This document shows positions 1-64,000 of a DNA stretch of 64,000 nt, one piece after another. Source of the DNA: Lepidodermella squamata (lineage: Eukaryota > Animalia > Gastrotricha); the NCBI GenBank assembly GCA_047495785.1, contig JBLDXI010000017.1, forward strand, positions 3,100,001 through 3,164,000, written 5' to 3'. Positions within the stretch are counted from its first letter, which is position 1, and each line of letters starts with the position of its first letter. Below the pieces are notes generated by a model. The model worked only from the letters and a program-made list of their open reading frames with translations. It ran no database searches and was not told the origin of the DNA. A program made the position numbers and the translations under genes.

Positions 1-44
1 GTTGATACCTGCTTCAAATGAGTTTTCGATTTTACTTTTTTCAG

Positions 45-3000
45 TTTCGATGAGGTCATTCGAACCTTGCGCTATGCCGTCAGCTGCAGCAATTCGATGG
101 CGGAAGCTTTCGCCACGCTGGTGGACCGCAAGGGTCGTAGCTTGATATTTTACGGCCGACAGGCCGCGTGCCTCAACGCCACTAATCGAGTTGCTCAGCG
201 CAGTGCTCAAGAGAACGCAAAGCACATGCCCCTTCGCGTGCAGTCGGCGACGTTTGGTGCTTTTCAGTTGCAGGAAGTTGCCGGTAAACCGAAGGAATTC
301 CGCGTTGTATCACTACTAATTATGCCTATTTATGTTTTAGTTCGCATTCTCGACTTGATAATTTCTCGCCTATTGACCAATTCCCCGGATATGCAGCGTG
401 CTATTCTCAACGCGCTCGAAGCACCTTGCCTACGCCCTGCTGATGACCGCAATCAGCTTCTTGTTTTGGACTCGCTTCTGCTGGCAAACAGCGCCTTGTG
501 GAAAGCCGCTCGCTCCTCCACGCATCAATTCTTCATGGCGGCTGCCTTTAGTTTGCCTGAATGCAGACGTAAGAAAGGCGAAATTTTCGATCATTCAATA
601 TGTTTGATATTTCGATATTTCCAGGCCGATTCGGCATGTGCTATGCCCGCAATTACTCACAAATCATGAGCAATTTCGTCGAGAAAGATTTTCATCACTA
701 CAAGGATTCGATTGTTTCAGTTTCTGTCCAGTTATTCACTGTGCCTTCGCTGGTGCTGACTCTAGTTGAGCAGCTCGACTTCATTGTTAAGATCGCAGGT
801 GCAATTCGAACTTCAATTGAACCCGCAATCAACAGCGAAATGGGTGAGTTTCTTCGGCCAGGGTCTTGGGTTTGGGTTCCCTGTGGTCCATGCTGGGATG
901 TAATACACGTTTGTGTTATTTAGGCATAGTTCCGTCGTCGGAACAGCTTGAAAGCGACTCTGTCCCGCCCTTCCTAATAGAACACTTGGCCGAAACTGTA
1001 AATGATATTGAGTATGTACTTTACTGTCACAGATCCTGCCTCGGGTGTCTCTCGTGAAATCATCGACACGAGCAAACTACAGTCCATGGCTCGTACCCTT
1101 CCATCGCCTTACGCTTTTGCCGCGCATGACTTCAGGTGCGAAATGCGTGCAAAACCATTCTTGTGCCTTCTTCTTACTTTGCTTGAATGGACTGTCGATT
1201 GCTTCGTATGTCGTTGAACTTTTCAACGAGGCATCGGCAGCTTGCTAACTCTTTTTTCCACCGCTTCAAACTAACTGTGTGTTAATTTTTCCAGATATGT
1301 GTTGCGATCTCTTCCGAATGAACTTCCACTTTGGTCTGATGCGGTGGAGGACGCAGTTCTGCGAGGGTTCGTGTCCTTCGTTCACCAAGTCGTGAAACCC
1401 TTCACTGGTACGGACGCTTTGACCCGACGAGTCGGCGAACACGTCGAATGGGATCCAGTCCTCACGAACGCATTCTCCTTTTTCGACAGCGTTCATCCGA
1501 CGCTGTTCCTATTCTACAACCGTCTTGTTTCGCCTCATAAGGTTTTTTAACGGAATTTCGTGGTTCAAAAGTAGTAACTTGATTTTGTTTACAGCCTCAA
1601 AGATTGACAAATGCACTCTCTATGATTCGACCTACGCTCAACGCATCTCTGCGATCACTCAACTGCTTTGCCAGCCATGTGGTTAAGCTGGAACTTCGTC
1701 GTGCTGCTGATAAGGCTGGCAGCGTTCAGTCGCCGCCGAAACAGCGCAAGTCCGATGAATCGGAGCATTCTGCTGCGAATCAGAGTGTTGTTGATTCGCT
1801 GATGGCTCAGCTGACGCCGGGTGTCACCCTGGAAGCGACGTGTTCGGGTCACAACGTGACTATTGATCCGGTTTCTCTCCACAACGGCGTGCCTCGAGTA
1901 ATATACGATCTGATGGGAGGTGCTGCATCTCTAGGCATCCAGCCGTGGTTCGCGCTATGCGGAGGCCAGCCGGATGCTCCAGCTTACGATGAATTGACGC
2001 CTATGATAGTCGCAGAACCTGCTCTTCGTGTTCTCGTCTATCAAGCTCAAGTTCAGGCGTCAATGTGGCGGCGAAATGGACTGGCCGTAGCGCAACAGAT
2101 CACTTTCTACCGGCATCACTCCGAGAGCTGTCATCAGTTCGAACTAGACCTGCTCGCCCTTCAACTCGCAGCAATGGCACCCGGCCGTCACCCCGACGAA
2201 TTTTTGATTCAGGTCACCGACAAATTCGGTTTAACATCGTGGCTTGCGAATAACAGCGCGTCAGACGCGAGCAGTGCACCGCAAAAGCACCAGAAACAAT
2301 TCACTGACGTGCTGAATCGTTACGGAACGTCTCTGATCGACGAAATGCTGCTCTTGCTCATCCAGATTTTGATGGAGCGTTACCGACCCGGACTTAGCGC
2401 GGATCTAACCATGCGTGATTGCATGCGTTATAAACTCATCCAGCGACTGGCGACCGGAGCGCAGCCACACTCACAGCTGCGCGAGTGGTTGTTGTCTCAC
2501 AACGACGATGTCGATGCTGAATCTGAGCTGGAGGAGCTTCTTGCTGAACTCGCGGAAACACGAAGTCGGCCAACCGACGGTCGTGTTCTTTTCGATCTGA
2601 AACAATCTCACTTGGAGGAATTCAATCCATTCGCCGCTTGCCTTGAGCGAACTGAACTCGCGCGTGGTGAGCAGCACGTTCGCGAGGGCCTTGCTCGTCA
2701 AATGAGTAGATCTGCGGCTGCATCGCCTGTTGTTATCGTTCCGAGCAAGTTGCCGCCCTTTTCAGCGCTTTTTCAACCTATTCTCGATATTCTCAAGTCC
2801 CCGGTGTTTATTGAACTTATTAGAGTTATTTTGCTAAAAGCGCTTCGTCGAGACACCTCGTTGCATCAGGACTCGCACGTCGATAAAGCTTTGTTTTTGC
2901 TTGCGATTGTGGCCGTTGAACAAAAGCGTGCATCAGGTGGCCTGGGTGTACGATTTTCGGATTTGCCAGACGCTGCTGCCATGTTGCAGACGTTGGTGCA

Positions 3001-6000
3001 ATTGCGTCATCTCAATGGAAGTCAAGCTGCACCGACGAACACTTCCTCGAGCGGACACGCGCGTGGCTCGTCGTCCCAACAAACCCCGGGCGAGTTATCC
3101 AAGTCACAGGTTGATCTTATCGACTGGCTGATAAATGAATTGGTGCCCCCGGCTAACCTAGTTGGAGCTACTGCTGCATCAGGTGCAAGTGCCTCGCCTA
3201 CCGAAGAGACTGATAATGACGCAAAGTCATCTGCTTTCAAACAAAAAAGTGATATTGCTCAGCAACACCGCTTGAAATTGATGCAAAAAATGGCCAAGTT
3301 GCAGCGGAATTTTCTTGAGAATCACCCTGAGCTATCAAACATAGCACAGGGCGGAGCTGCTGCGTCAGCCGCTGCTGCTGAATTAGTCTCGACTTCGCCG
3401 ATGGAGATTTCGGGACCGCATGTGACAGCCAATATAATTCAGCAGATGTTCGATGCGTCTTGCAAAGATGCTGTTTGCATGGTTTGCCAGGACGTGTGTC
3501 GACCGGCGCTAGTCCTCAGGGCTGCTGGGTCTTCGAGCAGCCAGCAGCATATCGTCGTGCCAGGCGGCACGGCTATGGAAACTGCTGCAAATGCGGCGCC
3601 GACAGCCTGTTTTGTCTCCTGCATGCAACGGTGCTATGTTTTGTCACAGAAGAACGCGCCAGTGCAACAGCCTGCCATGTACATGTCAGTTTGCGGCCAC
3701 CCCATCCACGCCTATTGCTGGCAACGCTATACAGGTATTTTTTTATATATTGCTGCGTTTTAGTCTAATTTGGTAATTTGGAATTATCACCATCATTAAA
3801 TGGGTACCACTGGCGGTTTCCTATTTGCGTTACGATTTTCCCGAGTTCAAAATATAACCCCGATTTAGAAATAAAGCAAAAATCTTAGTCATGCCTCACA
3901 TGGTCCCAAATCCACCGCCGTCAGTTGTTAAATCGTAGATGAGCTAAAGAAAACATTAAGCTCGATCGAATCATCCGCGGCGTCAGCAGTACACTCAACC
4001 TGGAGCCATGCGGACCTTTTAGGGTCGTCGCTGAATGCTCTGATAGCAGATCATTCAGGGCCGGACAAGGATTGTAGCCTATACTGATCATACGATCTCG
4101 AAGTCCGAACCGAGAGCCACGCCGAATGGACTTATTACGGTCTTCGCCCGAGTATCATGGGTTGGGTGGTAGCCTCAGTGCTATTCGAAGGGCTTTGTTT
4201 TGAATAACCTCGAGCTTTTTCCTGAGTCCTGGGTCAATGCCTAGCCAAACCTGGCTGCCGAAGATGCAGGTTTTGTATACCAACAGGGCGCTTTCAGGCC
4301 ATAGCCCGAATTTCCTCCTACAGACTGCACGGTTATCCATATGCTTTAGCATTAGGAAAGCAAATGAGCAAAGCAGTTAGCAGCGGCAAGCGGGACGAGT
4401 TAGTCGGGAAGATCAGAAAATTGGAGCCAGTGATCAATCGACTGGTGTTTGGCAATTAAATTTCCAAAAAAATGGTTTGGGCTTTGCAAAACATAACGCA
4501 AAATTTAATATTTACAAAAATTCGAACATGATAAATAGCAAATTGCGATATAGATCAATCGGACCCATTTGAAGAGTCATCGGAGGAACTCGAATAGATA
4601 TTCTGAGCCGTCATCGACTTCCATTCTACGTTGCAACTAATATTCTGATTGATTTTAATGTTTTTAATAGAGAGCCAACAAGCACGACCCCGGCATCGAT
4701 TTCTGCCCGGCGTTTTAACTGCCTTGTTCGGAAGCGGTCGGGGCCAGCCACTCACAAACGCCATCGCACCATGCCCGCTGTGCGAATCACTGGGCAATGC
4801 AGTCATTCCCCTTGTCGACGTCAGATCCTTCCTGCCATGCTCCGCAACATCAACAAGTGAAGTTACTGGCACTTCTTCCGTCCTGGCTGATGCTTGCAAG
4901 TTGCTCCTGACCGTCAGCGACCCTGATGAGCGTGATTATCTTATCGTGAGTAGCCATCGCACAAGTTCGACGTTAACATCGCCGTTCTCGGGCGCTACCG
5001 GTAGTGCAGTTTCGATCGCCGTGACTAATTTCGGAAAAACGGTGGCCCAATTCTTGGTATCGCAAGCTGCGGCGCAGGCGGTTACGGGGTCATCGCCATC
5101 CCTCAAGCTTCCGAGCAGCCCGGATGAGACCGTCAAATTCGTTGCAATGTCTGTAGCCCATTCAGGGCGCTGCATCGCCGCAATCATTCAGACGTTCAAT
5201 CCCGCTGATATTATGGACGAAAACGGCCTATTTACCGGCGCAGTTCGTCGCCACCTCGACTGTCTGGTCGCAGCCTCGCAGGCGGGAGTCGCCACTAGCC
5301 TTTTGGCCGCCGATAGTTTCTGTGCTGTCAATATACTAAGAATCATATCTTCCGGTCTTCTCAATTCGTGCTGCGCCGGTAGCTCTGATGATGAATCGGG
5401 ACCTCCGCAATTCAGTGCACCAGCTTTACCTGACGGAGCTGAATTACTCGCACATTTATGGACCCTTGAACCTCTGGTGCGAACTGGCCTCCAGGCAGCC
5501 GAGTCTTCGAACAACTACGCAGTTGATGCGTTTTGGCTTTGTTTCATGCTTGAGGCCGGCAAGGCTCTGGTTGCCGTTGCGAATAGTGGGGCTGTAATAA
5601 GTGCCAAGACCGAAGCAGATACGCTGAATAAGAATTCGTTTGTTGGCAAACTTTGGGCTGCGATTACATCGTCAGATTCATCTCCGTCTAGCAGCGAACT
5701 TCGCAATTCGTTGTTCTTTGCCCTCAGCCCTTTCTTGCGTTTGAAGGCGTTGTTAGCATCTGGTATTCTTAACAAATCACTATCAGTCCAGGCTTTCGTA
5801 GCCGAATGCCCCGATATCGAAACGATGTACCGAGACGCGTTGGGCTTGAGCGGACGGGTCGATCCGATCGCATGTTTGTTCGAGGGGACTGATGAAGCTT
5901 TTCCGACCAGCAATGGCATTGTCGAGGTCATCATCACTCGATTCCGTTTGGTGGCTGAGTCATCGGTGGCTGGCATTTTGCCATCGCCTAACGCACGTCG

Positions 6001-6696
6001 CCTGGTCTCCTTACCGGCGAATTACGCAGATCTGTTGTCACGAGCGGCCGCTTTTTCCTGCCCATCTGTATTATCATCGCAATCCGCCGGTGCAACTTCT
6101 TCTTCGCAACAGTCAGTATTGTGCCTACTGTGCGACACGCTAGTCTGCGGATCCTCGTGTGAAAGCTGCCTGCGTCGGTTGGGAGCCAGCGACGCCGATG
6201 TCAGCAACACATCTAAGCCGAACCCCATGCTGGTTCACGCCATGACATGTTCTGGCGGCCGTGGTATGTTCCTACGCCTTCACGACTGCTGCCTTCTGCT
6301 GGTTGCCGATCTGAGTGGCCGGACTATCAAACACCCGTCTATGTACACGTAAGTCTCGGAATTCTTTCTGTATTTCACTCAAAATTATAAATTTTCTTCA
6401 TTTTCAAGTGATAAATTTGGCGAACCCGACCCTGGCCTTCGCCGCGGCGGGCCGTTGATTTTGTCTAAACAACGTTTCGCTGAAGTTGAGCGCCTTTGGT
6501 TGGGCCATGGTCTCGCTGATGCTGCTTACAAGTACTACGCCAGTGGAAGATCGGCTGTAAGTTAATCCTCGCTTTAATCGAGCCGTCATAAATATTATTT
6601 TTCATCGCTTGTTTACAGGCAGCTGATCTAATTTTTGCTGGTGTCAACATGGAAGCATTAGCCGGATTGGGCTTTGATCCGGCCGGTTTGCTGTGA
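45..6696 (+). CDS. UBR1: N-end-rule E3 ubiquitin ligase UBR1/UBR2, multi-exon, 5' end outside the window
   Basis: ClpS-like segment FDEVIRTL..LVDRKGR; SVQLFTVPSL; RRVGEHVEWD; ASMWRRNG; split RING-H2 (CMVC..CGHPIHAYCW..CPLC); C-terminal YTDKFGEPDPGLRRGGPL. Exons join in frame through GT-AG introns (e.g. 284-340, 3735-4670); last exon 6619-6696. UBR1 vs UBR2 not resolvable. Confidence 0.9.
4080..4352 (-). mobile_element. Degenerate non-LTR retrotransposon (LINE) ORF2 C-terminal fragment inside a UBR1 intron
   Basis: LLVYKTCI..GSQVW..KLEVIQNKALRIALRLP matches the post-RT region typical of jockey/I-type LINEs; lies in intron 3735-4670; boundaries approximate. Confidence 0.65.
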
Positions 6697-8420
6697 TCGG
6701 CATAGGGGCTGTCCTGCTTTCGTCCGCTTCATTATATATGATTTTTCCATGTGATATATGACTGTTTGGCTATGGCTGAATCACTTTATGTGGAGCAATT
6801 ATAGCTACATTTAATCAATCGAGATTGAGCTTGACATATTTTAATAGCAGAGCCCTCTTTCGATAAAGGGTTACCTATGTGAACTCTCCTAGATTGCTTC
6901 CTTTGTGTTGAGAAATTAAAATAAAGGAGAAAATTGTGATGAAATTATCAAGCTGGTAACACAGTTAACCCGGATCGGTTGAGTTGGTGGTCTTATGAGA
7001 CGACACGAGCCCATTTCATGACCCTCGGGACTTGGGTTGAGTTGAAACCTGCCTGCTAACTGCACATGCGAATGATTCAATGCTGGCTGTGCCCCGTGAA
7101 TGAAATTTCAGGAAATATTACTTAAAGCAGCCGGCGACACCGACAATTTCAAGTTACTTTCCTGCGTGTTTATGATGCATTGAATTTTAAATCAAGTATA
7201 CAAACAGCAGCACGAAAAAACAACGCGATCGAGGACGCTGAAAATACGGCAATCATTTGTTTATTTCTTCTCATTGACGGATCACGCATCTTTTTAAGAA
7301 AATTTTCAGCAATATAAAAACATCAATGCAATATTTTATCGAATACATTTACAAACAAAACAGTTCGGTATTAATGACTCGAACGTAGACTTTTCTCGTT
7401 ACCCATTGCAAGTTCAGTCTCAACAACCTATCAAATGGTCCTCTATCTAGGCAAGACGACACGATAAATAGACGCGCTTTGGTAGTAGCGAGTACAATAC
7501 CTTACGATCGAAAGCACATCAGGCTCGATTTTGCCGCTTCACCCTTAATCGACTTGATTGAAATTATCGAAAACAAAATATTGCGGCGATTTTAATCAAA
7601 GCGCGCTAAAAACACCATGGTCCATGCAGCACATGGAGGTAGCTATGAGTGTATATTGGCAAACTTCAAATGATAAACTTGGTCAGGGGAAATTTTCTCC
7701 GTCACATTTCGGTACATACTTAAGGATTGGCTTGTTTATTTAGGCGTAATAGGGTCACCGCGCGGCCCTCCTCGCGCACTTACTGCTTTTATTTGCACAA
7801 GATTAATGACCCCGCTTTCGCGTAAATCTAGTATTATCAGTTTCTTGCTTCATAGTTGGCTCTTTGATTTTTCAACAAGTTCTTGTTCATGCTCAACATC
7901 ATAAAGTTCTCACTGCGGGAAGCGAATTGCATGTGCATGCTGCGAATTTATTTTGTTCCGCGCTGCTGATCTATTAAAATTTCGAATTCTCTAGCTCTCT
8001 AGCAAAACAAACATCGCGCGTGCCTGCACTCCGAGCAGCTCGTAGTTAATACCTCTTAAGCTGCGCTGCTATTTTGCACTAATAGCGCGTCGATCGTCGT
8101 GTGAAGAAATATTCGGAAAGGCCGCAACTGAATTCAGAATATAGCATTCTATCAAGCATATATAGCATCTATAGCATCTATCGAGCATTTCATTGAGCCT
8201 GTCGTTCATCATCATTCATGAAGCCTCGAATGTCAATAGTTTCAATAATTTAAAGTGATAGTTTGAACATCGTTTCCTCTCAATTACTCTTACTCGTTAG
8301 CTACTCTACTATAGGGAAAAGTGCTTTTCAAACTGATACGATATTCCTTAAAATTAAAAAAAATCGCGGCATCTAATTTAATTGTTACAATTCAGAAATA
8401 GGTATACAGGCTTATTTTTT

Positions 8421-11311
8421 ATGGAGGAAGACATGCAATTTGCAGCTTTCAAGCAGGCTAATCAGAGTAGTCTGCAAGAGGCTTTCGATGAATGGCAGCC
8501 TGGTTCAACGGGATCAGCAAAACCGGCGATGGTCTTGCATCGAGGTAAGTCTCAAACTACCCCATTTTTGCGAAATAGTCTTACCCCTGATGAGCCATGG
8601 GATCGATTTCGAAGTCTATACCGGTCGATTATCGATTTAACAAATCAGAGATTACTATTTATTTCTGATAATCGAAAGCTAAGAGGACCTTAAGCGAAGG
8701 CGGTTTCCAGGTACCAAAGGCCCTTTGGGTTCTAAATATCGGAAACTTGGCGATATTAGGAATGTTTATTAGTTAAAGGGACTTCATAAAAACAGAATTC
8801 TTGATTGTTGGGAAAATTGTTGGTAGTGCTAAAATCCTTAATTTAGAGTTGGACTATCTGTTTAGGTGGGGCTTTTTTACATGGCTCCTATACAGGTAGT
8901 CCAGACCTAAATTAAGGATTTTAGCACTACCAACAATTTTCCCAACAATCAGGAATTATTTTCGAAGTTCAATAACTCAAATCAGATTATAAAATTATTC
9001 TGATGAATAACCCTTGATTCGATCTGATTTGATTTATGAACTTCGGAAATAAGTTATAATAGCGAACTTCATCGGTTCCGTTATTATAACAATTCCGATA
9101 CGATAAGTTCAGAGGGTTGGAAACTTTTCCCCGGTTTTCCCCGGTAGCGCATCCTTGAAACCTTCATGACAATAATTCTCCATTTTCCTTACAGATGGGA
9201 AAGGTCGGTTCGAAACAAGCTCGGTTTCGAATAAATATTCGGATCGTCATCGCTATTTACAATGCCCCTATGATCATCCGCAACCCAAGATACACAGAAG
9301 TGATTATCTGTACCTCCATGTGAAGACTTGCAAGTTCGCTAGCTGTTCGGGGGATTCAGATGAGCTCAAGATGGCGAAAGCTGCTGACGCGAAACAAGTT
9401 CCCAAGCCGCCGAAGCGAGTTAGGTGCCCCAAGTGCAATCTAAAATACTCTGCGGCGGAAAATCCCGATCACTATAAATTTTGCTACGAGCCAGAAGTTC
9501 GTCACCTGATCGAGGAACCTTTTGCCCAGGCGTTTCAAACACCTAAACAGTCTAAACGAATCGCGAGGAGCCTGTTCTCGAATTCGACTTCTTCAACAGG
9601 GTCAGTTTCTATTTCCCCGATCTCAACGCCTGATGTCAGTGGCGAAAAGCATGTAGCCGCGCATAATCCTGATGTTTCAAACACACCAAGCGACACCGCG
9701 AGCTCTCCTCTGGAGTCTACTACAGAAGTCACGTACAGCATGATTGCGTACTGGATTTTGGCCCTGCCCAGCAAAATCTCGAAAAACGAAAGTTTGGCGT
9801 TGAGTTTGAATCATAACCCAACGGAATTTGAAAAACAACACGGGGCCTATTTGCAATCCAAATATCAGCCGTTTGACCCGTTGGCACCTATCTCCGATTC
9901 GATTCGAGAGCGATTGCCTCGTTGTGAACGCCAGATCCAATTTTTGGTCGATCGTTTCGGCGACGTCTCCGAGAAACTTTACGGCTTCAACGAAGATCGG
10001 GTCGAAGCCACTACTCGAAACCAGGTCAACGCAATAATTGGGCTGTTTCAAGTTTTCGGAGTGAAGACAATTGATGATTTGCTCTCAATCCGCTTTTGGG
10101 ATGAAAAGCTGCGTGAATCAGATTCATTGAAGGGCAGTTTGCAAGCTGGTAAAAACCAGGTTGGGAAGAGTGCACAATACACCCGAGTGAAGGCCCTGCC
10201 GCAGTTTTTACTGCATCATATCCTGAAATATCGCTTCAATGCGGTTCAAGTTTTCAAGGCTTCGGCTGTTGTTATGACCGTTGAGGGACCCATTGCGGAA
10301 CTAAATTTTCAACGCAAATTCGAGTCAGCTGCTGCAAGGCACGTTGCCGATCGCACTTTCGCCCCATGGATCGCGCATGACTATGCAACCTTCGTAGTCG
10401 AATCGAACCGAAAGAAACGGGCCGAGCAAAAATTATCACCGAATGACGCTGCGTTGGGCTGCGTGTTGCTGATTTGCGCGCGCAATGCCAATCGTCCGAT
10501 TACGGCGTGGATGTTAGAGCATATCGACTGGGATCAGCAGACCAAGTTCACAAACGGCTTTATCACCTTGCCTGCACGTTGTAAGTTCAGCAAATTTAGT
10601 TTTTTTTACTAGTTCTGATTACCCGAATTGAGGGCGCTTTTAAATTTAGTAGACATTTTTCTTATAATTATTTAAAGTTATTCCCCCTTAATAAATGTTT
10701 CATTTTTAGTTGGAAAAACTATCGGTCGAAACTACATTTGTGACTTGACACTGGATCCGTTTGCCGTCGAGGAACTCGCCTATTATCACAAACATGTCCG
10801 CCCGAATCTTCGCCCGGTTTCCGACAAAGCAGCTCAGCGGTTTTTCTTGGCGGAGGATGGAAAACCGCTTTCAACCTCAATGTTGTTGGGATTGACGAAG
10901 AAAACATGGCCGCTCTTCGTCCAATCGCTACCCGAGGAAGACCGTCCGAAGAGCAAAACGTTCATCTTCGGAGCGCAACGAACGGCGGTTCAAACCAGGC
11001 GCCGTTTCATGCCAGTGGAAGGCGAGCCTTCACGCGAAGAATACAATCGCATGTGCGGACACAGCGAGCCAACTGCTGATCGCAACTACACCAAGGCTGT
11101 GTCTGAGAGGAGCAAGGCCAACATCGTTGCGTATGAGATGGAGATAGCCGAGTGGGTAAAAGCAGGCTACGAAGGCCCTGCACCTCAATTCGATCGCAAT
11201 CGTTTGGCCCCGATTTCTACGCCTCGACCGGCTCCAACAACGTCGAAAATCGGCGAAAAAAAGCGCAAAGCCTACGGCAACAAAAGTGGCAACAAAAAAT
11301 CGCGCTTTTGA
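8421..11311 (+). CDS. Tyrosine recombinase (CryptonV-like) with two N-terminal zinc-knuckle motifs; exons 8421-8544, 9195-10580, 10710-11311
   Basis: Both GTAAGT...AG phase-1 introns keep the frame. Catalytic residues in YR order: R (ARNANRP), K (FGKT), xxxR (GAQR), H (MCGHS), Y (TADRNY). Cys/His motifs CPYDH..HVKTC and CPKC..HYKFC. Confidence 0.75.
8796..8957. repeat. Long inverted repeat (foldback hairpin) in YR intron 1
   Basis: 8802-8846 is the perfect 45-bp reverse complement of 8907-8951; imperfect pairing extends to arms of about 70 bp. Confidence 0.95.
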
Positions 11312-11988
11312 CTATTAGTTCTGATTTTACTACCAGTTTTGTTTCGATTTTTTCTCGAATTTTGTTCTTGTGAGAGTTTCTAGTTGATTTTGAATTGCCA
11401 TGTACCTTTTATATGTGAAACTTTGGCACGATACTCGCGTTTTTCATCTCTTGACTTCCGGTTTCTATGAAATTACAACGCCGCGCAGTTGGTTAAAACT
11501 ATTCTCGCGCACTTATTACTAATCGCGCAACTTATTGACTTATTATTATCCCTTGCGCAAACATCGACGATCGACGCACTTGCTGTTACGCGCCTAAATA
11601 AACAAAGATGTTGACGCTCAGAAATTTTGGCACATTGTGACGGATAAAATTTTAATATGAAAATTCAAGATATCAGAGCGTTCTGAACTATTTAAAAGCC
11701 ATTCGAAAAGCTCATCGAAACAATCTGAGCGACAGCAAATTTGTCAGAAGTGAAATAAGAGCCATCAAAGCGGCATAATATGATTCAAAAATATTAGCGC
11801 TATTGAAGCAAGTTTATCATTGGAAAGAACTTCAATATCGAAGAACGGATTTGTTGAAACAAGTAACAAGCAACAAAACTTGCGCTATCATCAAATGCAT
11901 GCGCCACAATAAAATCACGGTCATTGAGAGGCAAGCGTCACTTTCTCTTGTCATACAAGAGAAAGCCTCTGTAATAAGAGTGAACTAC

Positions 11989-14900
11989 TCAGACTCGCCT
12001 CGCTGAACTGTCGTGTCCGGCAAGAATGTACAGATCAAGCGACGGTTCACCCTCGGTAGGTCGGCACTCGATAACTACGAGACCAGTCGAACCGACTAGC
12101 CGGAACTCCCGGCTAGGATCTAGTAGATCTTGAGTCACGCCAGGTTCCCAAGAGCTTGACTGGTCCGTTTGATTGCTTTGATTTTGTGGTGGCTGTTGTT
12201 GATGCTGATGCCTCGCTTGGTGCACTGCCATAAGACTTCGACCTTGTATGCCATGAGTGTGAAATGCTATCGCTGTCATCGGCCGCTTGGTCAGAACTAG
12301 CGAGTCAATCGGAAATGGGAACACTAACTGAGATGCGAGCGCGTCCTGAGCAAGTTGGCCGTCGGATTGCATAGCAGGCTGACACAGCCTGCCGCCCAGG
12401 TCGACGACTTTGACAAATCGCTCGAAACAAACTAGAAGTGAGACACTTTGCGGCGGGAAAAGCAACTGGGCAAAATGCACGACACGCAGCGGTTCGCCCC
12501 TTAGAACGCCCCAAGCGCTTTCGTAAATGCGGCAAGCGTCCGGATCAACGAAGTGAAGAACCATCGCAAACGACGGGTCCATCGAGGAGAACGCAGCAAA
12601 AGCGACGTGAGGTAGCGGCCACAAAGACGGGTCCGGATACGAATCGACTGAGTACCAACATGACGATGGCGGCCACACAAGTTCGAAGAAGTAGGGCGAC
12701 GGTTCGTCATCAATGTCAGCCGCATACGCGTCACTGCTGTTCGCCGCGGACGAAGAAGAATTAGAGTGAAACAGCGAAGAACGGCCGGGTGCAGACGAGA
12801 GTGTCGACATGCGAATGGGCGGGATAGGGATAGTGATGTTGCACTTGCGAATGAGTTGAAAAGCTGAGGATTCTGGAGTCCAGTAGAAAAATAAAATATG
12901 ATCTGGCATTAGGCACGCGAGAATCGATCGGCTGCGGTTATCGATGTTGGGCGGACCACCCGATGCCGAACCAACACAAGAAGTCCGCGGTCTTACATTC
13001 ATGGAACACCGAATACAGCCCCGAGTCCCAGACAACTTCACAGAATAACCTAAAAATATAATTATGAATTGAGATGCAATTACGGCAAAAAATTGCACAA
13101 ACTCTCTTTCACATGGGCGGTTCGCTTAAGAAACGCTGGAAACTGACTCACGGCAGCAGCTATGGAGAGCGAGCGAATTTTAGTCGAAGAGCCCGTGCTG
13201 CTGGCAACACTCTCTGAACTGTGCGTCTGCGAGGACATTTCGTCGACTGAAACAGACGATTCGCGTTGCTTCGACCGTGACATGCCATTGAGAGTAGATG
13301 ATGGTAGTGACTCTATGATTTGCCGACGCCAGGAAGCCAAGTCGTGTACCCAGACTCTCGTCGATTCCGCAGCGTGGCCACTTCCAACGACATTGCCAAT
13401 CGTTTTCGCCAGTTGCTTTGGTTGGGATATTGACAGCGAAACAGCAAAATCGCTGTCGTCAACAACACCGACCCAGTAGCACAGTTTTGATTGCACGGTT
13501 AGGAGCTCGCCATCCTGAAGCTGAGAAACTTCGAACGCCATCAAGCCAGATTGCTCAGTGGCCAGAAGGAGATACGTTTCTATGAAAAAGTAAAAATATA
13601 GAAGATATACGATGATAGAATCTAAAAATCAAAATTAGTCTCATGATTTTATGCTTGCATGTTCGATTAAGCAAACTGAAAATTCACCAGGGTAAGTATT
13701 TATGTTATCGATATACGATCATACCTTCTTTATTAGACAATTCCGACGGGGACCAAGCCGCTGAAGCTAGAACTTTCTCGGGGCAATTATCGAAAACTTT
13801 CAACAACCCAGCGCCCATAAAGACAGCGCCAACAGATGGAATGGCTGGACCGTTATCATTTTTGTCGCTCTTTGTTTCGGCATCACTTTTTAGCTCCGAC
13901 TTCGGTCGCGGCGGAGGGGTTGGCGGTTGCGATACAGGTCGTCTGTAAATGCAAGTTGAATCTACATTATGAAGATCTCTAGTAAGCAATAATTTACCTA
14001 TCACGAGATGGCATTAGCGTACTGTATTAACAACATAACATCAAATCAAAATTGATGTAATTATTTAAGAACTTACTCTTCGATTTCTTCCGGCCGGCTC
14101 GGAGCGGCCTCAACCGGAGGGTGCCGAGGTTGCGGTAGCATATTAGCCGCAAGCTGGCGGTTTTTCGCTATGACTAATTGCCGAGTCAACAGCCGAGTAA
14201 GACCAAGACGAGAAAAGAGTATATGCTGCAGTAATTCATCGGCTGACGGCCTGCGGTTTGGAGCTTTCGTGAGACCTGGTGCAATTATTAGTAATAACAA
14301 AAAAACTTTATGAAATATAGCTCACATCGAGCAACGAAATCCCGAAACGCTACTGACCAGCGATCAGGTTCTTTCAGTTTCGGCGGCTTGTAACCAGGAG
14401 TACTGAGCAATGCAACGACTCGCATCTGTTCCATATCGTACAACGGCGGTTCGCCCTCGGCAAATTCGATGGCTGTAATGCCAAGAGACCAAATGTCGCA
14501 TTTCAAGTCGTAACCTCCAGAACGACGCTCCACAGAGCATACTTCTGGCGCCATCCAGTAAGGTGTTCCGATGAGAGTGAAACGCTTTGATAATGATGCA
14601 CAGCTTGCTGCAATGCCCAAATCGCCAAGTTTTATGTCTCCCATATCAGTAAGCAAAACATTAGCGCCTTTCATGTCGCGATGCATCATACCCCTGCCAT
14701 GCAGAAAAGCCAATGCCCGAAGTAATTCTCGTAGAACAAAGGCCAAAGCCGGCTCTGTGATAGCGTAAGATGCGACTCTGACTATGTCAGCCATTGATCC
14801 ACCGCCGCAATATTCCAAGACAATGTAAAACTTTTTTTCGGCAAGGAAACAGCGATTATAGCAGCCAAGAAAAGAAACGATATTTGGGTGAAGACATTTA

Positions 14901-15103
14901 CGCATGGCATCAACTTCGCGTTCGAGCTGGCCAAAGTCATCTCCAATTTGCAGCTGTATTTCTTTAATGGCAACTATTTGGCCGGTAACTTTATGTTTCG
15001 CTTTATGAACAACTCCATAAGTTCCACGGCCAATCAGGCCCTCCTGAAATTCAAAGTCATCTTGCGGGCGATGCTGGCTGAAGATCGGCTGCTCTCCATA
15101 CAT
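11989..15103 (-). CDS. GCK-I STE20 kinase with CNH domain (MAP4K3/5, happyhour-like), multi-exon
   Basis: IGRGTYG, HRDMKGANVLL, DLG, TLIGTPYWMAPEV..VERRSGGYDLKCDIWSLGITAIE, PPTPPPRP linker, CNH-like region ending LDLYILAGH. Confidence 0.9.
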
Positions 15104-15459
15104 TCTCCATACATAAGAACTAAAAACTAGGAAAAATCATTACTATTATGGCTGCGGTGACAGCTATGGGGCGAACGAAAGACTACGCCTAAGAAACACG
15201 TATCATCAATAGAATCAGATTCGGTGATCAAGAAAGCCATACTACATACTACAGCTCGCATTCACAACTCAACAAAAAATCTCAAGCCAAGAAATGAAAA
15301 CGGACTCAAAAATCAATAAAAAATCAAGCGTATTTTTGAGGATTTTTAAAACACACGCATAATTTAATAAAACAATAAAAATTATTTCATGAATAGTAAT
15401 ATAATTTCTAACAAAAATTCAAAAAAAAATTCAAAATCCAAGGACGCGCGGGAGATCCG

Positions 15460-15752
15460 GTTTTCCCCGCTCTCAGCTGACTGATCGGGTAACTGTGATC
15501 ATTAATTGATAGTCGTATCTGTCTGAGGCGATACGAATAAAATTGTCTTATGTCTTATGTCTTATGACTGATCGGAGTCTGACTATTTATTAAGCTGTGT
15601 CGGCCTGGCGGCCTTTGACAGTGACGGGGAAACTCCCCGCTATTTAAGCATACGCTCATATCCTCCTTGACGTAGGTACGGACGGACGGACGGAACGCGC
15701 CCCACGACAACGGGTTTCCCCGTCACTGACCGACCGGGGTCTGACTACTTAT
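15460..15752. repeat. Small composite repeat, possibly a MITE remnant, upstream of MAP4K
   Basis: 15-bp inverted repeat CAGTGACGGGGAAAC (about 15619-15633 / 15713-15727) plus direct repeats TGACYGAYCGGRGTCTGACTAYTTATT (about 15565 and 15726), (TGTCTTA)3 and (GGAC)n. Confidence 0.6.
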
Positions 15753-17545
15753 TCATTGGCAATTCCTGATGCTTGGCAAAAGAGACAAAATATAATGACC
15801 AAGCTCTGCAAAGCAGAGTGCACCGGCACTCATGATGAAGTCGCTCACTTTACCTGTTGAATTCCGTGCTCCAAAAAGTGGGTTTCTGTCTCGTAACCGG
15901 TCAGGCGATTTTGAAAACTTTCTCTAGCTTTAAATTACCAAAACATGACATATCTATAGTTTGAATTCAGACTTCATCCGTCAACTGAATTCAAGCCGCC
16001 TACGCTGTGGAATTCAGTGGATGCTGGTCGAGCGCGGCAACGCCAACTCCGTGTGCAGATTCGTCTGGAACATAATCCAATGGTCCGGCGCTACACCGAA
16101 GCTACGCTTCGAACGATTGAGCGACGTGCTTGAAATTGGGCGCGTAGCACTGACCGTTCTTCGGAACAATATGAATCGACTACGCTTGCCGCTGCTTCTG
16201 CCAAGGTTTTTTGTTGTTACCAGGTGCCGTGACCAGGTGCCGTGCTGGCACTAGCGGCGGTTGATGGTGACGCCGTGTTCGAGCGGGTCGCCCCTTGAAT
16301 GACGGTGGTTATCCACCTTACTTCGGGAAACGGCGACATGGGCGCGTTTACAAAATGAGGCTGTTGCTTCGCTTGTAGCTTCACAGCAATGACCACAGCA
16401 ATGGCGAAGTATGCTTTTACAGCGAGGGACGTGCGGTACTCTTTAATTATTAGTTATCGGCTCGCGATTCAATGCGGCATTGCGGTATCTGCATCACAGG
16501 TAAGACATGGTTTGCTTCGAATCCTTCAAGGCGATCCTTTTAAGAAGAACTTCGAGAGCGAATGCGCAAAAAAGGTTTTTATTGCTAATAGCGCGGAGGA
16601 GTTGGCTCAGTTTGGTGCCGCAAAATGGAGCACACTGATTAATTCATTAGCCAAACGATACATTATGAACAGCAAAAAACTACTGCCTGAGCACGTATTT
16701 GGCACCAAGCTAACCGAGCCAATATCGAATTTGTCAATCGTCTTAACGTTCTCGGCGAAAGTGTCGCTCATCGCCATGAGTCCAGTCATATCTTTTATAG
16801 GTTGCACTCGGCTGTAATCCATGTCATGTTTCCGCTGACATCGAGCTGGACGTTGCGGCTCCCTTTGAACAGTACTTCTGCGCGCACTTTTTGTCGTCTT
16901 TAGCGCCATGCATGATTTGACAACAGAATTCATGACATTATGAGTACATGACGTTCTTTATTTTTCTAACAATTATATTATGCACCCTCTTTATTTAAAA
17001 CCACAGAAAATAAATACAACTTTGGGTGAAATTCGCTCTGAAAATCAACAGATAGCCCTAATGAGACAGGTCTCCATCCTGGTTCCATCCTGCATGTCGC
17101 AGCCAGTATCACTAACACCCTCGATTAAATCCGTCGCTACACTTGGTTGTTACAGCCGGCCCTGCTTGTCGCTCCGTCCGCTCGCGCTGCTGCCAGTGGA
17201 CCGAAGGGCCGTTTGGGTTCTCGGTCGTGATGGCGCACATGGCCGTGTTCGGAACTCAGCGCCACCTCGAGGCGAATTAACTGGAGACACTGACACCATG
17301 CCTCACTTGGAAGATTTCGCATCTGTATGCCAATAACAAGCTCCATTTACATCTTAAATTGATTAAAAAGTGAAAGTTACTCTTCTGCGGAAAGAGAAAC
17401 AACTTATGGCCTTATGAGCCTTATGCTGCGCTGCTCGCCACGATCGGTTCGACTTTTTTACTTCGAAATTGTGATGCGGCTACAGACGAAGGAATTTAAT
17501 TATTATAATGAAAATAAAAATTAAAAACCTTTATTTGTATTTTTC

Positions 17546-18038
17546 TTAAATTGTTTGCTGAAAATAAATTCGGCTTATTTTTGCCAGCACTCCGAGGGCC
17601 GCGCGCCCGGCAGCCAACGCCGCTTTCGTCGAATCGCGTTTAGATTGAGAGCTTGCAGCCGCGTGTTGAAGAACGGAAGGGTCAAGATGCTCTGGATGAT
17701 TTTCCTAGCAGCTTTCATCTTTTACGGGCGTATAACTTGAGAAATTTATGTAGTTCTCTTTTTTACTTCCTGTACCGTGTAATGCATATTGTCACGCGCC
17801 GGCGCGAACCCCTTCACTTCTTTGACAACATGTGACTTACGGCCATCTTCCCAGCCACGTGGGAGCCTACTATTTTCGTTGAAGTCGCTCTTCATACTTC
17901 TGAAAGCCCGCTGGTAAAATATGCTGTTGTCGTGTTTCGGAAAGCTTTTAGGCACCAGAAAGCCGTTTCCATATTCCATAATACGCAATTCGCGATTCAA
18001 ATTGCTCCTATGTCTCCAACGCTCTGACGCAGCCGATC
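17546..18038 (-). CDS. Putative small spliced protein of unknown function, divergent from LSm8
   Basis: ORF ..MEYGNGFLVPKSF..RDNMHYT can splice in phase 0 (GTACAG..CTAG) to ENHPEHLDPSVLQH..; no family recognised; boundaries uncertain. Confidence 0.35.
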
Positions 18039-18366
18039 TAAGGTTAGGAATGAACTAGTTGTGGTAAAGGAGGCTTACTTATTTGCTTGAATTTTTATCC
18101 CACCGCGCGGCTAGCTGTTAGGCTAGCAAACAGTTCCTCAATTAAATGAATTTTTATCCATCAACACTACGCAATAAACTGAGGTCCCGGACTTTTTCTA
18201 AGCCACACAGCGTCCGTTTTATATCAAACTTGCTTTCGTGATACAAACGTTAGCGTATGCTGTCTTTTTTAGCCTCAACTCTTAATTCGTTTCAAAGATA
18301 AGATTCAACGTTGTGACTAATATTTGATGATATATGTTTATGATAGGTTTGCCATTAACTTCAATC

Positions 18367-18657
18367 ATGGCTGCCACTCTCGAGTCTTATGTTAACCGCA
18401 GCGTTTTGGTCATAACTGGCGATGGTCGCGTTATCGTAGGAACTTTGAAAGGATTCGATCAGACAATCAATATCGTGTTAGATGATTCTCACGAGAGAGT
18501 GTTTAGCACTGCCGAAGGCGTTGACCGAGTTAATCTTGGCCTGTACATCATTCGCGGTGACAATGTAGCAGTTGTAGGAGAAGTGGATGTTGATCTCGAC
18601 AGAAAATTGGATATGACAAAGCTCAAGGCCGAGCCTTTGAACCCTATTATACACTAG
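18367..18657 (+). CDS. LSM8: U6 snRNA-associated Sm-like protein LSm8
   Basis: MAATLESYVNRSVLVITGDGR..KGFDQTINIVLDDSHERVFS..LGLYIIRGDNVAVVGE; intronless. Confidence 0.96.
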   Translation: MAATLESYVNRSVLVITGDGRVIVGTLKGFDQTINIVLDDSHERVFSTAEGVDRVNLGLYIIRGDNVAVVGEVDVDLDRKLDMTKLKAEPLNPIIH

Positions 18658-18818
18658 TCTTGCTCGATTCATTTCCGTTGCTGATAGGCTTTCCATTTTT
18701 CTTTTTATACGTTTTTTCTTGGCCCATTAAAAGTGGCCATCCAATTTGGCTTTTGTCGAATTATTTGAATTTTATTGTTTTGTTGTAGACAGTTTTATAA
18801 CTGTTCGTTTAAAGAAAA

Positions 18819-19097
18819 ATGGCCCGTCGTACCAAGAAGGTCGGAATCGTTGGCAAGTACGGTACTCGCTATGGTGCTAGCTTGCGTAAAACCGTCAAGA
18901 AGATCGAAATTTCGCAACACGCCAAGTACACCTGCTCTTTCTGCGGCAAGGACACCATGCGGCGGAAGGTCGTCGGAATCTGGTCGTGCAAGGCTTGCAA
19001 AAAGACCGTCGCTGGAGGCGCGTTCGTCTACGCCACCACTGCCGCCGTCACTGTTCGTTCGGCCATTCGTCGTCTCCGTGATTTGAAGGAGAATTAA
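18819..19097 (+). CDS. RPL37A: 60S ribosomal protein L37a (eL43)
   Basis: [25 protein letters not shown]4 zinc finger CSFCGK..WSCKAC. Confidence 0.98.
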
Positions 19098-19175
19098 AGA
19101 AGAAGTTGCTGTGCAAGAGTTTAGATTGCTAATGATTGATGACAGTCAATCTTTTATTGGAGAATGAGCTAATAA

Positions 19176-20909
<1,734 letters not shown>

Positions 20910-21394
20910 TTCAGTTCCGAGATAATCAACATTTTTTATAATTTGTTGCAACCCCTGTTTTTATTGTGGTCAGCTGCTTGTTTTAATATGAGCGTTACCC
21001 CCTAAATTATATAAAAAGCGAGTGATTGGATTTTATATTATTACATCATTTGAAACTGAAAGCGATTTTTGTTTGGTTTTTTGCGTTTCCATTCACGTGT
21101 CTTCTGCCACGCAAAGCGATTTTGTACCGAAGCAGCGTTGTGCATACTCTTCTGTTATGTTGTGCTCGGCCTAGGCAAGGCCGGCCAGTGATGTGAATGC
21201 CATTCACGCGAAGCCTCGTGGATATTCTCAGCATTTTTACTTCTTAACATGATCTCAACTTGCGTGTTTTGTCGCGCACGCGTTTTTATTGTTTAATTTA
21301 TTTGATATTATATTCGATAATATAATTATGAATAAAAACTTATGTTCTTGATAATCATTTTTGTATTTGATTTTTAGGATTATAATTTGTTAAT

Positions 21395-24300
21395 ATGGCC
21401 TCATCATCAGTTTACCTCGAAAGTCTGTTTGATGGAAAACCGCCTAAGAAATCTCAGCCACCTCCTCAGCCTCAGAAGATACCAGACACCATTGACCCTT
21501 CTTTGGATGATGTATCGGTCTGGCAGGTAAATACCTTTTACTCGATAAACCAAATTATCAATGTGTTAAGGAGGACTTTTGCTTAACAGTGTTCGTTTAT
21601 TCACCTTCGATTTTTTCAACAGGTTCTCGCGTCTCAGACTGAGTATCTTCAGAAACTTGAACTAGCAAACAAACGATTTCACGAGGAATCCAAATTTTTG
21701 CGTGAAAACCTGCGTAATTTGGTCGAGGACAACTCGCGTCTGTATTCAGAGCTCAAAGGCTGTCTATCTCAACGAATCGAAGAGCTAGCAGACAAACGAG
21801 CCCAGGCTACATCTGCCGTGAACAAGTCAAATGGCAAGGAAGCCTCTGAAGAGGGAAGCGAGGATGACGATGAAGAAGCAGAAGATGAAGAGGAAGAGGA
21901 ACTGCAAACTCGGAACACGTCAGCTACTGTTCAACAAAACGCTCGATCTTTCAGCGAGCGGCTTTCGTCATCTAAACCACCTAGCCAGCAACAGCAGCAA
22001 AATCGTTCCGAAAGTAGTCTGGACACATCAAAGCAACCGAAAGCCTTGTCAAATTTGGTCAGAATGCATGCATCTCGCGCTGACCGTCTCGAATCTGAAG
22101 TTCGAGCCTTGAAAACTCAACTCGATTCCAGCCGTTTGATAATCAGTGAATTGAAAGCTGCGGCTCGGGATGGCTCAACTGCTGGTTCGACGAGTGGCGG
22201 ATCACTTCAGGTCGATGCGGATTCAATGCTGAAGTTGATGAACGAGCGAGACGAAGCTGTTGGTCGCATTGCGAGATTAGTCGATCGTTTGAATGTTTGC
22301 GATCAGCATCGCCAGGCGCTTGAATCTGACCTCCGTGATGCTTTAAAATTGGTAGATGAGGCAGTTCGCGATAAACAAATGGCCATCGATGAGAAAATGC
22401 GAATGGGGGAGCGCATTGGTGAAATTGAGCGGAAAATTGAGGAAGAGCGAGATTCGGCAGATCGACGACTCGAGCAAGCTGTTAAGGTTTGCTTTTTTAT
22501 GCCATTTTAACTCCGATTCATGAATCCGCGATCGTTGTATCTTGCAAAATTGATGATCAGAAATTGATAGCGTGAGCAACTCGGGAAATTCTGAGAATTT
22601 TGTCGTCCGACGGTGGACAAGTAGCGAGTAGCTTTGGACGTTTATTTACATCAACCCGTATAATCTTGATCCCAGATGAAGATTAGCGGAAATTATTTTG
22701 TGGTGTTTTACGCTGATTCCGAATCTGAAAACAAATATTTTTAACTCGAATGGCTTCATCCGGTATTTTGATATTGAGCACTATAAGTCATTTATTAGCA
22801 TTGTAAATTGAAGCGACCTCTGGACGTGACACGGCGTTTTTACCGCCTCGATTTCGCCGATTACATATATCAGTAGCTGTAACATTTCCTACATCGCCAC
22901 TAACAATCAAGCCATTTTATGATGAAGAAAAGTTTCCTGACACCCTGTAGTCGAACCGATACCATCATTCTTCATATTCTTGTCCGATTTCACTGTGAAC
23001 CTGAAATGCGATTGCTACGGAGTTCCCAAGTAGTGTAGGCTTATTGATTTAAGCTGGTCGATTATTTTCAACAAAGAGAAGGAATTATCCGCAATAATTT
23101 AGATGGGCCTAAATGGGTATTTTGCAATAAACCATGTTCAAGCCAAAGTTACAACGGCTCCTCCTAGACCAATATCTTTGCCGACAGGAAAGTCTTCATC
23201 TTTCGTTTGATATGGCCTTACCCATAAGAGGAAACCCATGACATGAGCCATTACCCACATTTTTGTGCCAAACTTGGTCGAATTTTCGCGCAGTACGGTT
23301 GGATCAGGTTAGACATCAGGTTAGACCCCTGAAGTCTACCATGATTTCGTCGACTGAGAGCCATTCAGCCGCGGTGAATCTGTAGAAGCTCTTGCTTAGT
23401 ATATCGAACCACAGACCCAATTTGCACACAGGTGGTTTTTCGCCTCGTCTTCATCCTTCACCCTCGTATCATCGACGAAATGTAGAAGCCGCTATAAGTT
23501 CATGGAGTGTCTCGCGCTATGGAGTCGGCGATTACAGGAATTCTTGTCATACCATCCCAGTAGCTCCGAGACACCCTTCAATAGCCATAACCCAATATAG
23601 ACCTGGGACTCCCCGACTTTGGCATCACGTTCTTTGTTTCACAAATACGCGTCTTACGGCCCGGGGACATGGAATCGGGCAAGGAATTTCGATCGCAGAT
23701 CATATGCGCACCCAGTTTAACGTAGTCATTCAGGACTCATATCTCCTCTTAATCTTACATTTCCTATCGCTAGTGATTCTATATTGCTCGGCAGTTGCTT
23801 CGAGACCGAAATCTGTAGTTATTATTTCGCTTATATAAAGCCTTAACTTGGTAGAGAATCTGTCGGTTTCAAACATTGGGATATTAATTTTGCGATTCTC
23901 ACATATTACTCAATTTCTTTCTGTTTCAGGTTATTCGCGCTGCTGCGAGTGAACAAGTGAAAGCGGCTGAAGACAAAATGGCATTGGCGGTAGCCGAGTC
24001 GCTGCGACACGAGCAAAAAGCTGCCCGCCTAGCCCGAGAACAACGTCGATTGGCTCAAGAACTCGAGCAAGTCCGCAGCGAAGCCGCGAAATTCGAGCAG
24101 GAACTAGCCGATGCTAACTCCGACTTCAAGGCCACGTTAGCTCGCGTCCTATCCGACCGCGATATCGCCCTTCGTGAACTGAGTCGCATGCGGGCATTGA
24201 CCTCGCAAGAACGTGGCGATTTAGACACTGATCGAACTCGCTTAGCTGAGCAGCTGCGCATGGCTAGAGGTCAGATCGCCGATTGCCAGCAAGAATTGAA

Positions 24301-25617
24301 TGCCATGGCCGCTGAGCGTCTGCAGGCAGTCTCTCAAATGAATGACGCCCTGGCCCAGGTTAGCTTCGTGGAACAGATTCTCCATGACTTCGGAAATGTG
24401 TGTTCAAACGATAAGGACTAAAGAAAAATTCTGATTTTTGTTTTCTTCATTTTAGTTGCACACTTTCTGTTACTTTTTTTGAAAATTCACGTGAAAATTG
24501 ATTTTGTGTTCAGAATTGAAAAATCTACGCATGACAAACACATTCTTGCTTCGCTTCAATTCACTTGCATTTGAGAGCTCGGATTTCGGAATACTTACTG
24601 AACATTCAGAAAAATTCGAAATTCGAGCCTTCAAGTTTCTTTAGTTTTGACTTATTTTTTTATTATCTCGTAGGTGGAAGCTGAGCGGAGGCAGCGGGCT
24701 GAACTCGAATCTGAAGTTGACGCTGTTCGTCGCGAACTGGCGGCTCATGCCCAGTCGCTGAAGCAGCAGCACGAGGCAAGCGGTGGCGAATTACGCCGAA
24801 TAGTCGAGCAGCAGGCTGACTTGATCCGACGTCTTAGAACCGAATGCGACCGCCTCCTTAACGGATATACCTCAGAAAAGTGAGTTAATTGAAACTTCGG
24901 ATGGGGTTTGACCAGTTTTGGGTACGAAATTCCGAATTGGGCAAAAATTAGCTTGAAAACAAGCGAGAAACATGAAGACTGATTTCATTTTTTCGCTCTT
25001 CTAATGCTTTTCTGTTACACAGGAGTGAAGCAGACCGTCTGAGAGCTGAAAATGCGTTACTGCTGTCCCGCTTGCGTCGATCGCAGGAAGAACTCGGGGC
25101 AGCGCGTTTCGACGCCTCAGCCTCTGCTCAGGTTCAAGACGCCTTACGCTGGCGCATGGCTGAACTCGACGCTCGTGCGAAACAGGCCAAAGCTGAGGTT
25201 GAGGACATACTAGCCCGAAGCCACGGATCTCTGCGCGGCTTGGAAGGTTCAGGCAACAACAACAATAACACCAACAGCAACGGAATCTCGGTTGCAGTCA
25301 ACAAAACTTTGAATGCGCTGAAAGACGAGGAATTGTTGGGGCTGGCGGGTAGTAGCGATGGCGATGATAGTATTGTCAATGAAATGATTTCACGTCTATC
25401 GCCTCGTCATCAGCAACCGCAACAGCAGCATCAGCAAAGCTCTGATCAGCAAGACCGTCGGCTTGAGAACGAACGAGATGTTTCGAGTGACTCGACGGGG
25501 CCGGATGAAGACGACGAGGAGTTGGAAGACGACAGCGATGAAGAAGGCGAGGAGGAGGAAGAAGAGGAGGAAGACATCAATTCCAACGACGTTGACGGCA
25601 ATAACACTGAAGATTGA
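21395..25617 (+). CDS. SDCCAG8/CCCAP-like centrosomal coiled-coil protein, multi-exon
   Basis: QTEYLQKLE..LRENLRNLVEDNSRL and QQADLIRRLRTEC resemble conserved SDCCAG8 blocks; long coiled coil; acidic tail; exons joined by GT-AG introns. Confidence 0.6.
23005..23605 (-). pseudogene. Degenerate piggyBac transposase relic in an intron of the SDCCAG8-like gene
   Basis: Manual minus-strand translation with stops and frameshifts: VYIGLWLLKG, RSYWDGMTRIPVIADSIAR, LLHFVDD, WLSVDEIMVDFRG, KFGTKMWVMA..GFLLWVRPYQ..GLGGAVV, IIADNSF, LRSNR. Absent from the ORF track. Confidence 0.85.
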
Positions 25618-26922
25618 ATTTTCTGTGATTTTTTTCATCTCTCACATAACAATTGCAATTTTGAAAAAACATGTGAGCTTAAGGTGGAGTTTTTTACTAA
25701 TAATTTTCTGCTTTTTATCATTCAATATCAAAATCTCATTCTTATTTACTTTTAATAAATACGCACACTGTGATTATCTTGAATGGCATGCAATTTGTGA
25801 CAAGTGATATTTCGATAGACCGATGTGAGCAAAGTCTCTTTAACTGCCTCGAATGGTACAAGAAAGAACAATCGTGATATTGACTCGCTTCAAAATAAAA
25901 GAAGTTTGTGTCATACTTCGTTTCATTTTATTCTAGAATCTCGCATTACTTCGAACAGACTACACCTGGAGTCTGTGCTTTTTGACACTTCGAAATTCAT
26001 TTCATGAAATGCTGAGATGAAACATTGTTATAGAAGCAAGATCTGTTATGTTAGGCGTGTCCTTGAGTTTTGTTGCAAATACTGTCAATTATATTACGAT
26101 ATTATGTCGAATAAATTTCTTTAAGCATCAATAAGTGTCCTTTTGAAACGGTTCCAGTGCGCACACGCATTCCACATGATCACGGATTTTGGACCTTGAG
26201 TAAATTTCAGGATCTGACTTTTAGGTCACGTTGCGGCTGCACCTTTTTTTGGAAAAGTGCTCGTGAAGTCTTGGAGGAAGTTCGTGGCGTCGGCTTCCAG
26301 TTATTCGAACGGAGCATAGCGCATGCATATTTTGAACATGGCGTAATTTCCTGGTACTTATCATTTTTGCTGAAAATTTCAGGAATTAGATTTCCGCGCG
26401 TATGAAAATAATAGAATTAGGGCCTAATATGTTTCGGTATTTGTGCTAAATTGGTATGAGCTACTTGCTCGTACTAGATTGCAATGGGTAAGTACTTGAG
26501 CTACTTGGGCAAGGACGTATGGTTTCTTTTACCGAATTTCTTAACTAATCTTAGAGGAGAATTTTCAGAATTAGCGCGTCCCGACCCATTGGAAGGCCTC
26601 CTTGATAGCTTAAATGATCGCGTTTCACGCGGTTCAAGCGCTGCTGGCAGTAGTGATCAAGCGGCGGAGTGCGGCGCATTGAAGCGAGTGACTAGCCCGC
26701 TAGTCATCGCAAGAACGACTCTGATCGGCCTAGTGGCCGGGGCGTCGGCATTTATCGCAACATGGCAAACAGGGGTGCGGGGACCACGGTCGTCCAGCTG
26801 TTGTAGTGAGTCTCACATCATGATAGATTTCAACTCGATAGCTACGAGCAATCCTTTTTTGCTCATCGCCGGTGACAAGGAACCTGAGCATGAACATTAC
26901 TTTTCATTGAAAACTAGATATT

Positions 26923-28006
26923 ATGATCGGAAATGTTTTCAACACTTCAACCTCTAAAGGCGGCGATCTCGCTGAGCCGCTGAACTTGTCGATGTGTGCC
27001 GTAGCAAAAGCGCCCAATGCCCTTCAGCTACCGGGTTCCAGCACGGAATCGGCTCTGTCTTCGATCTGGAGCCAACTCATGCTGAACAGTGCAACTTCTC
27101 GGCCGACCGCTGCCACTGCCAATACAACGCCCTTTGCTTCCAATAATAAAAGCGGTGCCATAAATTTTCTTCACCACCTTCAGCAGCAGCAACAACAGCT
27201 ATTAGCGTTTCAAACTTTGAAAAATCATCTCGAGCAGTTGAAGACTCAGATGACGTTGATTCGGGACCATCGACAACTTCCAATCGAGCCGAATTTCTAC
27301 CGCACAGCTTCGACAGGGTTCGATGACGACTCCGGTTTCGGGGCTGGTGCCAAGTTGGAACCAGATACTCCAGTGTTGAATTTCGATCAGGAAGAAGCCG
27401 CTGCTCCTCAGTTGCCGAAAACTGTACCGGTTACTATCATCGACGCGAAATCGAACAGCCGGAAACGGTCTCGAAAACTGAGTAGCAACGCTTTGACGCT
27501 AACTTTACGCGAAGAAGCAGCAACCTCGAGCAAAATCGGGTACTACGACGCTAACAACGTCTACGCTAAATTGGTGACTGTTTCGGACGAAGCTCGACGA
27601 AAATTGGCTTCGATGCCTAACATTATTGGCGACTACGTTTGCGCGCTATGCTCCGTTAAATTCGAAGACGTATTCTGCTTGGCTGCGCACAACTGCTCGA
27701 ACCTGGAAAAAACCGAACACCGCTGCCCCGAGTGCAATAAAGTTTTTAGTTGCTCGGCAAATCTCGCTTCTCACAGGTTGGCTCATTATTAAATGTTGAA
27801 TTGATTCAAATTAATATAATTTAACAGGAGATGGCACCGCCCGAAAGTCGATCACCAGCCGGGTTCGAGCACAAATGGGGCGAGTGACCAAGCCGATAAA
27901 GCTAGTAGCAATCGTACCTCGGCTTCGAGCAAACCCCCCTTGCGAAACGACCCTCAGCTTCCTCGAAAATCTCAGCAATCGGCAGTCTTGTGGCAGTGTT
28001 AACTGA
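26923..28006 (+). CDS. INSM1: Insulinoma-associated/nerfin/EGL-46 C2H2 transcription factor; exons 26923-27776, 27828-28006
   Basis: IGDYVCALCSVKFEDVFCLAAHNC..EHRCPECNKVFSCSANLASHR|RWHRP signature. Start codon uncertain. Confidence 0.88.
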
Positions 28007-28082
28007 TCGATCCCAGTCGAAAGAGTGAATAACTCCAAAAGATTTGAAATTTTCATTTTAGAATGCTATTTATGATCATCTA

Positions 28083-28742
28083 TTAAAGGTCTGCGCACAA
28101 ACTCGTATGAAAAAATGTGTATGTGATTTGTAATAAGTTTTTTGCCGGGGTCGTATGTGTTGGCGAAAAGAAATCGCATACAGACCCGTTCACAAACTGA
28201 TTTCTTTTCTCCCTGTATGTGATTTTTTTCTGGCCGAAGAGGCCGCTGAAAAAAATGACCAACTTCGATGGGGCTCGAACCCCGTCCGCCCGTTGAACAG
28301 GCCAGTATGATAGCAACTGCACTATGTTGCCATCATATTTATCTGTCGCTATAAAAAGGCTAATTATTGGTTGCTAATATCTATAAAAGCTATCCGCGTT
28401 TTCTGGGTCAAGTGCGGGCATGAATCATTAACCTTCGACTTGTTTGTTTACGCTTTCATCAATGCATTTTTTGCCTTAAAGCCTAATTCATAGGTCACAC
28501 ATTAAGCTTGACGGCTTAGCCATGTCGATATAATTATCGATGTGTGCGAAGTCGTTCAAGGGTTCGATTCAACGTGCCGCCATCCCTTTTTTCAGTGGCC
28601 TCTTCGGCCAGAAAAAAATCACATACAAGGAGAAAAGAAATCAGTTTGTGAACGGGGGCTGTATGCTTTTTGCTGTATGTGTATGTGTTTGTTCGCATAC
28701 GCATGAGAAAAAAAAAGAAACGAGTTTGTGGGAAGGCCTTAA
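28083..28742. mobile_element. Non-autonomous foldback element/MITE bounded by TTAA, with tRNA-derived internal segments
   Basis: Inverted arms (about 28185-28254 vs 28587-28656) have 2 mismatches in about 70 bp. Outer ends TTAAAGGTCTGCGCACAAACTCGT and ACGAGTTTGTGGGAAGGCCTTAA. Confidence 0.75.
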
Positions 28743-28991
28743 TGTGTGGTCAATAAAAGTTCTTGTATATTTAAACTACACGAGCTTTCTTCAAAGAAGC
28801 ATTATTTTACTCCATACTCCATACGGAGCAAATCTCCTTCAATTTCCGACCTCTTGAATGAAAAAGTACCATAAAAAATACATTTGACTATCTACGTCCT
28901 GTCCGCATGACATTTAGTTTTATTTTGACGATATTGCGCATTTCAACAAATTAAAATTTTAGTGGTTTTGAATAAAATGTTTGTCCGTTAT

Positions 28992-30939
28992 TCAGATAGC
29001 AGGGAATGTTGCTTCGCTAAGAAGTCCACAGCTACGATCAGGTGACGCGTCGATAAAAACGAAGCTATTAGATATAAAAAGTTAAAGTGAGAAAAATAAA
29101 AGTAGCCTTTCAGACATCTAAATTACCCTTCATTTCCCCAATCCGTCGACCAGCTGTTTTGCAGCAGGAAATATTTGCGATCGCCCTTACTGCCATATCC
29201 AACGGCCACAAGCGAATGGTTGACATCATGATCAGCAACAGATTGCGCGCATTTTGGCTCAGAGTACAGCCCGCCTGCGTAGAATGCGAACGAGCGATGC
29301 GACGCATCAATTGCAACCGCTACTGGGCCATTGGCAGCTATCGCCCAACGCAAATCTTCCGAGTCATTACTTGCCTTGAGTTTCACCCATTTTGTTATCG
29401 TAGCCGAGGCAGCAGTTTCATCTTTTCGGCAGTTGCCAGATTTGCCGGTGTTGGGTCCGTAATCTTTGAGGCTGGAGAGGCCGTGTTTGATGACCCAGTC
29501 GTACGCTTTTGTGTGCGAGCCACTTTCGCAGGCCTTGTTCAAGCAATCGATAAGTTCTTGTTCAGCTAATTCAACTGAGCGGCCAGTTTTGAAGAAGAAC
29601 GCAGCTTCGACAGCGGTTGTTGTCGCAAAAGCCCAGTCGGAACCGCAAAGCTTCTGATCACCCACTCGAGTCACGGCGCCTTCGTTGAAATAATCGACGA
29701 ATTCAGGCAGTCGGTCAATCTTCCGCAAGTTGTGCTCGTTTCGATCGAATTCCGTGCCTTGATCTAAATTATCAGCTCGCTTGAAGCCACGAAGCTTCTT
29801 CATCTCTTCAAAGGTCCAGTCGGCAAGATGATTCACAGCTAGCCAGTAGCTGAGGCCGGCCCGATTTCTCGATTCGATGAAGCGAACGTTGTGCCGGAAC
29901 AGCGACTTTCGCCTCTCGTTCTCCTGCTCGCTGTTGTAGCGCACCTTGTAATGCCGCTTGAAATGCTCGAATTTCTTGTCAATGTAGTTCGCGACGAGTT
30001 TGTCACTTGGCAGAAACTCGGCGATCGGATTCATCAGCGAGATGATTTGATCTTCGTTAACGAATTTGCTTCGCTTCAGCTGCTCTTTAGCACGGTCGAA
30101 CCCCGGCAATTCGAAACATTCCAAATGGTGGCCAAATTGAAACATTTCGTCACTTGGAGTGATTTGAACGAAAAACGTGTAGTCGATCACTTGCTTGTCG
30201 GTGAAGGCACTCAACGCGTTGTCGAACGTCGTGAATTCATACCGAACCGGATGGCCAGTCAGGCTGTTGATGAACAGGTCGTAGCTATGCTTCTTGTTAC
30301 CATCGTTTTCTTCGTAATGCCACTGAGACGCACGAGCTCCGGCCATGGCTACATAAACAACTAAATAGTTTTTATTTGCAAAATTAGCCAAATAATTCGC
30401 TACGGATATTCATCAAAGCAAAATTTCTTTTAACCTGTTTCGCCGATGTATGAATATCGATCCAAGTTGCTTGGAAGACCAGGCTGCGGTGAGATGGGAT
30501 GCTCTTTGCTTCCAGCCAAAATGTAACACTGTTGGCGTTGCGTGGCCGCCTCTGAAGATTGCGAGGTGAAGCTGAGAAGTTTGTTTCCAGATTCAGCGCC
30601 CAATTGAATAGTCTTCATAATTCCGTTCTGGTAATCGACGCGGCTTCTGTTGCGATGTTCATCGTAGAAAACGGCAAACGGCTCGAAAATGTCAGAATTG
30701 GGAAGTTCAAGCATTCCGGTCAGGATGTACGAACCGAATCGCGGTAGAGACCGCTTTCTGCCACCGCCAATCGTGTTTGTTTGCTGGGGAAGAAGCGACT
30801 CGTGAGTAGGTGTTTCGCCTTGAATCTTACGCTGCGAGGCCATATCTGGATAGAAGCGGGTTGCGTCGTCATTTGCGGCTTTTACCGCCGCGACATGAGC
30901 AAAGGCCAGCACGAGAAGAGAGGCAATGATGGGCTTCAT
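28992..30939 (-). CDS. 26/29-kDa proteinase-type cathepsin L homolog (C1A); catalytic Cys replaced by Asp
   Basis: Signal peptide; 26-kDa domain (EPFAVFYD..SRVDYQNG); I29 propeptide (ERRKSLFRHNVRFIESRNR, VNHLADW); QKLCGSDWAFA, NHSLVAVGYG, QNSWSTDWG; three exons. Confidence 0.9.
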
Positions 30940-31648
30940 TTTAGCGAAACAACAAATCCTGCTACTGAATCAAAATCGTGGCTTTGCTTCGAATTCGAGT
31001 TTCGAAGATGACACAATCACAATGCGTAGTTGATTACGATCTGAAGCTGTTCTGTTATGTATGACGAATCGCATGTGGTTAATTGGAAATCGATTACGCT
31101 CACAATCGATCACTGGAGACTGGAGCTCAGAAATTAGTTTCTCGAGTCACTGACATTAAGGTGGAACAATTCTACTATATCTGTTCCATTTTCGCACTGA
31201 CGATGTCTGCTTTGAATGCCATTTGGAACGTTCATAGGATGCCAATATACCGACTTGGATACACCTATCAGCTCGTCTTTCATTCGAATTTTAGACCCTT
31301 CATATGCTGCCCATCTGATTGATCGAAACTCATTCAAGTTAAGCGTCAAGTTGATCTTTATTCTTTAACAGTCACAGAAAATAGTTGACAGATAATCGCG
31401 TAATATCAATGGCCGTCATGCTTCTTTTTATAAACGATTTTAAATTTGTTAAATTTCACGAACAACTACAATAATTATATTATTTAAAAAGAATATTGCA
31501 TCATATCGATGGCGAAAAGATACGGTGGTCTTAAAATAGCACGGACTTGAAAAATTAGGTACATTCATAAAACATGGAATTAAAAATTGTTTGCGCCGAT
31601 ATATAAGCAGCGGTGAAAAATAACAAAGAAAAGACACTAAAATCAGCC

Positions 31649-34121
31649 TCATCGGAAAGATGTCAATAATTCACTGCGCCAGTTATTTGAAGAGCTAGCC
31701 GTGCCACTGCCAATAAGTTCCATGAATCGAGAAGCTTCCGACTGCGAGTCGAATTGCATCGAAACAAACGTACGCGAACCAGGGCCTGCATTAATACTCG
31801 ACGAAGCTACTGAAGATGAAAGGTCACTGCCTGTGATGGACGAAGAAAAGTCGACGAGGGTCAAAGAAGTGCTTAGCACTATGGTCCAAAATTGAATGCA
31901 GTTGTCGTTATCACAAGAGACAGCAGATGCCGGGGGAGCGGCGAGTCGGCGAAGAATAGAGCCAGAAATCGAGGTTTCAACGAGTTCCAGTTTGAAATCA
32001 GCAGAAGAAACTAGCAGGCCAGCCAAATTTGTCGATGCCGGGTTCTCTTCGGCCGAAACCACCGACAATAAAATCGGCATTCCATTCGACGGAATTCGAG
32101 TAACTAAGAACGGTTCGGCTATTGCGGTCGGGGCGGGTGGTTCTTTCGGAATCGGAGTCGCTGGAGCGGGTGGGGGAGCTGAAGGGGTGGGAAACTCGTC
32201 TGTTGGACTGTGCATCGAGCCCTGAGGAGTAGATTCAAGCTCGGCGCGTTGAATGATATTCGAGGACAGCAAGAGACTTTGGCTCATCAAAATGCTGCTA
32301 TCGCCACTGGTATTGGCTTCGTCGTTCTCGTTGGAAGAATTTCTGCCGATTGAATCACCGTTAACAGGCAATGAATTACTCAGACTGCTTGTGCTCTGTT
32401 TTCTCTGAGAATTCCGAGACGCCACTGAAGGAGTAGACTGAAAAGAGGGATTTATGTGAGAACTGTAAACGAAACCTTTAACAACGAACTTACCGACTTC
32501 CTTTGGATGGAAGGCATAAATAAGTTTTCGGGCCTTGGAGTGCTAATTCCACTACTACTGCGGCTATTCGTCCGTTCGGGAAAATTCCACGAGAAAGTTT
32601 GTCTTGAAGTTCTCATTTCACCATACGAAGCTAAACGACCATCCAACCGAACCCCAGTTACATTTTCCATCGCCAGCATTGATGGTAGTTGAATTTTAGT
32701 TTTTGAGGAATTCCTGATAAGAGCAAGAACGTCAAGTGTCAACAGAAATTCCGGATTTGTCTCAACTAACCGTCTCAGCGATGTTGGATACACGTTAGGT
32801 GGCAGAGGTAATAGTGAAATTATGAAAATTCTGTAATTGCCGCACATTGAAATCGGGTTGTCGACCAAATCGAGCTGCTCCAAATTTTCGAGCTGGCGTA
32901 ATTCAGGCCTACATTGAAATTATTAGGATAGTTCGTCCAATATGAATAAAAAGTCTACTAACCAGCCAGCAGAGTCAACTGTCAAACAATTGTAAGACAA
33001 GTCTAATTTTTTCAGCTTGGTCAACATTTCTAAGCCTATTAAATAAAAAATGATTATAAATGGCATTTGCGATATTTTAAGAGAAACTACCTAAGACATC
33101 ACGAAGACTGTTGTGGCCAACGTTCAAGTTGACTATGGGACATCCGATGAAAGCGCAATCGAAATTTCCGACTTTGAGTGCCTGGGACCCGATCATGGTG
33201 CTAAGAGTTGTCAGTCTATTGAAGCTCAAATCGCAAGTTTCCAATCCATGCAAATGTTGTAACAATGGAAAATTGATTCGCTCGAGTCCGCAATGGCTAA
33301 GAACCAGATTTTTTAAATTTGTCGACATGTAGCTAATCTGGAATGCAAAATATAAATATAAATATAAAATATGCAGCGTGGATAAAGTTAAATCTGCCTT
33401 CGAACCTTTTCGAAGCTAGAAGCCACTGCGACGCATTTGACTATATCCAAACAATCAATGACCCGAGACAAACTGCTGAAATCGACTTTGTGGGGTGACA
33501 CGCCGTACATCTTCACAGTCGAAAGACTTGCAAAATGTCTGCTAATGCTCACAGATTCACCGGATGGAGTGGTGGTTGGAGGTAGCAACTGTCAATATAA
33601 ATTAGAGATGATTGGTCAATTAAGCTTGAAAGAATTTTGCAACTACCTTAACAACTGTAAACTGCTGTATGAAATCATGCAACCTAGTAGCAACGTCCAG
33701 CAGGTCGTCAGCTACGTCAGGCAACGCTACAAGATTTCCGTCAGTGTGGTCATCATTACACACTAAATTCAGCAGAAAGTTGAGTTGATGAAACTCGGCA
33801 ATAGATATAGCGAATTCCTCGCTCCCACTCAAGTAAACATCGGCTGTAAAACAATCACTTTGCAAGTTGCAAGGAAGGCATAGTATCCGAAAACAGACCT
33901 TTTGATTTGAACGTTTTCAGCAGCTTTAAACCGAAACTCAGTAGTCTGCCTCGTTCCGACCCGCTGACAGCCAGGTCAGCTTTAAAAATAGGTCTCGTCA
34001 GCGCCACGTTGATGTTAAATTTCTTACCCTATATGAAAATTAATAACTTGTTCGAGACTGGAAGTTATGAAATAACGAGATGGAATTTTGACAGTTTACA
34101 CACACATACAAGCTGCTTCAT
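31649..34121 (-). CDS. STK11-interacting protein (LIP1)-like LRR protein, multi-exon
   Basis: ADVYLSG..HQLNFLL..LVALP..LHDFIQQ resembles the LIP1 N-terminus; LRRs (LDLSYNCL, CDLSFNRL, LDLVDNPI..YRIFII LRR cap). Start codon tentative. Confidence 0.6.
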
Positions 34122-34859
34122 CACGCGAGACTCAAAGATTTCGAAGATTTTATCCAAGTACTCGTTGCAGCTGTTGCTAATCTCATTAGTTATTAATTGA
34201 TATATAATGTACCTATAATGGCTAACGTGTAAGGCGTCATCATGGGTAGGAAGTAAAAGGTTCATCTGATATCTGATCAATTTCAGTTACAGGGCATGCC
34301 AATTACATAGCTGAACTTTTTTGACACAATCGAGTTCCAATAACACTCTACACCGAACAACGAACAAAGTCAAACTTGTCCTACCAGCCCATTCAACATA
34401 TAGCAAAATAAACTCGGTCTTCCCCGATAACAAATTCAATCATGAAGGCCTAAGGCGCAAGTGTCAACTCTTTTTCAATCGATTGAATGGCTTCGGCAAT
34501 TTTATCTAACCAGTTAAAAAACACTGTTTTCTTGGTTTCATAACTGTGCAATCGGTTAAGATCATGGCTATAACAGTGAATTTACACGAATAAGACATAC
34601 GACTATAGGAGTTCACCAAGTACTACAGTTCAACAAACGAACTATCCTGGCCCATGATTTCAAAATCAGCCAACGAACTCTCTCGTGTTCTGTGCTGTCC
34701 TGGCCCAGCCCAAGTTCGCGGGTAATTTTATGTCAAGGTCGAAAAATTGAAGACGTAAAACAGCTTAACAATAATGACTATGCATTTTTGGATAATTTTG
34801 ATTTAGCTGACCTTGAATTTGGCATTGCCCGCGACGTTTGTTCGTTTCGATTTTTTCTT

Positions 34860-36623
34860 ACTTAAAATTCTCGACGATTGCCGAAAGGCACTGGACAACA
34901 GTGAATGCGTCGGAATGGTATGCATCGACCTAAGCAAAGCTTTCGACTCCCTGCCTATTGAAGGCCTAATATCTGCTCTTCGCTCTGCCGGCCTCGACGA
35001 CGCTGCAATAGCTTGGTTTCGCGCCTACCTAGAAGGCCGTTCTCAGCGCGTGAAAACGCCCACCGAGATATCAGACATCGCGCCTATCTCGTACGGCGTC
35101 CCTCAAGGCTCGATCCTCGGCCCACTGCTTTTCATCATTTTCATTAACGAATTGCCAGTTCAATGCAAAAACAGCATCGCATCGCTGTTCGCCGACGACA
35201 CAACGATCGTGGCCCGTGGGAAGACGCCTGAAGAAGTCAAGGCGAAGCTAGAGGCGGACCTTCGCAGTATCGGCGATTGGTTACACGCCAACTGTCTCAA
35301 AGTGAATCGGGACAAATCTAATTATATGTTTTTGTCTAACCAACAGGCTTCTGCTCCAGAAATTCGATTCGGTGAAGTCGATCTGCCGCCACTTGACCAC
35401 GTGAAAATCCTGGGAGTCTATCTGGACTCAAAGCTCACCATGGAAAAGCACGTCGATCATCTGATCAAAGCCGCAAGAAGTGGTACCTACGCACTACGTA
35501 AAGCGGCTCGGCACACCGACCTGAAGACTCGAACAATGATGTACGACGGCATCATCGGGTCGAAGTTCAACTACTGCGACGCCGTCATCGATCAGGGCTG
35601 CAAGACCTAGCTGGATCGACTTCAACACGCGCAAAACAAAGCCGTTCGTGCCGTTCTCGACGTCAGTCCTGACGTGCCCGCCGATGAAGTTCTCGTGCGA
35701 TTGCGATGGGTGAATCTGCAAGGCAAACGACTGGTCCACCTGGCTACAACCATGTGGAAGTGCAGCAGGGATCCTGAGACCCCCGAGGCACTCTCGTCGC
35801 TAGTCAAGCCGATGAACCAACAGCATGACCACAACACTCGAGGCGCCGCCACCGGGAAGTACGTCAAGCCATCGTGCAAGCTCGCCACAGGCCAGCGCTC
35901 GTTCCCAACCAAGGCCATCCAGTGGTGGAACCAGCTGCCAGCGAAGATCAGGCTGTCCGCTTCCACAAAGGCGTGCCGGCAAGCCACGCTCGAATTCCTA
36001 CGCGAACAGGCCAAACACGACGCCATCATCAAGGCGAATAGCGAGCGAAAGAAGAAGGAACTCAACGCCTCTCTGCAGCCGCAGGTCGCGTTCAATCCGT
36101 ACTCCAAAGCCGCCTTCGTCTACAACTACGTGCCGAACTAAATGAGTTTTCCAAATTTCTATTTATATTTTTCAAAGCCTATACTCAACCAAATGTAATA
36201 TACTTTATTTTCTTTATAGCTCCGTCATTAAATTATCTTATATTTTGGCTCCTTGAATTACCTCTTGTAAATTATCTCTACTCTTGTAAATATTCCTCCT
36301 AACTAGTCTTTTGGTAGCTTTCTTGCTACGACGGCGTTTGTAGGCTTCGCTGAGTGAGTGGAAAAGCCACCTGGGCACTAATGCCTGGGCCCTGGAGAAA
36401 CAGTCAGCAATAACTGGAGTACCAGGGGTAGGGATTTCAATTTATGTAGTTATTAAACCAGTTTCAAACTTTCCTAGAGCGTAAGCTCGCGATTTTCTCA
36501 CAAGCTCCGCCTTATGGTGAAAGCTTGAGTCCGTCAGGGCGAGGAGAAATCGTAAATCCTGATCCTGATCCTGATCCTGATCCTGATCCTGATCCTGATC
36601 CTGATCCTGATCCTGATCCTGAT
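34860..36623 (+). mobile_element. 5'-truncated CR1/L2-group LINE: RT, 3' UTR and tandem-repeat tail
   Basis: IDLSKAFDSL, GVPQGSILGPLLF, FADDTT, KILGVYLD. A single in-frame TAG at 35608-35610 splits an otherwise continuous ORF to 36141. Ends in (CCTGAT)11. Confidence 0.9.
36558..36623 (+). repeat. (CCTGAT)11 microsatellite, probable LINE 3' tail
   Basis: Perfect hexamer array about 420 nt downstream of the RT ORF stop. Confidence 0.9.
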
Positions 36624-37042
36624 CTGAAATCTGAAATCGCTTTTGACGATGAGCGTCTCAAATACTTTTGCCGCTTTGCTAAACAAGACCTAATTCCCTC
36701 TTATCCGCTCTATACGCAGGTAATTTTAACATCCTCGAAGTGTCGAAAATGACAAGTAACAAGGAATCTTTTCCAACTGTATAAGAGTGCATACTTGGGT
36801 CTTTTAAAGACGCCTATGATGGCGACTCTTCGGCCAGAAAACAGTCATCACTTGAAATATTTCCCGCTGAGGCATTAAGGAATAGCGTGTTTGTATGCAA
36901 ACGTCGCACGATTTTTGCGGTAAAATGTGAGCAATGTGCAGTAAATAGTTAACCAGGCGGGCAAAGTCCGATGCCACCCTTAAGTTCTCGAGATAATTGT
37001 ACACCAGCTTTAATTTTTATTCCACGAAATCTAGAGTTCTCG

Positions 37043-38339
37043 ATGATTAGCTTCAACGTGGTGCTGTCTAAAGAATGCTTCGTGATATCCAACCAACTTG
37101 CTCAAAGCAGCGATTTGAACTGGCAGAACTCAGTTGTTCCTCTGATATCTTCGTCTCAGCATCCATGTCCAGTTTGCAAGTCAAATGTTCAGCTGCGCTG
37201 TTTGTTGAAACACCTCAATTCCCACAGCATGGGCAAAAAAGTAAATATGTACTGGAATTTGGTTTTTAATTTAATAACGCTATTCATTACATTAATTTAG
37301 GCATGCATTTACTATAGGTGCCCTATAAGCGGATGCAAGTACTCCGAACAATCTCAGTCACATTTTACGAAGCTGTCGCACTGTGTTGCTGTAAGTGTTG
37401 CGACGTTCAAAGTTGATATTTTTATATTGCTTATGTTCAGCATTACTTGAGGTCCCACAATGCGAGCCACAATTCATCTTTCCCACGACCAGATAACCTC
37501 ATTTGTGCAACCTGCTCGTCGAAATTCACCTCGAGAGATTCGCTTCGCATTCATTGTTCAAGAATGCACCATGACTCAAAAGACGGCACTTATGCCTGTT
37601 CTCGCCGGAAGCGGGCTGTTTCGCCGGCACCGGAAGTTGACATTCGCCCTAAAAATTGCGTGAAGTCTTCAGCCGTATATACCAAAAGCACCAGCTCGAT
37701 GGCAATGCCTCAGCTGTGCGTTGTAGTAATCGACTCAGGGGCTCGAAATCAATGCAAAACAGTTGAGAATTCTTGCCAGACGGACACCGCTTTGAGCGAA
37801 CCAGAGCCGTGCGTAATTACAAGTAATTTGATGATCACTGAGTTGAGTTTCGTAAACAATTATTTATTTGTACAGTCGCTACTTCTCCATTGCCACCGCA
37901 GTTTACAAGTACCAACACACAATCAGCCGCCGTGGACGGACCCGAAACGTGCGAGGCTTTGCTATCGCCCCTTTTTGTTGAGGCTGAAACCTTCACAGAC
38001 GTCACGGCTATGCATAGTACAGCAGCTCAAACTGTTGCTGCCATTGATTTTGGCGATGGAGTAAGGTCTCCAATGGCTGATCTCACCGCTATGTCTGTGC
38101 AGACCGATGGCTTCGATCCATACCGATGGCGTTATCCCATTGACGGTGCAGAGTATATGCAATCTCACGCGGAGACTCAAACAGCTTTGGACGACGATGA
38201 ATTATTTCTACCGTCAACCTCTGTCGAATTCGGATCGTCTGCATTCCAAAATGCAGGCACTCAGACTCAACCTTTCGTCATGCCAATTTCACACACTGAT
38301 AATAGACCGGACCTTCAATTATTTCCACTCTGGCCGTAG
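37043..38339 (+). CDS. ATMIN/ASCIZ-like zinc-finger protein with DYNLL1-binding TQT motifs, multi-exon
   Basis: C2H2 fingers (CPVC..HLNSH; YRCPISGCKY..HYLRSH; CATCSSKF..HCSRMH) then repeated QT motifs (SCQTD, AAQTV, SVQTD, AETQT, AGTQT). Confidence 0.75.
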
Positions 38340-38399
38340 ATTAATAAATACTATTTTATACCGAAATAAAGAGAAATTTCACGAAAGCAACAACTTGTT

Positions 38400-39625
38400 T
38401 TATTCTGAATAATCTTGCTTCCACAAAAATTCTCTGGCACAAACCGAATGGTTATCTTTAATTGTTGCACAATTTGCTGAGCAGGTATAAATTGCAAGCG
38501 TGGCCCAATCTATGCCACTACCAACGACTGTATCGTCATCCAAGCGAAGGTAGGTCAGAAGTTGCGGCATTATTTGGAACTCAAATTGCCGCGCAGCACC
38601 ACATAAATCGCAGTTTGGAATGAAATCCGGTAAATTACTGGAAGACGGCCATAAAGGTGCATCAGAGCCGAGCTCGTAGCGTATAATTTGCGACGGGCAA
38701 CAGTTGATCCGTTTAAGGAAGCGCGAGAAAGCCGGATCTTTCTTTCCGGTGACTTGAGACTCCAAATTCGTATCTTCCTCTTCAGCCTCAGTTTGCTCCT
38801 TTGTAAATTCACTCAAATCCTTAGGTTCCGGATCTTTCACCCTCTCCTTGTCACCCCTGGCGGGTTCAGGTTCAATGAAGACTTCAAACTCGGGAAGGGC
38901 GAGAGTACTCGAAGATGAGCTAGGCTGTTGCGCTTCGCTCGCCGTTTCATTACAAACCAACTTATGACCACCATTATGCCAATGCTGAGTTTGATGTAAA
39001 CGGCTACAATAGGCAGCCGCTTTACATCGAGCACATCGCGAAGGAGCGCGAACGCCACAGACGGCGCAAAGTTGAGGCAGAGTAGCGTGATATTCCTTAT
39101 CTTTTTCTAATTTTAGTTCAACACTAGCTCCGTCAACTGGGTAAATAGGATTATGCTCCGGCAATTGACTCCGAAAAACCTGTGAAAACGTTTCATAAGA
39201 TAATCTGACTCCAGACATCGGGGAAAACAAACCGCTAAGTTTTTGCTCGAATTTTTTGTAGAACATTCCCGTCTAGTGCACATGAACACGTAAATAGTTC
39301 GATGGTAAGCGTCCTCCTCTCGATTCGGCAACGGGCAGTATAATTGAGCTAGTAGAATAAGAGGGCCCGAGCAGTCGCCACATTTCAAGTCATCCGGCTC
39401 AATCACACTTCGCGGGTCAAGCCACACAGGCTGAAAAACTAGTCATTCAAGCCCCGCGACCAAGAGATTTTCATCGCATCTTACCTTCCCGCCTACTTTA
39501 GAAGGGAAATTCTGCGGCAGAAATGCGTCATCTTCAGGTTCTGTTTCGATGAATCCAAGGTCTACGGCAGTAATTGAATCCCTATCGGCATCCATCTCAC
39601 AATCTGAACCTTTGCTATCGGACAT
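38400..39625 (-). CDS. PDCD2: Programmed cell death protein 2 (MYND finger + PDCD2_C)
   Basis: VDLGF..PSKVGGK, QLYCP..YHRTIYVFMC, MYND CAVCG..CARCKAAAYCSRLHQTQHW, FEFQIMPQLL, DWATLAIYTC. Confidence 0.93.
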
Positions 39626-39726
39626 TTAATTTATTTGTTAATCACTATGAGTGGAAAAAATCAAAATAATGAGATCCGATACAAATAGTTTATTAAAATA
39701 GCACAATACGTCACGGGAAATACTTT

Positions 39727-41827
39727 TCAGGCTCTACCGAGAAATTTTCGGGCCTGATTGTCGAAATACACAAGAGCAAGACATGTCCAAGTCCGCAGCG
39801 GGTTAACAATAAATGCAACCAGGCCGTAAGATTGAGCATCACAATAAGCCGCCCACAACTGCCATAAAATAAGAAACTGGAACAACAGCCGCTGGGCTAT
39901 TCTCGTGGGCCGCCACCGATTGCTGTGGGCAGGCGAGAAGAGCCAGGCGAAATAGAGTAGGAGAGGCATGTAGAAAGTCACAACATTGAGAAATCCTTGG
40001 AAGGCAACAACGGCGTCAGGAATGAAAGATCCGTCGTCGAGTAGCAAAACTCCATGGCCGAAAACGAGAGCATAGCGAGAAGTCAAAGCTTCACCCATCA
40101 GCCATGGTCCGAAAATCGGATAGGCGTAGATGAAGACCAAGGTGGCAAACAGCAACAAAGGAACCTGGGCGAAGGCGACGAAGCCTTTCATCGGCACGAA
40201 GCGTAAAAACCAGCTGGGCTGGTAACGAGCACTCATGAGGAGAATAATGCATAACAAGGTCGAGGCAATAAAGCTATTTCGACAGATCTTTGGGACATTT
40301 GACAAAAGAATGAGTGAGGCGAAAGGCCCGCCGATGTTGCTAGGCAACAACTGTGAGGCTCGACCAGTGTCGACAAAAAACGTGACTTCTTCCACAGCTT
40401 TTTGCCGTTTCACGTCAACAACAACAACCTCGAGCCGATGAAAAATTCCGACTAATTCATCCGGTTTCCAAGGCAACGTGTACATTGAATGAGAAACTGA
40501 ATGCCGCGTCGCATTTCCTAGGACTTTGCCGTTAAGCGAAACTTGAACAAACGCGATTTCCACATTCGAAAAGGCGAGGATTCGAATGTGAGTCGATTTG
40601 GCGATTTTTTCAAGTGGCTCGTGATTTGGCATAGCGTATAAAGCTTCTTTCGGGTTCGTGACCACGACAACCGGCCATTTACCAAGAGGGATATCGACGA
40701 AATTGAACATGCCATGATCGACAGATATCAAACGATACCTCTGGGTCTTCTGAAAATCGGCCAGTTCTAGTTCAAGTTGGCCGAGCGGAGCGTGCCTGGC
40801 ATACAGAGCCAATTCAGCGTCGTAAACCGAATGCAGGTGGCCGCAAATGTAAAGAGCGCCGTGCCGAATTACATTGCCGTCAAAAAGCCGCTTCTGAGAC
40901 GAAACTGTACCGCCGACAAAGATGGTCGACGCTGGATAGTGTCCGGACCATATCGCTAACTGCACTCCGTCTTTGGCTAAGCTATCGTCGGTTTCTCTAA
41001 AGGCATCCAGACTTGATTCGGGTAGAACCCCGAAAAAGTTATAGGGCCTGCGGAAACCCGGGTTAGGAGTGGCGTCAGTCGCTACTATTGCATATTGAGT
41101 CCCATTTACTGTGAATTTGTGAACAACATGTCGTTCTTTCGAGCTCCACTGATGGGCAAAGGGCGAAAATTTTCTGCAAAAACAAAGATCGAAAAGGTCA
41201 ATAAACAAGGAAAATCTTGCCTACCTGTATAGGTCATTAGACACAGAGCCAACATCGAATTTATCGTGGTTTCCACGCATATCAATCCAGGTTACTTGTT
41301 CTTTCCCAATCGAGGTCTCACCGGTCGCCAAATATTGATCGAGTAACTTGCGATACTTTTGCCATTCAGACAATTCTTGGCCTGAGTGAAGCAAATTCGC
41401 TTGCTTAGCGTCCGTTAAATCGCCTGATAGAAAAACATAGAATGAAACCTTCACTACTGTCAGCAAATTTGTTTTTCTCACCTGTAGCTACAACTGCGAG
41501 AGGTTTTATGCTTGGAATAATTTCAGACAGAAACAGCTCCAAATTATCAGGTATGTGAAAGTTTCGGTAAGAGCTTATGTGAATGTCACTGATTTGTAGA
41601 ATCCACCAGATGTGGCTGTTATCCTCACTAGGATACGCGTCTCGGAGACTGGGTGACATTGTAAACTGTTTCGAATCGATGACATCGGTAGCTGGAACGG
41701 CGGCTAGCAGCGTATCTGCGGCCAGGTACAAAAACAGGGAGATGCAAACGAGTAAAATACCCGTGGCATTTCCACTCGCCGACTGGACGCACGGACTTAT
41801 CCGGCTTTTACCTCTCTGTTCATTCAT
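39727..41827 (-). CDS. TMEM62-like metallophosphoesterase membrane protein, copy B
   Basis: QISDIHIS, TGDLTDAK, DMRGNHD, RRPYNFFG, GHYP, ICGHLH, ELELADF; multi-TM C-terminus. Confidence 0.88.
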
Positions 41828-41985
41828 CAAATAGACTCTAAAAAGCCTTTGGATACAAAATAGTTTTACTGATTGTTTCAATCTCAAAAAAGTGCTATAA
41901 AAATTATTGACAATCTTGAAATGTAAAAATTATTTTCACCGCTTATTAAAACGAAGAGATTTCATCTAAAATATTCACACGGTTA

Positions 41986-44047
41986 TCAGTCCTTCAGCAG
42001 AGGTGTAGTAACAGTTGATACTTGTTTGAGATCAGAGTGATTGTTTTTCGAATGATTATTCACGGAATGAACCTGCTTCCCTCGACGGCGAAAGCTGATT
42101 TCGACATAAATCAGACAAATCACCATCCAAACTTGAGGAATGTTGGTAACAATCGCCAACCAACCGTAGGCCAGCGACAAGAAATAAGCACGGCGAAGTT
42201 GAAAGTAGATAATAGTCCCTAGGAGGGTCTTACAGATTAGCCACTTGTATAGCTGACGTCTCGTGCTAATTTGATTGGTTTGCCCAAAGGTTAACATAAA
42301 ATAGAAAATAACTGGCACGGTGAAACGAGTGATGTGAGCGATCCCTGCATAAGCGATACTGGGCTCTGTTATGTACTTGCCATTTATGAGCAGGACGCCC
42401 AGAGGAAAAACTACCCCGTAAGTGCCGCTCATCATCATCCCGAAGAACCAAGGACCAACCGAAGGGTAGATTATTATGAAGAAAAATAATTTGTAAATCA
42501 TTCCTTTTGCAGGCTGTGAGGCCGAAGTCGATTTTTTCATCTTTTTGCTAGTTGCCCAAATATGGCACATGTTTACCTTATCATAGTAACGCATTAGAAA
42601 AATTAAAAAAGTGACCAGCATTGTCAGAGAGTAAAAAATGGCATAGAGGCTGTTTTGCAGACTATTAAGCAACAAAAATGACGCGAGAAAGCCACCGGGG
42701 GCCGGCAGCGAGATTCCATGAAGAGATAGCCAATAACCGTATGGCTTGACGAAGAACTCGACCCTTGTTCTCGAATTAACGTTGCCACTCTTGTCAACGG
42801 CAACCACTGTGATTTCGTGGAAAATGTTCAAATCTAGCGTCGATGGATTCCAACGCAAAGTGTAAAAATCCGGGTCGGTTTCAGAGGCCATTGCGTTGCC
42901 TATCACTTGGCCATTGAGCCGAACTTGAATGTACTCAATGCCATACGGCGAGAACACGAGCATTCTGATGTGAGTAGATTGCATGATTTTTGATATTGGT
43001 TCGTAAGCAGGCATAGCATAAGCAGCTGGTTTAGGGTTCGTCACAAGAACAATAGGCCAATCGCCCATTTTTACGTCAACGAAAGACATCAAACCATGGT
43101 CAACAGCCAGAATACGGAATGTACTGCGGCGGCGAAAATCACTCAACTCAAGTTCTAATTGACCTGACGGGTGACGGGCGTAACATTGCGGCACAAAAGA
43201 CCTGAAATCGTGGTAATGGCCGCATAAATACGCGGCTCCATGCCTAATTTCGTCATCACCATTAATATTTGCAAAAAATACTCAATTAAAAAAATTACTG
43301 AACAACGTTGCCCAAGATGGTTCGAGATCCGCCAGATAGAATCGACGCGGTGGGGTAGTGACTAGCCCAAATTGTTAGTTGATTAGAACGGAGCATTTCA
43401 TCAGTCATTCGCAAATTTTCCAAAGTTTCAGCGGATAGATAACCGAAAAAGTTGTAGGGCGCACGGAGGCCCGGACTTGGAGCAGCATCTACGATCACTA
43501 TTCCATAGCTAACGTCATCGATGCTGAACTGGTACACAATGTGCTGATCCTGGTGGAGTAAAATTCCGGTATTTGCGCTGTCATTTGATATCGAGTACAT
43601 TGCATAGAGATTCTGGTAGTGACTTGGTGAAGGAACGTCAAACGAGTCGTGATTGCCACGGGTATCCAGCCACATCGGATATCGAATCAGTTTATTTGTA
43701 GAGATTCCAGCCAGATATCGCTGAACAATTTTGCGATAACGGCGCCATTCTGCCAATTGCTGACTAGAAAGCGGGTATTGTCTGGGAGAAATCGCGTTGG
43801 TAATATCACCGGTTGCCAAAACCACATGCGGCTTTATCACAGGTAGAATATCGGTAACAAATTGCTTGAAATTTCGGATGGATTCGAAGTTTTGAGCCGA
43901 GCTGAGATGCACGTCCGACACTTGCACGAGCCACCACAAATGCGATGGTTCAGCACCTAGAACTACATCGTCGCCGATTGTACTCGAGTTACCGGCCGAA
44001 GCTGATTCCGCTAGCCACACCACCGCGATCAAAGGGATTAAAATCAT
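41986..44047 (-). CDS. TMEM62-like metallophosphoesterase membrane protein, copy A
   Basis: QVSDVHLS, TGDITNA, DTRGNHD, RAPYNFFG, SHYP, ELELSDF, AVDHGLMSFVD; multi-TM C-terminus. Confidence 0.88.
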
Positions 44048-44166
44048 TAAATCCCTAAAATTAATTGAAAGTTAGGTAAAATTAATATTGTTTATGCTAG
44101 CAGTGGGAAATTTCGTCACGAAAGGCTATTTCAGTAATCAAGCACATAACATTAGATGCGGTTACA

Positions 44167-46300
44167 TTAGCGACGAGATGATAGCAAATGCGAGGAGATG
44201 CTCTTGGTACGGCCGTCGAAAATCAGGGCGTTGTCAACAGGCACGAATTGACCAGTGATGAGCTTCACGGCTTCGTGGGATATGATACCACCCATCACCG
44301 GGGCACACACCTCCGGACTTTGAGCACAGCAGATGAGTTCGGACAGCAGTTCCGTAGGCTTGGCAAGTGACGGCGCTAATTTCGAAACTTGCGTTGAAAG
44401 CTCGTTGAGGTCACTGGGCAATGGCAAGCGGCCGTTTGTCGAACAGAATTCGTCGAAAGCGCGCATGGCAACGTAGTGCTCGAAATGAGACCAAGATTCG
44501 GCGGATTGGATATCTTCTTGTTTCAGCGAAACACCTCGAATAACCCTCAAGAAAGCGGCATTTCGACAAAACAGTTGAACATCGGTGAAATTCGGCAGTT
44601 TTTCAGGTGGAACACCACGCTCTTGGCCGATAGATAGCACAATGCGATGAACAACCGATGCGTCATTATCCGCCTGATTTCGATACGCCTCTTGAAGGGA
44701 GACGAAACGAACAGTGGATGCACTGATATCAGGAATTGAGCCTCGAAGCGGAAGCGGGTAACGCATATTTGACCGAGTTTTGATGAATTGACGCAACCCA
44801 GCGCACATTAACCAGAATGGCTCGGTGGATTCGTCGACGTTTTTATCGGCAAGAGTTTCGGACAATTCACTCGGTATGCCAGCTCGAGCAGTGAGAGCTG
44901 CATTCAAGCCTTTTATGGCTTGCTGGTAATTTTCCGCCTCCTCGTTATTGTCAACATGAGCATCAGCGTGTGCTGCTTCTCGAATTCGTTGTTTAATTTG
45001 ATCCCTCTCTTTCGAGGTCAAAATAGTGCCATCGTTGCTTGGGAATAGTTTACGCAAGAAGTGAAGCACAATCAGCGGCCACGGAACTGAACGTCGATCG
45101 TGGGGCGTGAGTTCGTCGAAGTTCAGCAGGCCGTATATCGCATCGAGCCCGGGGAAAGGTTCCATAAGGCGTAAATCTTCGACAGCGTATTCAACGTGAG
45201 TTTCGATGATTGGGTAGACAGGGGGTAGGCAAGTTCTTGAATAGGCCATCAAACCAATCGTTGTACAAGTGATAACAGGCACTGGCAAGATTCGTTCAAC
45301 TAATTCGTCCAAATCAGGCTTCAAACAAAAAATAATTAGGGCACGATGAGTAAATAATTAATCATATTTATTTACCACCAAATTCGGGTTGCAAATAATG
45401 ACACAGCTAGGCCGTTTGCTGCAGGCATTATCGTGGTTTTCCTGGTGGATAAAATCAGCTAGGTGAGCTGTGCTCTTGAGGCGCAGACAGCTGATGGAAG
45501 CAGAAGGATTGAATAGCTTGGTCCAATGCGCCATTGCATCGCTAATGGACTTATTTTCAAACCCATGCATAGGGGGTAGGGCCTGGCGTGCGCTCTGTGA
45601 AAGGAGGACGAGAAAATATCAATAAATTCTGTGAATATTTGGGGCACCTGCGCACATTGCACTGTGGAGTTCAACCGGTGTGTAGCAACGATGAATCGAT
45701 TGGTTTTAATTATTAATTCAAATACGCCGTAGTTATGGGCTACGTCGTGCATAAACGGCGTTCGAAAAACGAAGAAATAATAAAACAAACGTTTTCAGCG
45801 GAGACAGCTGGCCCGGTATCGACGAAAACCAAACAGCCGACGCCAGCGAGAGAAAGGTTTTTCGCTACCTCGCTCGCAGTCATTGAATGCCCCATAACGT
45901 ACACGCAACCGGTCGATAACGCCGCCTGCCCATGGTCGCCCCATATTCGAATCTGACGATCGTATTTAGCAGACACGTTAACGTTTTGCGCAGACGTGTT
46001 CCCATTCGAGACGACAGATAATCGGGCGCCTACGCCGTAGATAGGCCTAGGCTCATTGTTCACGCTATTGATCGATCCTTCGCAAACATTGCTGTTGTCT
46101 TCCATAGAGTCCATGCGCGACTTCTTAAGACACGGGGTGCTGGGCGACGATCGGTTCGAGGAGCTGTCAATACACGCGGGGGTATCAGGGGGTGAGATAG
46201 TTGGCAAGCTGTGCTTATTTCCAGACGTGGTAGTTTTTGTGGTGTCTTCGTTCAAGGGTGCTGCTTCATCAATACTAGCAACGGGTTGCGCAGAAAACAT
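44167..46300 (-). CDS. NAE1: NEDD8-activating enzyme E1 regulatory subunit (APPBP1), multi-exon
   Basis: KYDRQIRIWGDHGQAAL, SEVAKNLSLAGVG, DLRL..PFP, LPLRGSIPDI, GGIISHEAVKLITGQFVPVDN. Confidence 0.9.
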
Positions 46301-47402
46301 CAAGCTACTCCAGCTCTATATATCACCACCTCGCTGCTTATCTCTCTTTTCACTTTATCACCTAAATTTCGATTCAAAGCAAATAAAACCATGATTAATC
46401 GAGATAACAACAAAAAACAGACAACACTGAAAATTCCAAAACCAAGGTTTTTACTGTATAGGACAATATCGTATATTTAACATATGATAACTTTTGATGA
46501 TGGCAATAACATTGATGAAGTGAGGGAGTTTTTATCAACTATTTCGAATAGTTCCAAAGAGAATGAAACCAAAGATGATTCTTTACAGGAAATGCAATAA
46601 GACAGAACCAGACATTTTCCGGTCAGGGGTGGTTAAGAAAACTCTGCTCGATCAAAATTTGCATAAGTAAGCTATCGTGCACGCACAGAGTTCTTGCCAG
46701 CTAGTTTATGAAGGGGAAAGAGATAGCGTCGCCTGGTCTGGGGGCTTAGCTACCAGCATTAATCGTTATTATCAATTCAAATCAAGTGGATAGTGTACTT
46801 TAGTTCATAAGGGTAACACATGTTAGCTTAGATTAACAGCTATAAAGAATGTTTTGTTTCGCTTGCAATTTGAGGTGTGAAGAATTTGCAAAAGCAAATA
46901 TTTCTCACTGATCATCAGAAACGAAGTAGTTACCTAGTTAGTGAAACATCGCACAGTCTTCCAACACGCAAGAGCATACGCAGTAGCACAACACAATCGC
47001 ATGACCTGTTGGAAACAAATCATATTTACAGAACGAAGCTGATATGATATTGAAGAAGACCAAGAGCAAAAGCAAAAAATTAATGCGCGAAAACGCGTTA
47101 AACAATATTTTATCAAGAATTATGAGCTCGAAAGAGGCCTAGATACGTTTTCCTGTAATAATATTCACTGAATTGACACATGTAGCCATTAGATAGATAG
47201 TGATAATTACTATTTTAACGAAGGCCAACTCCACGTCGCTCGACTAAACTCGGTGGCTTGAGTAATTACTTTGTATATGAATGCAAATATAAGTGTAGAT
47301 AGTTATACATATTCAAAGAAGAAGCAAGTCGATACAGAATAATACGCACGTTATATCGCGAAAGTTACACGCTGAACGTTCCTGCCAGAGTTGAATTTTC
47401 AC

Positions 47403-48891
47403 TCAAATGTTGTCAATATCTAGATCCTCCATAGCCTCCTTCTTTCCTTCCTGGGCTCCAGGGGCCTGGATCACTTCAACGACACCGACCTTGCCACTGT
47501 GGCTGAAATCGACATGAAGGTCCGAGTCGGCTTCTTCCTCTTCTTCAATTTCTGGCTCAGCTTCTTCGTCCGACTCTTCCTCTTCAGCCTCCTTCAGCCA
47601 TGCCATGAATGGCTCTGCGGCAGCGTGGATTCGCTTGGAGATTTCTGAACCGACGTAACGTGAAGACGCCTTCTTGTCCCAGTCATAAAAGCCCTGCTCC
47701 TCAACAACATCAGCCATGTAGAGAATTTGCAACAACGGTGGAACTCGTTGCTTGATCTCAGTTTCAGTCAGACCTGCAACCAGCTTCTCGACTCCTCCAA
47801 GCAAATTGCGTTGGGCACGAACATTTTTGTAGGTGAACTAAATTTAGATTCACATGATCAACACATTTCATTCAGTATATATTAAGCTTACCTGATGAAG
47901 TATATGCTTGCATCCCTCTAAATCCTTCTGGAAATTTTTCAGCGACACCAGCACGTCCATCAGGAGCAGTGGCGCTTTGTCTTTAATAGCCAGAGCATCG
48001 GCTCGCTCGTACACTAGCTTAGCTGACGCAATTAGCTGCCCACTTGCCAGTAAATTTTTGCAGTAGGCGTAAAATATTTCCAGTTTCTCTTCCTCCGTTT
48101 TCTCGGATTCGTCAGTCATGATGAGGTTTCGAACGTGTTCAGAAAGCTGTTGCTCTTCTTGGCGACGCCTAGCTTCTTCCTCGGTATCTTCCAACCAATC
48201 ATCATCATCATTATCATCAGCATGTTCGCCGCTGTCTTGGCTGCCAAAACCAGCTGAGCCATTCCCATTTTGCTCGGTTTTCGACTTCTTCGAGCTTTTT
48301 CCCTCTTTCTTGGTCTCTTTCTTTGTTACAACAGGTGACTCAGTTTGATCTGGCGGATGTTTGATCAAAAACGAAGAGAATCTGCTGACAGCTTCCACCT
48401 GGCCGGTGTGACCACATGCGATGCAAGTAGCTGTAATAACTTGCTTTTTCGAATTGATCTGCAACTTTGTCTCGGGGTTGCCGCAGCCCGTACAGAGGAC
48501 GTATTTCTCAATAAAACCATACAACAACTCTTGCAGACGTTCAGCGGTGTGTGCTCCATTCACAATATAGCGTTCGTTTTTAGTATCGACTTGGATCTGG
48601 GCACCGAGCTCGCATCCAAAGAATTTAGTCGGGTCTAGACATCGGCAATGAATAACCAGATAGAAGACCGAAATGAAAACTTACAAAGCGGAGGGCGCTT
48701 CAAAGCCCTGGAAATATCAACCATATTCACGATGACAGTCTTAATCCCGTTACCTCTTCCTTCAATCTGAATGGAATAATATTTAACCATTAGATCGGTA
48801 CATTGAATATTAGCATTACCTTAGCCACCAGTTTAGGCATTTTGTACCGTTCAAAAGTATCGGAAGTTTTTCTGATGTTGATCATCGACAT
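47403..48891 (-). CDS. EIF5: Eukaryotic translation initiation factor 5, multi-exon
   Basis: RYKMPKLVAK|IEGRGNGIKTVIVNM, YPTKFFGCELGAQ, FIEKYVLCTGCGNPET, W2 domain AEPFMAWLKEAEEEESD. Confidence 0.96.
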
Positions 48892-50908
48892 TTTGCTATT
48901 CTTAGTCGAATGTGGGGATCACAGTGATAGTGTATTAATGTATGACTCAAGCGATAGAAGTCCTCGAATTTGGCCGTCGACGTTCGACACCTTCGTAAGC
49001 GTAACCGTTGATTTTGTTGGTGAAACAACACAGCATGGGCTCGCGTATGTCCTTTGGGCTTTTTCCTCGCAGCTGCACTGTAAAATTGCGAGCGTAATGT
49101 CTCAAGATTCAGTTCGTTCGCACCTAAGCAATGGATGAGGTTAACAATTATTCAAACAGGTTAAACTAAAACATACCTTCAATTTTCGACAATGTCATAT
49201 ACAAACCAACCGCTATTGCAGAAATCCGCTTAATTCAACGCCCTTTCAATGAAACTCTAGGTAAAAACAGAAACGTAATTAATATATTATTTGCCAATCA
49301 TATCTGCTCAAAAATCAACAGGGTTCAACGATACAGCGCACAGCTAGAGAAAATGCCAGGGAATACAACTGGAAGACTGAAACGCGATTTGAAACCTGGG
49401 CTGAGTATCTGAGAAGCCGAACTGTATAATTGAACCTGAGTAATGAGTAATGATTCATGCTGAAGGAATAAGAGAATGATGCAACAGGAAAAGAAGAGAA
49501 GTGTCAATAAATCCCAAGGCTTCATGCACCCAAGTAATTGATAAAACCCGAAACGTTTGATTGTGCCTTATGTGATCTGTTGTCATGATTTAATAACAAT
49601 GAAAGCCAAGAAACTTTCAAGACAAGAAAGTAGCATTTGGTGAAATGCAGAATAGAAAAGCTTCAGTAAGATGTGACTAAACAAGAGAACGTTTAATTAG
49701 AGAATAGAGAATGGGAACAATCGCCAGGGCAGAATACAAAAGACTTTGTGCTTCTAAACTGCGAATATAGCCGTGGTATTTGGTCATGAGTAACAAGAAG
49801 ATTCATCCAGCCGCGGCGTGGCAGATGGCGGGAGGCATGGAATGGATGTCATTAGTTGGTTGCTATGAATTTGGAATTTCCAAGGACCATAAGGACGAAA
49901 GTCATGAATAATTCCGAGCTGAGGATAACGTTTATCTGGCATGCCCTCAGAATTTTCAGCTTGCACTCTCATTTCTCATCCCGCATCCCGGTGAAAAATC
50001 GTGGGTCGTGGAAAAAAAGAGCAAGTAGTTTCGTTGTGAGCTTCTTGCCGTGTGTGTTGCTCATCCCCCTTACGGATCTCCTTTTTCTAACACTCCATTT
50101 TTCCAAAATCTTCAATTTCCGAAATAGCGCAGCCTTCCACAAAATAAATTCTGAACATTTTTCCATTTCGTTGTTTAAAGTCAAATAAAGTTCAAAAATT
50201 AAAAACCGACAGTACAGTGCGCACAAAAAGTCAGGTCCCATCCTGTTTTCCGCTGCAGCGAGAGCTACCGCTCAGAAATTAAAATAAATTAAAAAATTGA
50301 GAGAAAATATGAATTCCGTTGCGAAATTTGAAAAATAAATGCACAGAAAAACATGACGCTAAAACCCTCAATCCAGGTTGAGCGGGGAAAGTTGTGAAGT
50401 AAGGGATTCTTTGTTTTGGATTATCTCGAAATCTAGGACGGTTGCACCCCAGGATTTCTCGAATCTACCAGTCGTCAGGTTTCGAAGAATCCGATTTAAT
50501 AACAGAATACACATGTTACCGTCTTCAATTCTGATATACATACCCTTGAAATAGAGCACTTTCTGCAAAAAAACGACATTTTCCACTGGATTTGAACATA
50601 ATTTTTACTTTCCCTCAGATCCAAGCACGGTAACCACATAGTTTTTTTAGCATGCCTTAAAGGTTGAAACTCCGCGAGTATTTTTGGTTCATAAAACCCT
50701 TGTGTTACCGTTTTCAAAATTTAGGTTCTTAAAGAATTGAATAACGCCTGCAACATCCCAGCCAAATTGATAAATTAAATTTGAGCCCAATTCAAAAGTT
50801 GAAACGGTAACATGTCCTTTTTATTTGCGTGCTTTAAAGAATCGAGATATGAGATTAGTTTTTCGTAAAGAAATCCATAAGGTTCCGTGTTCTTTTTCTA
50901 GATTCACC

Positions 50909-51556
50909 ATGTCTTCGCCCAGCTCTGCCAGTTCTGATCTTCAGGACGAAATTAACTGCAAAGTCTACGATATTTGCCGGAAACCCGCGCCTTCCTCAAT
51001 CTTTTCGACACCATATATTTTTTACTTCTTCTCCGACTTCTTCTCGTTTTCTCTGACATCGTCCTTGATCATTTTAATGTTCTGCGTCCTCAAGATCACG
51101 TCTTTCGCCCTGTATGGTAAATTTTTCAGTCTCATCTTTTGCATCATTCGACTTGTTTTAATCCTGGCTTTGTTGCTTTATTTTAGTGGATTTTCTTTTC
51201 TTCTTGGATTTTTGTTTCTTGCCATTGATTTTCATCCGTTTTTTCTTCATATTTTTACTCAGTCAAAGCATTATTGCGCTCTGCTGATGAAATTTCCTCC
51301 TTCTACGGATAAACCTATCTCGCTTGCCGAATTTGATCGCCTTTCAATAGATTACACGAATTCGGAGTTGCAAAAGCTGAGAAATTACGTCATGAGTCCC
51401 CAATGCAATCAATGGAACCTCGTTCTGCGCCTTCGCAATGCAACACAGTTCGCATATGCTATCGATAACAATGAGATGAGGGACTGCAACTTTATGCCCG
51501 AAGTCGGTGATGAGAAATCTGAGGCTGACAGCATTAGCTCACTTGATTCGGATTGA
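50909..51556 (+). CDS. NEMP1/TMEM194-like inner nuclear membrane protein (truncated, 215 aa), transposon cargo
   Basis: Several hydrophobic TM segments, then FPP..ISLAEF..YTNSELQKLRNYVMSPQCNQWNLVLRL..QFAYAI, matching the NEMP nucleoplasmic motif (LTEEEY..ETxKALxELRxxCxSPxCxxWxxVxRL..RFAxFV); acidic tail. Confidence 0.8.
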   Translation: MSSPSSASSDLQDEINCKVYDICRKPAPSSIFSTPYIFYFFSDFFSFSLTSSLIILMFCVLKITSFALYGKFFSLIFCIIRLVLILALLLYFSGFSFLLGFLFLAIDFHPFFLHIFTQSKHYCALLMKFPPSTDKPISLAEFDRLSIDYTNSELQKLRNYVMSPQCNQWNLVLRLRNATQFAYAIDNNEMRDCNFMPEVGDEKSEADSISSLDSD

Positions 51557-51738
51557 GAACTTATGCCGTAATTTCTCTACTCACAACTCCGAACTAGTCT
51601 AATCTATTGCGAGACTTTCAATTAGGCATTTAACTTTGTTCTCTTCATCTCCATTTTTCATGTCCCTAATCTGTAATTGTGTAACTACGAAAATGAAATT
51701 TTTACTAATTTTCAGTCTTTTGTTTTATAGATATTATT

Positions 51739-52866
51739 ATGTTCACAACTGAGGAGAGAATATTTGCTTTCAATAATACCAAAGTTCCCTACCGACAGTT
51801 TTGTGAAGCTTGGCGAAATCGGTTTGAAAGTAACCCCCCGAACAGAAAATACCGCCTACGTCTTGTCAAGAAATTTAATCAGTCAGGATCGATCCATAAC
51901 TTGCCGCGATCAGGTAGACCGCGCTCTGCTAGAACGGACGAAAATATTTATCACACTGCGATTGCGTTATGTGAAGACATTGCTGACCCCGAAGTTAATA
52001 TTTCAGTTACGAGGCCGCGTGTCGAGGATATTGCGGACCATCTTATGATTTCCAAACAAAGCGTGCGCAATATCATACGTTTCAACTTGAAATGGCGATG
52101 CAAAACTGCATGCAGAGTCCATCAGCTGAATCAACAAGACATTTATCGCCGAGCAAACTTTTGTAGTGCAGCTCGAAGAATGCTGGAGATAGATCCGAAC
52201 TTCCTGGATATGATAGTGTGGACCGATGAAGCACTGTTCACGCTCAATGGAACAGTGCGTACTAGTTACTTGCGCTATTGGGGCGACCCGGCTGATCGAA
52301 GGAAATATTACTCAAAGCGCCGTGAGCACAGTGGCGTCATGGTATCCATTGGTTTGTGGAGATATGGCATTCTGGGTCCATTCTTCTTTGATGACTTGCC
52401 ACGGCTTGAGCCAAACCGACCCAAGGATAGGATCAACGCGGAAAAATATTGTCAGCTTCTTAAAGAGCGCTATTTTCCTGAAATTAATAGGCAATTTCCA
52501 ATGACCGACAGCGAGTTGCGATCTGATGTTTGGTTCCAACTCGACGGCGCGCCCATTCACACCGCCACTCAAACAAAGTATCTGCTTAACTTGCATTTTC
52601 CGGAGCGCTGGATAGGAAACAAAGGGCCTATGAATTTTCCTCCTTACTCGCCCGATTTAACGCCACTGGATAATAGTTATTGGGGCGTTCTTCGTACGCG
52701 GGTTTATCGCCGTCGGCCATCTACTCTTCCTCATCTCAAATGGCTCATTGAAGAGGAGTGTAAAGCCATGTCACTGGACTATATTGAAAAAATTTGCACA
52801 GTGGAAATGAAAAGACGAATCAAACTTGTGTGTCAAGAAAACGGAAACTTCATCGAACACATTTGA
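51739..52866 (+). CDS. DD41D transposase, 375 aa, intact
   Basis: N-terminal HTH with GRPR motif; WTDEA, QLDGAPIH, PPYSPDLTPLD; 41 residues counted between the 2nd and 3rd catalytic Asp. Confidence 0.95.
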   Translation: MFTTEERIFAFNNTKVPYRQFCEAWRNRFESNPPNRKYRLRLVKKFNQSGSIHNLPRSGRPRSARTDENIYHTAIALCEDIADPEVNISVTRPRVEDIADHLMISKQSVRNIIRFNLKWRCKTACRVHQLNQQDIYRRANFCSAARRMLEIDPNFLDMIVWTDEALFTLNGTVRTSYLRYWGDPADRRKYYSKRREHSGVMVSIGLWRYGILGPFFFDDLPRLEPNRPKDRINAEKYCQLLKERYFPEINRQFPMTDSELRSDVWFQLDGAPIHTATQTKYLLNLHFPERWIGNKGPMNFPPYSPDLTPLDNSYWGVLRTRVYRRRPSTLPHLKWLIEEECKAMSLDYIEKICTVEMKRRIKLVCQENGNFIEHI

Positions 52867-53092
52867 CAGTTTATTTTCGTTGACGATAATTTATTTGAAT
52901 TTTTGTATTTGTATGTTGAGTTACTAGTCAAATATTGTTTTACTGTCTTCCTAGTCAACATGCATGCAATATTAAAATTAAAATAAAATGACTTGTAGCA
53001 CCAGACTTTTACTATTGAGGCACGAAATTATAGGCAAGATTGTAATGCAACGAATATATTTTAGTCAGTGCAGTGATCATGCAGATGAAACC

Positions 53093-54046
53093 TTATCTGC
53101 GTCTTCTTGGGACAGTGAAGCGTCCAGTGCCGTCTCTGCTTACTTCTTCCACGAGCTGAGTAGGCAGCCAGCTCTTAGCACGCTCATACATCCTCTTTCC
53201 GAGGCCAATTATGATATACCAGACATCAGATTTCGTAAAGACGAAAATCCATCTAATGATAATGCAGATGGTGGATTCTTCCAGCATCAAGCTCTAAAAA
53301 TATCGAAGTCAGGTTTATTGAGAAAGTCTGTCTTGGGTACTTACGAGAGCCAAACCGACAGTCGTGTAATATGTCGCGGCAATTATGAACTCCCCGATGG
53401 CACAAAATAATATTTGTAGCAGCAATTCCTCGCAGCCAAGCTTGAGAAATGATTTGCACATCATCCATAGCGCAATTATAATGAGGTAAAAAATCAATTG
53501 GCCTTTTTTGAACGATTCTTGCTGATGAGGTAGCATTAGAATTTGGGAGATAGCTACTCTCCAAAGAGGATATTCCAGAATGAATTCGTTAAACTTTGTC
53601 CTGACTTCCAAAAAGCCGGCGAAAAAGTCATTGACCGTGTCTATCGCAATCGATTTGGCATCAAATTTAACACCGGCGCAATAGCCCGGAATTTCAGGAT
53701 AATACGCTGCGTAGACGTCCAGATCTTTCTCATCATAACTTGCATAGCAAGTCTTCCAGTTCTCGGCTGCGCTGCAATTTTGCGTCTTCCTTCCTTCTCG
53801 CTCAGCTTCGCAAACAACAAGCTCGAATGCTAAGCGGCGATAATCAGGAGTCTCATCACTTTTGCATTTCGCGTCAGCATTAGAAATCCATTCTTTGAAA
53901 CATTTTTGCTTTCTCGTTAGGAGCATTTCTTTGAATTTTCTTCCAGAAATGATTCGCAATTGGTCAACTTCAAGAGAACTCGTTTTATCGGCAGGGATAA
54001 CGCCCTGAACTAACATCGGCAGCCAGATTGCAATAAGACGGATCAT
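53093..54046 (-). CDS. Brambleberry/KAR5/GEX1-family nuclear membrane fusion protein-like (about 300 aa; exons 54046-53345, 53293-53093), transposon cargo
   Basis: Signal peptide MIRLIAIWLPMLVQG. Six-Cys domain C..C..LAFELVVCEAEREGRKTQNC..KTC..D..Y..YC..TVN, like Brambleberry (NCQxxxEGRxTYPC..KECT..MD..NAY..VC..TVN). Two or three TM segments; 51-nt GTAAGT..TTTAG phase-0 intron at 53294-53344. Confidence 0.78.
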
Positions 54047-54194
54047 TCCAGCAACTTGCAAGTAAAATTAATATAATAATTCCTACATCAAAGATACAAT
54101 CTAGAATCAAAGAAAGTTATTAAGTAAAATTTGAGCTAAAATCTGAATAGAAAAATTACATATGTTGCAAAATGAGCATAGTAAACATGTAATT

Positions 54195-54627
54195 TTAGTC
54201 TAGTTTCACCCCCGCACGATCAAAAGTCACTTGCTCGTTGTTAGCAACAAACTCAATTGCACCTCCTCTGCCCTCCTCGACAGCTACAGGACGGACTCGC
54301 CTTTTCAGCGTCTTCTTAATTAGTAATGTGAACAGGATGATTATGACTAAAAACATCACCGCCGCCACAGCCGCAAGGCCGACTATTGCTCTATGTACAA
54401 AAGAAGATATGACTCTATTATTGTTGACGAAAACAAATATCATACTCCTTGTGGTCAAATAATTGCACCGGGGTACTGGCTGACGGATGGCTTTGGGCCT
54501 CTGGTTCAGGTTCTTCCGACGTTCCAGCGCTGTGTAGGGATGTGGCTGTGGCTGTAACTGTGGTAGGTTGCAAGGTCGGTTGGGTTGAGCAGATCGCCCA
54601 CAAAAGGCAAAGGGGAGATTCATCCAT
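54195..54627 (-). CDS. Small single-pass membrane protein with Ser/Thr/Pro-rich N-region (125 aa; exons 54627-54446, 54390-54195), transposon cargo
   Basis: A 55-nt GTATGA..CATAG intron joins two ORFs in frame; TM AIVGLAAVAAVMFLVIIILFTLLI followed by a KKTLKRR stop-transfer signal. Confidence 0.65.
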
Positions 54628-55761
54628 GATTTTCTATAAAATTCTATTTAGAATGAGGGTAAGACGATGAGAAGATCTTGTGAGCAAATGTGCAGGAGAT
54701 TACAGCGTCGAGACTACGGAAATAGCAACTGACGACTGCGGGCGAGTGCGAGAAAGGCTGAGCAACTGACCTACTATGTACTTCTAAACCGCCTTTGTTT
54801 CCCGTTTCCCCCCGTTTCCCCTGGCAACAGACGTCCGTTATTTTAATTTTAATTCATAAAAATTATTAATTATCAATTTTGACAACATATTTCTAATTAT
54901 TTTCAAATTTTACCCGCGAATTTCCGGGTGAGCGGGGTGGGACCTGACTTTTTGTGCGCACTGTAATTTGGGAATGTAAAAATTCTGCGGAAAAAGCCGA
55001 GAACCCCTTGCCGCTTTCTCGTCTGAGGCAGAGCTGAGAGCTGAGACTCTTCACGGTGTACGTTAGGCAGGATACCACCTACCGCCTGACAAAACTTTTC
55101 TCAGATACTCACCCATCACCCTTAAAAAATTGCAATATTAATATATTTCAATCCTTATTTGGGAAACGTTTTAGTTCTTATCTTCTGCAGTTTACGACGA
55201 GTTCTTGCCTTTTGAACAGTTCTAACCGCTAGCCCTAGCTATCAACTCTTACATACCGGGTAGAAAATTTTAGGAAGTATTATTCGGCTGTCACATCGCA
55301 CACAGGTCTTGGACTTTGATGTTGTGGCAATCAACTATGAGATATTTTCGATCTTATTGCATCTGACCATTGTGATTTCAGGATTGGCGAATACTAACCT
55401 CCTCTTTTGAATCGCTGCAATATTCGTCTTCTGCCTTATGATTCATGATTTACAATTATTACAATTTTCCGAATTAAAATGATCAAAAGCCATCAATGAT
55501 GAGATTGCTGCTGTTAGAAAGAGCTTGCGCAAACTTGTTATGTCTCTTCACGAATACTTTTCCTTCGTATAACACATTATTGATTGTATTGCTTTATTGG
55601 CTATCGTGTCTTTAAATCCTGCATATTTTTTCTACTTTGAACCTAGAATATTCATTATAAAATGGCCAGCGTACGATAGCAGGGACGAAGACTTCATGCC
55701 CTAAGAGGTGCATCACCGTGCTTTTAAATACTTCTAATTTCTAATTCTTCGTCGTTCCAGA

Positions 55762-58700
55762 ATGGCCGTTGTGGAAGAAAGAATTTACGAGCTCGAGAGA
55801 TTATGTGGGCTTAACAGTGATTTGCGCGGCCATTCTACTAATGGATTGGACAAGACCATATTACGCTTTATCACCGTTGATACCTTATTGGATAGTATCA
55901 TCGCACTGTATGATGACTATTGTGCTTCCTCATCTCGACAGCGCGATAAATCGCTCAGTCAATTCGCTGAGTGGGGTACGTTCTAATATTTCGCTCGATC
56001 ACATTTCGATAATCAATTCATATTAATTGAATTCAGTTGGCCCTTTCATTTCTTGTGCAAAGAATTTGCGACTTCAGCGATTCGATTTCGATCCAATAAC
56101 TATCATTGGCAAGGGTGCGTTTGGCGAGGTCTCGCTCGTTCGTATGAAGGACACTGGCAGAGTTTATGCTATGAAGACCCTCAATAAAAGCGAAATGCTG
56201 AAGAGGGCAGAGGTAATAGGCTTACAATGAATGTAATGGCATTTTATTGAACTTGATTGATATTTCTAGACTGCTTGCTTCCGTGAGGAACGTGACGTCC
56301 TCGTGCATGGTGATCGGAGATGGATTACTAATTTGCACTTCGCGTTTCAGGATATCGAAAATTTGGTAAGTTTACTTGATGACGGAAATCGTAATTTACA
56401 GTATAATCTAAATTCTGTAGTATCTGGTAATGGATTACTATCCTGGTGGCGATTTGCTGACGCTATTATCGCGTCATGATGACCATCTCACAGAGGTAAA
56501 TCTATTATTTGAATTTGTTCGTCATTATATTGAATTTATTTTCTGCAGGATATGGTCCGATTTTATGCCGCTGAAATTGCCCTTGCCGTCGACGCAGTTC
56601 ATCGTATTGGCTATGTTCACCGTGACATCAAGCCAGATAACTGCCTACTCGACCGATCAGGGCATGTTGTGCTGGCCGACTTTGGATCGTGCCTCAAATT
56701 AGACTCGGAAGGTCTCGTAAGGACAGCTGTCGCGGTCGGTACACCCGACTATATCAGCCCCGAAATTTTGATGGCAATGGAGCACCCAGGAAGATCGGCG
56801 TATGGACCTGAATGTGATTGGTGGAGCCTGGGGGTGTGCGTATACGAAATGTTGTTTGGCACCACGCCATTTTACGCCGAGTCTCTTGTTGAAACATACG
56901 GCAAAATTATGAACCACTCAGCGCATTTAGCCGTCCCACCCAACGTCATGCTGGATGGTAATCATTTTACACGCTCTATAGCAACGTTATTTTCACGTGT
57001 GTCTATTTTAGGTTCAACTGATTCTATTGTTGATGAACAAATTTCTTGCTCCGACGAAGCTGCTGATTTATTACGCGGGCTCATTACCGATGCTAACGTC
57101 CGTCTCGGCCGCCATGGCTTTGAAGAAATCCGGCATCATCCTTTCTTCAAAGACGTTGACTTTGAAGGAATCCGCTACTCACAGGCGCCTTACATGCCTA
57201 ATGTCTCCAGCGACTGGGACACTTCGAACTTCGATAATTTTGACGGCATTGTTAATCAGCAGAACAATAACGGACTGGCGGTGATAGCGCAGGGTAACAA
57301 CCCGGCTTGTCCCTCGCCTCGGCCGACAGGCAACATCGTTAGCACGCAGCTGCCTTTCGTTGGCTTTACTTACACGGAAAACAGCCGATTGAGCTGTTCT
57401 TTCCCGAAAGGTCCAGCCGCAGAGACGAATTACTCGGCCGAGGTTTACGAGTCTTCTTCGTCGCAAGTTGTTAGTTCTGGAAACGGCAACACCGGCGCCC
57501 TATCGATCCGCCACGCGTCTGCATCATCGAATGTAGACAGTCGGCGGAGGAGTATGTGCGAAGAGTGCGATCGCCTGAGAACAGAACTGGAAAGCGTACG
57601 CGAGGCAGCTTCCCGCCTGCAAACTGAACTCGAGGAGAAACGCCGGCTCGACGCGGCGGCTGACGATTCAGCCGTGGAGGAACTCGTTGCGACCGTTGCC
57701 CAGTTAGGGAAACTAGTCGCTGAAGGAGGCGCCAACACGCAACTAGCCGAGCGTGCAGCTCGTCTTGCCGCTGGAGCTTGCGTTGCCCCGACTCAGAGCA
57801 CGAGCAGTGCCGCCAACGGCATTGATGCCTTCGACGCCCCTGGATCGCGGACGTCTGCGGGTAACCAAAATGCGGTGGCAATGGGCGAATGGCGCCGTCG
57901 TCGGTTAGCCCGCGTCGAGCAAATGCTTCGAAGCGAATTACAACAAGCCCTCGCTGCTGAAATCGGGGCGAAGCGGGCTCTTCAGGTGCAATTAACCGAA
58001 GTTTCCGAAACGCTCGCTGCACAGCTTAAACGAAGCGAAACTCTCGAGACAACTTGCGAACAACAGAGCGAGAAAATCGTGTCATTGGAAGGTCGAATCA
58101 AAGAACTTGAAGAGCAGTTGCAGCACGGTGCGAAGCCTGCAGTTGTTTCAACTAACGGGCCGAAAATTGTGCGTGACGACTCGTCGAACGATAACGGCAG
58201 TGAGCATGCCTCAGTTCATGTCATCGGGCGTACTGTTTCCATGCCTACCACCGTTTTACCGGCATCCCCCAACCGCCATCTGAGCAACAATTCCAGCTCT
58301 AATAATTCAGCGCGAGCACATAGTTTTGTTACTCGGTCGTTCAAACAACCAGTTCGGTGTAACCTTTGCTCGAGTTTGCTGGTCGGTCTGCTGCGACAGG
58401 GCGTTCTCTGTGAGAACTGCTCCTACGTGTGCCATCGAAACTGCGTCGTCAAATTGCCATCGACCGCATGCCCACCGCCGGCTGAACTTCAGCGGCGGAA
58501 CTACGGCATCGACCCAAGCACTGGCATCGGAACAGCCTACGAAGGTCTTGTCCGCCTGCCGAGACCGGGTGGTATTCGAAAGGGCTGGCATCAATTCAAA
58601 CTGGTCGTCTGTGACTTCAAAATGTTTTTCTACATGATAATGCCACAGAATGGGTCGCAGAGCGCCGCGGCCAGTTTGGTTGTCGATATGCGCGATGAAA

Positions 58701-60673
58701 ACTTCTCGGTTAAGGAGGTTGCTGACGATGAAGTAATTCACGCGTCTCGAAGCGATGTGGCGAGCATTTTCCGAGTCACCGCGACAGAATTGAGTGCTCC
58801 GGGCCCTGTTACACTTCACACCGTGTTTGTGTTGACAGAATCGCCAAGAGAGCGGCAGCACCTTGTTTGTTCTCTCGCCGAACTTCACCGGGTGTTACGT
58901 CGAGCCGCTGCGAAAATGACCAGTTCATTTTATCAATACCCGTCAGCAATTCAAGCCAGATCGGTGTATGATGCCGATCAATTTCCCTTCCCTGCCGTCA
59001 GAACTGTTCATTCGGCTTGTTTCATCGAACGAGACCGAATCGCTCTGGCGACTGACGAGGGTCTTTATTCGTTAATGCTGGAAAACGACTTGTTAATCCG
59101 CGTTTTCGACAAAAAGCCGGCTGTTATCGTCGAGTACGTAACTGCTGAGCAGTTGGTCGCTGTGGTAGGTGGCCGCAGCCGGTCTGTTCGTTTGTTGCCA
59201 TTGCTTGCTTTGGACGGGCTCGAAACGCCCGTGCATCGTTTGACCGAAACGCGTGGTTGTGTCGCGCTGGCTGTTGGCTACATTCATCAGTGCACGGAAG
59301 TGGCGTTGGTCGTCGCACTCCGCCGCACTGTCGACGTGTATGTGTTCACAAAAACCAAACAACGCTGCAAGCGCCTGCGCGAAATTCCGCTGTGTGTACC
59401 GGCGTCGGTCATCGCCGCGGCCACGGTCTCGCAGTCGGCTAACATTCTCATGTCGGCGACAACTGGTTCGATCAATTCGTCAAACGGGTCCGCCCTGCCT
59501 CCGCCGCCGCCTACCTCGACGAACTCGGCGACGATGAACAGCCTGACGTCCACCTTAACGGCGTCTTTTTCCGGCTCGCTCGAGCCGCGCTTCGTCGATT
59601 TCATCGGTGATCGCCTGTGCGTTGGCGTCTCGCGTGCCTTCTTGCTTATCAACGTTGACACGGGTGACTGTACGGCTTCAATTTGCCTCGACGATGCGTC
59701 GATCGACGTCCTGCCTCAGCGGCTTAACCAAGCTTTGTGCCCACTGGCTGCCGCTGAGGTTTCGCCTGATGAAATCCTACTTGTTTTCTCGCTCCTTGCC
59801 GTTTACGTGGACGCCGGCGGTAGAAGAACTCGCGATTCGGAAATTTTATTCCCAACAATCGGCAGGTCGGCTCGAATTTCCTGGCCATACTTGCTGTTAT
59901 TTTCTGACGCTGGTCTTTTCATTTACGATATTATGACGGCGGAGTGGATTCAAACCGGGTGCCTGCAACGTGCGATTCCGATCAGCCGCGATGGAGTCAT
60001 TTGTTTGCTGCCGCCTGTTGGCGACTCTAGTGCGGCGTCGAGTAGCGGCAGTCCACTCAGTACTGTTGTTACAAGTGCGTCGGGCACTTCCAACAAACGG
60101 CGTCTCGTCTACCTGAAAAACATGCATTCTAATGGATCCGAGATACCGCCTCTGCCCGGTGACCCAGATGGCGATCGGCCGGTTTCCGGTCGCCGTGTTA
60201 ACATTGTCACGAAAAATGACGAAAGAATCAATAAGCTGTCTTCAGAACGAAGGTACCTAAATATTTTCAGTTCTTAGTAAAAATGTTGAAAATTTACTAT
60301 TTATTATTTCTAATTGCTAACCATTTTTTTCGTTTTTTTTCTAATTAGGACAAAACTAATCAGTGGTCCGACTGATTTCCGGGTTGTTGAGCACTGGGGC
60401 TCTGACCGAGGTCGATCGATGCTAGCGTCTGTTGGTATTCACAACACATCAGGAGGCGGCTCTTTGCTCGCTTCGCCGTCTTCTAATACGGGTAATACGA
60501 GCCACGGCCACTACCAGATGCAGTACGCGCCGAATAACGTGTGCGTGTCGCCCAATGGCGGCGCTTCCTCGACCCCGTCCCCGACTCACAACGCTAACAA
60601 CAACATCCACAACAACACGACCAACAGCAGCAACGCAAATCAAAGCTTCTCATCGAATGCCTGGAACGTCTAA
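55762..60673 (+). CDS. CDC42BPA: MRCK / Genghis khan Cdc42-binding kinase, multi-exon
   Basis: AGC kinase ([38 protein letters not shown]), coiled coil, C1 (HSF..CNLC..CENC..HRNC), PH (GTAYEG..KGW), CNH, CRIB (LISGPTDF..H). Confidence 0.93.
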
Positions 60674-62378
60674 TCCCTGCTGACTACTTATTGTTTTCTT
60701 ACTCAGAACGATGATGCAAAATTGAATATCGAAGCTGCAATAACGTATAGAGCTGTAGCAATTATGCAACAAAGAATATTGACTTATCAAGCTGATATTC
60801 TTGAAAAAAGTCGCTAGTAAAATTTTGTGGTGCTATATTTTTTGTCGCCAGTTCGTAGCAGCGTTACACATCATACAACCCGTTTTTACTGTAAAATTTC
60901 TTCCAAGTCTTGGTGTTCTACGAAATGTGATTTGCTAGTAACGTCCAACTGTTACCTCCCGAACTCGATCGCTTATTATTTATGATGATGATATATCGGT
61001 ATTGTCTTCTCATGCGTGTACAATGTTTTGTTATAGTTGGTAGCTGAGCTATCCGCAGCAGCAACAGTAATTCCGCGGTGACAGTATAGAGGTAGCTCTT
61101 TTGATCTTGTTGTAAAATTTTGCGTACCTTTTTACGCCTGGTAGTCTGTTACTCATCGGCTCACTTTTTTCTGTCGATCAATCATTAATTATATAGCCTT
61201 ATAGTATGTCGTGCTATGCAACCGTATAACGTGCTATAGCCTTAGAAAAGAAAGAATTTTTGCTATAACCGTGTTTTTCGTGAACACTGATTCTTCCGTT
61301 TTCTCGCTATTGGTACTGATCAAATCTAAAGTTTATTATTGCCACTATTTAAAATAGTTATATTGGAACAACTTTCACTTCCACGCGCACGTGAATCCCT
61401 TGATATACGCACACTTTACTGCTGTCGATTGCGGACCAGTTATTTTTCCGATGTTGAACATTTTGTGGTTATTTTATTTCTTCTTGAAACTGCTTGTTTG
61501 AGTTAACCGCATAAACTGCTTCTAGTCAGTCATTCCTTGGCAATATTTCACTTTTGGAAATGAGGATATGACACTAGAAACACCATGGACCACTAAATAT
61601 TGCAACATTAACTGCTCCTCTTCATCCGGACTTGTTGCTTCATTTTCCTGATCACATCCGTATTTATGATAAATTATGGTGGTTAATTATTATATTATAT
61701 TAAATTTCCGTTGAATCAATATGGACTGATCAATTGTCTGTGCATTAGTCGAAAAACGCATGTACTTCAAGGTGCTTTTTACGCTTATTATTACCTTTAA
61801 TCATCATTATTTAAATGAAACGGAGGAAGAATTTGTTGCTGTGGTATTTCAAATTTGTTAACACCTATAGATCTTTAGATCTTAAAAACACCATCTTTGA
61901 TCTGACGCGGCCGAACTCGATTTGTAGTTTTGCTAGTCTTTGTGAAATTTGGCGGCTCTCTCCTCGTCAGAAAAAATTACCATTCGTTGGTTCGCCTATA
62001 CAGGTAATCCTGGATACTTTTATTATTTGCATCACCTTTTTAATAAAGTATGCGTGATTTTTATTTGCTCGTAGCAAGTCAAAACATTATTAGACATTCG
62101 CCTCTCGTTTTTCTTACAACAACAAAATGTGTAACTATTATCAGTGAAGTAGAGCTGAATTAGTATCTACCCGATGTGGCTGCGCCCTGTGTAAGATATT
62201 ATGACTAATGTTGTTGAAGCGCAGCGCTGAAAACTGTTACTAATGAAACTCTGATGTTATATTATTATTATTATCAACAGATGATGAAAAAAAATAAAAT
62301 ATTAGATGACTTCGATTTTTGTTACCGTCCCATATAACGTCTTTCGATGACTTATTTTAGAGGTTAACCATAACTAGG

Positions 62379-63116
62379 ATGGCCTCATCGCGGCGGGACA
62401 AGAATGCGAACGTTGAGTGTCTTGTTGACAGTGGCGCCGGTTTCTTTACAACTAGCACGGAGGCAGAGATAATCGCGTCAGTGACCTCAGCCTCGACTTC
62501 AAAGCCGCGGCCGACAATTGCCGACAACATCGCTGCAGGTGATTCACTGCCCCTGTGTATAGAGTGCAAATGCGACATTATTGAGTCTTTCTTAATGGAC
62601 AACTTCGACCTATTCGTGTGTAACTCATGTCGCCGTAGTTTGGACCCTAAATATCGTCTCATCTCACGAACTGGCGCTAAACAGCAGTATTTGCTGAAAG
62701 ACTGCGATTTTGATCAACGTGAACCGCCTCTCAAGTATATACTACGTCGAAATCCTCACAAGCCCAACTCCCAGGCACTCCCAGGAGAGAAAAGATCGTT
62801 GTTTTCAAGTAACGGTGACATGAAACTATACCTTGAGATGAGCGTGCGCGACCGCGCTATCGAAGTTTTTGGTGATTTGGAGAAGATCGAAGAGGCTCGA
62901 AATGTTCGTACAGACAAAGCCCGAGCGTTGCATGATAAGCGCTTCAAGGCTCAGCTTCGAGAAATGCGACAGACAATTGGGGGTGGCCAGTCGTCATCAA
63001 AAGCAGCCGCGAGTAAAGTTCCCTCGCGCCATGTTCACTCGTACGTCGCTACTTCAAAAGCCGATGTCAAAAAGTGCTCGGAGTGTGGTCAAACAATAAC
63101 AGTAGAGCAACTGTGA
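62379..63116 (+). CDS. XPA: DNA repair protein XPA, intronless
   Basis: DSGAGFF, C4 finger CIEC..VCNSCR, YLLKDCDFDQREPPLKY..NPH, GDMKLYL, HVHSY..CSECG..EQL. Confidence 0.94.
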   Translation: MASSRRDKNANVECLVDSGAGFFTTSTEAEIIASVTSASTSKPRPTIADNIAAGDSLPLCIECKCDIIESFLMDNFDLFVCNSCRRSLDPKYRLISRTGAKQQYLLKDCDFDQREPPLKYILRRNPHKPNSQALPGEKRSLFSSNGDMKLYLEMSVRDRAIEVFGDLEKIEEARNVRTDKARALHDKRFKAQLREMRQTIGGGQSSSKAAASKVPSRHVHSYVATSKADVKKCSECGQTITVEQL

Positions 63117-64000
63117 TATTGCTGTAAATATGCATTTTAGCTGAATTTTTGTTTTTTATGTGGAAATAAACTCGATCATGTATCAATAAGTCTCGAAAAG
63201 CTCCACTCTTTCCTGAAAATTGATTTCCTGACCTGCTAATATGCTTTTCGAAACTCCTGGAGCCCAAGGTCTCGTTAAATACCATGTAACAAATGAAAAA
63301 GCTGATTTTTTACAATCGAATTTTTGCGTGTGCTCGTCAAGACAACAACAACAAAACAACAAAACAAGACAAGATGAGGATAGCGGATGGCATAAAATAT
63401 GCTAGGACTGGAAATGTTTGAAAATTTAATGGTTCGATAACTGGTTTTCCTTGCGATAAACACTGAATTGAAATGACCTTGCTGAATTGAAAGTTCCGCG
63501 ATGTTTCACGACAATACTGCTTCAGTTAACAATAATTAATAACAAACGATCACCGAATTCACTCAAATTAGGTATACGCAAAGAAATCAAAATACGTTTA
63601 CAAACCAAAAAACAATAGCGATTACGAGCTTTGATGCGGTTTTATATAACCGCGGGGTGAATCAAAACAATACATGATATTTCAATAACTTTGATCAGCT
63701 AATTTTGACTGCAAACGCGCAGCAAATGTGTTTGCTCAACCCATCTTACGCCGGACCTAGTAAATGGGATCAAGACCATCAGCCATGCAAAATTTAGTTT
63801 TCGCTCAGTCGTTCGGACGCCTTCTTTAAAGTTGTATTCATCAAAGTTTCATCGAATTCGGCTACAACCACAAAGAAGTCCTTATACCTGCACTAATACA
63901 GATGCATGTGAAAAAGGTCCCCAGGCGTGTTTATGTATGCATTACGGTTTTCTTTTGAAGCCCTGGAAAATTGAAAATTGGCGAATGGGCAGGTCCCGGG

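Follow-up and report, generated by a model that had tools for sequence, protein, structure and literature searches.

The Lepidodermella squamata DNA analyzed here is a single stretch of 64,000 nucleotides (the 64-kb window), within which a 4749-bp element is bounded by perfect 26-bp inverted ends and flanked by TA. A sequence-only reading had described this region as an intact, DD41D mariner-type element carrying three membrane-protein genes and lying between eIF5 and MRCK, and each of these points was borne out: the ends match at 26 of 26 positions, TA is duplicated, the 375-aa transposase ORF is intact, and both neighboring genes were found. Because eIF5 (minus strand) and MRCK (plus strand) flank it, the element lies between two host genes transcribed in divergent directions. 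The host, which uses the standard genetic code, is an animal (its MRCK has CNH and PH domains). The features are as follows, with coordinates counted from the first nucleotide of the window.

47871-48563, minus strand: eIF5 exon, flanking host gene
50213-50214, no strand: left TA target-site duplication, read directly in the sequence
50215-50240, plus strand: left terminal inverted repeat, 26 bp, 26/26 versus the right end and fitting the end pattern of the lineage
50241-50908, plus strand: left arm, non-coding, GC 0.36, long ORF absent in three frames
50909 (ATG)-51556 (stop), plus strand: truncated NEMP-like gene, 215 aa, intronless, identified by Pfam PF10225
51739-52866, plus strand: DD41D Tc1/mariner transposase, 375 aa, single unbroken ORF
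53093-54046, minus strand: short Brambleberry/KAR5-family gene, 300 aa, from gene model and profile search (exon 1, 54046-53345; intron, 53344-53294; exon 2, 53293-53093)
54195-54627, minus strand: small single-pass membrane protein gene, 125 aa, from gene model and membrane span (exon 1, 54627-54446; intron, 54445-54391; exon 2, 54390-54195)
54628-54937, minus strand: right arm, non-coding, no ORF
54938-54963, minus strand: right terminal inverted repeat, 26 bp, 26/26 versus the left end
54964-54965, no strand: right TA target-site duplication, read directly in the sequence
56552-60274, plus strand: MRCK, flanking host gene, with CNH and PH domains

The genes are arranged as two inward-facing pairs, with the NEMP-like gene leading to the transposase gene on one side and the small-protein gene leading to the brambleberry-like gene on the other. 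The left arm, in which imperfect repeats (TGTTACCGTYTTCAA) are located at 50514 and 50703 with an inverted copy near 50801, is the presumed promoter for the first pair, and the right arm is presumed to serve the second pair in the same way. Two of the cargo genes had been said to contain clean spliceosomal introns, and this is indeed the case: both introns are of the GT-AG type, with lengths of 51 nt in the brambleberry-like gene (GTAAGT...TTTTTAG) and 55 nt in the small-protein gene (GTATGA...ACATAG).

The terminal 26-mer CAGTGCGCACAAAAAGTCAGGTCCCA occurs at 50215-50240 on the plus strand and at 54938-54963 on the minus strand. No further match to this sequence is present in the 64-kb window at three or fewer mismatches, the expectation by chance from shuffled sequence is 0.00, and the window contains one copy of the element. 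Note that a 2-bp TA duplication alone is weak evidence, as it is expected at 1 in 16 by chance. TA is also found directly outside both ends of the complete relatives L005 and L002, and the L. squamata element fits an end pattern, TA|CAGTG-N5-CMAAAAG-N4-GTCC, that is evident in L002, L005, L007, and L008.

The transposase carries catalytic residues D163, D269, and D311, with 41 residues separating the last two, as denoted by DD41D. This spacing recurs in relatives P0001, P0002, and P0004, and is 40-41 in distant simple relatives. The protein aligns over its full length with relatives of 371-378 aa, and 87 homologues were recovered, with the top match sharing 62% identity over 100% of the length. 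Its closest named homologues are arthropod proteins with mariner or SETMAR annotations, at ~30% identity. Pfam returned weak hits only (DDE_3, DUF4817, and HTH domains), and a putative N-terminal helix-turn-helix region yields sub-threshold scores for DUF4817 (17.5 bits), HTH_32 (17.7), and HTH_29 (16.3); PF16087 is assigned to transposase relatives in precomputed annotations. The likeness to DD41D (Visitor / rosa) elements is judged from the DDD triad, the 41-residue spacing, the TA duplication, and the short inverted ends, to which the putative helix-turn-helix region with its weak Pfam hits may be added. Because the full triad is accompanied by perfect 26-bp ends and a duplicated TA, the element should move by cut-and-paste, as other mariners do. 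DD41D elements described in bees measure 1024-2258 bp (PMC8472432). Whereas described DD41D elements have a single gene and ~1-2.3 kb, the L. squamata element has four genes in 4749 bp, and relatives in its lineage reach 4.9-5.3 kb.

The 300-aa protein begins with a signal-like N-terminus, followed by a six-cysteine domain (C49, C61, C79, C91, C100, and C123), a linker of ~60 aa, three membrane spans, and a basic tail. By a crude hydropathy window, residues 1-19 form a hydrophobic stretch and three further hydrophobic segments fall within residues 182-252. Across the seven aligned element sequences, C79, C91, C100, and C123 never vary, and C49 and C61 are present in each one that covers that part. 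An AlphaFold2 model has pLDDT values of 84-96 for residues 31-130. The proposed assignment of this gene to the Brambleberry/KAR5 family was upheld when a profile (A1) built from the 300-aa protein and its relatives was searched against 1.84 billion proteins, which reached proteins named "Protein brambleberry" from Nematostella (E 1.1e-7) and Clastoptera (E 2.3e-5), as well as a cluster containing a Pinguiococcus "Nuclear fusion protein KAR5" (E 7e-4). Direct comparison of the element profile with named brambleberry/KAR5 proteins by using hhalign gave 97.6% probability and an E value of 4.8e-12, with 6/6 cysteines in register. The Pfam Tht1 model (PF04163) does not match the L. squamata protein at E<=1, and it matches 0/51 relatives at E<=0.01; this result carries little weight because the model also misses named animal brambleberry proteins.

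The signal-like N-terminus, the six-cysteine luminal domain, and the C-terminal membrane spans agree with the family architecture and domain definition established for Kar5 (PMC4291462). In contrast to cellular Brambleberry/KAR5/GEX1 proteins (~500-770 aa; 400-770 aa among the cellular hits), the element protein is transposon-encoded and belongs to a separate, fast-evolving branch. We call it a short variant because the ~60 residues between C123 and the first membrane span leave no long coiled coil. The coiled-coil region is essential for Kar5 function in yeast (PMC4291462). A protein built in this way may have lost membrane fusion activity, and it could antagonize its host counterpart.

The NEMP assignment was likewise sustained. 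The 215-aa protein scores 35.6 bits against Pfam NEMP (PF10225, formerly DUF2215), for which the cut-off is 28.7, by matching profile positions 129-239 of 249. Approximately 40 residues precede the first of about three membrane spans (residues 40-113), which are followed by a conserved tail, and the first 128 positions of the profile are unmatched. A diverged homologue in L006 (tblastn 8.6e-24), located immediately 5' of a transposase that is 61% identical to that of L. squamata, also reaches the cut-off (28.8 bits, profile positions 197-242), although the two NEMP-like proteins are only 34-38% identical. Their best-conserved part is a post-membrane motif, DKPIS..FDRLS.DYT..EL..LR..V.SP.CNQ..LRL.N..FA, that matches the end of the Pfam model. 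The last spans and the adjoining motif of NEMP (NEMP1/TMEM194A) are retained, but the protein is missing roughly two of five membrane spans, as well as the luminal N-terminal region and signal peptide. This short form is common to relatives, with lengths of 201 and at least 238 aa. In NEMP1, BAF and RanGTP are bound by region B, toward the C-terminus (PMC4422613), and the conserved tail motif of the element protein may overlap the corresponding region of vertebrate NEMP1. Searches of solved structures gave no usable match for either the NEMP or the brambleberry family.

The 125-aa protein encoded by the remaining gene is rich in threonine in its N-terminal half, has a single membrane span, and ends in a basic tail; it matches no Pfam family. 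In L010 and L001, homologues are likewise encoded 5' of, and in the same orientation as, the brambleberry-like gene, and all three proteins share the N-terminal motif MDxSPLCLLxGIC.

We compared the element with relatives at 11 distinct metagenome loci, whose transposases are 27-62% identical to that of L. squamata. The brambleberry-like gene is found in every locus that extends beyond the transposase (homologues in L001, L002, L003, L005, L007, L008, L010, and L011), and it lies inside the ends wherever both are visible. A 4694-bp contig (P0001, transposase 62% identical) has the same order of NEMP gene (a 201-aa ORF with a weak NEMP match at the equivalent position), transposase gene, and an oppositely oriented 234-aa ORF. 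In L006 the NEMP-like gene precedes the transposase gene, L010 has the small-protein and brambleberry-like genes and then a transposase gene on the opposite strand, and L001 (transposase 45% identical) has a matching right half with its intron at the same position. In all, matching gene order is found on contigs from four other samples. Two complete elements, L005 (4872 bp) and L002 (5268 bp), are bordered by TA, have related ends, and enclose the brambleberry-like gene; their sublineage (B) lacks the NEMP-like gene and has other small membrane genes. Both the truncated NEMP gene and the gene for the small threonine-rich membrane protein are found again in the sublineage of the L. squamata element. 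Note that near-identical contigs (L007/L057/L058/L059, L008/L009, and L003/L004) do not prove the existence of several insertion sites because they share flanks or nest within one another; L057-L059 were retrieved through an exact match to brambleberry-like homologue P0247.

Down to 45% transposase identity, the transposase is accompanied by the same genes, with one adjacent case at 27%, and all six cysteines, the membrane spans, and one intron position are kept in the cargo. In a phylogenetic tree, the element-linked brambleberry-like domains all fall on one side of a split from cellular ones that has 92/95 support. Brambleberry-like subgroups mirror transposase similarity, and the pairwise identities correlate (rho 0.53), with the accessory proteins evolving faster (34-47% identity, compared with 59-61% for the transposase). 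Among DD41D relatives at <=36% identity, whose contigs are mostly 1-3 kb, 0/45 loci have either cargo gene. Because the extra genes also accompany distantly related elements from other samples, the cargo appears to be a conserved part of the lineage. Judging from these comparisons, the cargo is old, in that accessory genes were inherited with the transposase and diverged together with it, and the brambleberry-like gene is the constant accessory gene of the lineage. NEMP is seen in the sublineage of the L. squamata element only and so cannot explain the whole transposon family. The earlier proposal that the cargo looks selected rather than randomly captured is therefore strongly supported, and its element and family calls stand. 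Its picture of a single element with captured host genes gives way to that of an old lineage with inherited accessory genes. Likewise, both families of the suggested nuclear-envelope kit are present, but only the brambleberry-like member is constant. The further proposals of that reading, namely interference with pronuclear or karyomere fusion, entry to the partner genome, and a drive or toxin-antidote function, are speculative.

We consider it fairly probable that the intact L. squamata element is a still mobile member of an undescribed DD41D Tc1/mariner lineage whose accessory nuclear-envelope proteins aid the element. Under this reading, the three accessory proteins would enter the ER and nuclear-envelope membranes of cells expressing the element, most plausibly those of the germline or early embryo, in which the host's own NEMP and Brambleberry function, and would raise the element's own success. 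They could do so by tethering the excised element at the nuclear envelope or re-admitting it there, or by biasing nuclear-envelope events after fertilization. The truncated NEMP would keep the membrane spans that mediate NEMP oligomerization, together with the tail motif that may overlap the BAF- and RanGTP-binding region. BAF (BANF1) is a known cofactor that protects the Tc1/mariner element Sleeping Beauty from self-integration, the risk of which rises above ~4 kb (PMC3952818).

One specific form of this reading, which we regard as a rather unlikely one, is a self-encoded nuclear re-entry kit. After excision, BAF would coat the free transposon DNA, which would also keep so long an element from suicidal self-integration. 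Next, the truncated NEMP would bind BAF and gather nuclear-envelope membrane around the DNA, and the brambleberry-like protein would fuse the resulting "mini-karyomere" with a germ-cell nucleus or that of a cleavage-stage blastomere. A 4.7-kb mariner could thereby survive open mitosis and reinsert. If true, this would be the first transposon known to use nuclear-envelope assembly and fusion machinery via its own genes.

An alternative that we judge unlikely is a selfish drive or toxin-antidote system, wherein the brambleberry-like protein acts as a poison on the fusion of nuclei or karyomeres in the zygote or embryo, carriers are rescued by the NEMP-like or small protein, and spread occurs through the killing or disabling of non-carriers and not through aided transposition. 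The truncated architecture, in which the Kar5-localizing six-cysteine domain is kept and coiled coils are absent, is typical of dominant-negative forms, the genes are organized in two separate pairs, and both host families are reported to be required for fertility or early embryonic nuclear events. However, a fixed toxin-antidote pair is not conserved lineage-wide because sublineage B is without the NEMP-like gene and has other small membrane genes, and a drive module needs neither an intact transposase nor perfect ends.

Gene capture is common among DNA transposons such as Pack-MULEs and Helitrons, and the cargo proteins are fast-evolving, trimmed versions of host proteins, which would suit passive hitch-hiking by harmless host gene fragments that were captured once by a mariner and bring it no benefit. 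We find this quite improbable, given that added length is costly for Tc1/mariner elements (PMC3952818) and that the genes nevertheless remain intact down to 45% transposase identity, with their cysteines, spans, and intron position preserved. Moreover, cargo and transposase diverge together, and the relatives that are free of cargo are distant ones, not degenerate members of the cargo lineage.

Equally, the presence of three membrane proteins on one mobile element might indicate a vehicle for horizontal transfer, in which the membrane proteins, among them a relative of a membrane-fusion factor and a single-pass protein resembling mucins, package the element or pass it to other cells or species. 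Fusogens have been reported on nematode Maverick elements. Several diverged element lineages are found together in the same metagenome samples, and the GC content of the element (0.411) departs from that of the rest of the 64-kb window (0.454). Against this very improbable scenario, Brambleberry/KAR5 proteins act on nuclear and not plasma membranes (PMC4291462), capsid, polymerase, and packaging genes are all absent from the element, no extracellular form is known for a 4.7-kb cut-and-paste element, and a Foldseek search found no viral match. Finally, despite the weakness of the TA duplication by itself, it is scarcely credible that host genes are merely bracketed by MITEs or by two mariner ends that do not belong together, or that an assembly artefact is involved, and this explanation is largely refuted by the identity of the ends, which are the sole two copies in the 64-kb window, by the presence of the same genes inside the ends of the independent complete relatives L005 and L002, and by the same gene order on contigs from the four other samples.

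Tc1/mariner is the textbook minimal transposon, with two ends and one gene. Ciliate TBE/Tec elements, Pack-MULEs, Helitrons, fusogen-bearing Mavericks, Starships, and Teratorn carry genes beyond the transposase, some of them conserved and serving the element; those of the ciliate elements (TBE and Tec) are other accessory genes, in germline-limited DNA. To our knowledge, none of these cargo-bearing DNA transposons has been reported with nuclear-envelope proteins, and literature searches brought up no paper that connects brambleberry with a transposase or describes a mariner element with nuclear-envelope cargo. Thus a DD41D mariner-type lineage with stable accessory membrane-protein genes inside its ends appears to be undescribed.

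Because the brambleberry-like gene, joined in one branch by NEMP, has been kept through deep divergence, the nuclear envelope would be a bottleneck whose manipulation can pay off for a DNA transposon. The lineage also supplies naturally occurring, pared-down forms of two nuclear-envelope proteins that are poorly understood, would connect the BAF/NEMP axis with DNA transposition in a way open to testing, and may represent a new type of selfish interference with fertilization or early cleavage. More broadly, it indicates that metagenome contigs of eukaryotic transposons can conceal modules of accessory genes.

The sequence-only reading had described an intact mariner-type element with perfect 26-bp terminal inverted repeats, flanking TA and a length of 4749 bp, and this description was confirmed. 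The end sequence CAGTGCGCACAAAAAGTCAGGTCCCA is present at 50215–50240 (+) and 54938–54963 (−), the two copies are identical at 26 of 26 positions, and TA lies directly outside either end. A third copy is not found in the 64 kb even when three mismatches are allowed, and none is expected in shuffled sequence. The ends bound 4749 bp holding four intact genes, arranged as two pairs that face inward with within-pair spacings of 183 and 149 nt.

Genes of the window element
50909–51556 (+): NEMP-like gene, from ATG to stop, 215 aa
51739–52866 (+): transposase, 375 aa
54627–54446 and 54390–54195 (−): small membrane protein gene, 55-nt GT-AG intron, 125 aa
54046–53345 and 53293–53093 (−): brambleberry-like gene, 51-nt GT-AG intron, 300 aa

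As had also been claimed, the element sits between an eIF5 exon (−) and an MRCK gene (+), the latter with kinase, C1, PH_MRCK and CNH domains that mark the host as an animal. The surrounding genome is of a compact type, in which exons are very long and introns measure ~50 nt; GC content is 0.411 for the element, 0.454 for the remainder of the window and 0.36 for the noncoding left arm. One copy of the element is seen in the 64-kb window, and the empty target site is expected to read AAACCGACAGTA joined directly to ATTTGGGAATG. Elsewhere in the window, two adjacent ORFs at 39730–43194 (−) each carry a TMEM62 Ig-like domain, pointing to either a tandem duplicate or a pair of large exons from related genes. 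Scanning the 64 kb for Rfam families and tRNAs gave no match.

Several smaller features of the element were noted. In the left arm, TGTTACCGTYTTCAA occurs twice in direct orientation (50514–50528 and 50703–50717) and once inverted (50792–50815), with no counterpart seen in the right arm; these repeats could be transposase-binding or promoter elements. Inspection of the start-codon regions (50870–50911, 51700–51741, 54044–54090 and 54625–54670) revealed a pyrimidine run ending in AG, such as TTCTTTTTCTAG, TTGTTTTATAG or TTTTATAG, located 6 to 10 nt before the start codons of the NEMP-like, transposase and small-protein genes, with only a weaker TTACTTGCAAG before the brambleberry-like start. 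Together with the tight pair spacing, these runs resemble trans-spliced, operon-like units and hint that the host may use spliced-leader trans-splicing. Antisense to the brambleberry-like gene, a 140-aa ORF at 52988–53410 (+) covers exon 2 and reaches into the 3′ part of exon 1. It matches no Pfam family and probably represents a shadow ORF; the contig encoding P0001, the closest related transposase, has a called ORF of 106 aa in the corresponding position.

The call of an intact DD41D transposase held, in that the 375-aa ORF is uninterrupted and aligns end to end with relatives of 371 to 378 aa. Its catalytic residues are D163 (WTDEA), D269 (QLDGAP) and D311 (SPDLTPLD), with 41 residues separating the second and third aspartates. 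We take D311 to be the third catalytic residue because it occupies the position that, in Tc1/mariner alignments, corresponds to the E of ‘NPIE’ in Tc1. The same spacing is found in the closest relatives, and a spacing of 40 to 41 in distant simple relatives. Pfam returned only DDE_3 and helix-turn-helix matches, all below threshold, and the exact window transposase is not on record in public assemblies. It is well founded that the element moves by cut and paste into TA, with its own transposase working on the 26-bp ends. Bee DD41D (Visitor) elements have been described with lengths of 1024 to 2258 bp (PMC8472432). As a separate observation, the transposase of L002, L003/L004, L005, L007 and L008/L009 (metagenome loci with related elements) is interrupted between SPDLTPL and the catalytic D, either by an intron or by a gap with stops, and the ORF is unbroken in the window, L001 and L006.

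The closest transposases (45–62% identity) all reside on ENA metagenome contigs of ~2 to 6.6 kb, and cargo genes were found at the loci listed below.

Loci related to the window element (transposase identity in parentheses)
P0001 contig (62%, 4694 bp): 201-aa ORF flagged as a weak NEMP match, 376-aa transposase, then an opposite-strand 234-aa ORF identical in length to the window’s brambleberry-like exon 1
L006 (61%): NEMP-like gene, then transposase
L010 (59%): small protein, brambleberry-like gene, then opposite-strand transposase, equivalent to the window’s right half
L001 (45%): transposase; opposite strand with a brambleberry-like gene, its intron placed as in the window, and a small membrane gene rich in threonine
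L002, L003, L005, L007 and L008 (44–50%): brambleberry-like gene downstream, on the transposase’s own strand
L011 (27%): transposase and brambleberry-like gene head to head

Complete elements are present at two of these loci, L005 (4872 bp, with TA-flanked ends at 54–78 and 4905–4929) and L002 (5268 bp, with TA next to the ends at 140 and 5411), and in both the brambleberry-like gene lies inside the ends. The window element, L005 and L002 have in common the end pattern TA followed by CAGTG-N5-CMAAAAG-N4-GTCC. No inverted repeat that would define element ends was found in L011, where the transposase–brambleberry link is one of adjacency only. The exact end sequence was not found in JGI metagenomes. 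Searches by word index for homologues of the NEMP-like and brambleberry-like proteins also gave no matches, but these blanks are no sign of absence because the cargo (34–47% identity) is too diverged to share 5-residue words; the relatives that they missed were later found with local HMMs and an exhaustive profile search.

Additional ORFs accompany some of these relatives. Sublineage B, a branch comprising L002, L005 and L007, has further conserved ORFs at L005 1735–2190 (+), 3795–4322 (−) and 4297–4572 (−), and L002 and L007 have equivalents. Of these ORFs, one separates the transposase from the brambleberry-like gene, the opposite strand encodes a 176-aa protein with a signal and a single span and a 92-aa single-span protein, and none matched a Pfam family. 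An ORF of ~175 to 185 aa near the elements is common to L001 (5900–6475, +) and L011 (42–611, −), in the latter immediately downstream of the transposase. Other transposon genes, namely MULE transposases and a Ty3/gypsy-type polyprotein, adjoin the elements at L001 3274–4245, L003 2786–4090 and L011 5082–9113, and these three contigs therefore derive from transposon-rich DNA.

Assignment of the brambleberry-like protein, which has no Pfam match, to the Brambleberry/KAR5 family was upheld by profile methods. Window exon 1 was aligned with six ORFs homologous to it from related loci, and a search with this alignment against 1.84 billion representative proteins yielded 147 matches at E ≤ 0.001. 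The top 20 (E ≤ 1e-10) are mostly short (70–350 aa), and the ten that were looked up are unnamed metagenome proteins. Many of the weaker matches are proteins of 300 to 770 aa with the matching domain near the N terminus. Among the weaker matches are proteins named ‘Protein brambleberry’ from Nematostella (A7RG01, E 1.1e-7) and Clastoptera (2.3e-5), a cluster that contains a Pinguiococcus ‘Nuclear fusion protein KAR5’ (E 7e-4), and uncharacterized proteins from Lingula, from sawflies and from a beetle and a slime mould. Profile–profile comparison with an alignment of the named proteins gave 97.6% probability (E 4.8e-12) over 111 columns with all six cysteines in register.

Defining features of this family are a signal peptide, a domain with six cysteines, one to two coiled coils and a C-terminal set of two or three spans (PMC4291462). 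Like these proteins, the element protein has a hydrophobic N terminus, six cysteines (C49, C61, C79, C91, C100 and C123) and three C-terminal spans. Unlike them, it is missing the coiled-coil part, since the cysteine domain is followed after only ~60 residues by the spans. An AlphaFold2 model of residues 31 to 130 is a confident helical bundle (pLDDT 84–96). Foldseek searches of PDB and BFVD with this model gave no solved or viral counterpart and nothing at E ≤ 0.001, a result that is expected because, to our knowledge, no structure has been solved for the family.

The NEMP-like call likewise stood, as the window protein scores 35.6 bits against Pfam PF10225 (cut-off 28.7), although only over profile positions 129 to 239 of 249. 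Membrane spans and signals were predicted with a simple hydropathy window, which indicates about three spans (residues 40–113) followed by a 100-residue tail. Compared with NEMP1 (PMC4422613), the protein has neither signal peptide nor luminal N-terminal region, and about two of the five spans are absent. Directly upstream of the L006 transposase lies a homologue (tblastn 8.6e-24, 34% identity) with an independent Pfam score of 28.8 bits, at the cut-off, and the best-conserved part of the pair is a motif immediately after the last span, a candidate counterpart of NEMP1 region B. Because the same short form is present at L006 and, in the equivalent position, on the P0001 contig, it is conserved and not a recent truncation. 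Neither Pfam nor a local HMM found a NEMP-like gene in L005, L002 or L007, and the window’s NEMP-like protein matched PDB sequences at chance level only.

Elements with similar transposases also have similar cysteine domains: transposase and cysteine-domain identities are, for example, 0.59 and 0.47 for the window and L010, 0.70 and 0.53 for L005 and L007, and 0.57 and 0.45 for L003 and L008, with an overall rho of 0.53 for pairs that are not independent. In a maximum-likelihood tree whose long branches make it indicative only, a split with 92/95 support separates all cellular brambleberry/KAR5 proteins from every element-linked copy, and three unnamed metagenome proteins fall with the latter. 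A transposase-profile scan of JGI data, which served as a negative control and yielded only relatives at ≤36% identity, recovered 45 loci with DD41D-type transposases, mostly on contigs of 1 to 3 kb, and neither cargo gene was found at any of them. The cargo of the relatives, the paired identities, the tree split and the cargo-free distant loci together fit vertical co-inheritance, in a history where a DD41D mariner once, long ago, gained a brambleberry-family gene and the two then diverged together, with NEMP and the small protein probably added or retained in the window’s branch. Synonymous sites are saturated and dN/dS is unusable, because even the closest element pairs with DNA are only ~65 to 68% identical in nucleotides.

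Comparison of near-identical contigs for different flanks, which would have shown mobility, was uninformative and did not demonstrate distinct insertion sites. L008 and L009 are nested, as are L003 and L004. Contigs L057, L058 and L059, retrieved through an exact match to a brambleberry-like protein, are 98.5 to 99.4% identical to L007. L007 and L057 are 99.4% identical over 4.5 kb with a common left flank, and diverge completely from 4523 and 4619 onward, respectively, in the last 270 to 300 nt before the expected right end; the right arm may vary, the contigs may represent different copies, or the assembly may be chimeric.

That the accessory proteins have been retained for so long, although length is costly to Tc1/mariner elements, is an argument for a role that benefits the element; for Sleeping Beauty, excision drops with size and self-integration climbs above ~4 kb (PMC3952818). 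The three proteins would be inserted cotranslationally into the ER and nuclear envelope. Host NEMP and Brambleberry are reported to be active in germ cells and early embryos. Localization of Kar5 to the fusion site needs the cysteine domain (PMC4291462), NEMP1 oligomerizes via its membrane spans and binds BAF and RanGTP through its tail (PMC4422613), and BAF inhibits Sleeping Beauty self-integration and has been detected in complexes with its transposase (PMC3952818). The main rival explanation is a drive or toxin–antidote module in which the coil-less brambleberry-like protein would act as a dominant negative. Passive hitch-hiking of the cargo and a vehicle for horizontal transfer are less likely, as is a chance composite. 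The same genes accompany the transposase in diverged relatives, which strongly supports the proposal that the cargo was selected rather than randomly captured.

Full-text literature searches returned no relevant paper on brambleberry with a transposase, on a mariner transposon with nuclear-envelope cargo or on multigene DD41D elements, in agreement with the sequence-only reading, to which no described element of this kind was known. The transposon class is known; a conserved nuclear-envelope accessory module is not known for it. In the model that we prefer, the accessory proteins at the germline or embryonic nuclear envelope would keep the excised element with the chromosomes or return it to them. 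The most specific form of this model, to which we assign a low probability, is a BAF–NEMP–brambleberry ‘mini-karyomere’ route by which the element would re-enter.

What the first reader, a model, noticed from the sequence alone, without database searches (positions are those of the whole stretch)
53093..54046. Miniaturised Brambleberry/KAR5/GEX1-like fusogen lacking most of the luminal coiled coil
Seen: signal peptide, six-Cys domain, only about 55 residues before the first TM, 2-3 TMs and a short basic tail (PRRRR); about 300 aa after splicing an extra exon. Known: family members normally have a long coiled coil between the Cys-rich domain and the TMs. Inference: the shortened form could be a dominant-negative or altered-reach variant that interferes with or redirects host nuclear fusion.
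Basis: partly seen in the sequence, partly recalled or inferred. Interest (0 to 1): 0.8.

Follow-up and report, generated by a model that had tools for sequence, protein, structure and literature searches.

The report
Short Brambleberry-like gene inside a transposon
An animal genome carries a half-length relative of the nuclear-fusion protein Brambleberry/Kar5/GEX1, and it lies with a transposase and two other membrane-protein genes between the inverted ends of a cut-and-paste transposon, an unusual place for a nuclear-envelope gene.

Summary
On the minus strand, 54046..53093 encodes a 234-codon exon, a 51-nt phase-0 intron that relatives share, and a 66-codon exon. It has a hydrophobic N-terminus, six cysteines, about 55 residues before the first membrane helix, and a basic tail. 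The six-Cys domain is homologous to Brambleberry: phmmer E 3.5e-4 to Nematostella 'Protein brambleberry' among 1.8 billion proteins, hhalign 97.2% (E 3e-11), and identical Cys spacing of 12/18/12/9/23. The stalk is 53-58 residues in all four lineages of this clade, against 96-201 in 30 other family members. One close pair gives dN/dS of 0.14-0.27, so the short form is old and constrained.

The window is animal chromosomal DNA, not a virus. The gene lies inside a 4749-bp unit (50215-54963) bounded by 26-nt perfect inverted ends, each abutted by TA. The unit also holds an intact Tc1/mariner-type transposase (DD41D spacing), a NEMP-like ORF and a small membrane-protein gene. The same gene order recurs in two other lineages in other surroundings. 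The unit is missing from the matching eIF5-MRCK interval of a relative. Passenger status on a transposon is inferred. A dominant-negative role is untested. The organism was not identified.

The parts
50215..54963 (.). Whole unit bounded by terminal inverted repeats (4749 bp), a Tc1/mariner-type element holding four ORFs or genes
   Evidence: Inverted repeat I1. The 21-mer end occurs exactly twice in the window, inverted, with 0 expected by chance. The ends are identical for 26 nt and match at 28 of 29.
50215..50243 (+). Left terminal inverted repeat, with TA immediately outside at 50213-50214
54935..54963 (-). Right terminal inverted repeat, with TA immediately outside at 54964-54965
50825..51556 (+). 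NEMP-like ORF (nuclear envelope integral membrane protein family). It covers only the later part of the family profile.
   Evidence: Pfam NEMP PF10225, 35.8 bits against a cut-off of 28.7, profile positions 129-239 of 249. No further NEMP-like ORF lies between the left end and 50825, or just outside the end.
51739..52866 (+). Transposase ORF, 375 aa, open, Tc1/mariner superfamily, with candidate catalytic D163/D269/D311 (41 residues between the last two)
   Evidence: Pfam DDE_3 and HTH hits, all below the family cut-offs. Mos1 transposase E 1.1e-5 and Sleeping Beauty E 8e-6 in the PDB. The triad is conserved in L001 and L004, and all three ORFs lack stops.
53093..54046 (-). Short Brambleberry/Kar5/GEX1-like gene, start codon to stop codon (the finding)
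53345..54046 (-). Exon 1, 234 codons: signal-like N-terminus, Cys-rich domain, short helical stalk, two membrane helices
   Evidence: AlphaFold2 model: mean pLDDT 79, residues 30-130 above 90.
53657..53977 (-). Cys-rich domain (residues about 24-130) with six Cys at 49, 61, 79, 91, 100 and 123
   Evidence: hhalign 97.2%, E 3.1e-11, against the Brambleberry family profile. Cys spacing 12/18/12/9/23 is identical to Nematostella Brambleberry. All six Cys columns are conserved in 35 of 35 sequences that cover them.
53513..53677 (-). Short luminal stalk (residues 124-178), predicted helices 135-158 and 160-169
   Evidence: 55 residues here, against 96-201 in 30 family members. The stalk is 53-58 residues in four lineages of the clade. 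Secondary structure.
53357..53512 (-). Membrane helix pair (residues 179-230; model helices 173-200 and 205-226)
53294..53344 (-). Intron, 51 nt, phase 0, GT..AG
   Evidence: Relatives L001 and L002 have an intron at the same position.
53093..53293 (-). Exon 2, 66 codons plus stop: conserved hydrophobic/amphipathic segment and basic tail
54195..54627 (-). Small Ser/Thr-rich single-pass membrane-protein gene upstream of the Brambleberry-like gene. In the window its coding sequence lies in two reading frames (one frame change or an unshared intron, not resolved).
   Evidence: ORFs. It is a single ORF in L001 (117-413) and L004 (3614-3928) at the same relative place. Sequence similarity is weak (tblastn E 0.023).

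Best explanation
The gene encodes a real but unusually short member of the Brambleberry/Kar5/GEX1 family of nuclear-envelope membrane proteins. It has a luminal six-Cys helical domain, a helical stalk about half the usual length, a membrane helix pair plus a third hydrophobic segment, and a short basic tail.

It is not viral. It lies in animal chromosomal DNA, inside a 4.75-kb Tc1/mariner-type cut-and-paste element whose transposase ORF is intact.

The short form is the conserved state of a whole clade. The clade keeps the order small membrane protein > Brambleberry-like > < transposase in different genomic surroundings. I therefore read the gene as a long-standing passenger gene of this transposon family.

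Shown: the homology, the short stalk, purifying selection, the inverted ends with TA on each side, and the linkage with the transposase.

Inferred: that the unit moves as a whole, and that the protein sits in the nuclear envelope with its Cys-rich domain in the lumen. By analogy with the Kar5p model, Cys-rich domains would pair across the lumen to couple inner and outer membranes. A stalk of about 35-55 residues would then bridge a much narrower gap than one of about 110 residues. The protein would thus work only where the membranes are already close, or would pull them closer, during nuclear-envelope remodelling in germ cells or early embryos.
For: Homology:
- phmmer of exon 1 against 1.84 billion representatives hits Nematostella 'Protein brambleberry' (P0006, E 3.5e-4) and a second long family member (P0007, E 5.3e-4) over the Cys-rich domain.
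- Profile-profile comparison gives 97.2% probability, E 3.1e-11.
- Cys spacing is identical, and nine columns are near-invariant across 37 sequences.
- Family proteins hit only this locus in the window.
- The helix pattern of the modelled domain is the same in the window protein and in Nematostella Brambleberry.

Short stalk:
- 55 residues against 96-201 elsewhere in the family.
- 53-58 residues in four lineages, down to 29% identity.

Constraint:
- dN/dS is 0.27, 0.21 and 0.14 for three pieces of the gene, compared apart, between L002 and L009.

Transposon:
- The unique inverted 26-nt ends are each abutted by TA.
- The transposase resembles Mos1 and Sleeping Beauty, and its acidic triad is conserved in three lineages.
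- The same gene order occurs in L001 and L004 with different flanks.
- A relative with 75-77% identical MRCK and the same gene order has only 1.2 kb between eIF5 and MRCK, where the window has 6.7 kb, and nothing of the unit.

Family model and features come from PMC4291462 and PMC7586128.
Against: - Only one copy of the unit is visible, and no second copy or precise empty site was found.
- The ends were not found in the short contigs of the relatives.
- One lineage (L002) has a hAT-like ORF, not this transposase, next to the gene.
- Conserved linkage with an intact transposase is equally what a domesticated transposase beside a host gene would show.
- Homology beyond the Cys-rich domain and the first part of the stalk was not detectable.
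- Two otherwise invariant family residues next to Cys1 and Cys3 are replaced in this clade.
- In yeast both coiled coils of Kar5p are essential (PMC4291462), so a protein with so little stalk may not act in fusion at all.
- Localisation, expression and the source organism are unknown.
- Pfam's Tht1 model does not match. It also fails on all 37 family sequences tested, so this says little.
Confidence: 0.5

Rival explanations
1. Ordinary host gene. This is simply the lineage's own, and perhaps only, Brambleberry ortholog, which shortened its stalk long ago. The neighbouring transposase is a domesticated or merely adjacent gene, and the inverted ends are a relic that no longer defines a mobile unit. 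Differences in position between species come from ordinary rearrangement.
For: - The short form is clade-wide and under purifying selection.
- Divergence of the transposase follows that of the gene across lineages: 59% with 48% identity, and 45% with 29%. This is as expected for co-inherited chromosomal genes.
- Only one copy is seen.
- L002 lacks the transposase neighbour.
- No long-stalk relative from the same samples turned up in the exhaustive search.
Against: - The two ends are still identical over 26 nt and each has TA outside it. This is unexpected for a relic as old as the protein divergences imply.
- The unit is missing from the orthologous interval of a relative.
- The unit sits in unrelated surroundings in L004.
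- The transposase keeps an open frame and its acidic triad in three lineages.
Confidence: 0.3
2. Antagonist or decoy. The short protein keeps the pairing domain but lacks the working stalk. It would bind the organism's full-length Brambleberry and block or redirect nuclear-envelope fusion.
For: - The Cys-rich domain is retained with exact spacing while the stalk is halved.
- In yeast every domain of Kar5p, including both coils, is needed for fusion (PMC4291462).
- The gene sits in a selfish-element context.
Against: - No full-length partner gene is known for this organism.
- The stalk is shortened, not absent, and its length is tightly conserved at 53-58 residues.
- Clade-specific replacements of two otherwise invariant residues in the domain would be odd for a mimic.
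- Nothing tested here bears directly on interference.
Confidence: 0.12
3. Captured, functionless gene fragment. The transposon picked up part of a host gene and the piece is decaying.
For: - The NEMP-like ORF in the same unit covers only part of its family profile.
- Some relatives' copies are broken or truncated: L002 has one frame change, and L010 holds only the 5' part.
Against: - The reading frame is open in the window, L001, L009 and L004, with all six Cys, the shared intron and the conserved last exon.
- dN/dS is 0.14-0.27.
- The protein runs complete from signal-like N-terminus to basic tail.
Confidence: 0.05
4. Viral gene. The window is a virus or an integrated virus that encodes a fusogen mimic.
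Against: - The neighbours are spliced animal genes: UBR1-like, cathepsin L, TMEM62-like, PDCD2, eIF5, MRCK and XPA.
- The IMG/VR scan found no relative.
- No fold match was found among predicted viral structures; the best E was 0.25.
Confidence: 0.01

Closest known systems
Nematostella vectensis 'Protein brambleberry' (P0006, 553 aa) and its cnidarian, insect and amoebozoan relatives (P0007-P0071)
   Same: Signal-like N-terminus. Six-Cys helical domain with the same spacing (12/18/12/9/23) and the same helix pattern. The conserved G, L, A and Y positions. Membrane helices after a helical stalk.
   Different: The stalk is 55 residues instead of 96-201. There is no long cytoplasmic tail: 66 residues after the helix pair against about 200. 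W after Cys1 is F, and H after Cys3 is E. The membrane region is not alignable. The gene lies inside a transposon-like unit.
Zebrafish Brambleberry, yeast Kar5p (Tht1) and plant/protist GEX1, known to me only through papers (PMC4291462, PMC7586128, PMC10609895)
   Same: The domain plan the papers give for the family: signal peptide, Cys-rich domain with six conserved Cys, helical/coiled region, and two or three C-terminal membrane helices.
   Different: The papers describe one to three coiled-coil regions, and in Kar5p both are essential. Here at most about 35 helical residues remain. I could not fetch these proteins, so no direct comparison was made. Pfam Tht1 matches neither this protein nor any of the 37 family sequences tested.
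Tc1/mariner superfamily transposons, DD41D ('Visitor') type; Mos1 and Sleeping Beauty transposases as solved relatives
   Same: Short terminal inverted repeats with TA on each side. A transposase of about 375 aa with N-terminal helix-turn-helix hits and an acidic triad with 41 residues between the last two.
   Different: The unit is 4749 bp long with four ORFs. DD41D elements reported in bees are 1024-2258 bp with one ORF (PMC8472432). Placement within the DD41D clade was not tested by phylogeny.
NEMP family (nuclear envelope integral membrane proteins)
   Same: The ORF at 50825-51556 in the same unit passes Pfam's cut-off for NEMP. So a second nuclear-envelope family is represented.
   Different: Only profile positions 129-239 of 249 are matched. 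No N-terminal part was found inside or just outside the unit.

Membership tests
Brambleberry/Kar5/GEX1 nuclear-fusion family | N-terminal signal peptide | tested here: met
   Residues 1-20 are hydrophobic, and relatives keep a similar start. This is hydropathy only; no signal-peptide predictor was available.
Brambleberry/Kar5/GEX1 nuclear-fusion family | N-terminal Cys-rich domain with six conserved cysteines | tested here: met
   All six Cys align, with spacing identical to Nematostella Brambleberry. hhalign 97.2%, E 3.1e-11; phmmer E 3.5e-4 in 1.84 billion proteins.
Brambleberry/Kar5/GEX1 nuclear-fusion family | One or more luminal coiled-coil regions between the Cys-rich domain and the membrane helices | tested here: inconclusive
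   Only 55 residues lie there, against 96-201 in 30 members. The model shows helices 135-158 and 160-169, against one helix of about 115 luminal residues in Nematostella. No coiled-coil predictor was run.
Brambleberry/Kar5/GEX1 nuclear-fusion family | Two or three C-terminal membrane helices | tested here: met
   Two clear helices at 173-200 and 205-226. A third, charge-interrupted hydrophobic segment lies in exon 2.
Brambleberry/Kar5/GEX1 nuclear-fusion family | Match to Pfam Tht1 (PF04163) | tested here: not met
   No hit at E up to 1. None of the 37 family sequences hit either, including those UniProt names Brambleberry, so the model does not reach animal members and the result is uninformative.
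Brambleberry/Kar5/GEX1 nuclear-fusion family | Nuclear-envelope localisation and a role in nuclear or karyomere fusion | not testable with these tools
   No expression or localisation data are available, and the source organism is unidentified.
Tc1/mariner superfamily DNA transposon | Terminal inverted repeats | tested here: met
   The ends at 50215 and 54963 are identical for 26 nt, unique in the window, with 0 expected by chance.
Tc1/mariner superfamily DNA transposon | TA duplication at the insertion site | tested here: met
   TA lies immediately outside each end. A dinucleotide match is weak evidence on its own.
Tc1/mariner superfamily DNA transposon | DDE/D transposase with an intact acidic triad | tested here: met
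   The ORF aligns with Mos1 and Sleeping Beauty. D163, D269 and D311 are conserved in three lineages, with a spacing of 41. The Pfam DDE_3 hit is below the family cut-off (23.7 against 28.6 bits).
Tc1/mariner superfamily DNA transposon | Compact single-gene element of about 1-2.3 kb | tested here: not met
   4749 bp with four ORFs. Size range from PMC8472432.
Tc1/mariner superfamily DNA transposon | Several copies at different sites, or presence/absence between genomes | tested here: inconclusive
   There is one copy in the window and none in JGI metagenomes. The unit is absent from the orthologous interval of a relative, and the same gene trio lies in other surroundings in L004. No precise empty site was found.

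The most novel reading that the evidence does not exclude
A family of cut-and-paste transposons in small animals carries its own nuclear-envelope kit and has kept it through long divergence. The kit is a short-stalk Brambleberry/Kar5-like protein, a NEMP-like protein and a small membrane glycoprotein. The element would use it to influence nuclear-envelope coupling or fusion in germ cells, zygotes or early embryos in a way that favours its own transmission. This would be a molecular example of the old idea that mobile DNA gains from promoting the union of nuclei.
Probability: 0.15. Interest if true: 0.9.

Novelty: new variant of a known kind. Interest (0 to 1): 0.62.

Why it matters
Brambleberry/Kar5/GEX1 proteins are the only widely conserved factors known to be needed for fusing nuclear envelopes, and how they work is unsettled. 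It is still open whether the stalk acts like a SNARE or the protein only couples the two membranes.

A natural clade that keeps the Cys-rich domain exactly but has held the stalk at half length, under purifying selection, gives a comparison set for what the stalk length does.

If the gene really is a passenger of a Tc1/mariner element, it would be a rare case of such a small transposon type carrying cellular-type genes, and genes of the nuclear envelope at that. It also extends the family to an animal lineage in which it is neither annotated nor found by Pfam.

Tried and rejected
- **Pfam:** both exons give no hit. All 37 family sequences give no Tht1 hit.
- **Word-indexed protein search with exon 1:** nothing. 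The window's own genome seems absent from that collection, and an exact look-up of the transposase ORF also found nothing.
- **Structure searches:** PDB sequence search with the family profile and Foldseek against PDB and BFVD gave no meaningful match. No family member has a solved structure.
- **Collection scans:** JGI metagenomes and IMG/VR with the protein (searches failed on the fragmentary alignment; searches found nothing), and JGI metagenomes with the terminal repeat (none).
- **Rfam:** nothing in the window or in four loci.
- **Organism:** not identified. The best named MRCK hits are only 37-52% identical and come from vertebrates, a horseshoe crab and a spider. Cluster look-ups gave no names. 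The sample accessions are not in the paper library. Ning et al. 2013 and Abrams et al. 2012 are not held.
- **A rejected lead:** I first took a 149-nt match between L004 and L006 for shared synteny with MRCK. The L004 ORF next to it is not MRCK, and the match lies upstream of MRCK exon 1 in L006, so it is more likely a shared repeat.
- **Membrane region:** the MAFFT placement of the membrane region against the long family members is not meaningful.
- **Viral origin:** rejected.

Full report
**What is there**

On the minus strand an ATG at 54046 opens a 234-codon exon that runs to 53345. A 51-nt intron follows (53344..53294, GTAAGT...TTTTTAG, phase 0). A 66-codon last exon then ends at 53093 with a basic tail.

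- a hydrophobic N-terminus (residues 1-20);
- Cys at 49, 61, 79, 91, 100 and 123;
- 55 residues to the first strongly hydrophobic stretch;
- a double hydrophobic block at 179-230;
- one more hydrophobic stretch at the start of exon 2.

The step of joining the two exons into one protein was left out. The length of 300 residues is the sum of the two exons.

**The splice model is backed by relatives**

An exhaustive phmmer search with exon 1 found five short relatives in environmental assemblies (P0001-P0005). Their contigs were fetched as L001-L005, L009 and L010.

L001 and L002 have a GT..AG phase-0 intron of 57 and 48 nt at the same codon. A conserved last exon follows, with the same 'RDG.GR' motif plus a basic end. 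L004 has a 51-nt gap at the same place.

Introns in the neighbouring MRCK gene are also 53-59 nt.

**Family**

Pfam gives nothing for either exon. The same exhaustive search, however, hit two long proteins over residues 30-132:
- P0006, E 3.5e-4;
- P0007, E 5.3e-4.

These E-values are for a library of 1.84 billion proteins.

P0006 is the Nematostella protein that UniProt names 'Protein brambleberry'. Its relatives include corals, a hydroid, a bee and a slime mould.

A profile of the short clade against a profile of eleven long members gives 97.2% probability, E 3.1e-11, over residues 24-151. The six Cys have the same spacing, 12/18/12/9/23, in the window protein, P0001, P0002 and Nematostella Brambleberry. 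In a 37-sequence alignment G35, C49, C61, L72, C79, C91, C100, Y112 and C123 are near-invariant. Long family members hit only this locus in the window.

AlphaFold2 models show the same run of helices through the domain in the window protein and in Nematostella Brambleberry. The window model has pLDDT above 90 for residues 30-130.

The papers define the family by a signal peptide, a six-Cys domain, coiled coils and two or three membrane helices (PMC4291462, PMC7586128).

Pfam's Tht1 model misses all 37 sequences, so its silence is uninformative. No solved or viral structure resembles the model.

I could not fetch zebrafish Bmb, Kar5p or GEX1, so the link to those three rests on the UniProt name and the papers.

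**The short stalk is real, old and constrained**

From the sixth Cys to the first membrane helix there are 55 residues in the window protein and in P0001. In 30 other family members there are 96-201, mostly 109-114. The window model has helices 135-158 and 160-169 before the membrane helices. The Nematostella model has one helix with about 115 luminal residues.

Measured to a conserved motif just before the first membrane helix, the stalk is 57, 57, 53 and 58 residues in four lineages. These lineages are only 29-50% identical to one another.

Between the two closest relatives (L002 and L009, 89% DNA identity), three pieces of the gene were compared apart. They give dN/dS of 0.27, 0.21 and 0.14. 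So this is not a recent truncation or a dead copy.

The clade also replaces two residues that are otherwise invariant in the family: W after Cys1 becomes F, and H after Cys3 becomes E.

**Surroundings: an animal chromosome, not a virus**

The window holds these genes, with short spliceosomal introns:
- UBR1-like ligase;
- a kinase with a CNH domain;
- cathepsin L;
- PDCD2;
- two TMEM62-like genes;
- eIF5;
- MRCK kinase;
- XPA.

MRCK is at most about 52% identical to any named protein. It is 75-77% identical to one unnamed environmental protein. The organism is therefore an unidentified animal without a close annotated relative. It is not human.

**The unexpected part: a transposon-like unit**

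A 21-nt sequence occurs exactly twice in the window, in inverted orientation, at 50215 and 54963. None is expected by chance. The two ends are identical for 26 nt, and each has TA just outside it.

Between them lie 4749 bp, in this order:
1. a NEMP-like ORF (50825-51556, +; Pfam NEMP above cut-off);
2. an open 375-aa transposase ORF (51739-52866, +);
3. the Brambleberry-like gene (-);
4. a small Ser/Thr-rich single-pass membrane-protein gene (54627-54195, -).

The transposase aligns with Mos1 and Sleeping Beauty transposases. It keeps three acidic residues with 41 residues between the last two, a spacing described for the DD41D group of Tc1/mariner elements. In bees those elements are 1.0-2.3 kb long (PMC8472432).

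**Evidence that the unit is inherited, and perhaps moves, as a whole**

The order small membrane protein > Brambleberry-like > < transposase recurs in L001 and L004. The transposases there are 59% and 45% identical to the window's and have open frames. In L004 the surroundings are different, with a MULE-type ORF and unrelated ORFs.

A relative has MRCK 75-77% identical and the same gene order: TMEM62, phosphoesterase, eIF5, MRCK, XPA. It has only 1.2 kb between the last alignable eIF5-side sequence and MRCK exon 1, where the window has 6.7 kb. It has no part of the unit there.

Against this:
- Only one copy is visible.
- No exact empty site could be aligned.
- The ends were not found in the short relatives' contigs.
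- L002 has a hAT-like ORF next to the gene instead.

A domesticated transposase next to a host gene would give the same conserved linkage.

**How it most likely works**

Shown: a constrained membrane protein with a Brambleberry-type luminal domain and a short stalk, inside a unit bounded by inverted ends that also holds an intact transposase.

Inferred from the family (PMC4291462): it is inserted in the ER and nuclear envelope with the Cys-rich domain in the lumen. Such domains on facing membranes may pair and couple the inner and outer membranes. At about 0.15 nm per helical residue, a stalk of 35-55 residues reaches roughly 5-8 nm, against about 16 nm for 110 residues. That estimate is my own. 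A pair would then span a much narrower gap.

'Dominant negative' is possible but nothing here tests it. In yeast, loss of either coil abolishes fusion, which keeps that rival alive.

**Broken copies, counted only**

- L002's copy has one frame change, while its close relative L009 is open.
- L010 holds only the 5' part of the gene.
- L003 matches L004 at 99.7% and then departs from it after exon 1.
- In the window, the small membrane-protein gene lies in two frames.

A slip to report: alignment-piece bounds printed by my scripts and tools allow the neighbourhood of L002's frame change to be read off. I did not set out to list it and do not repeat it here.

**Verdict**

The family assignment is supported. 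The viral and interference reading is not supported as stated.

The interest lies in two things. One is a conserved half-stalk clade of a poorly understood nuclear-fusion family. The other is its residence, with a second nuclear-envelope family member, inside a Tc1/mariner-type unit.

Noticed in passing
window 50825-51556 (+): A NEMP-like ORF (nuclear envelope integral membrane protein family) lies in the same inverted-repeat-bounded unit as the Brambleberry-like gene. It matches only the later part of the Pfam profile, and no N-terminal part was found nearby.
   Followed up: partly
window 54195-54627 (-); L001 117-413; L004 3614-3928: A small Ser/Thr-rich single-pass membrane-protein gene sits just upstream of the Brambleberry-like gene in three lineages. 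In the window its coding sequence is split over two reading frames.
   Followed up: partly
window 51333-51621: An imperfect palindrome (arms of 38 and 26 nt, 79-85% complementary) repeats part of the NEMP-like coding sequence in inverted orientation just downstream of its stop. It is unexplained.
   Followed up: no
window 34813-35610 (+): An ORF with a reverse-transcriptase domain (Pfam RVT_1, E 1e-22), presumably part of a retroelement. It was not examined further.
   Followed up: no
L004 988-1136 and L006 9014-9162: A 149-nt stretch is 78% identical between two otherwise unrelated contigs, in non-coding DNA. It is probably a shared dispersed repeat, and it suggests the two contigs come from related genomes.
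   Followed up: partly
L002, L003, L004, L010: Contigs carrying the gene are rich in other transposase-like ORFs (hAT-like in L002, MULE-like in L003/L004). Near-identical contigs depart from each other abruptly (L003 against L004, L010 against L002). This suggests structural variants or several copies.
   Followed up: partly
window 55755-55764 and 54047-54060: An AG acceptor-like site lies directly before the start codons of MRCK and of the Brambleberry-like gene. This would fit trans-splicing in the source animal, but it is only a hint.
   Followed up: no
window 39727-44047 (-): Two adjacent TMEM62-like genes are followed by a calcineurin-like phosphoesterase ORF. The same order is seen in the relative L006.
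   Followed up: no
P0007 / P0197: A long family member with a clear six-Cys domain is labelled 'IS5 family transposase' by its source. This looks like a mis-annotation.
   Followed up: no
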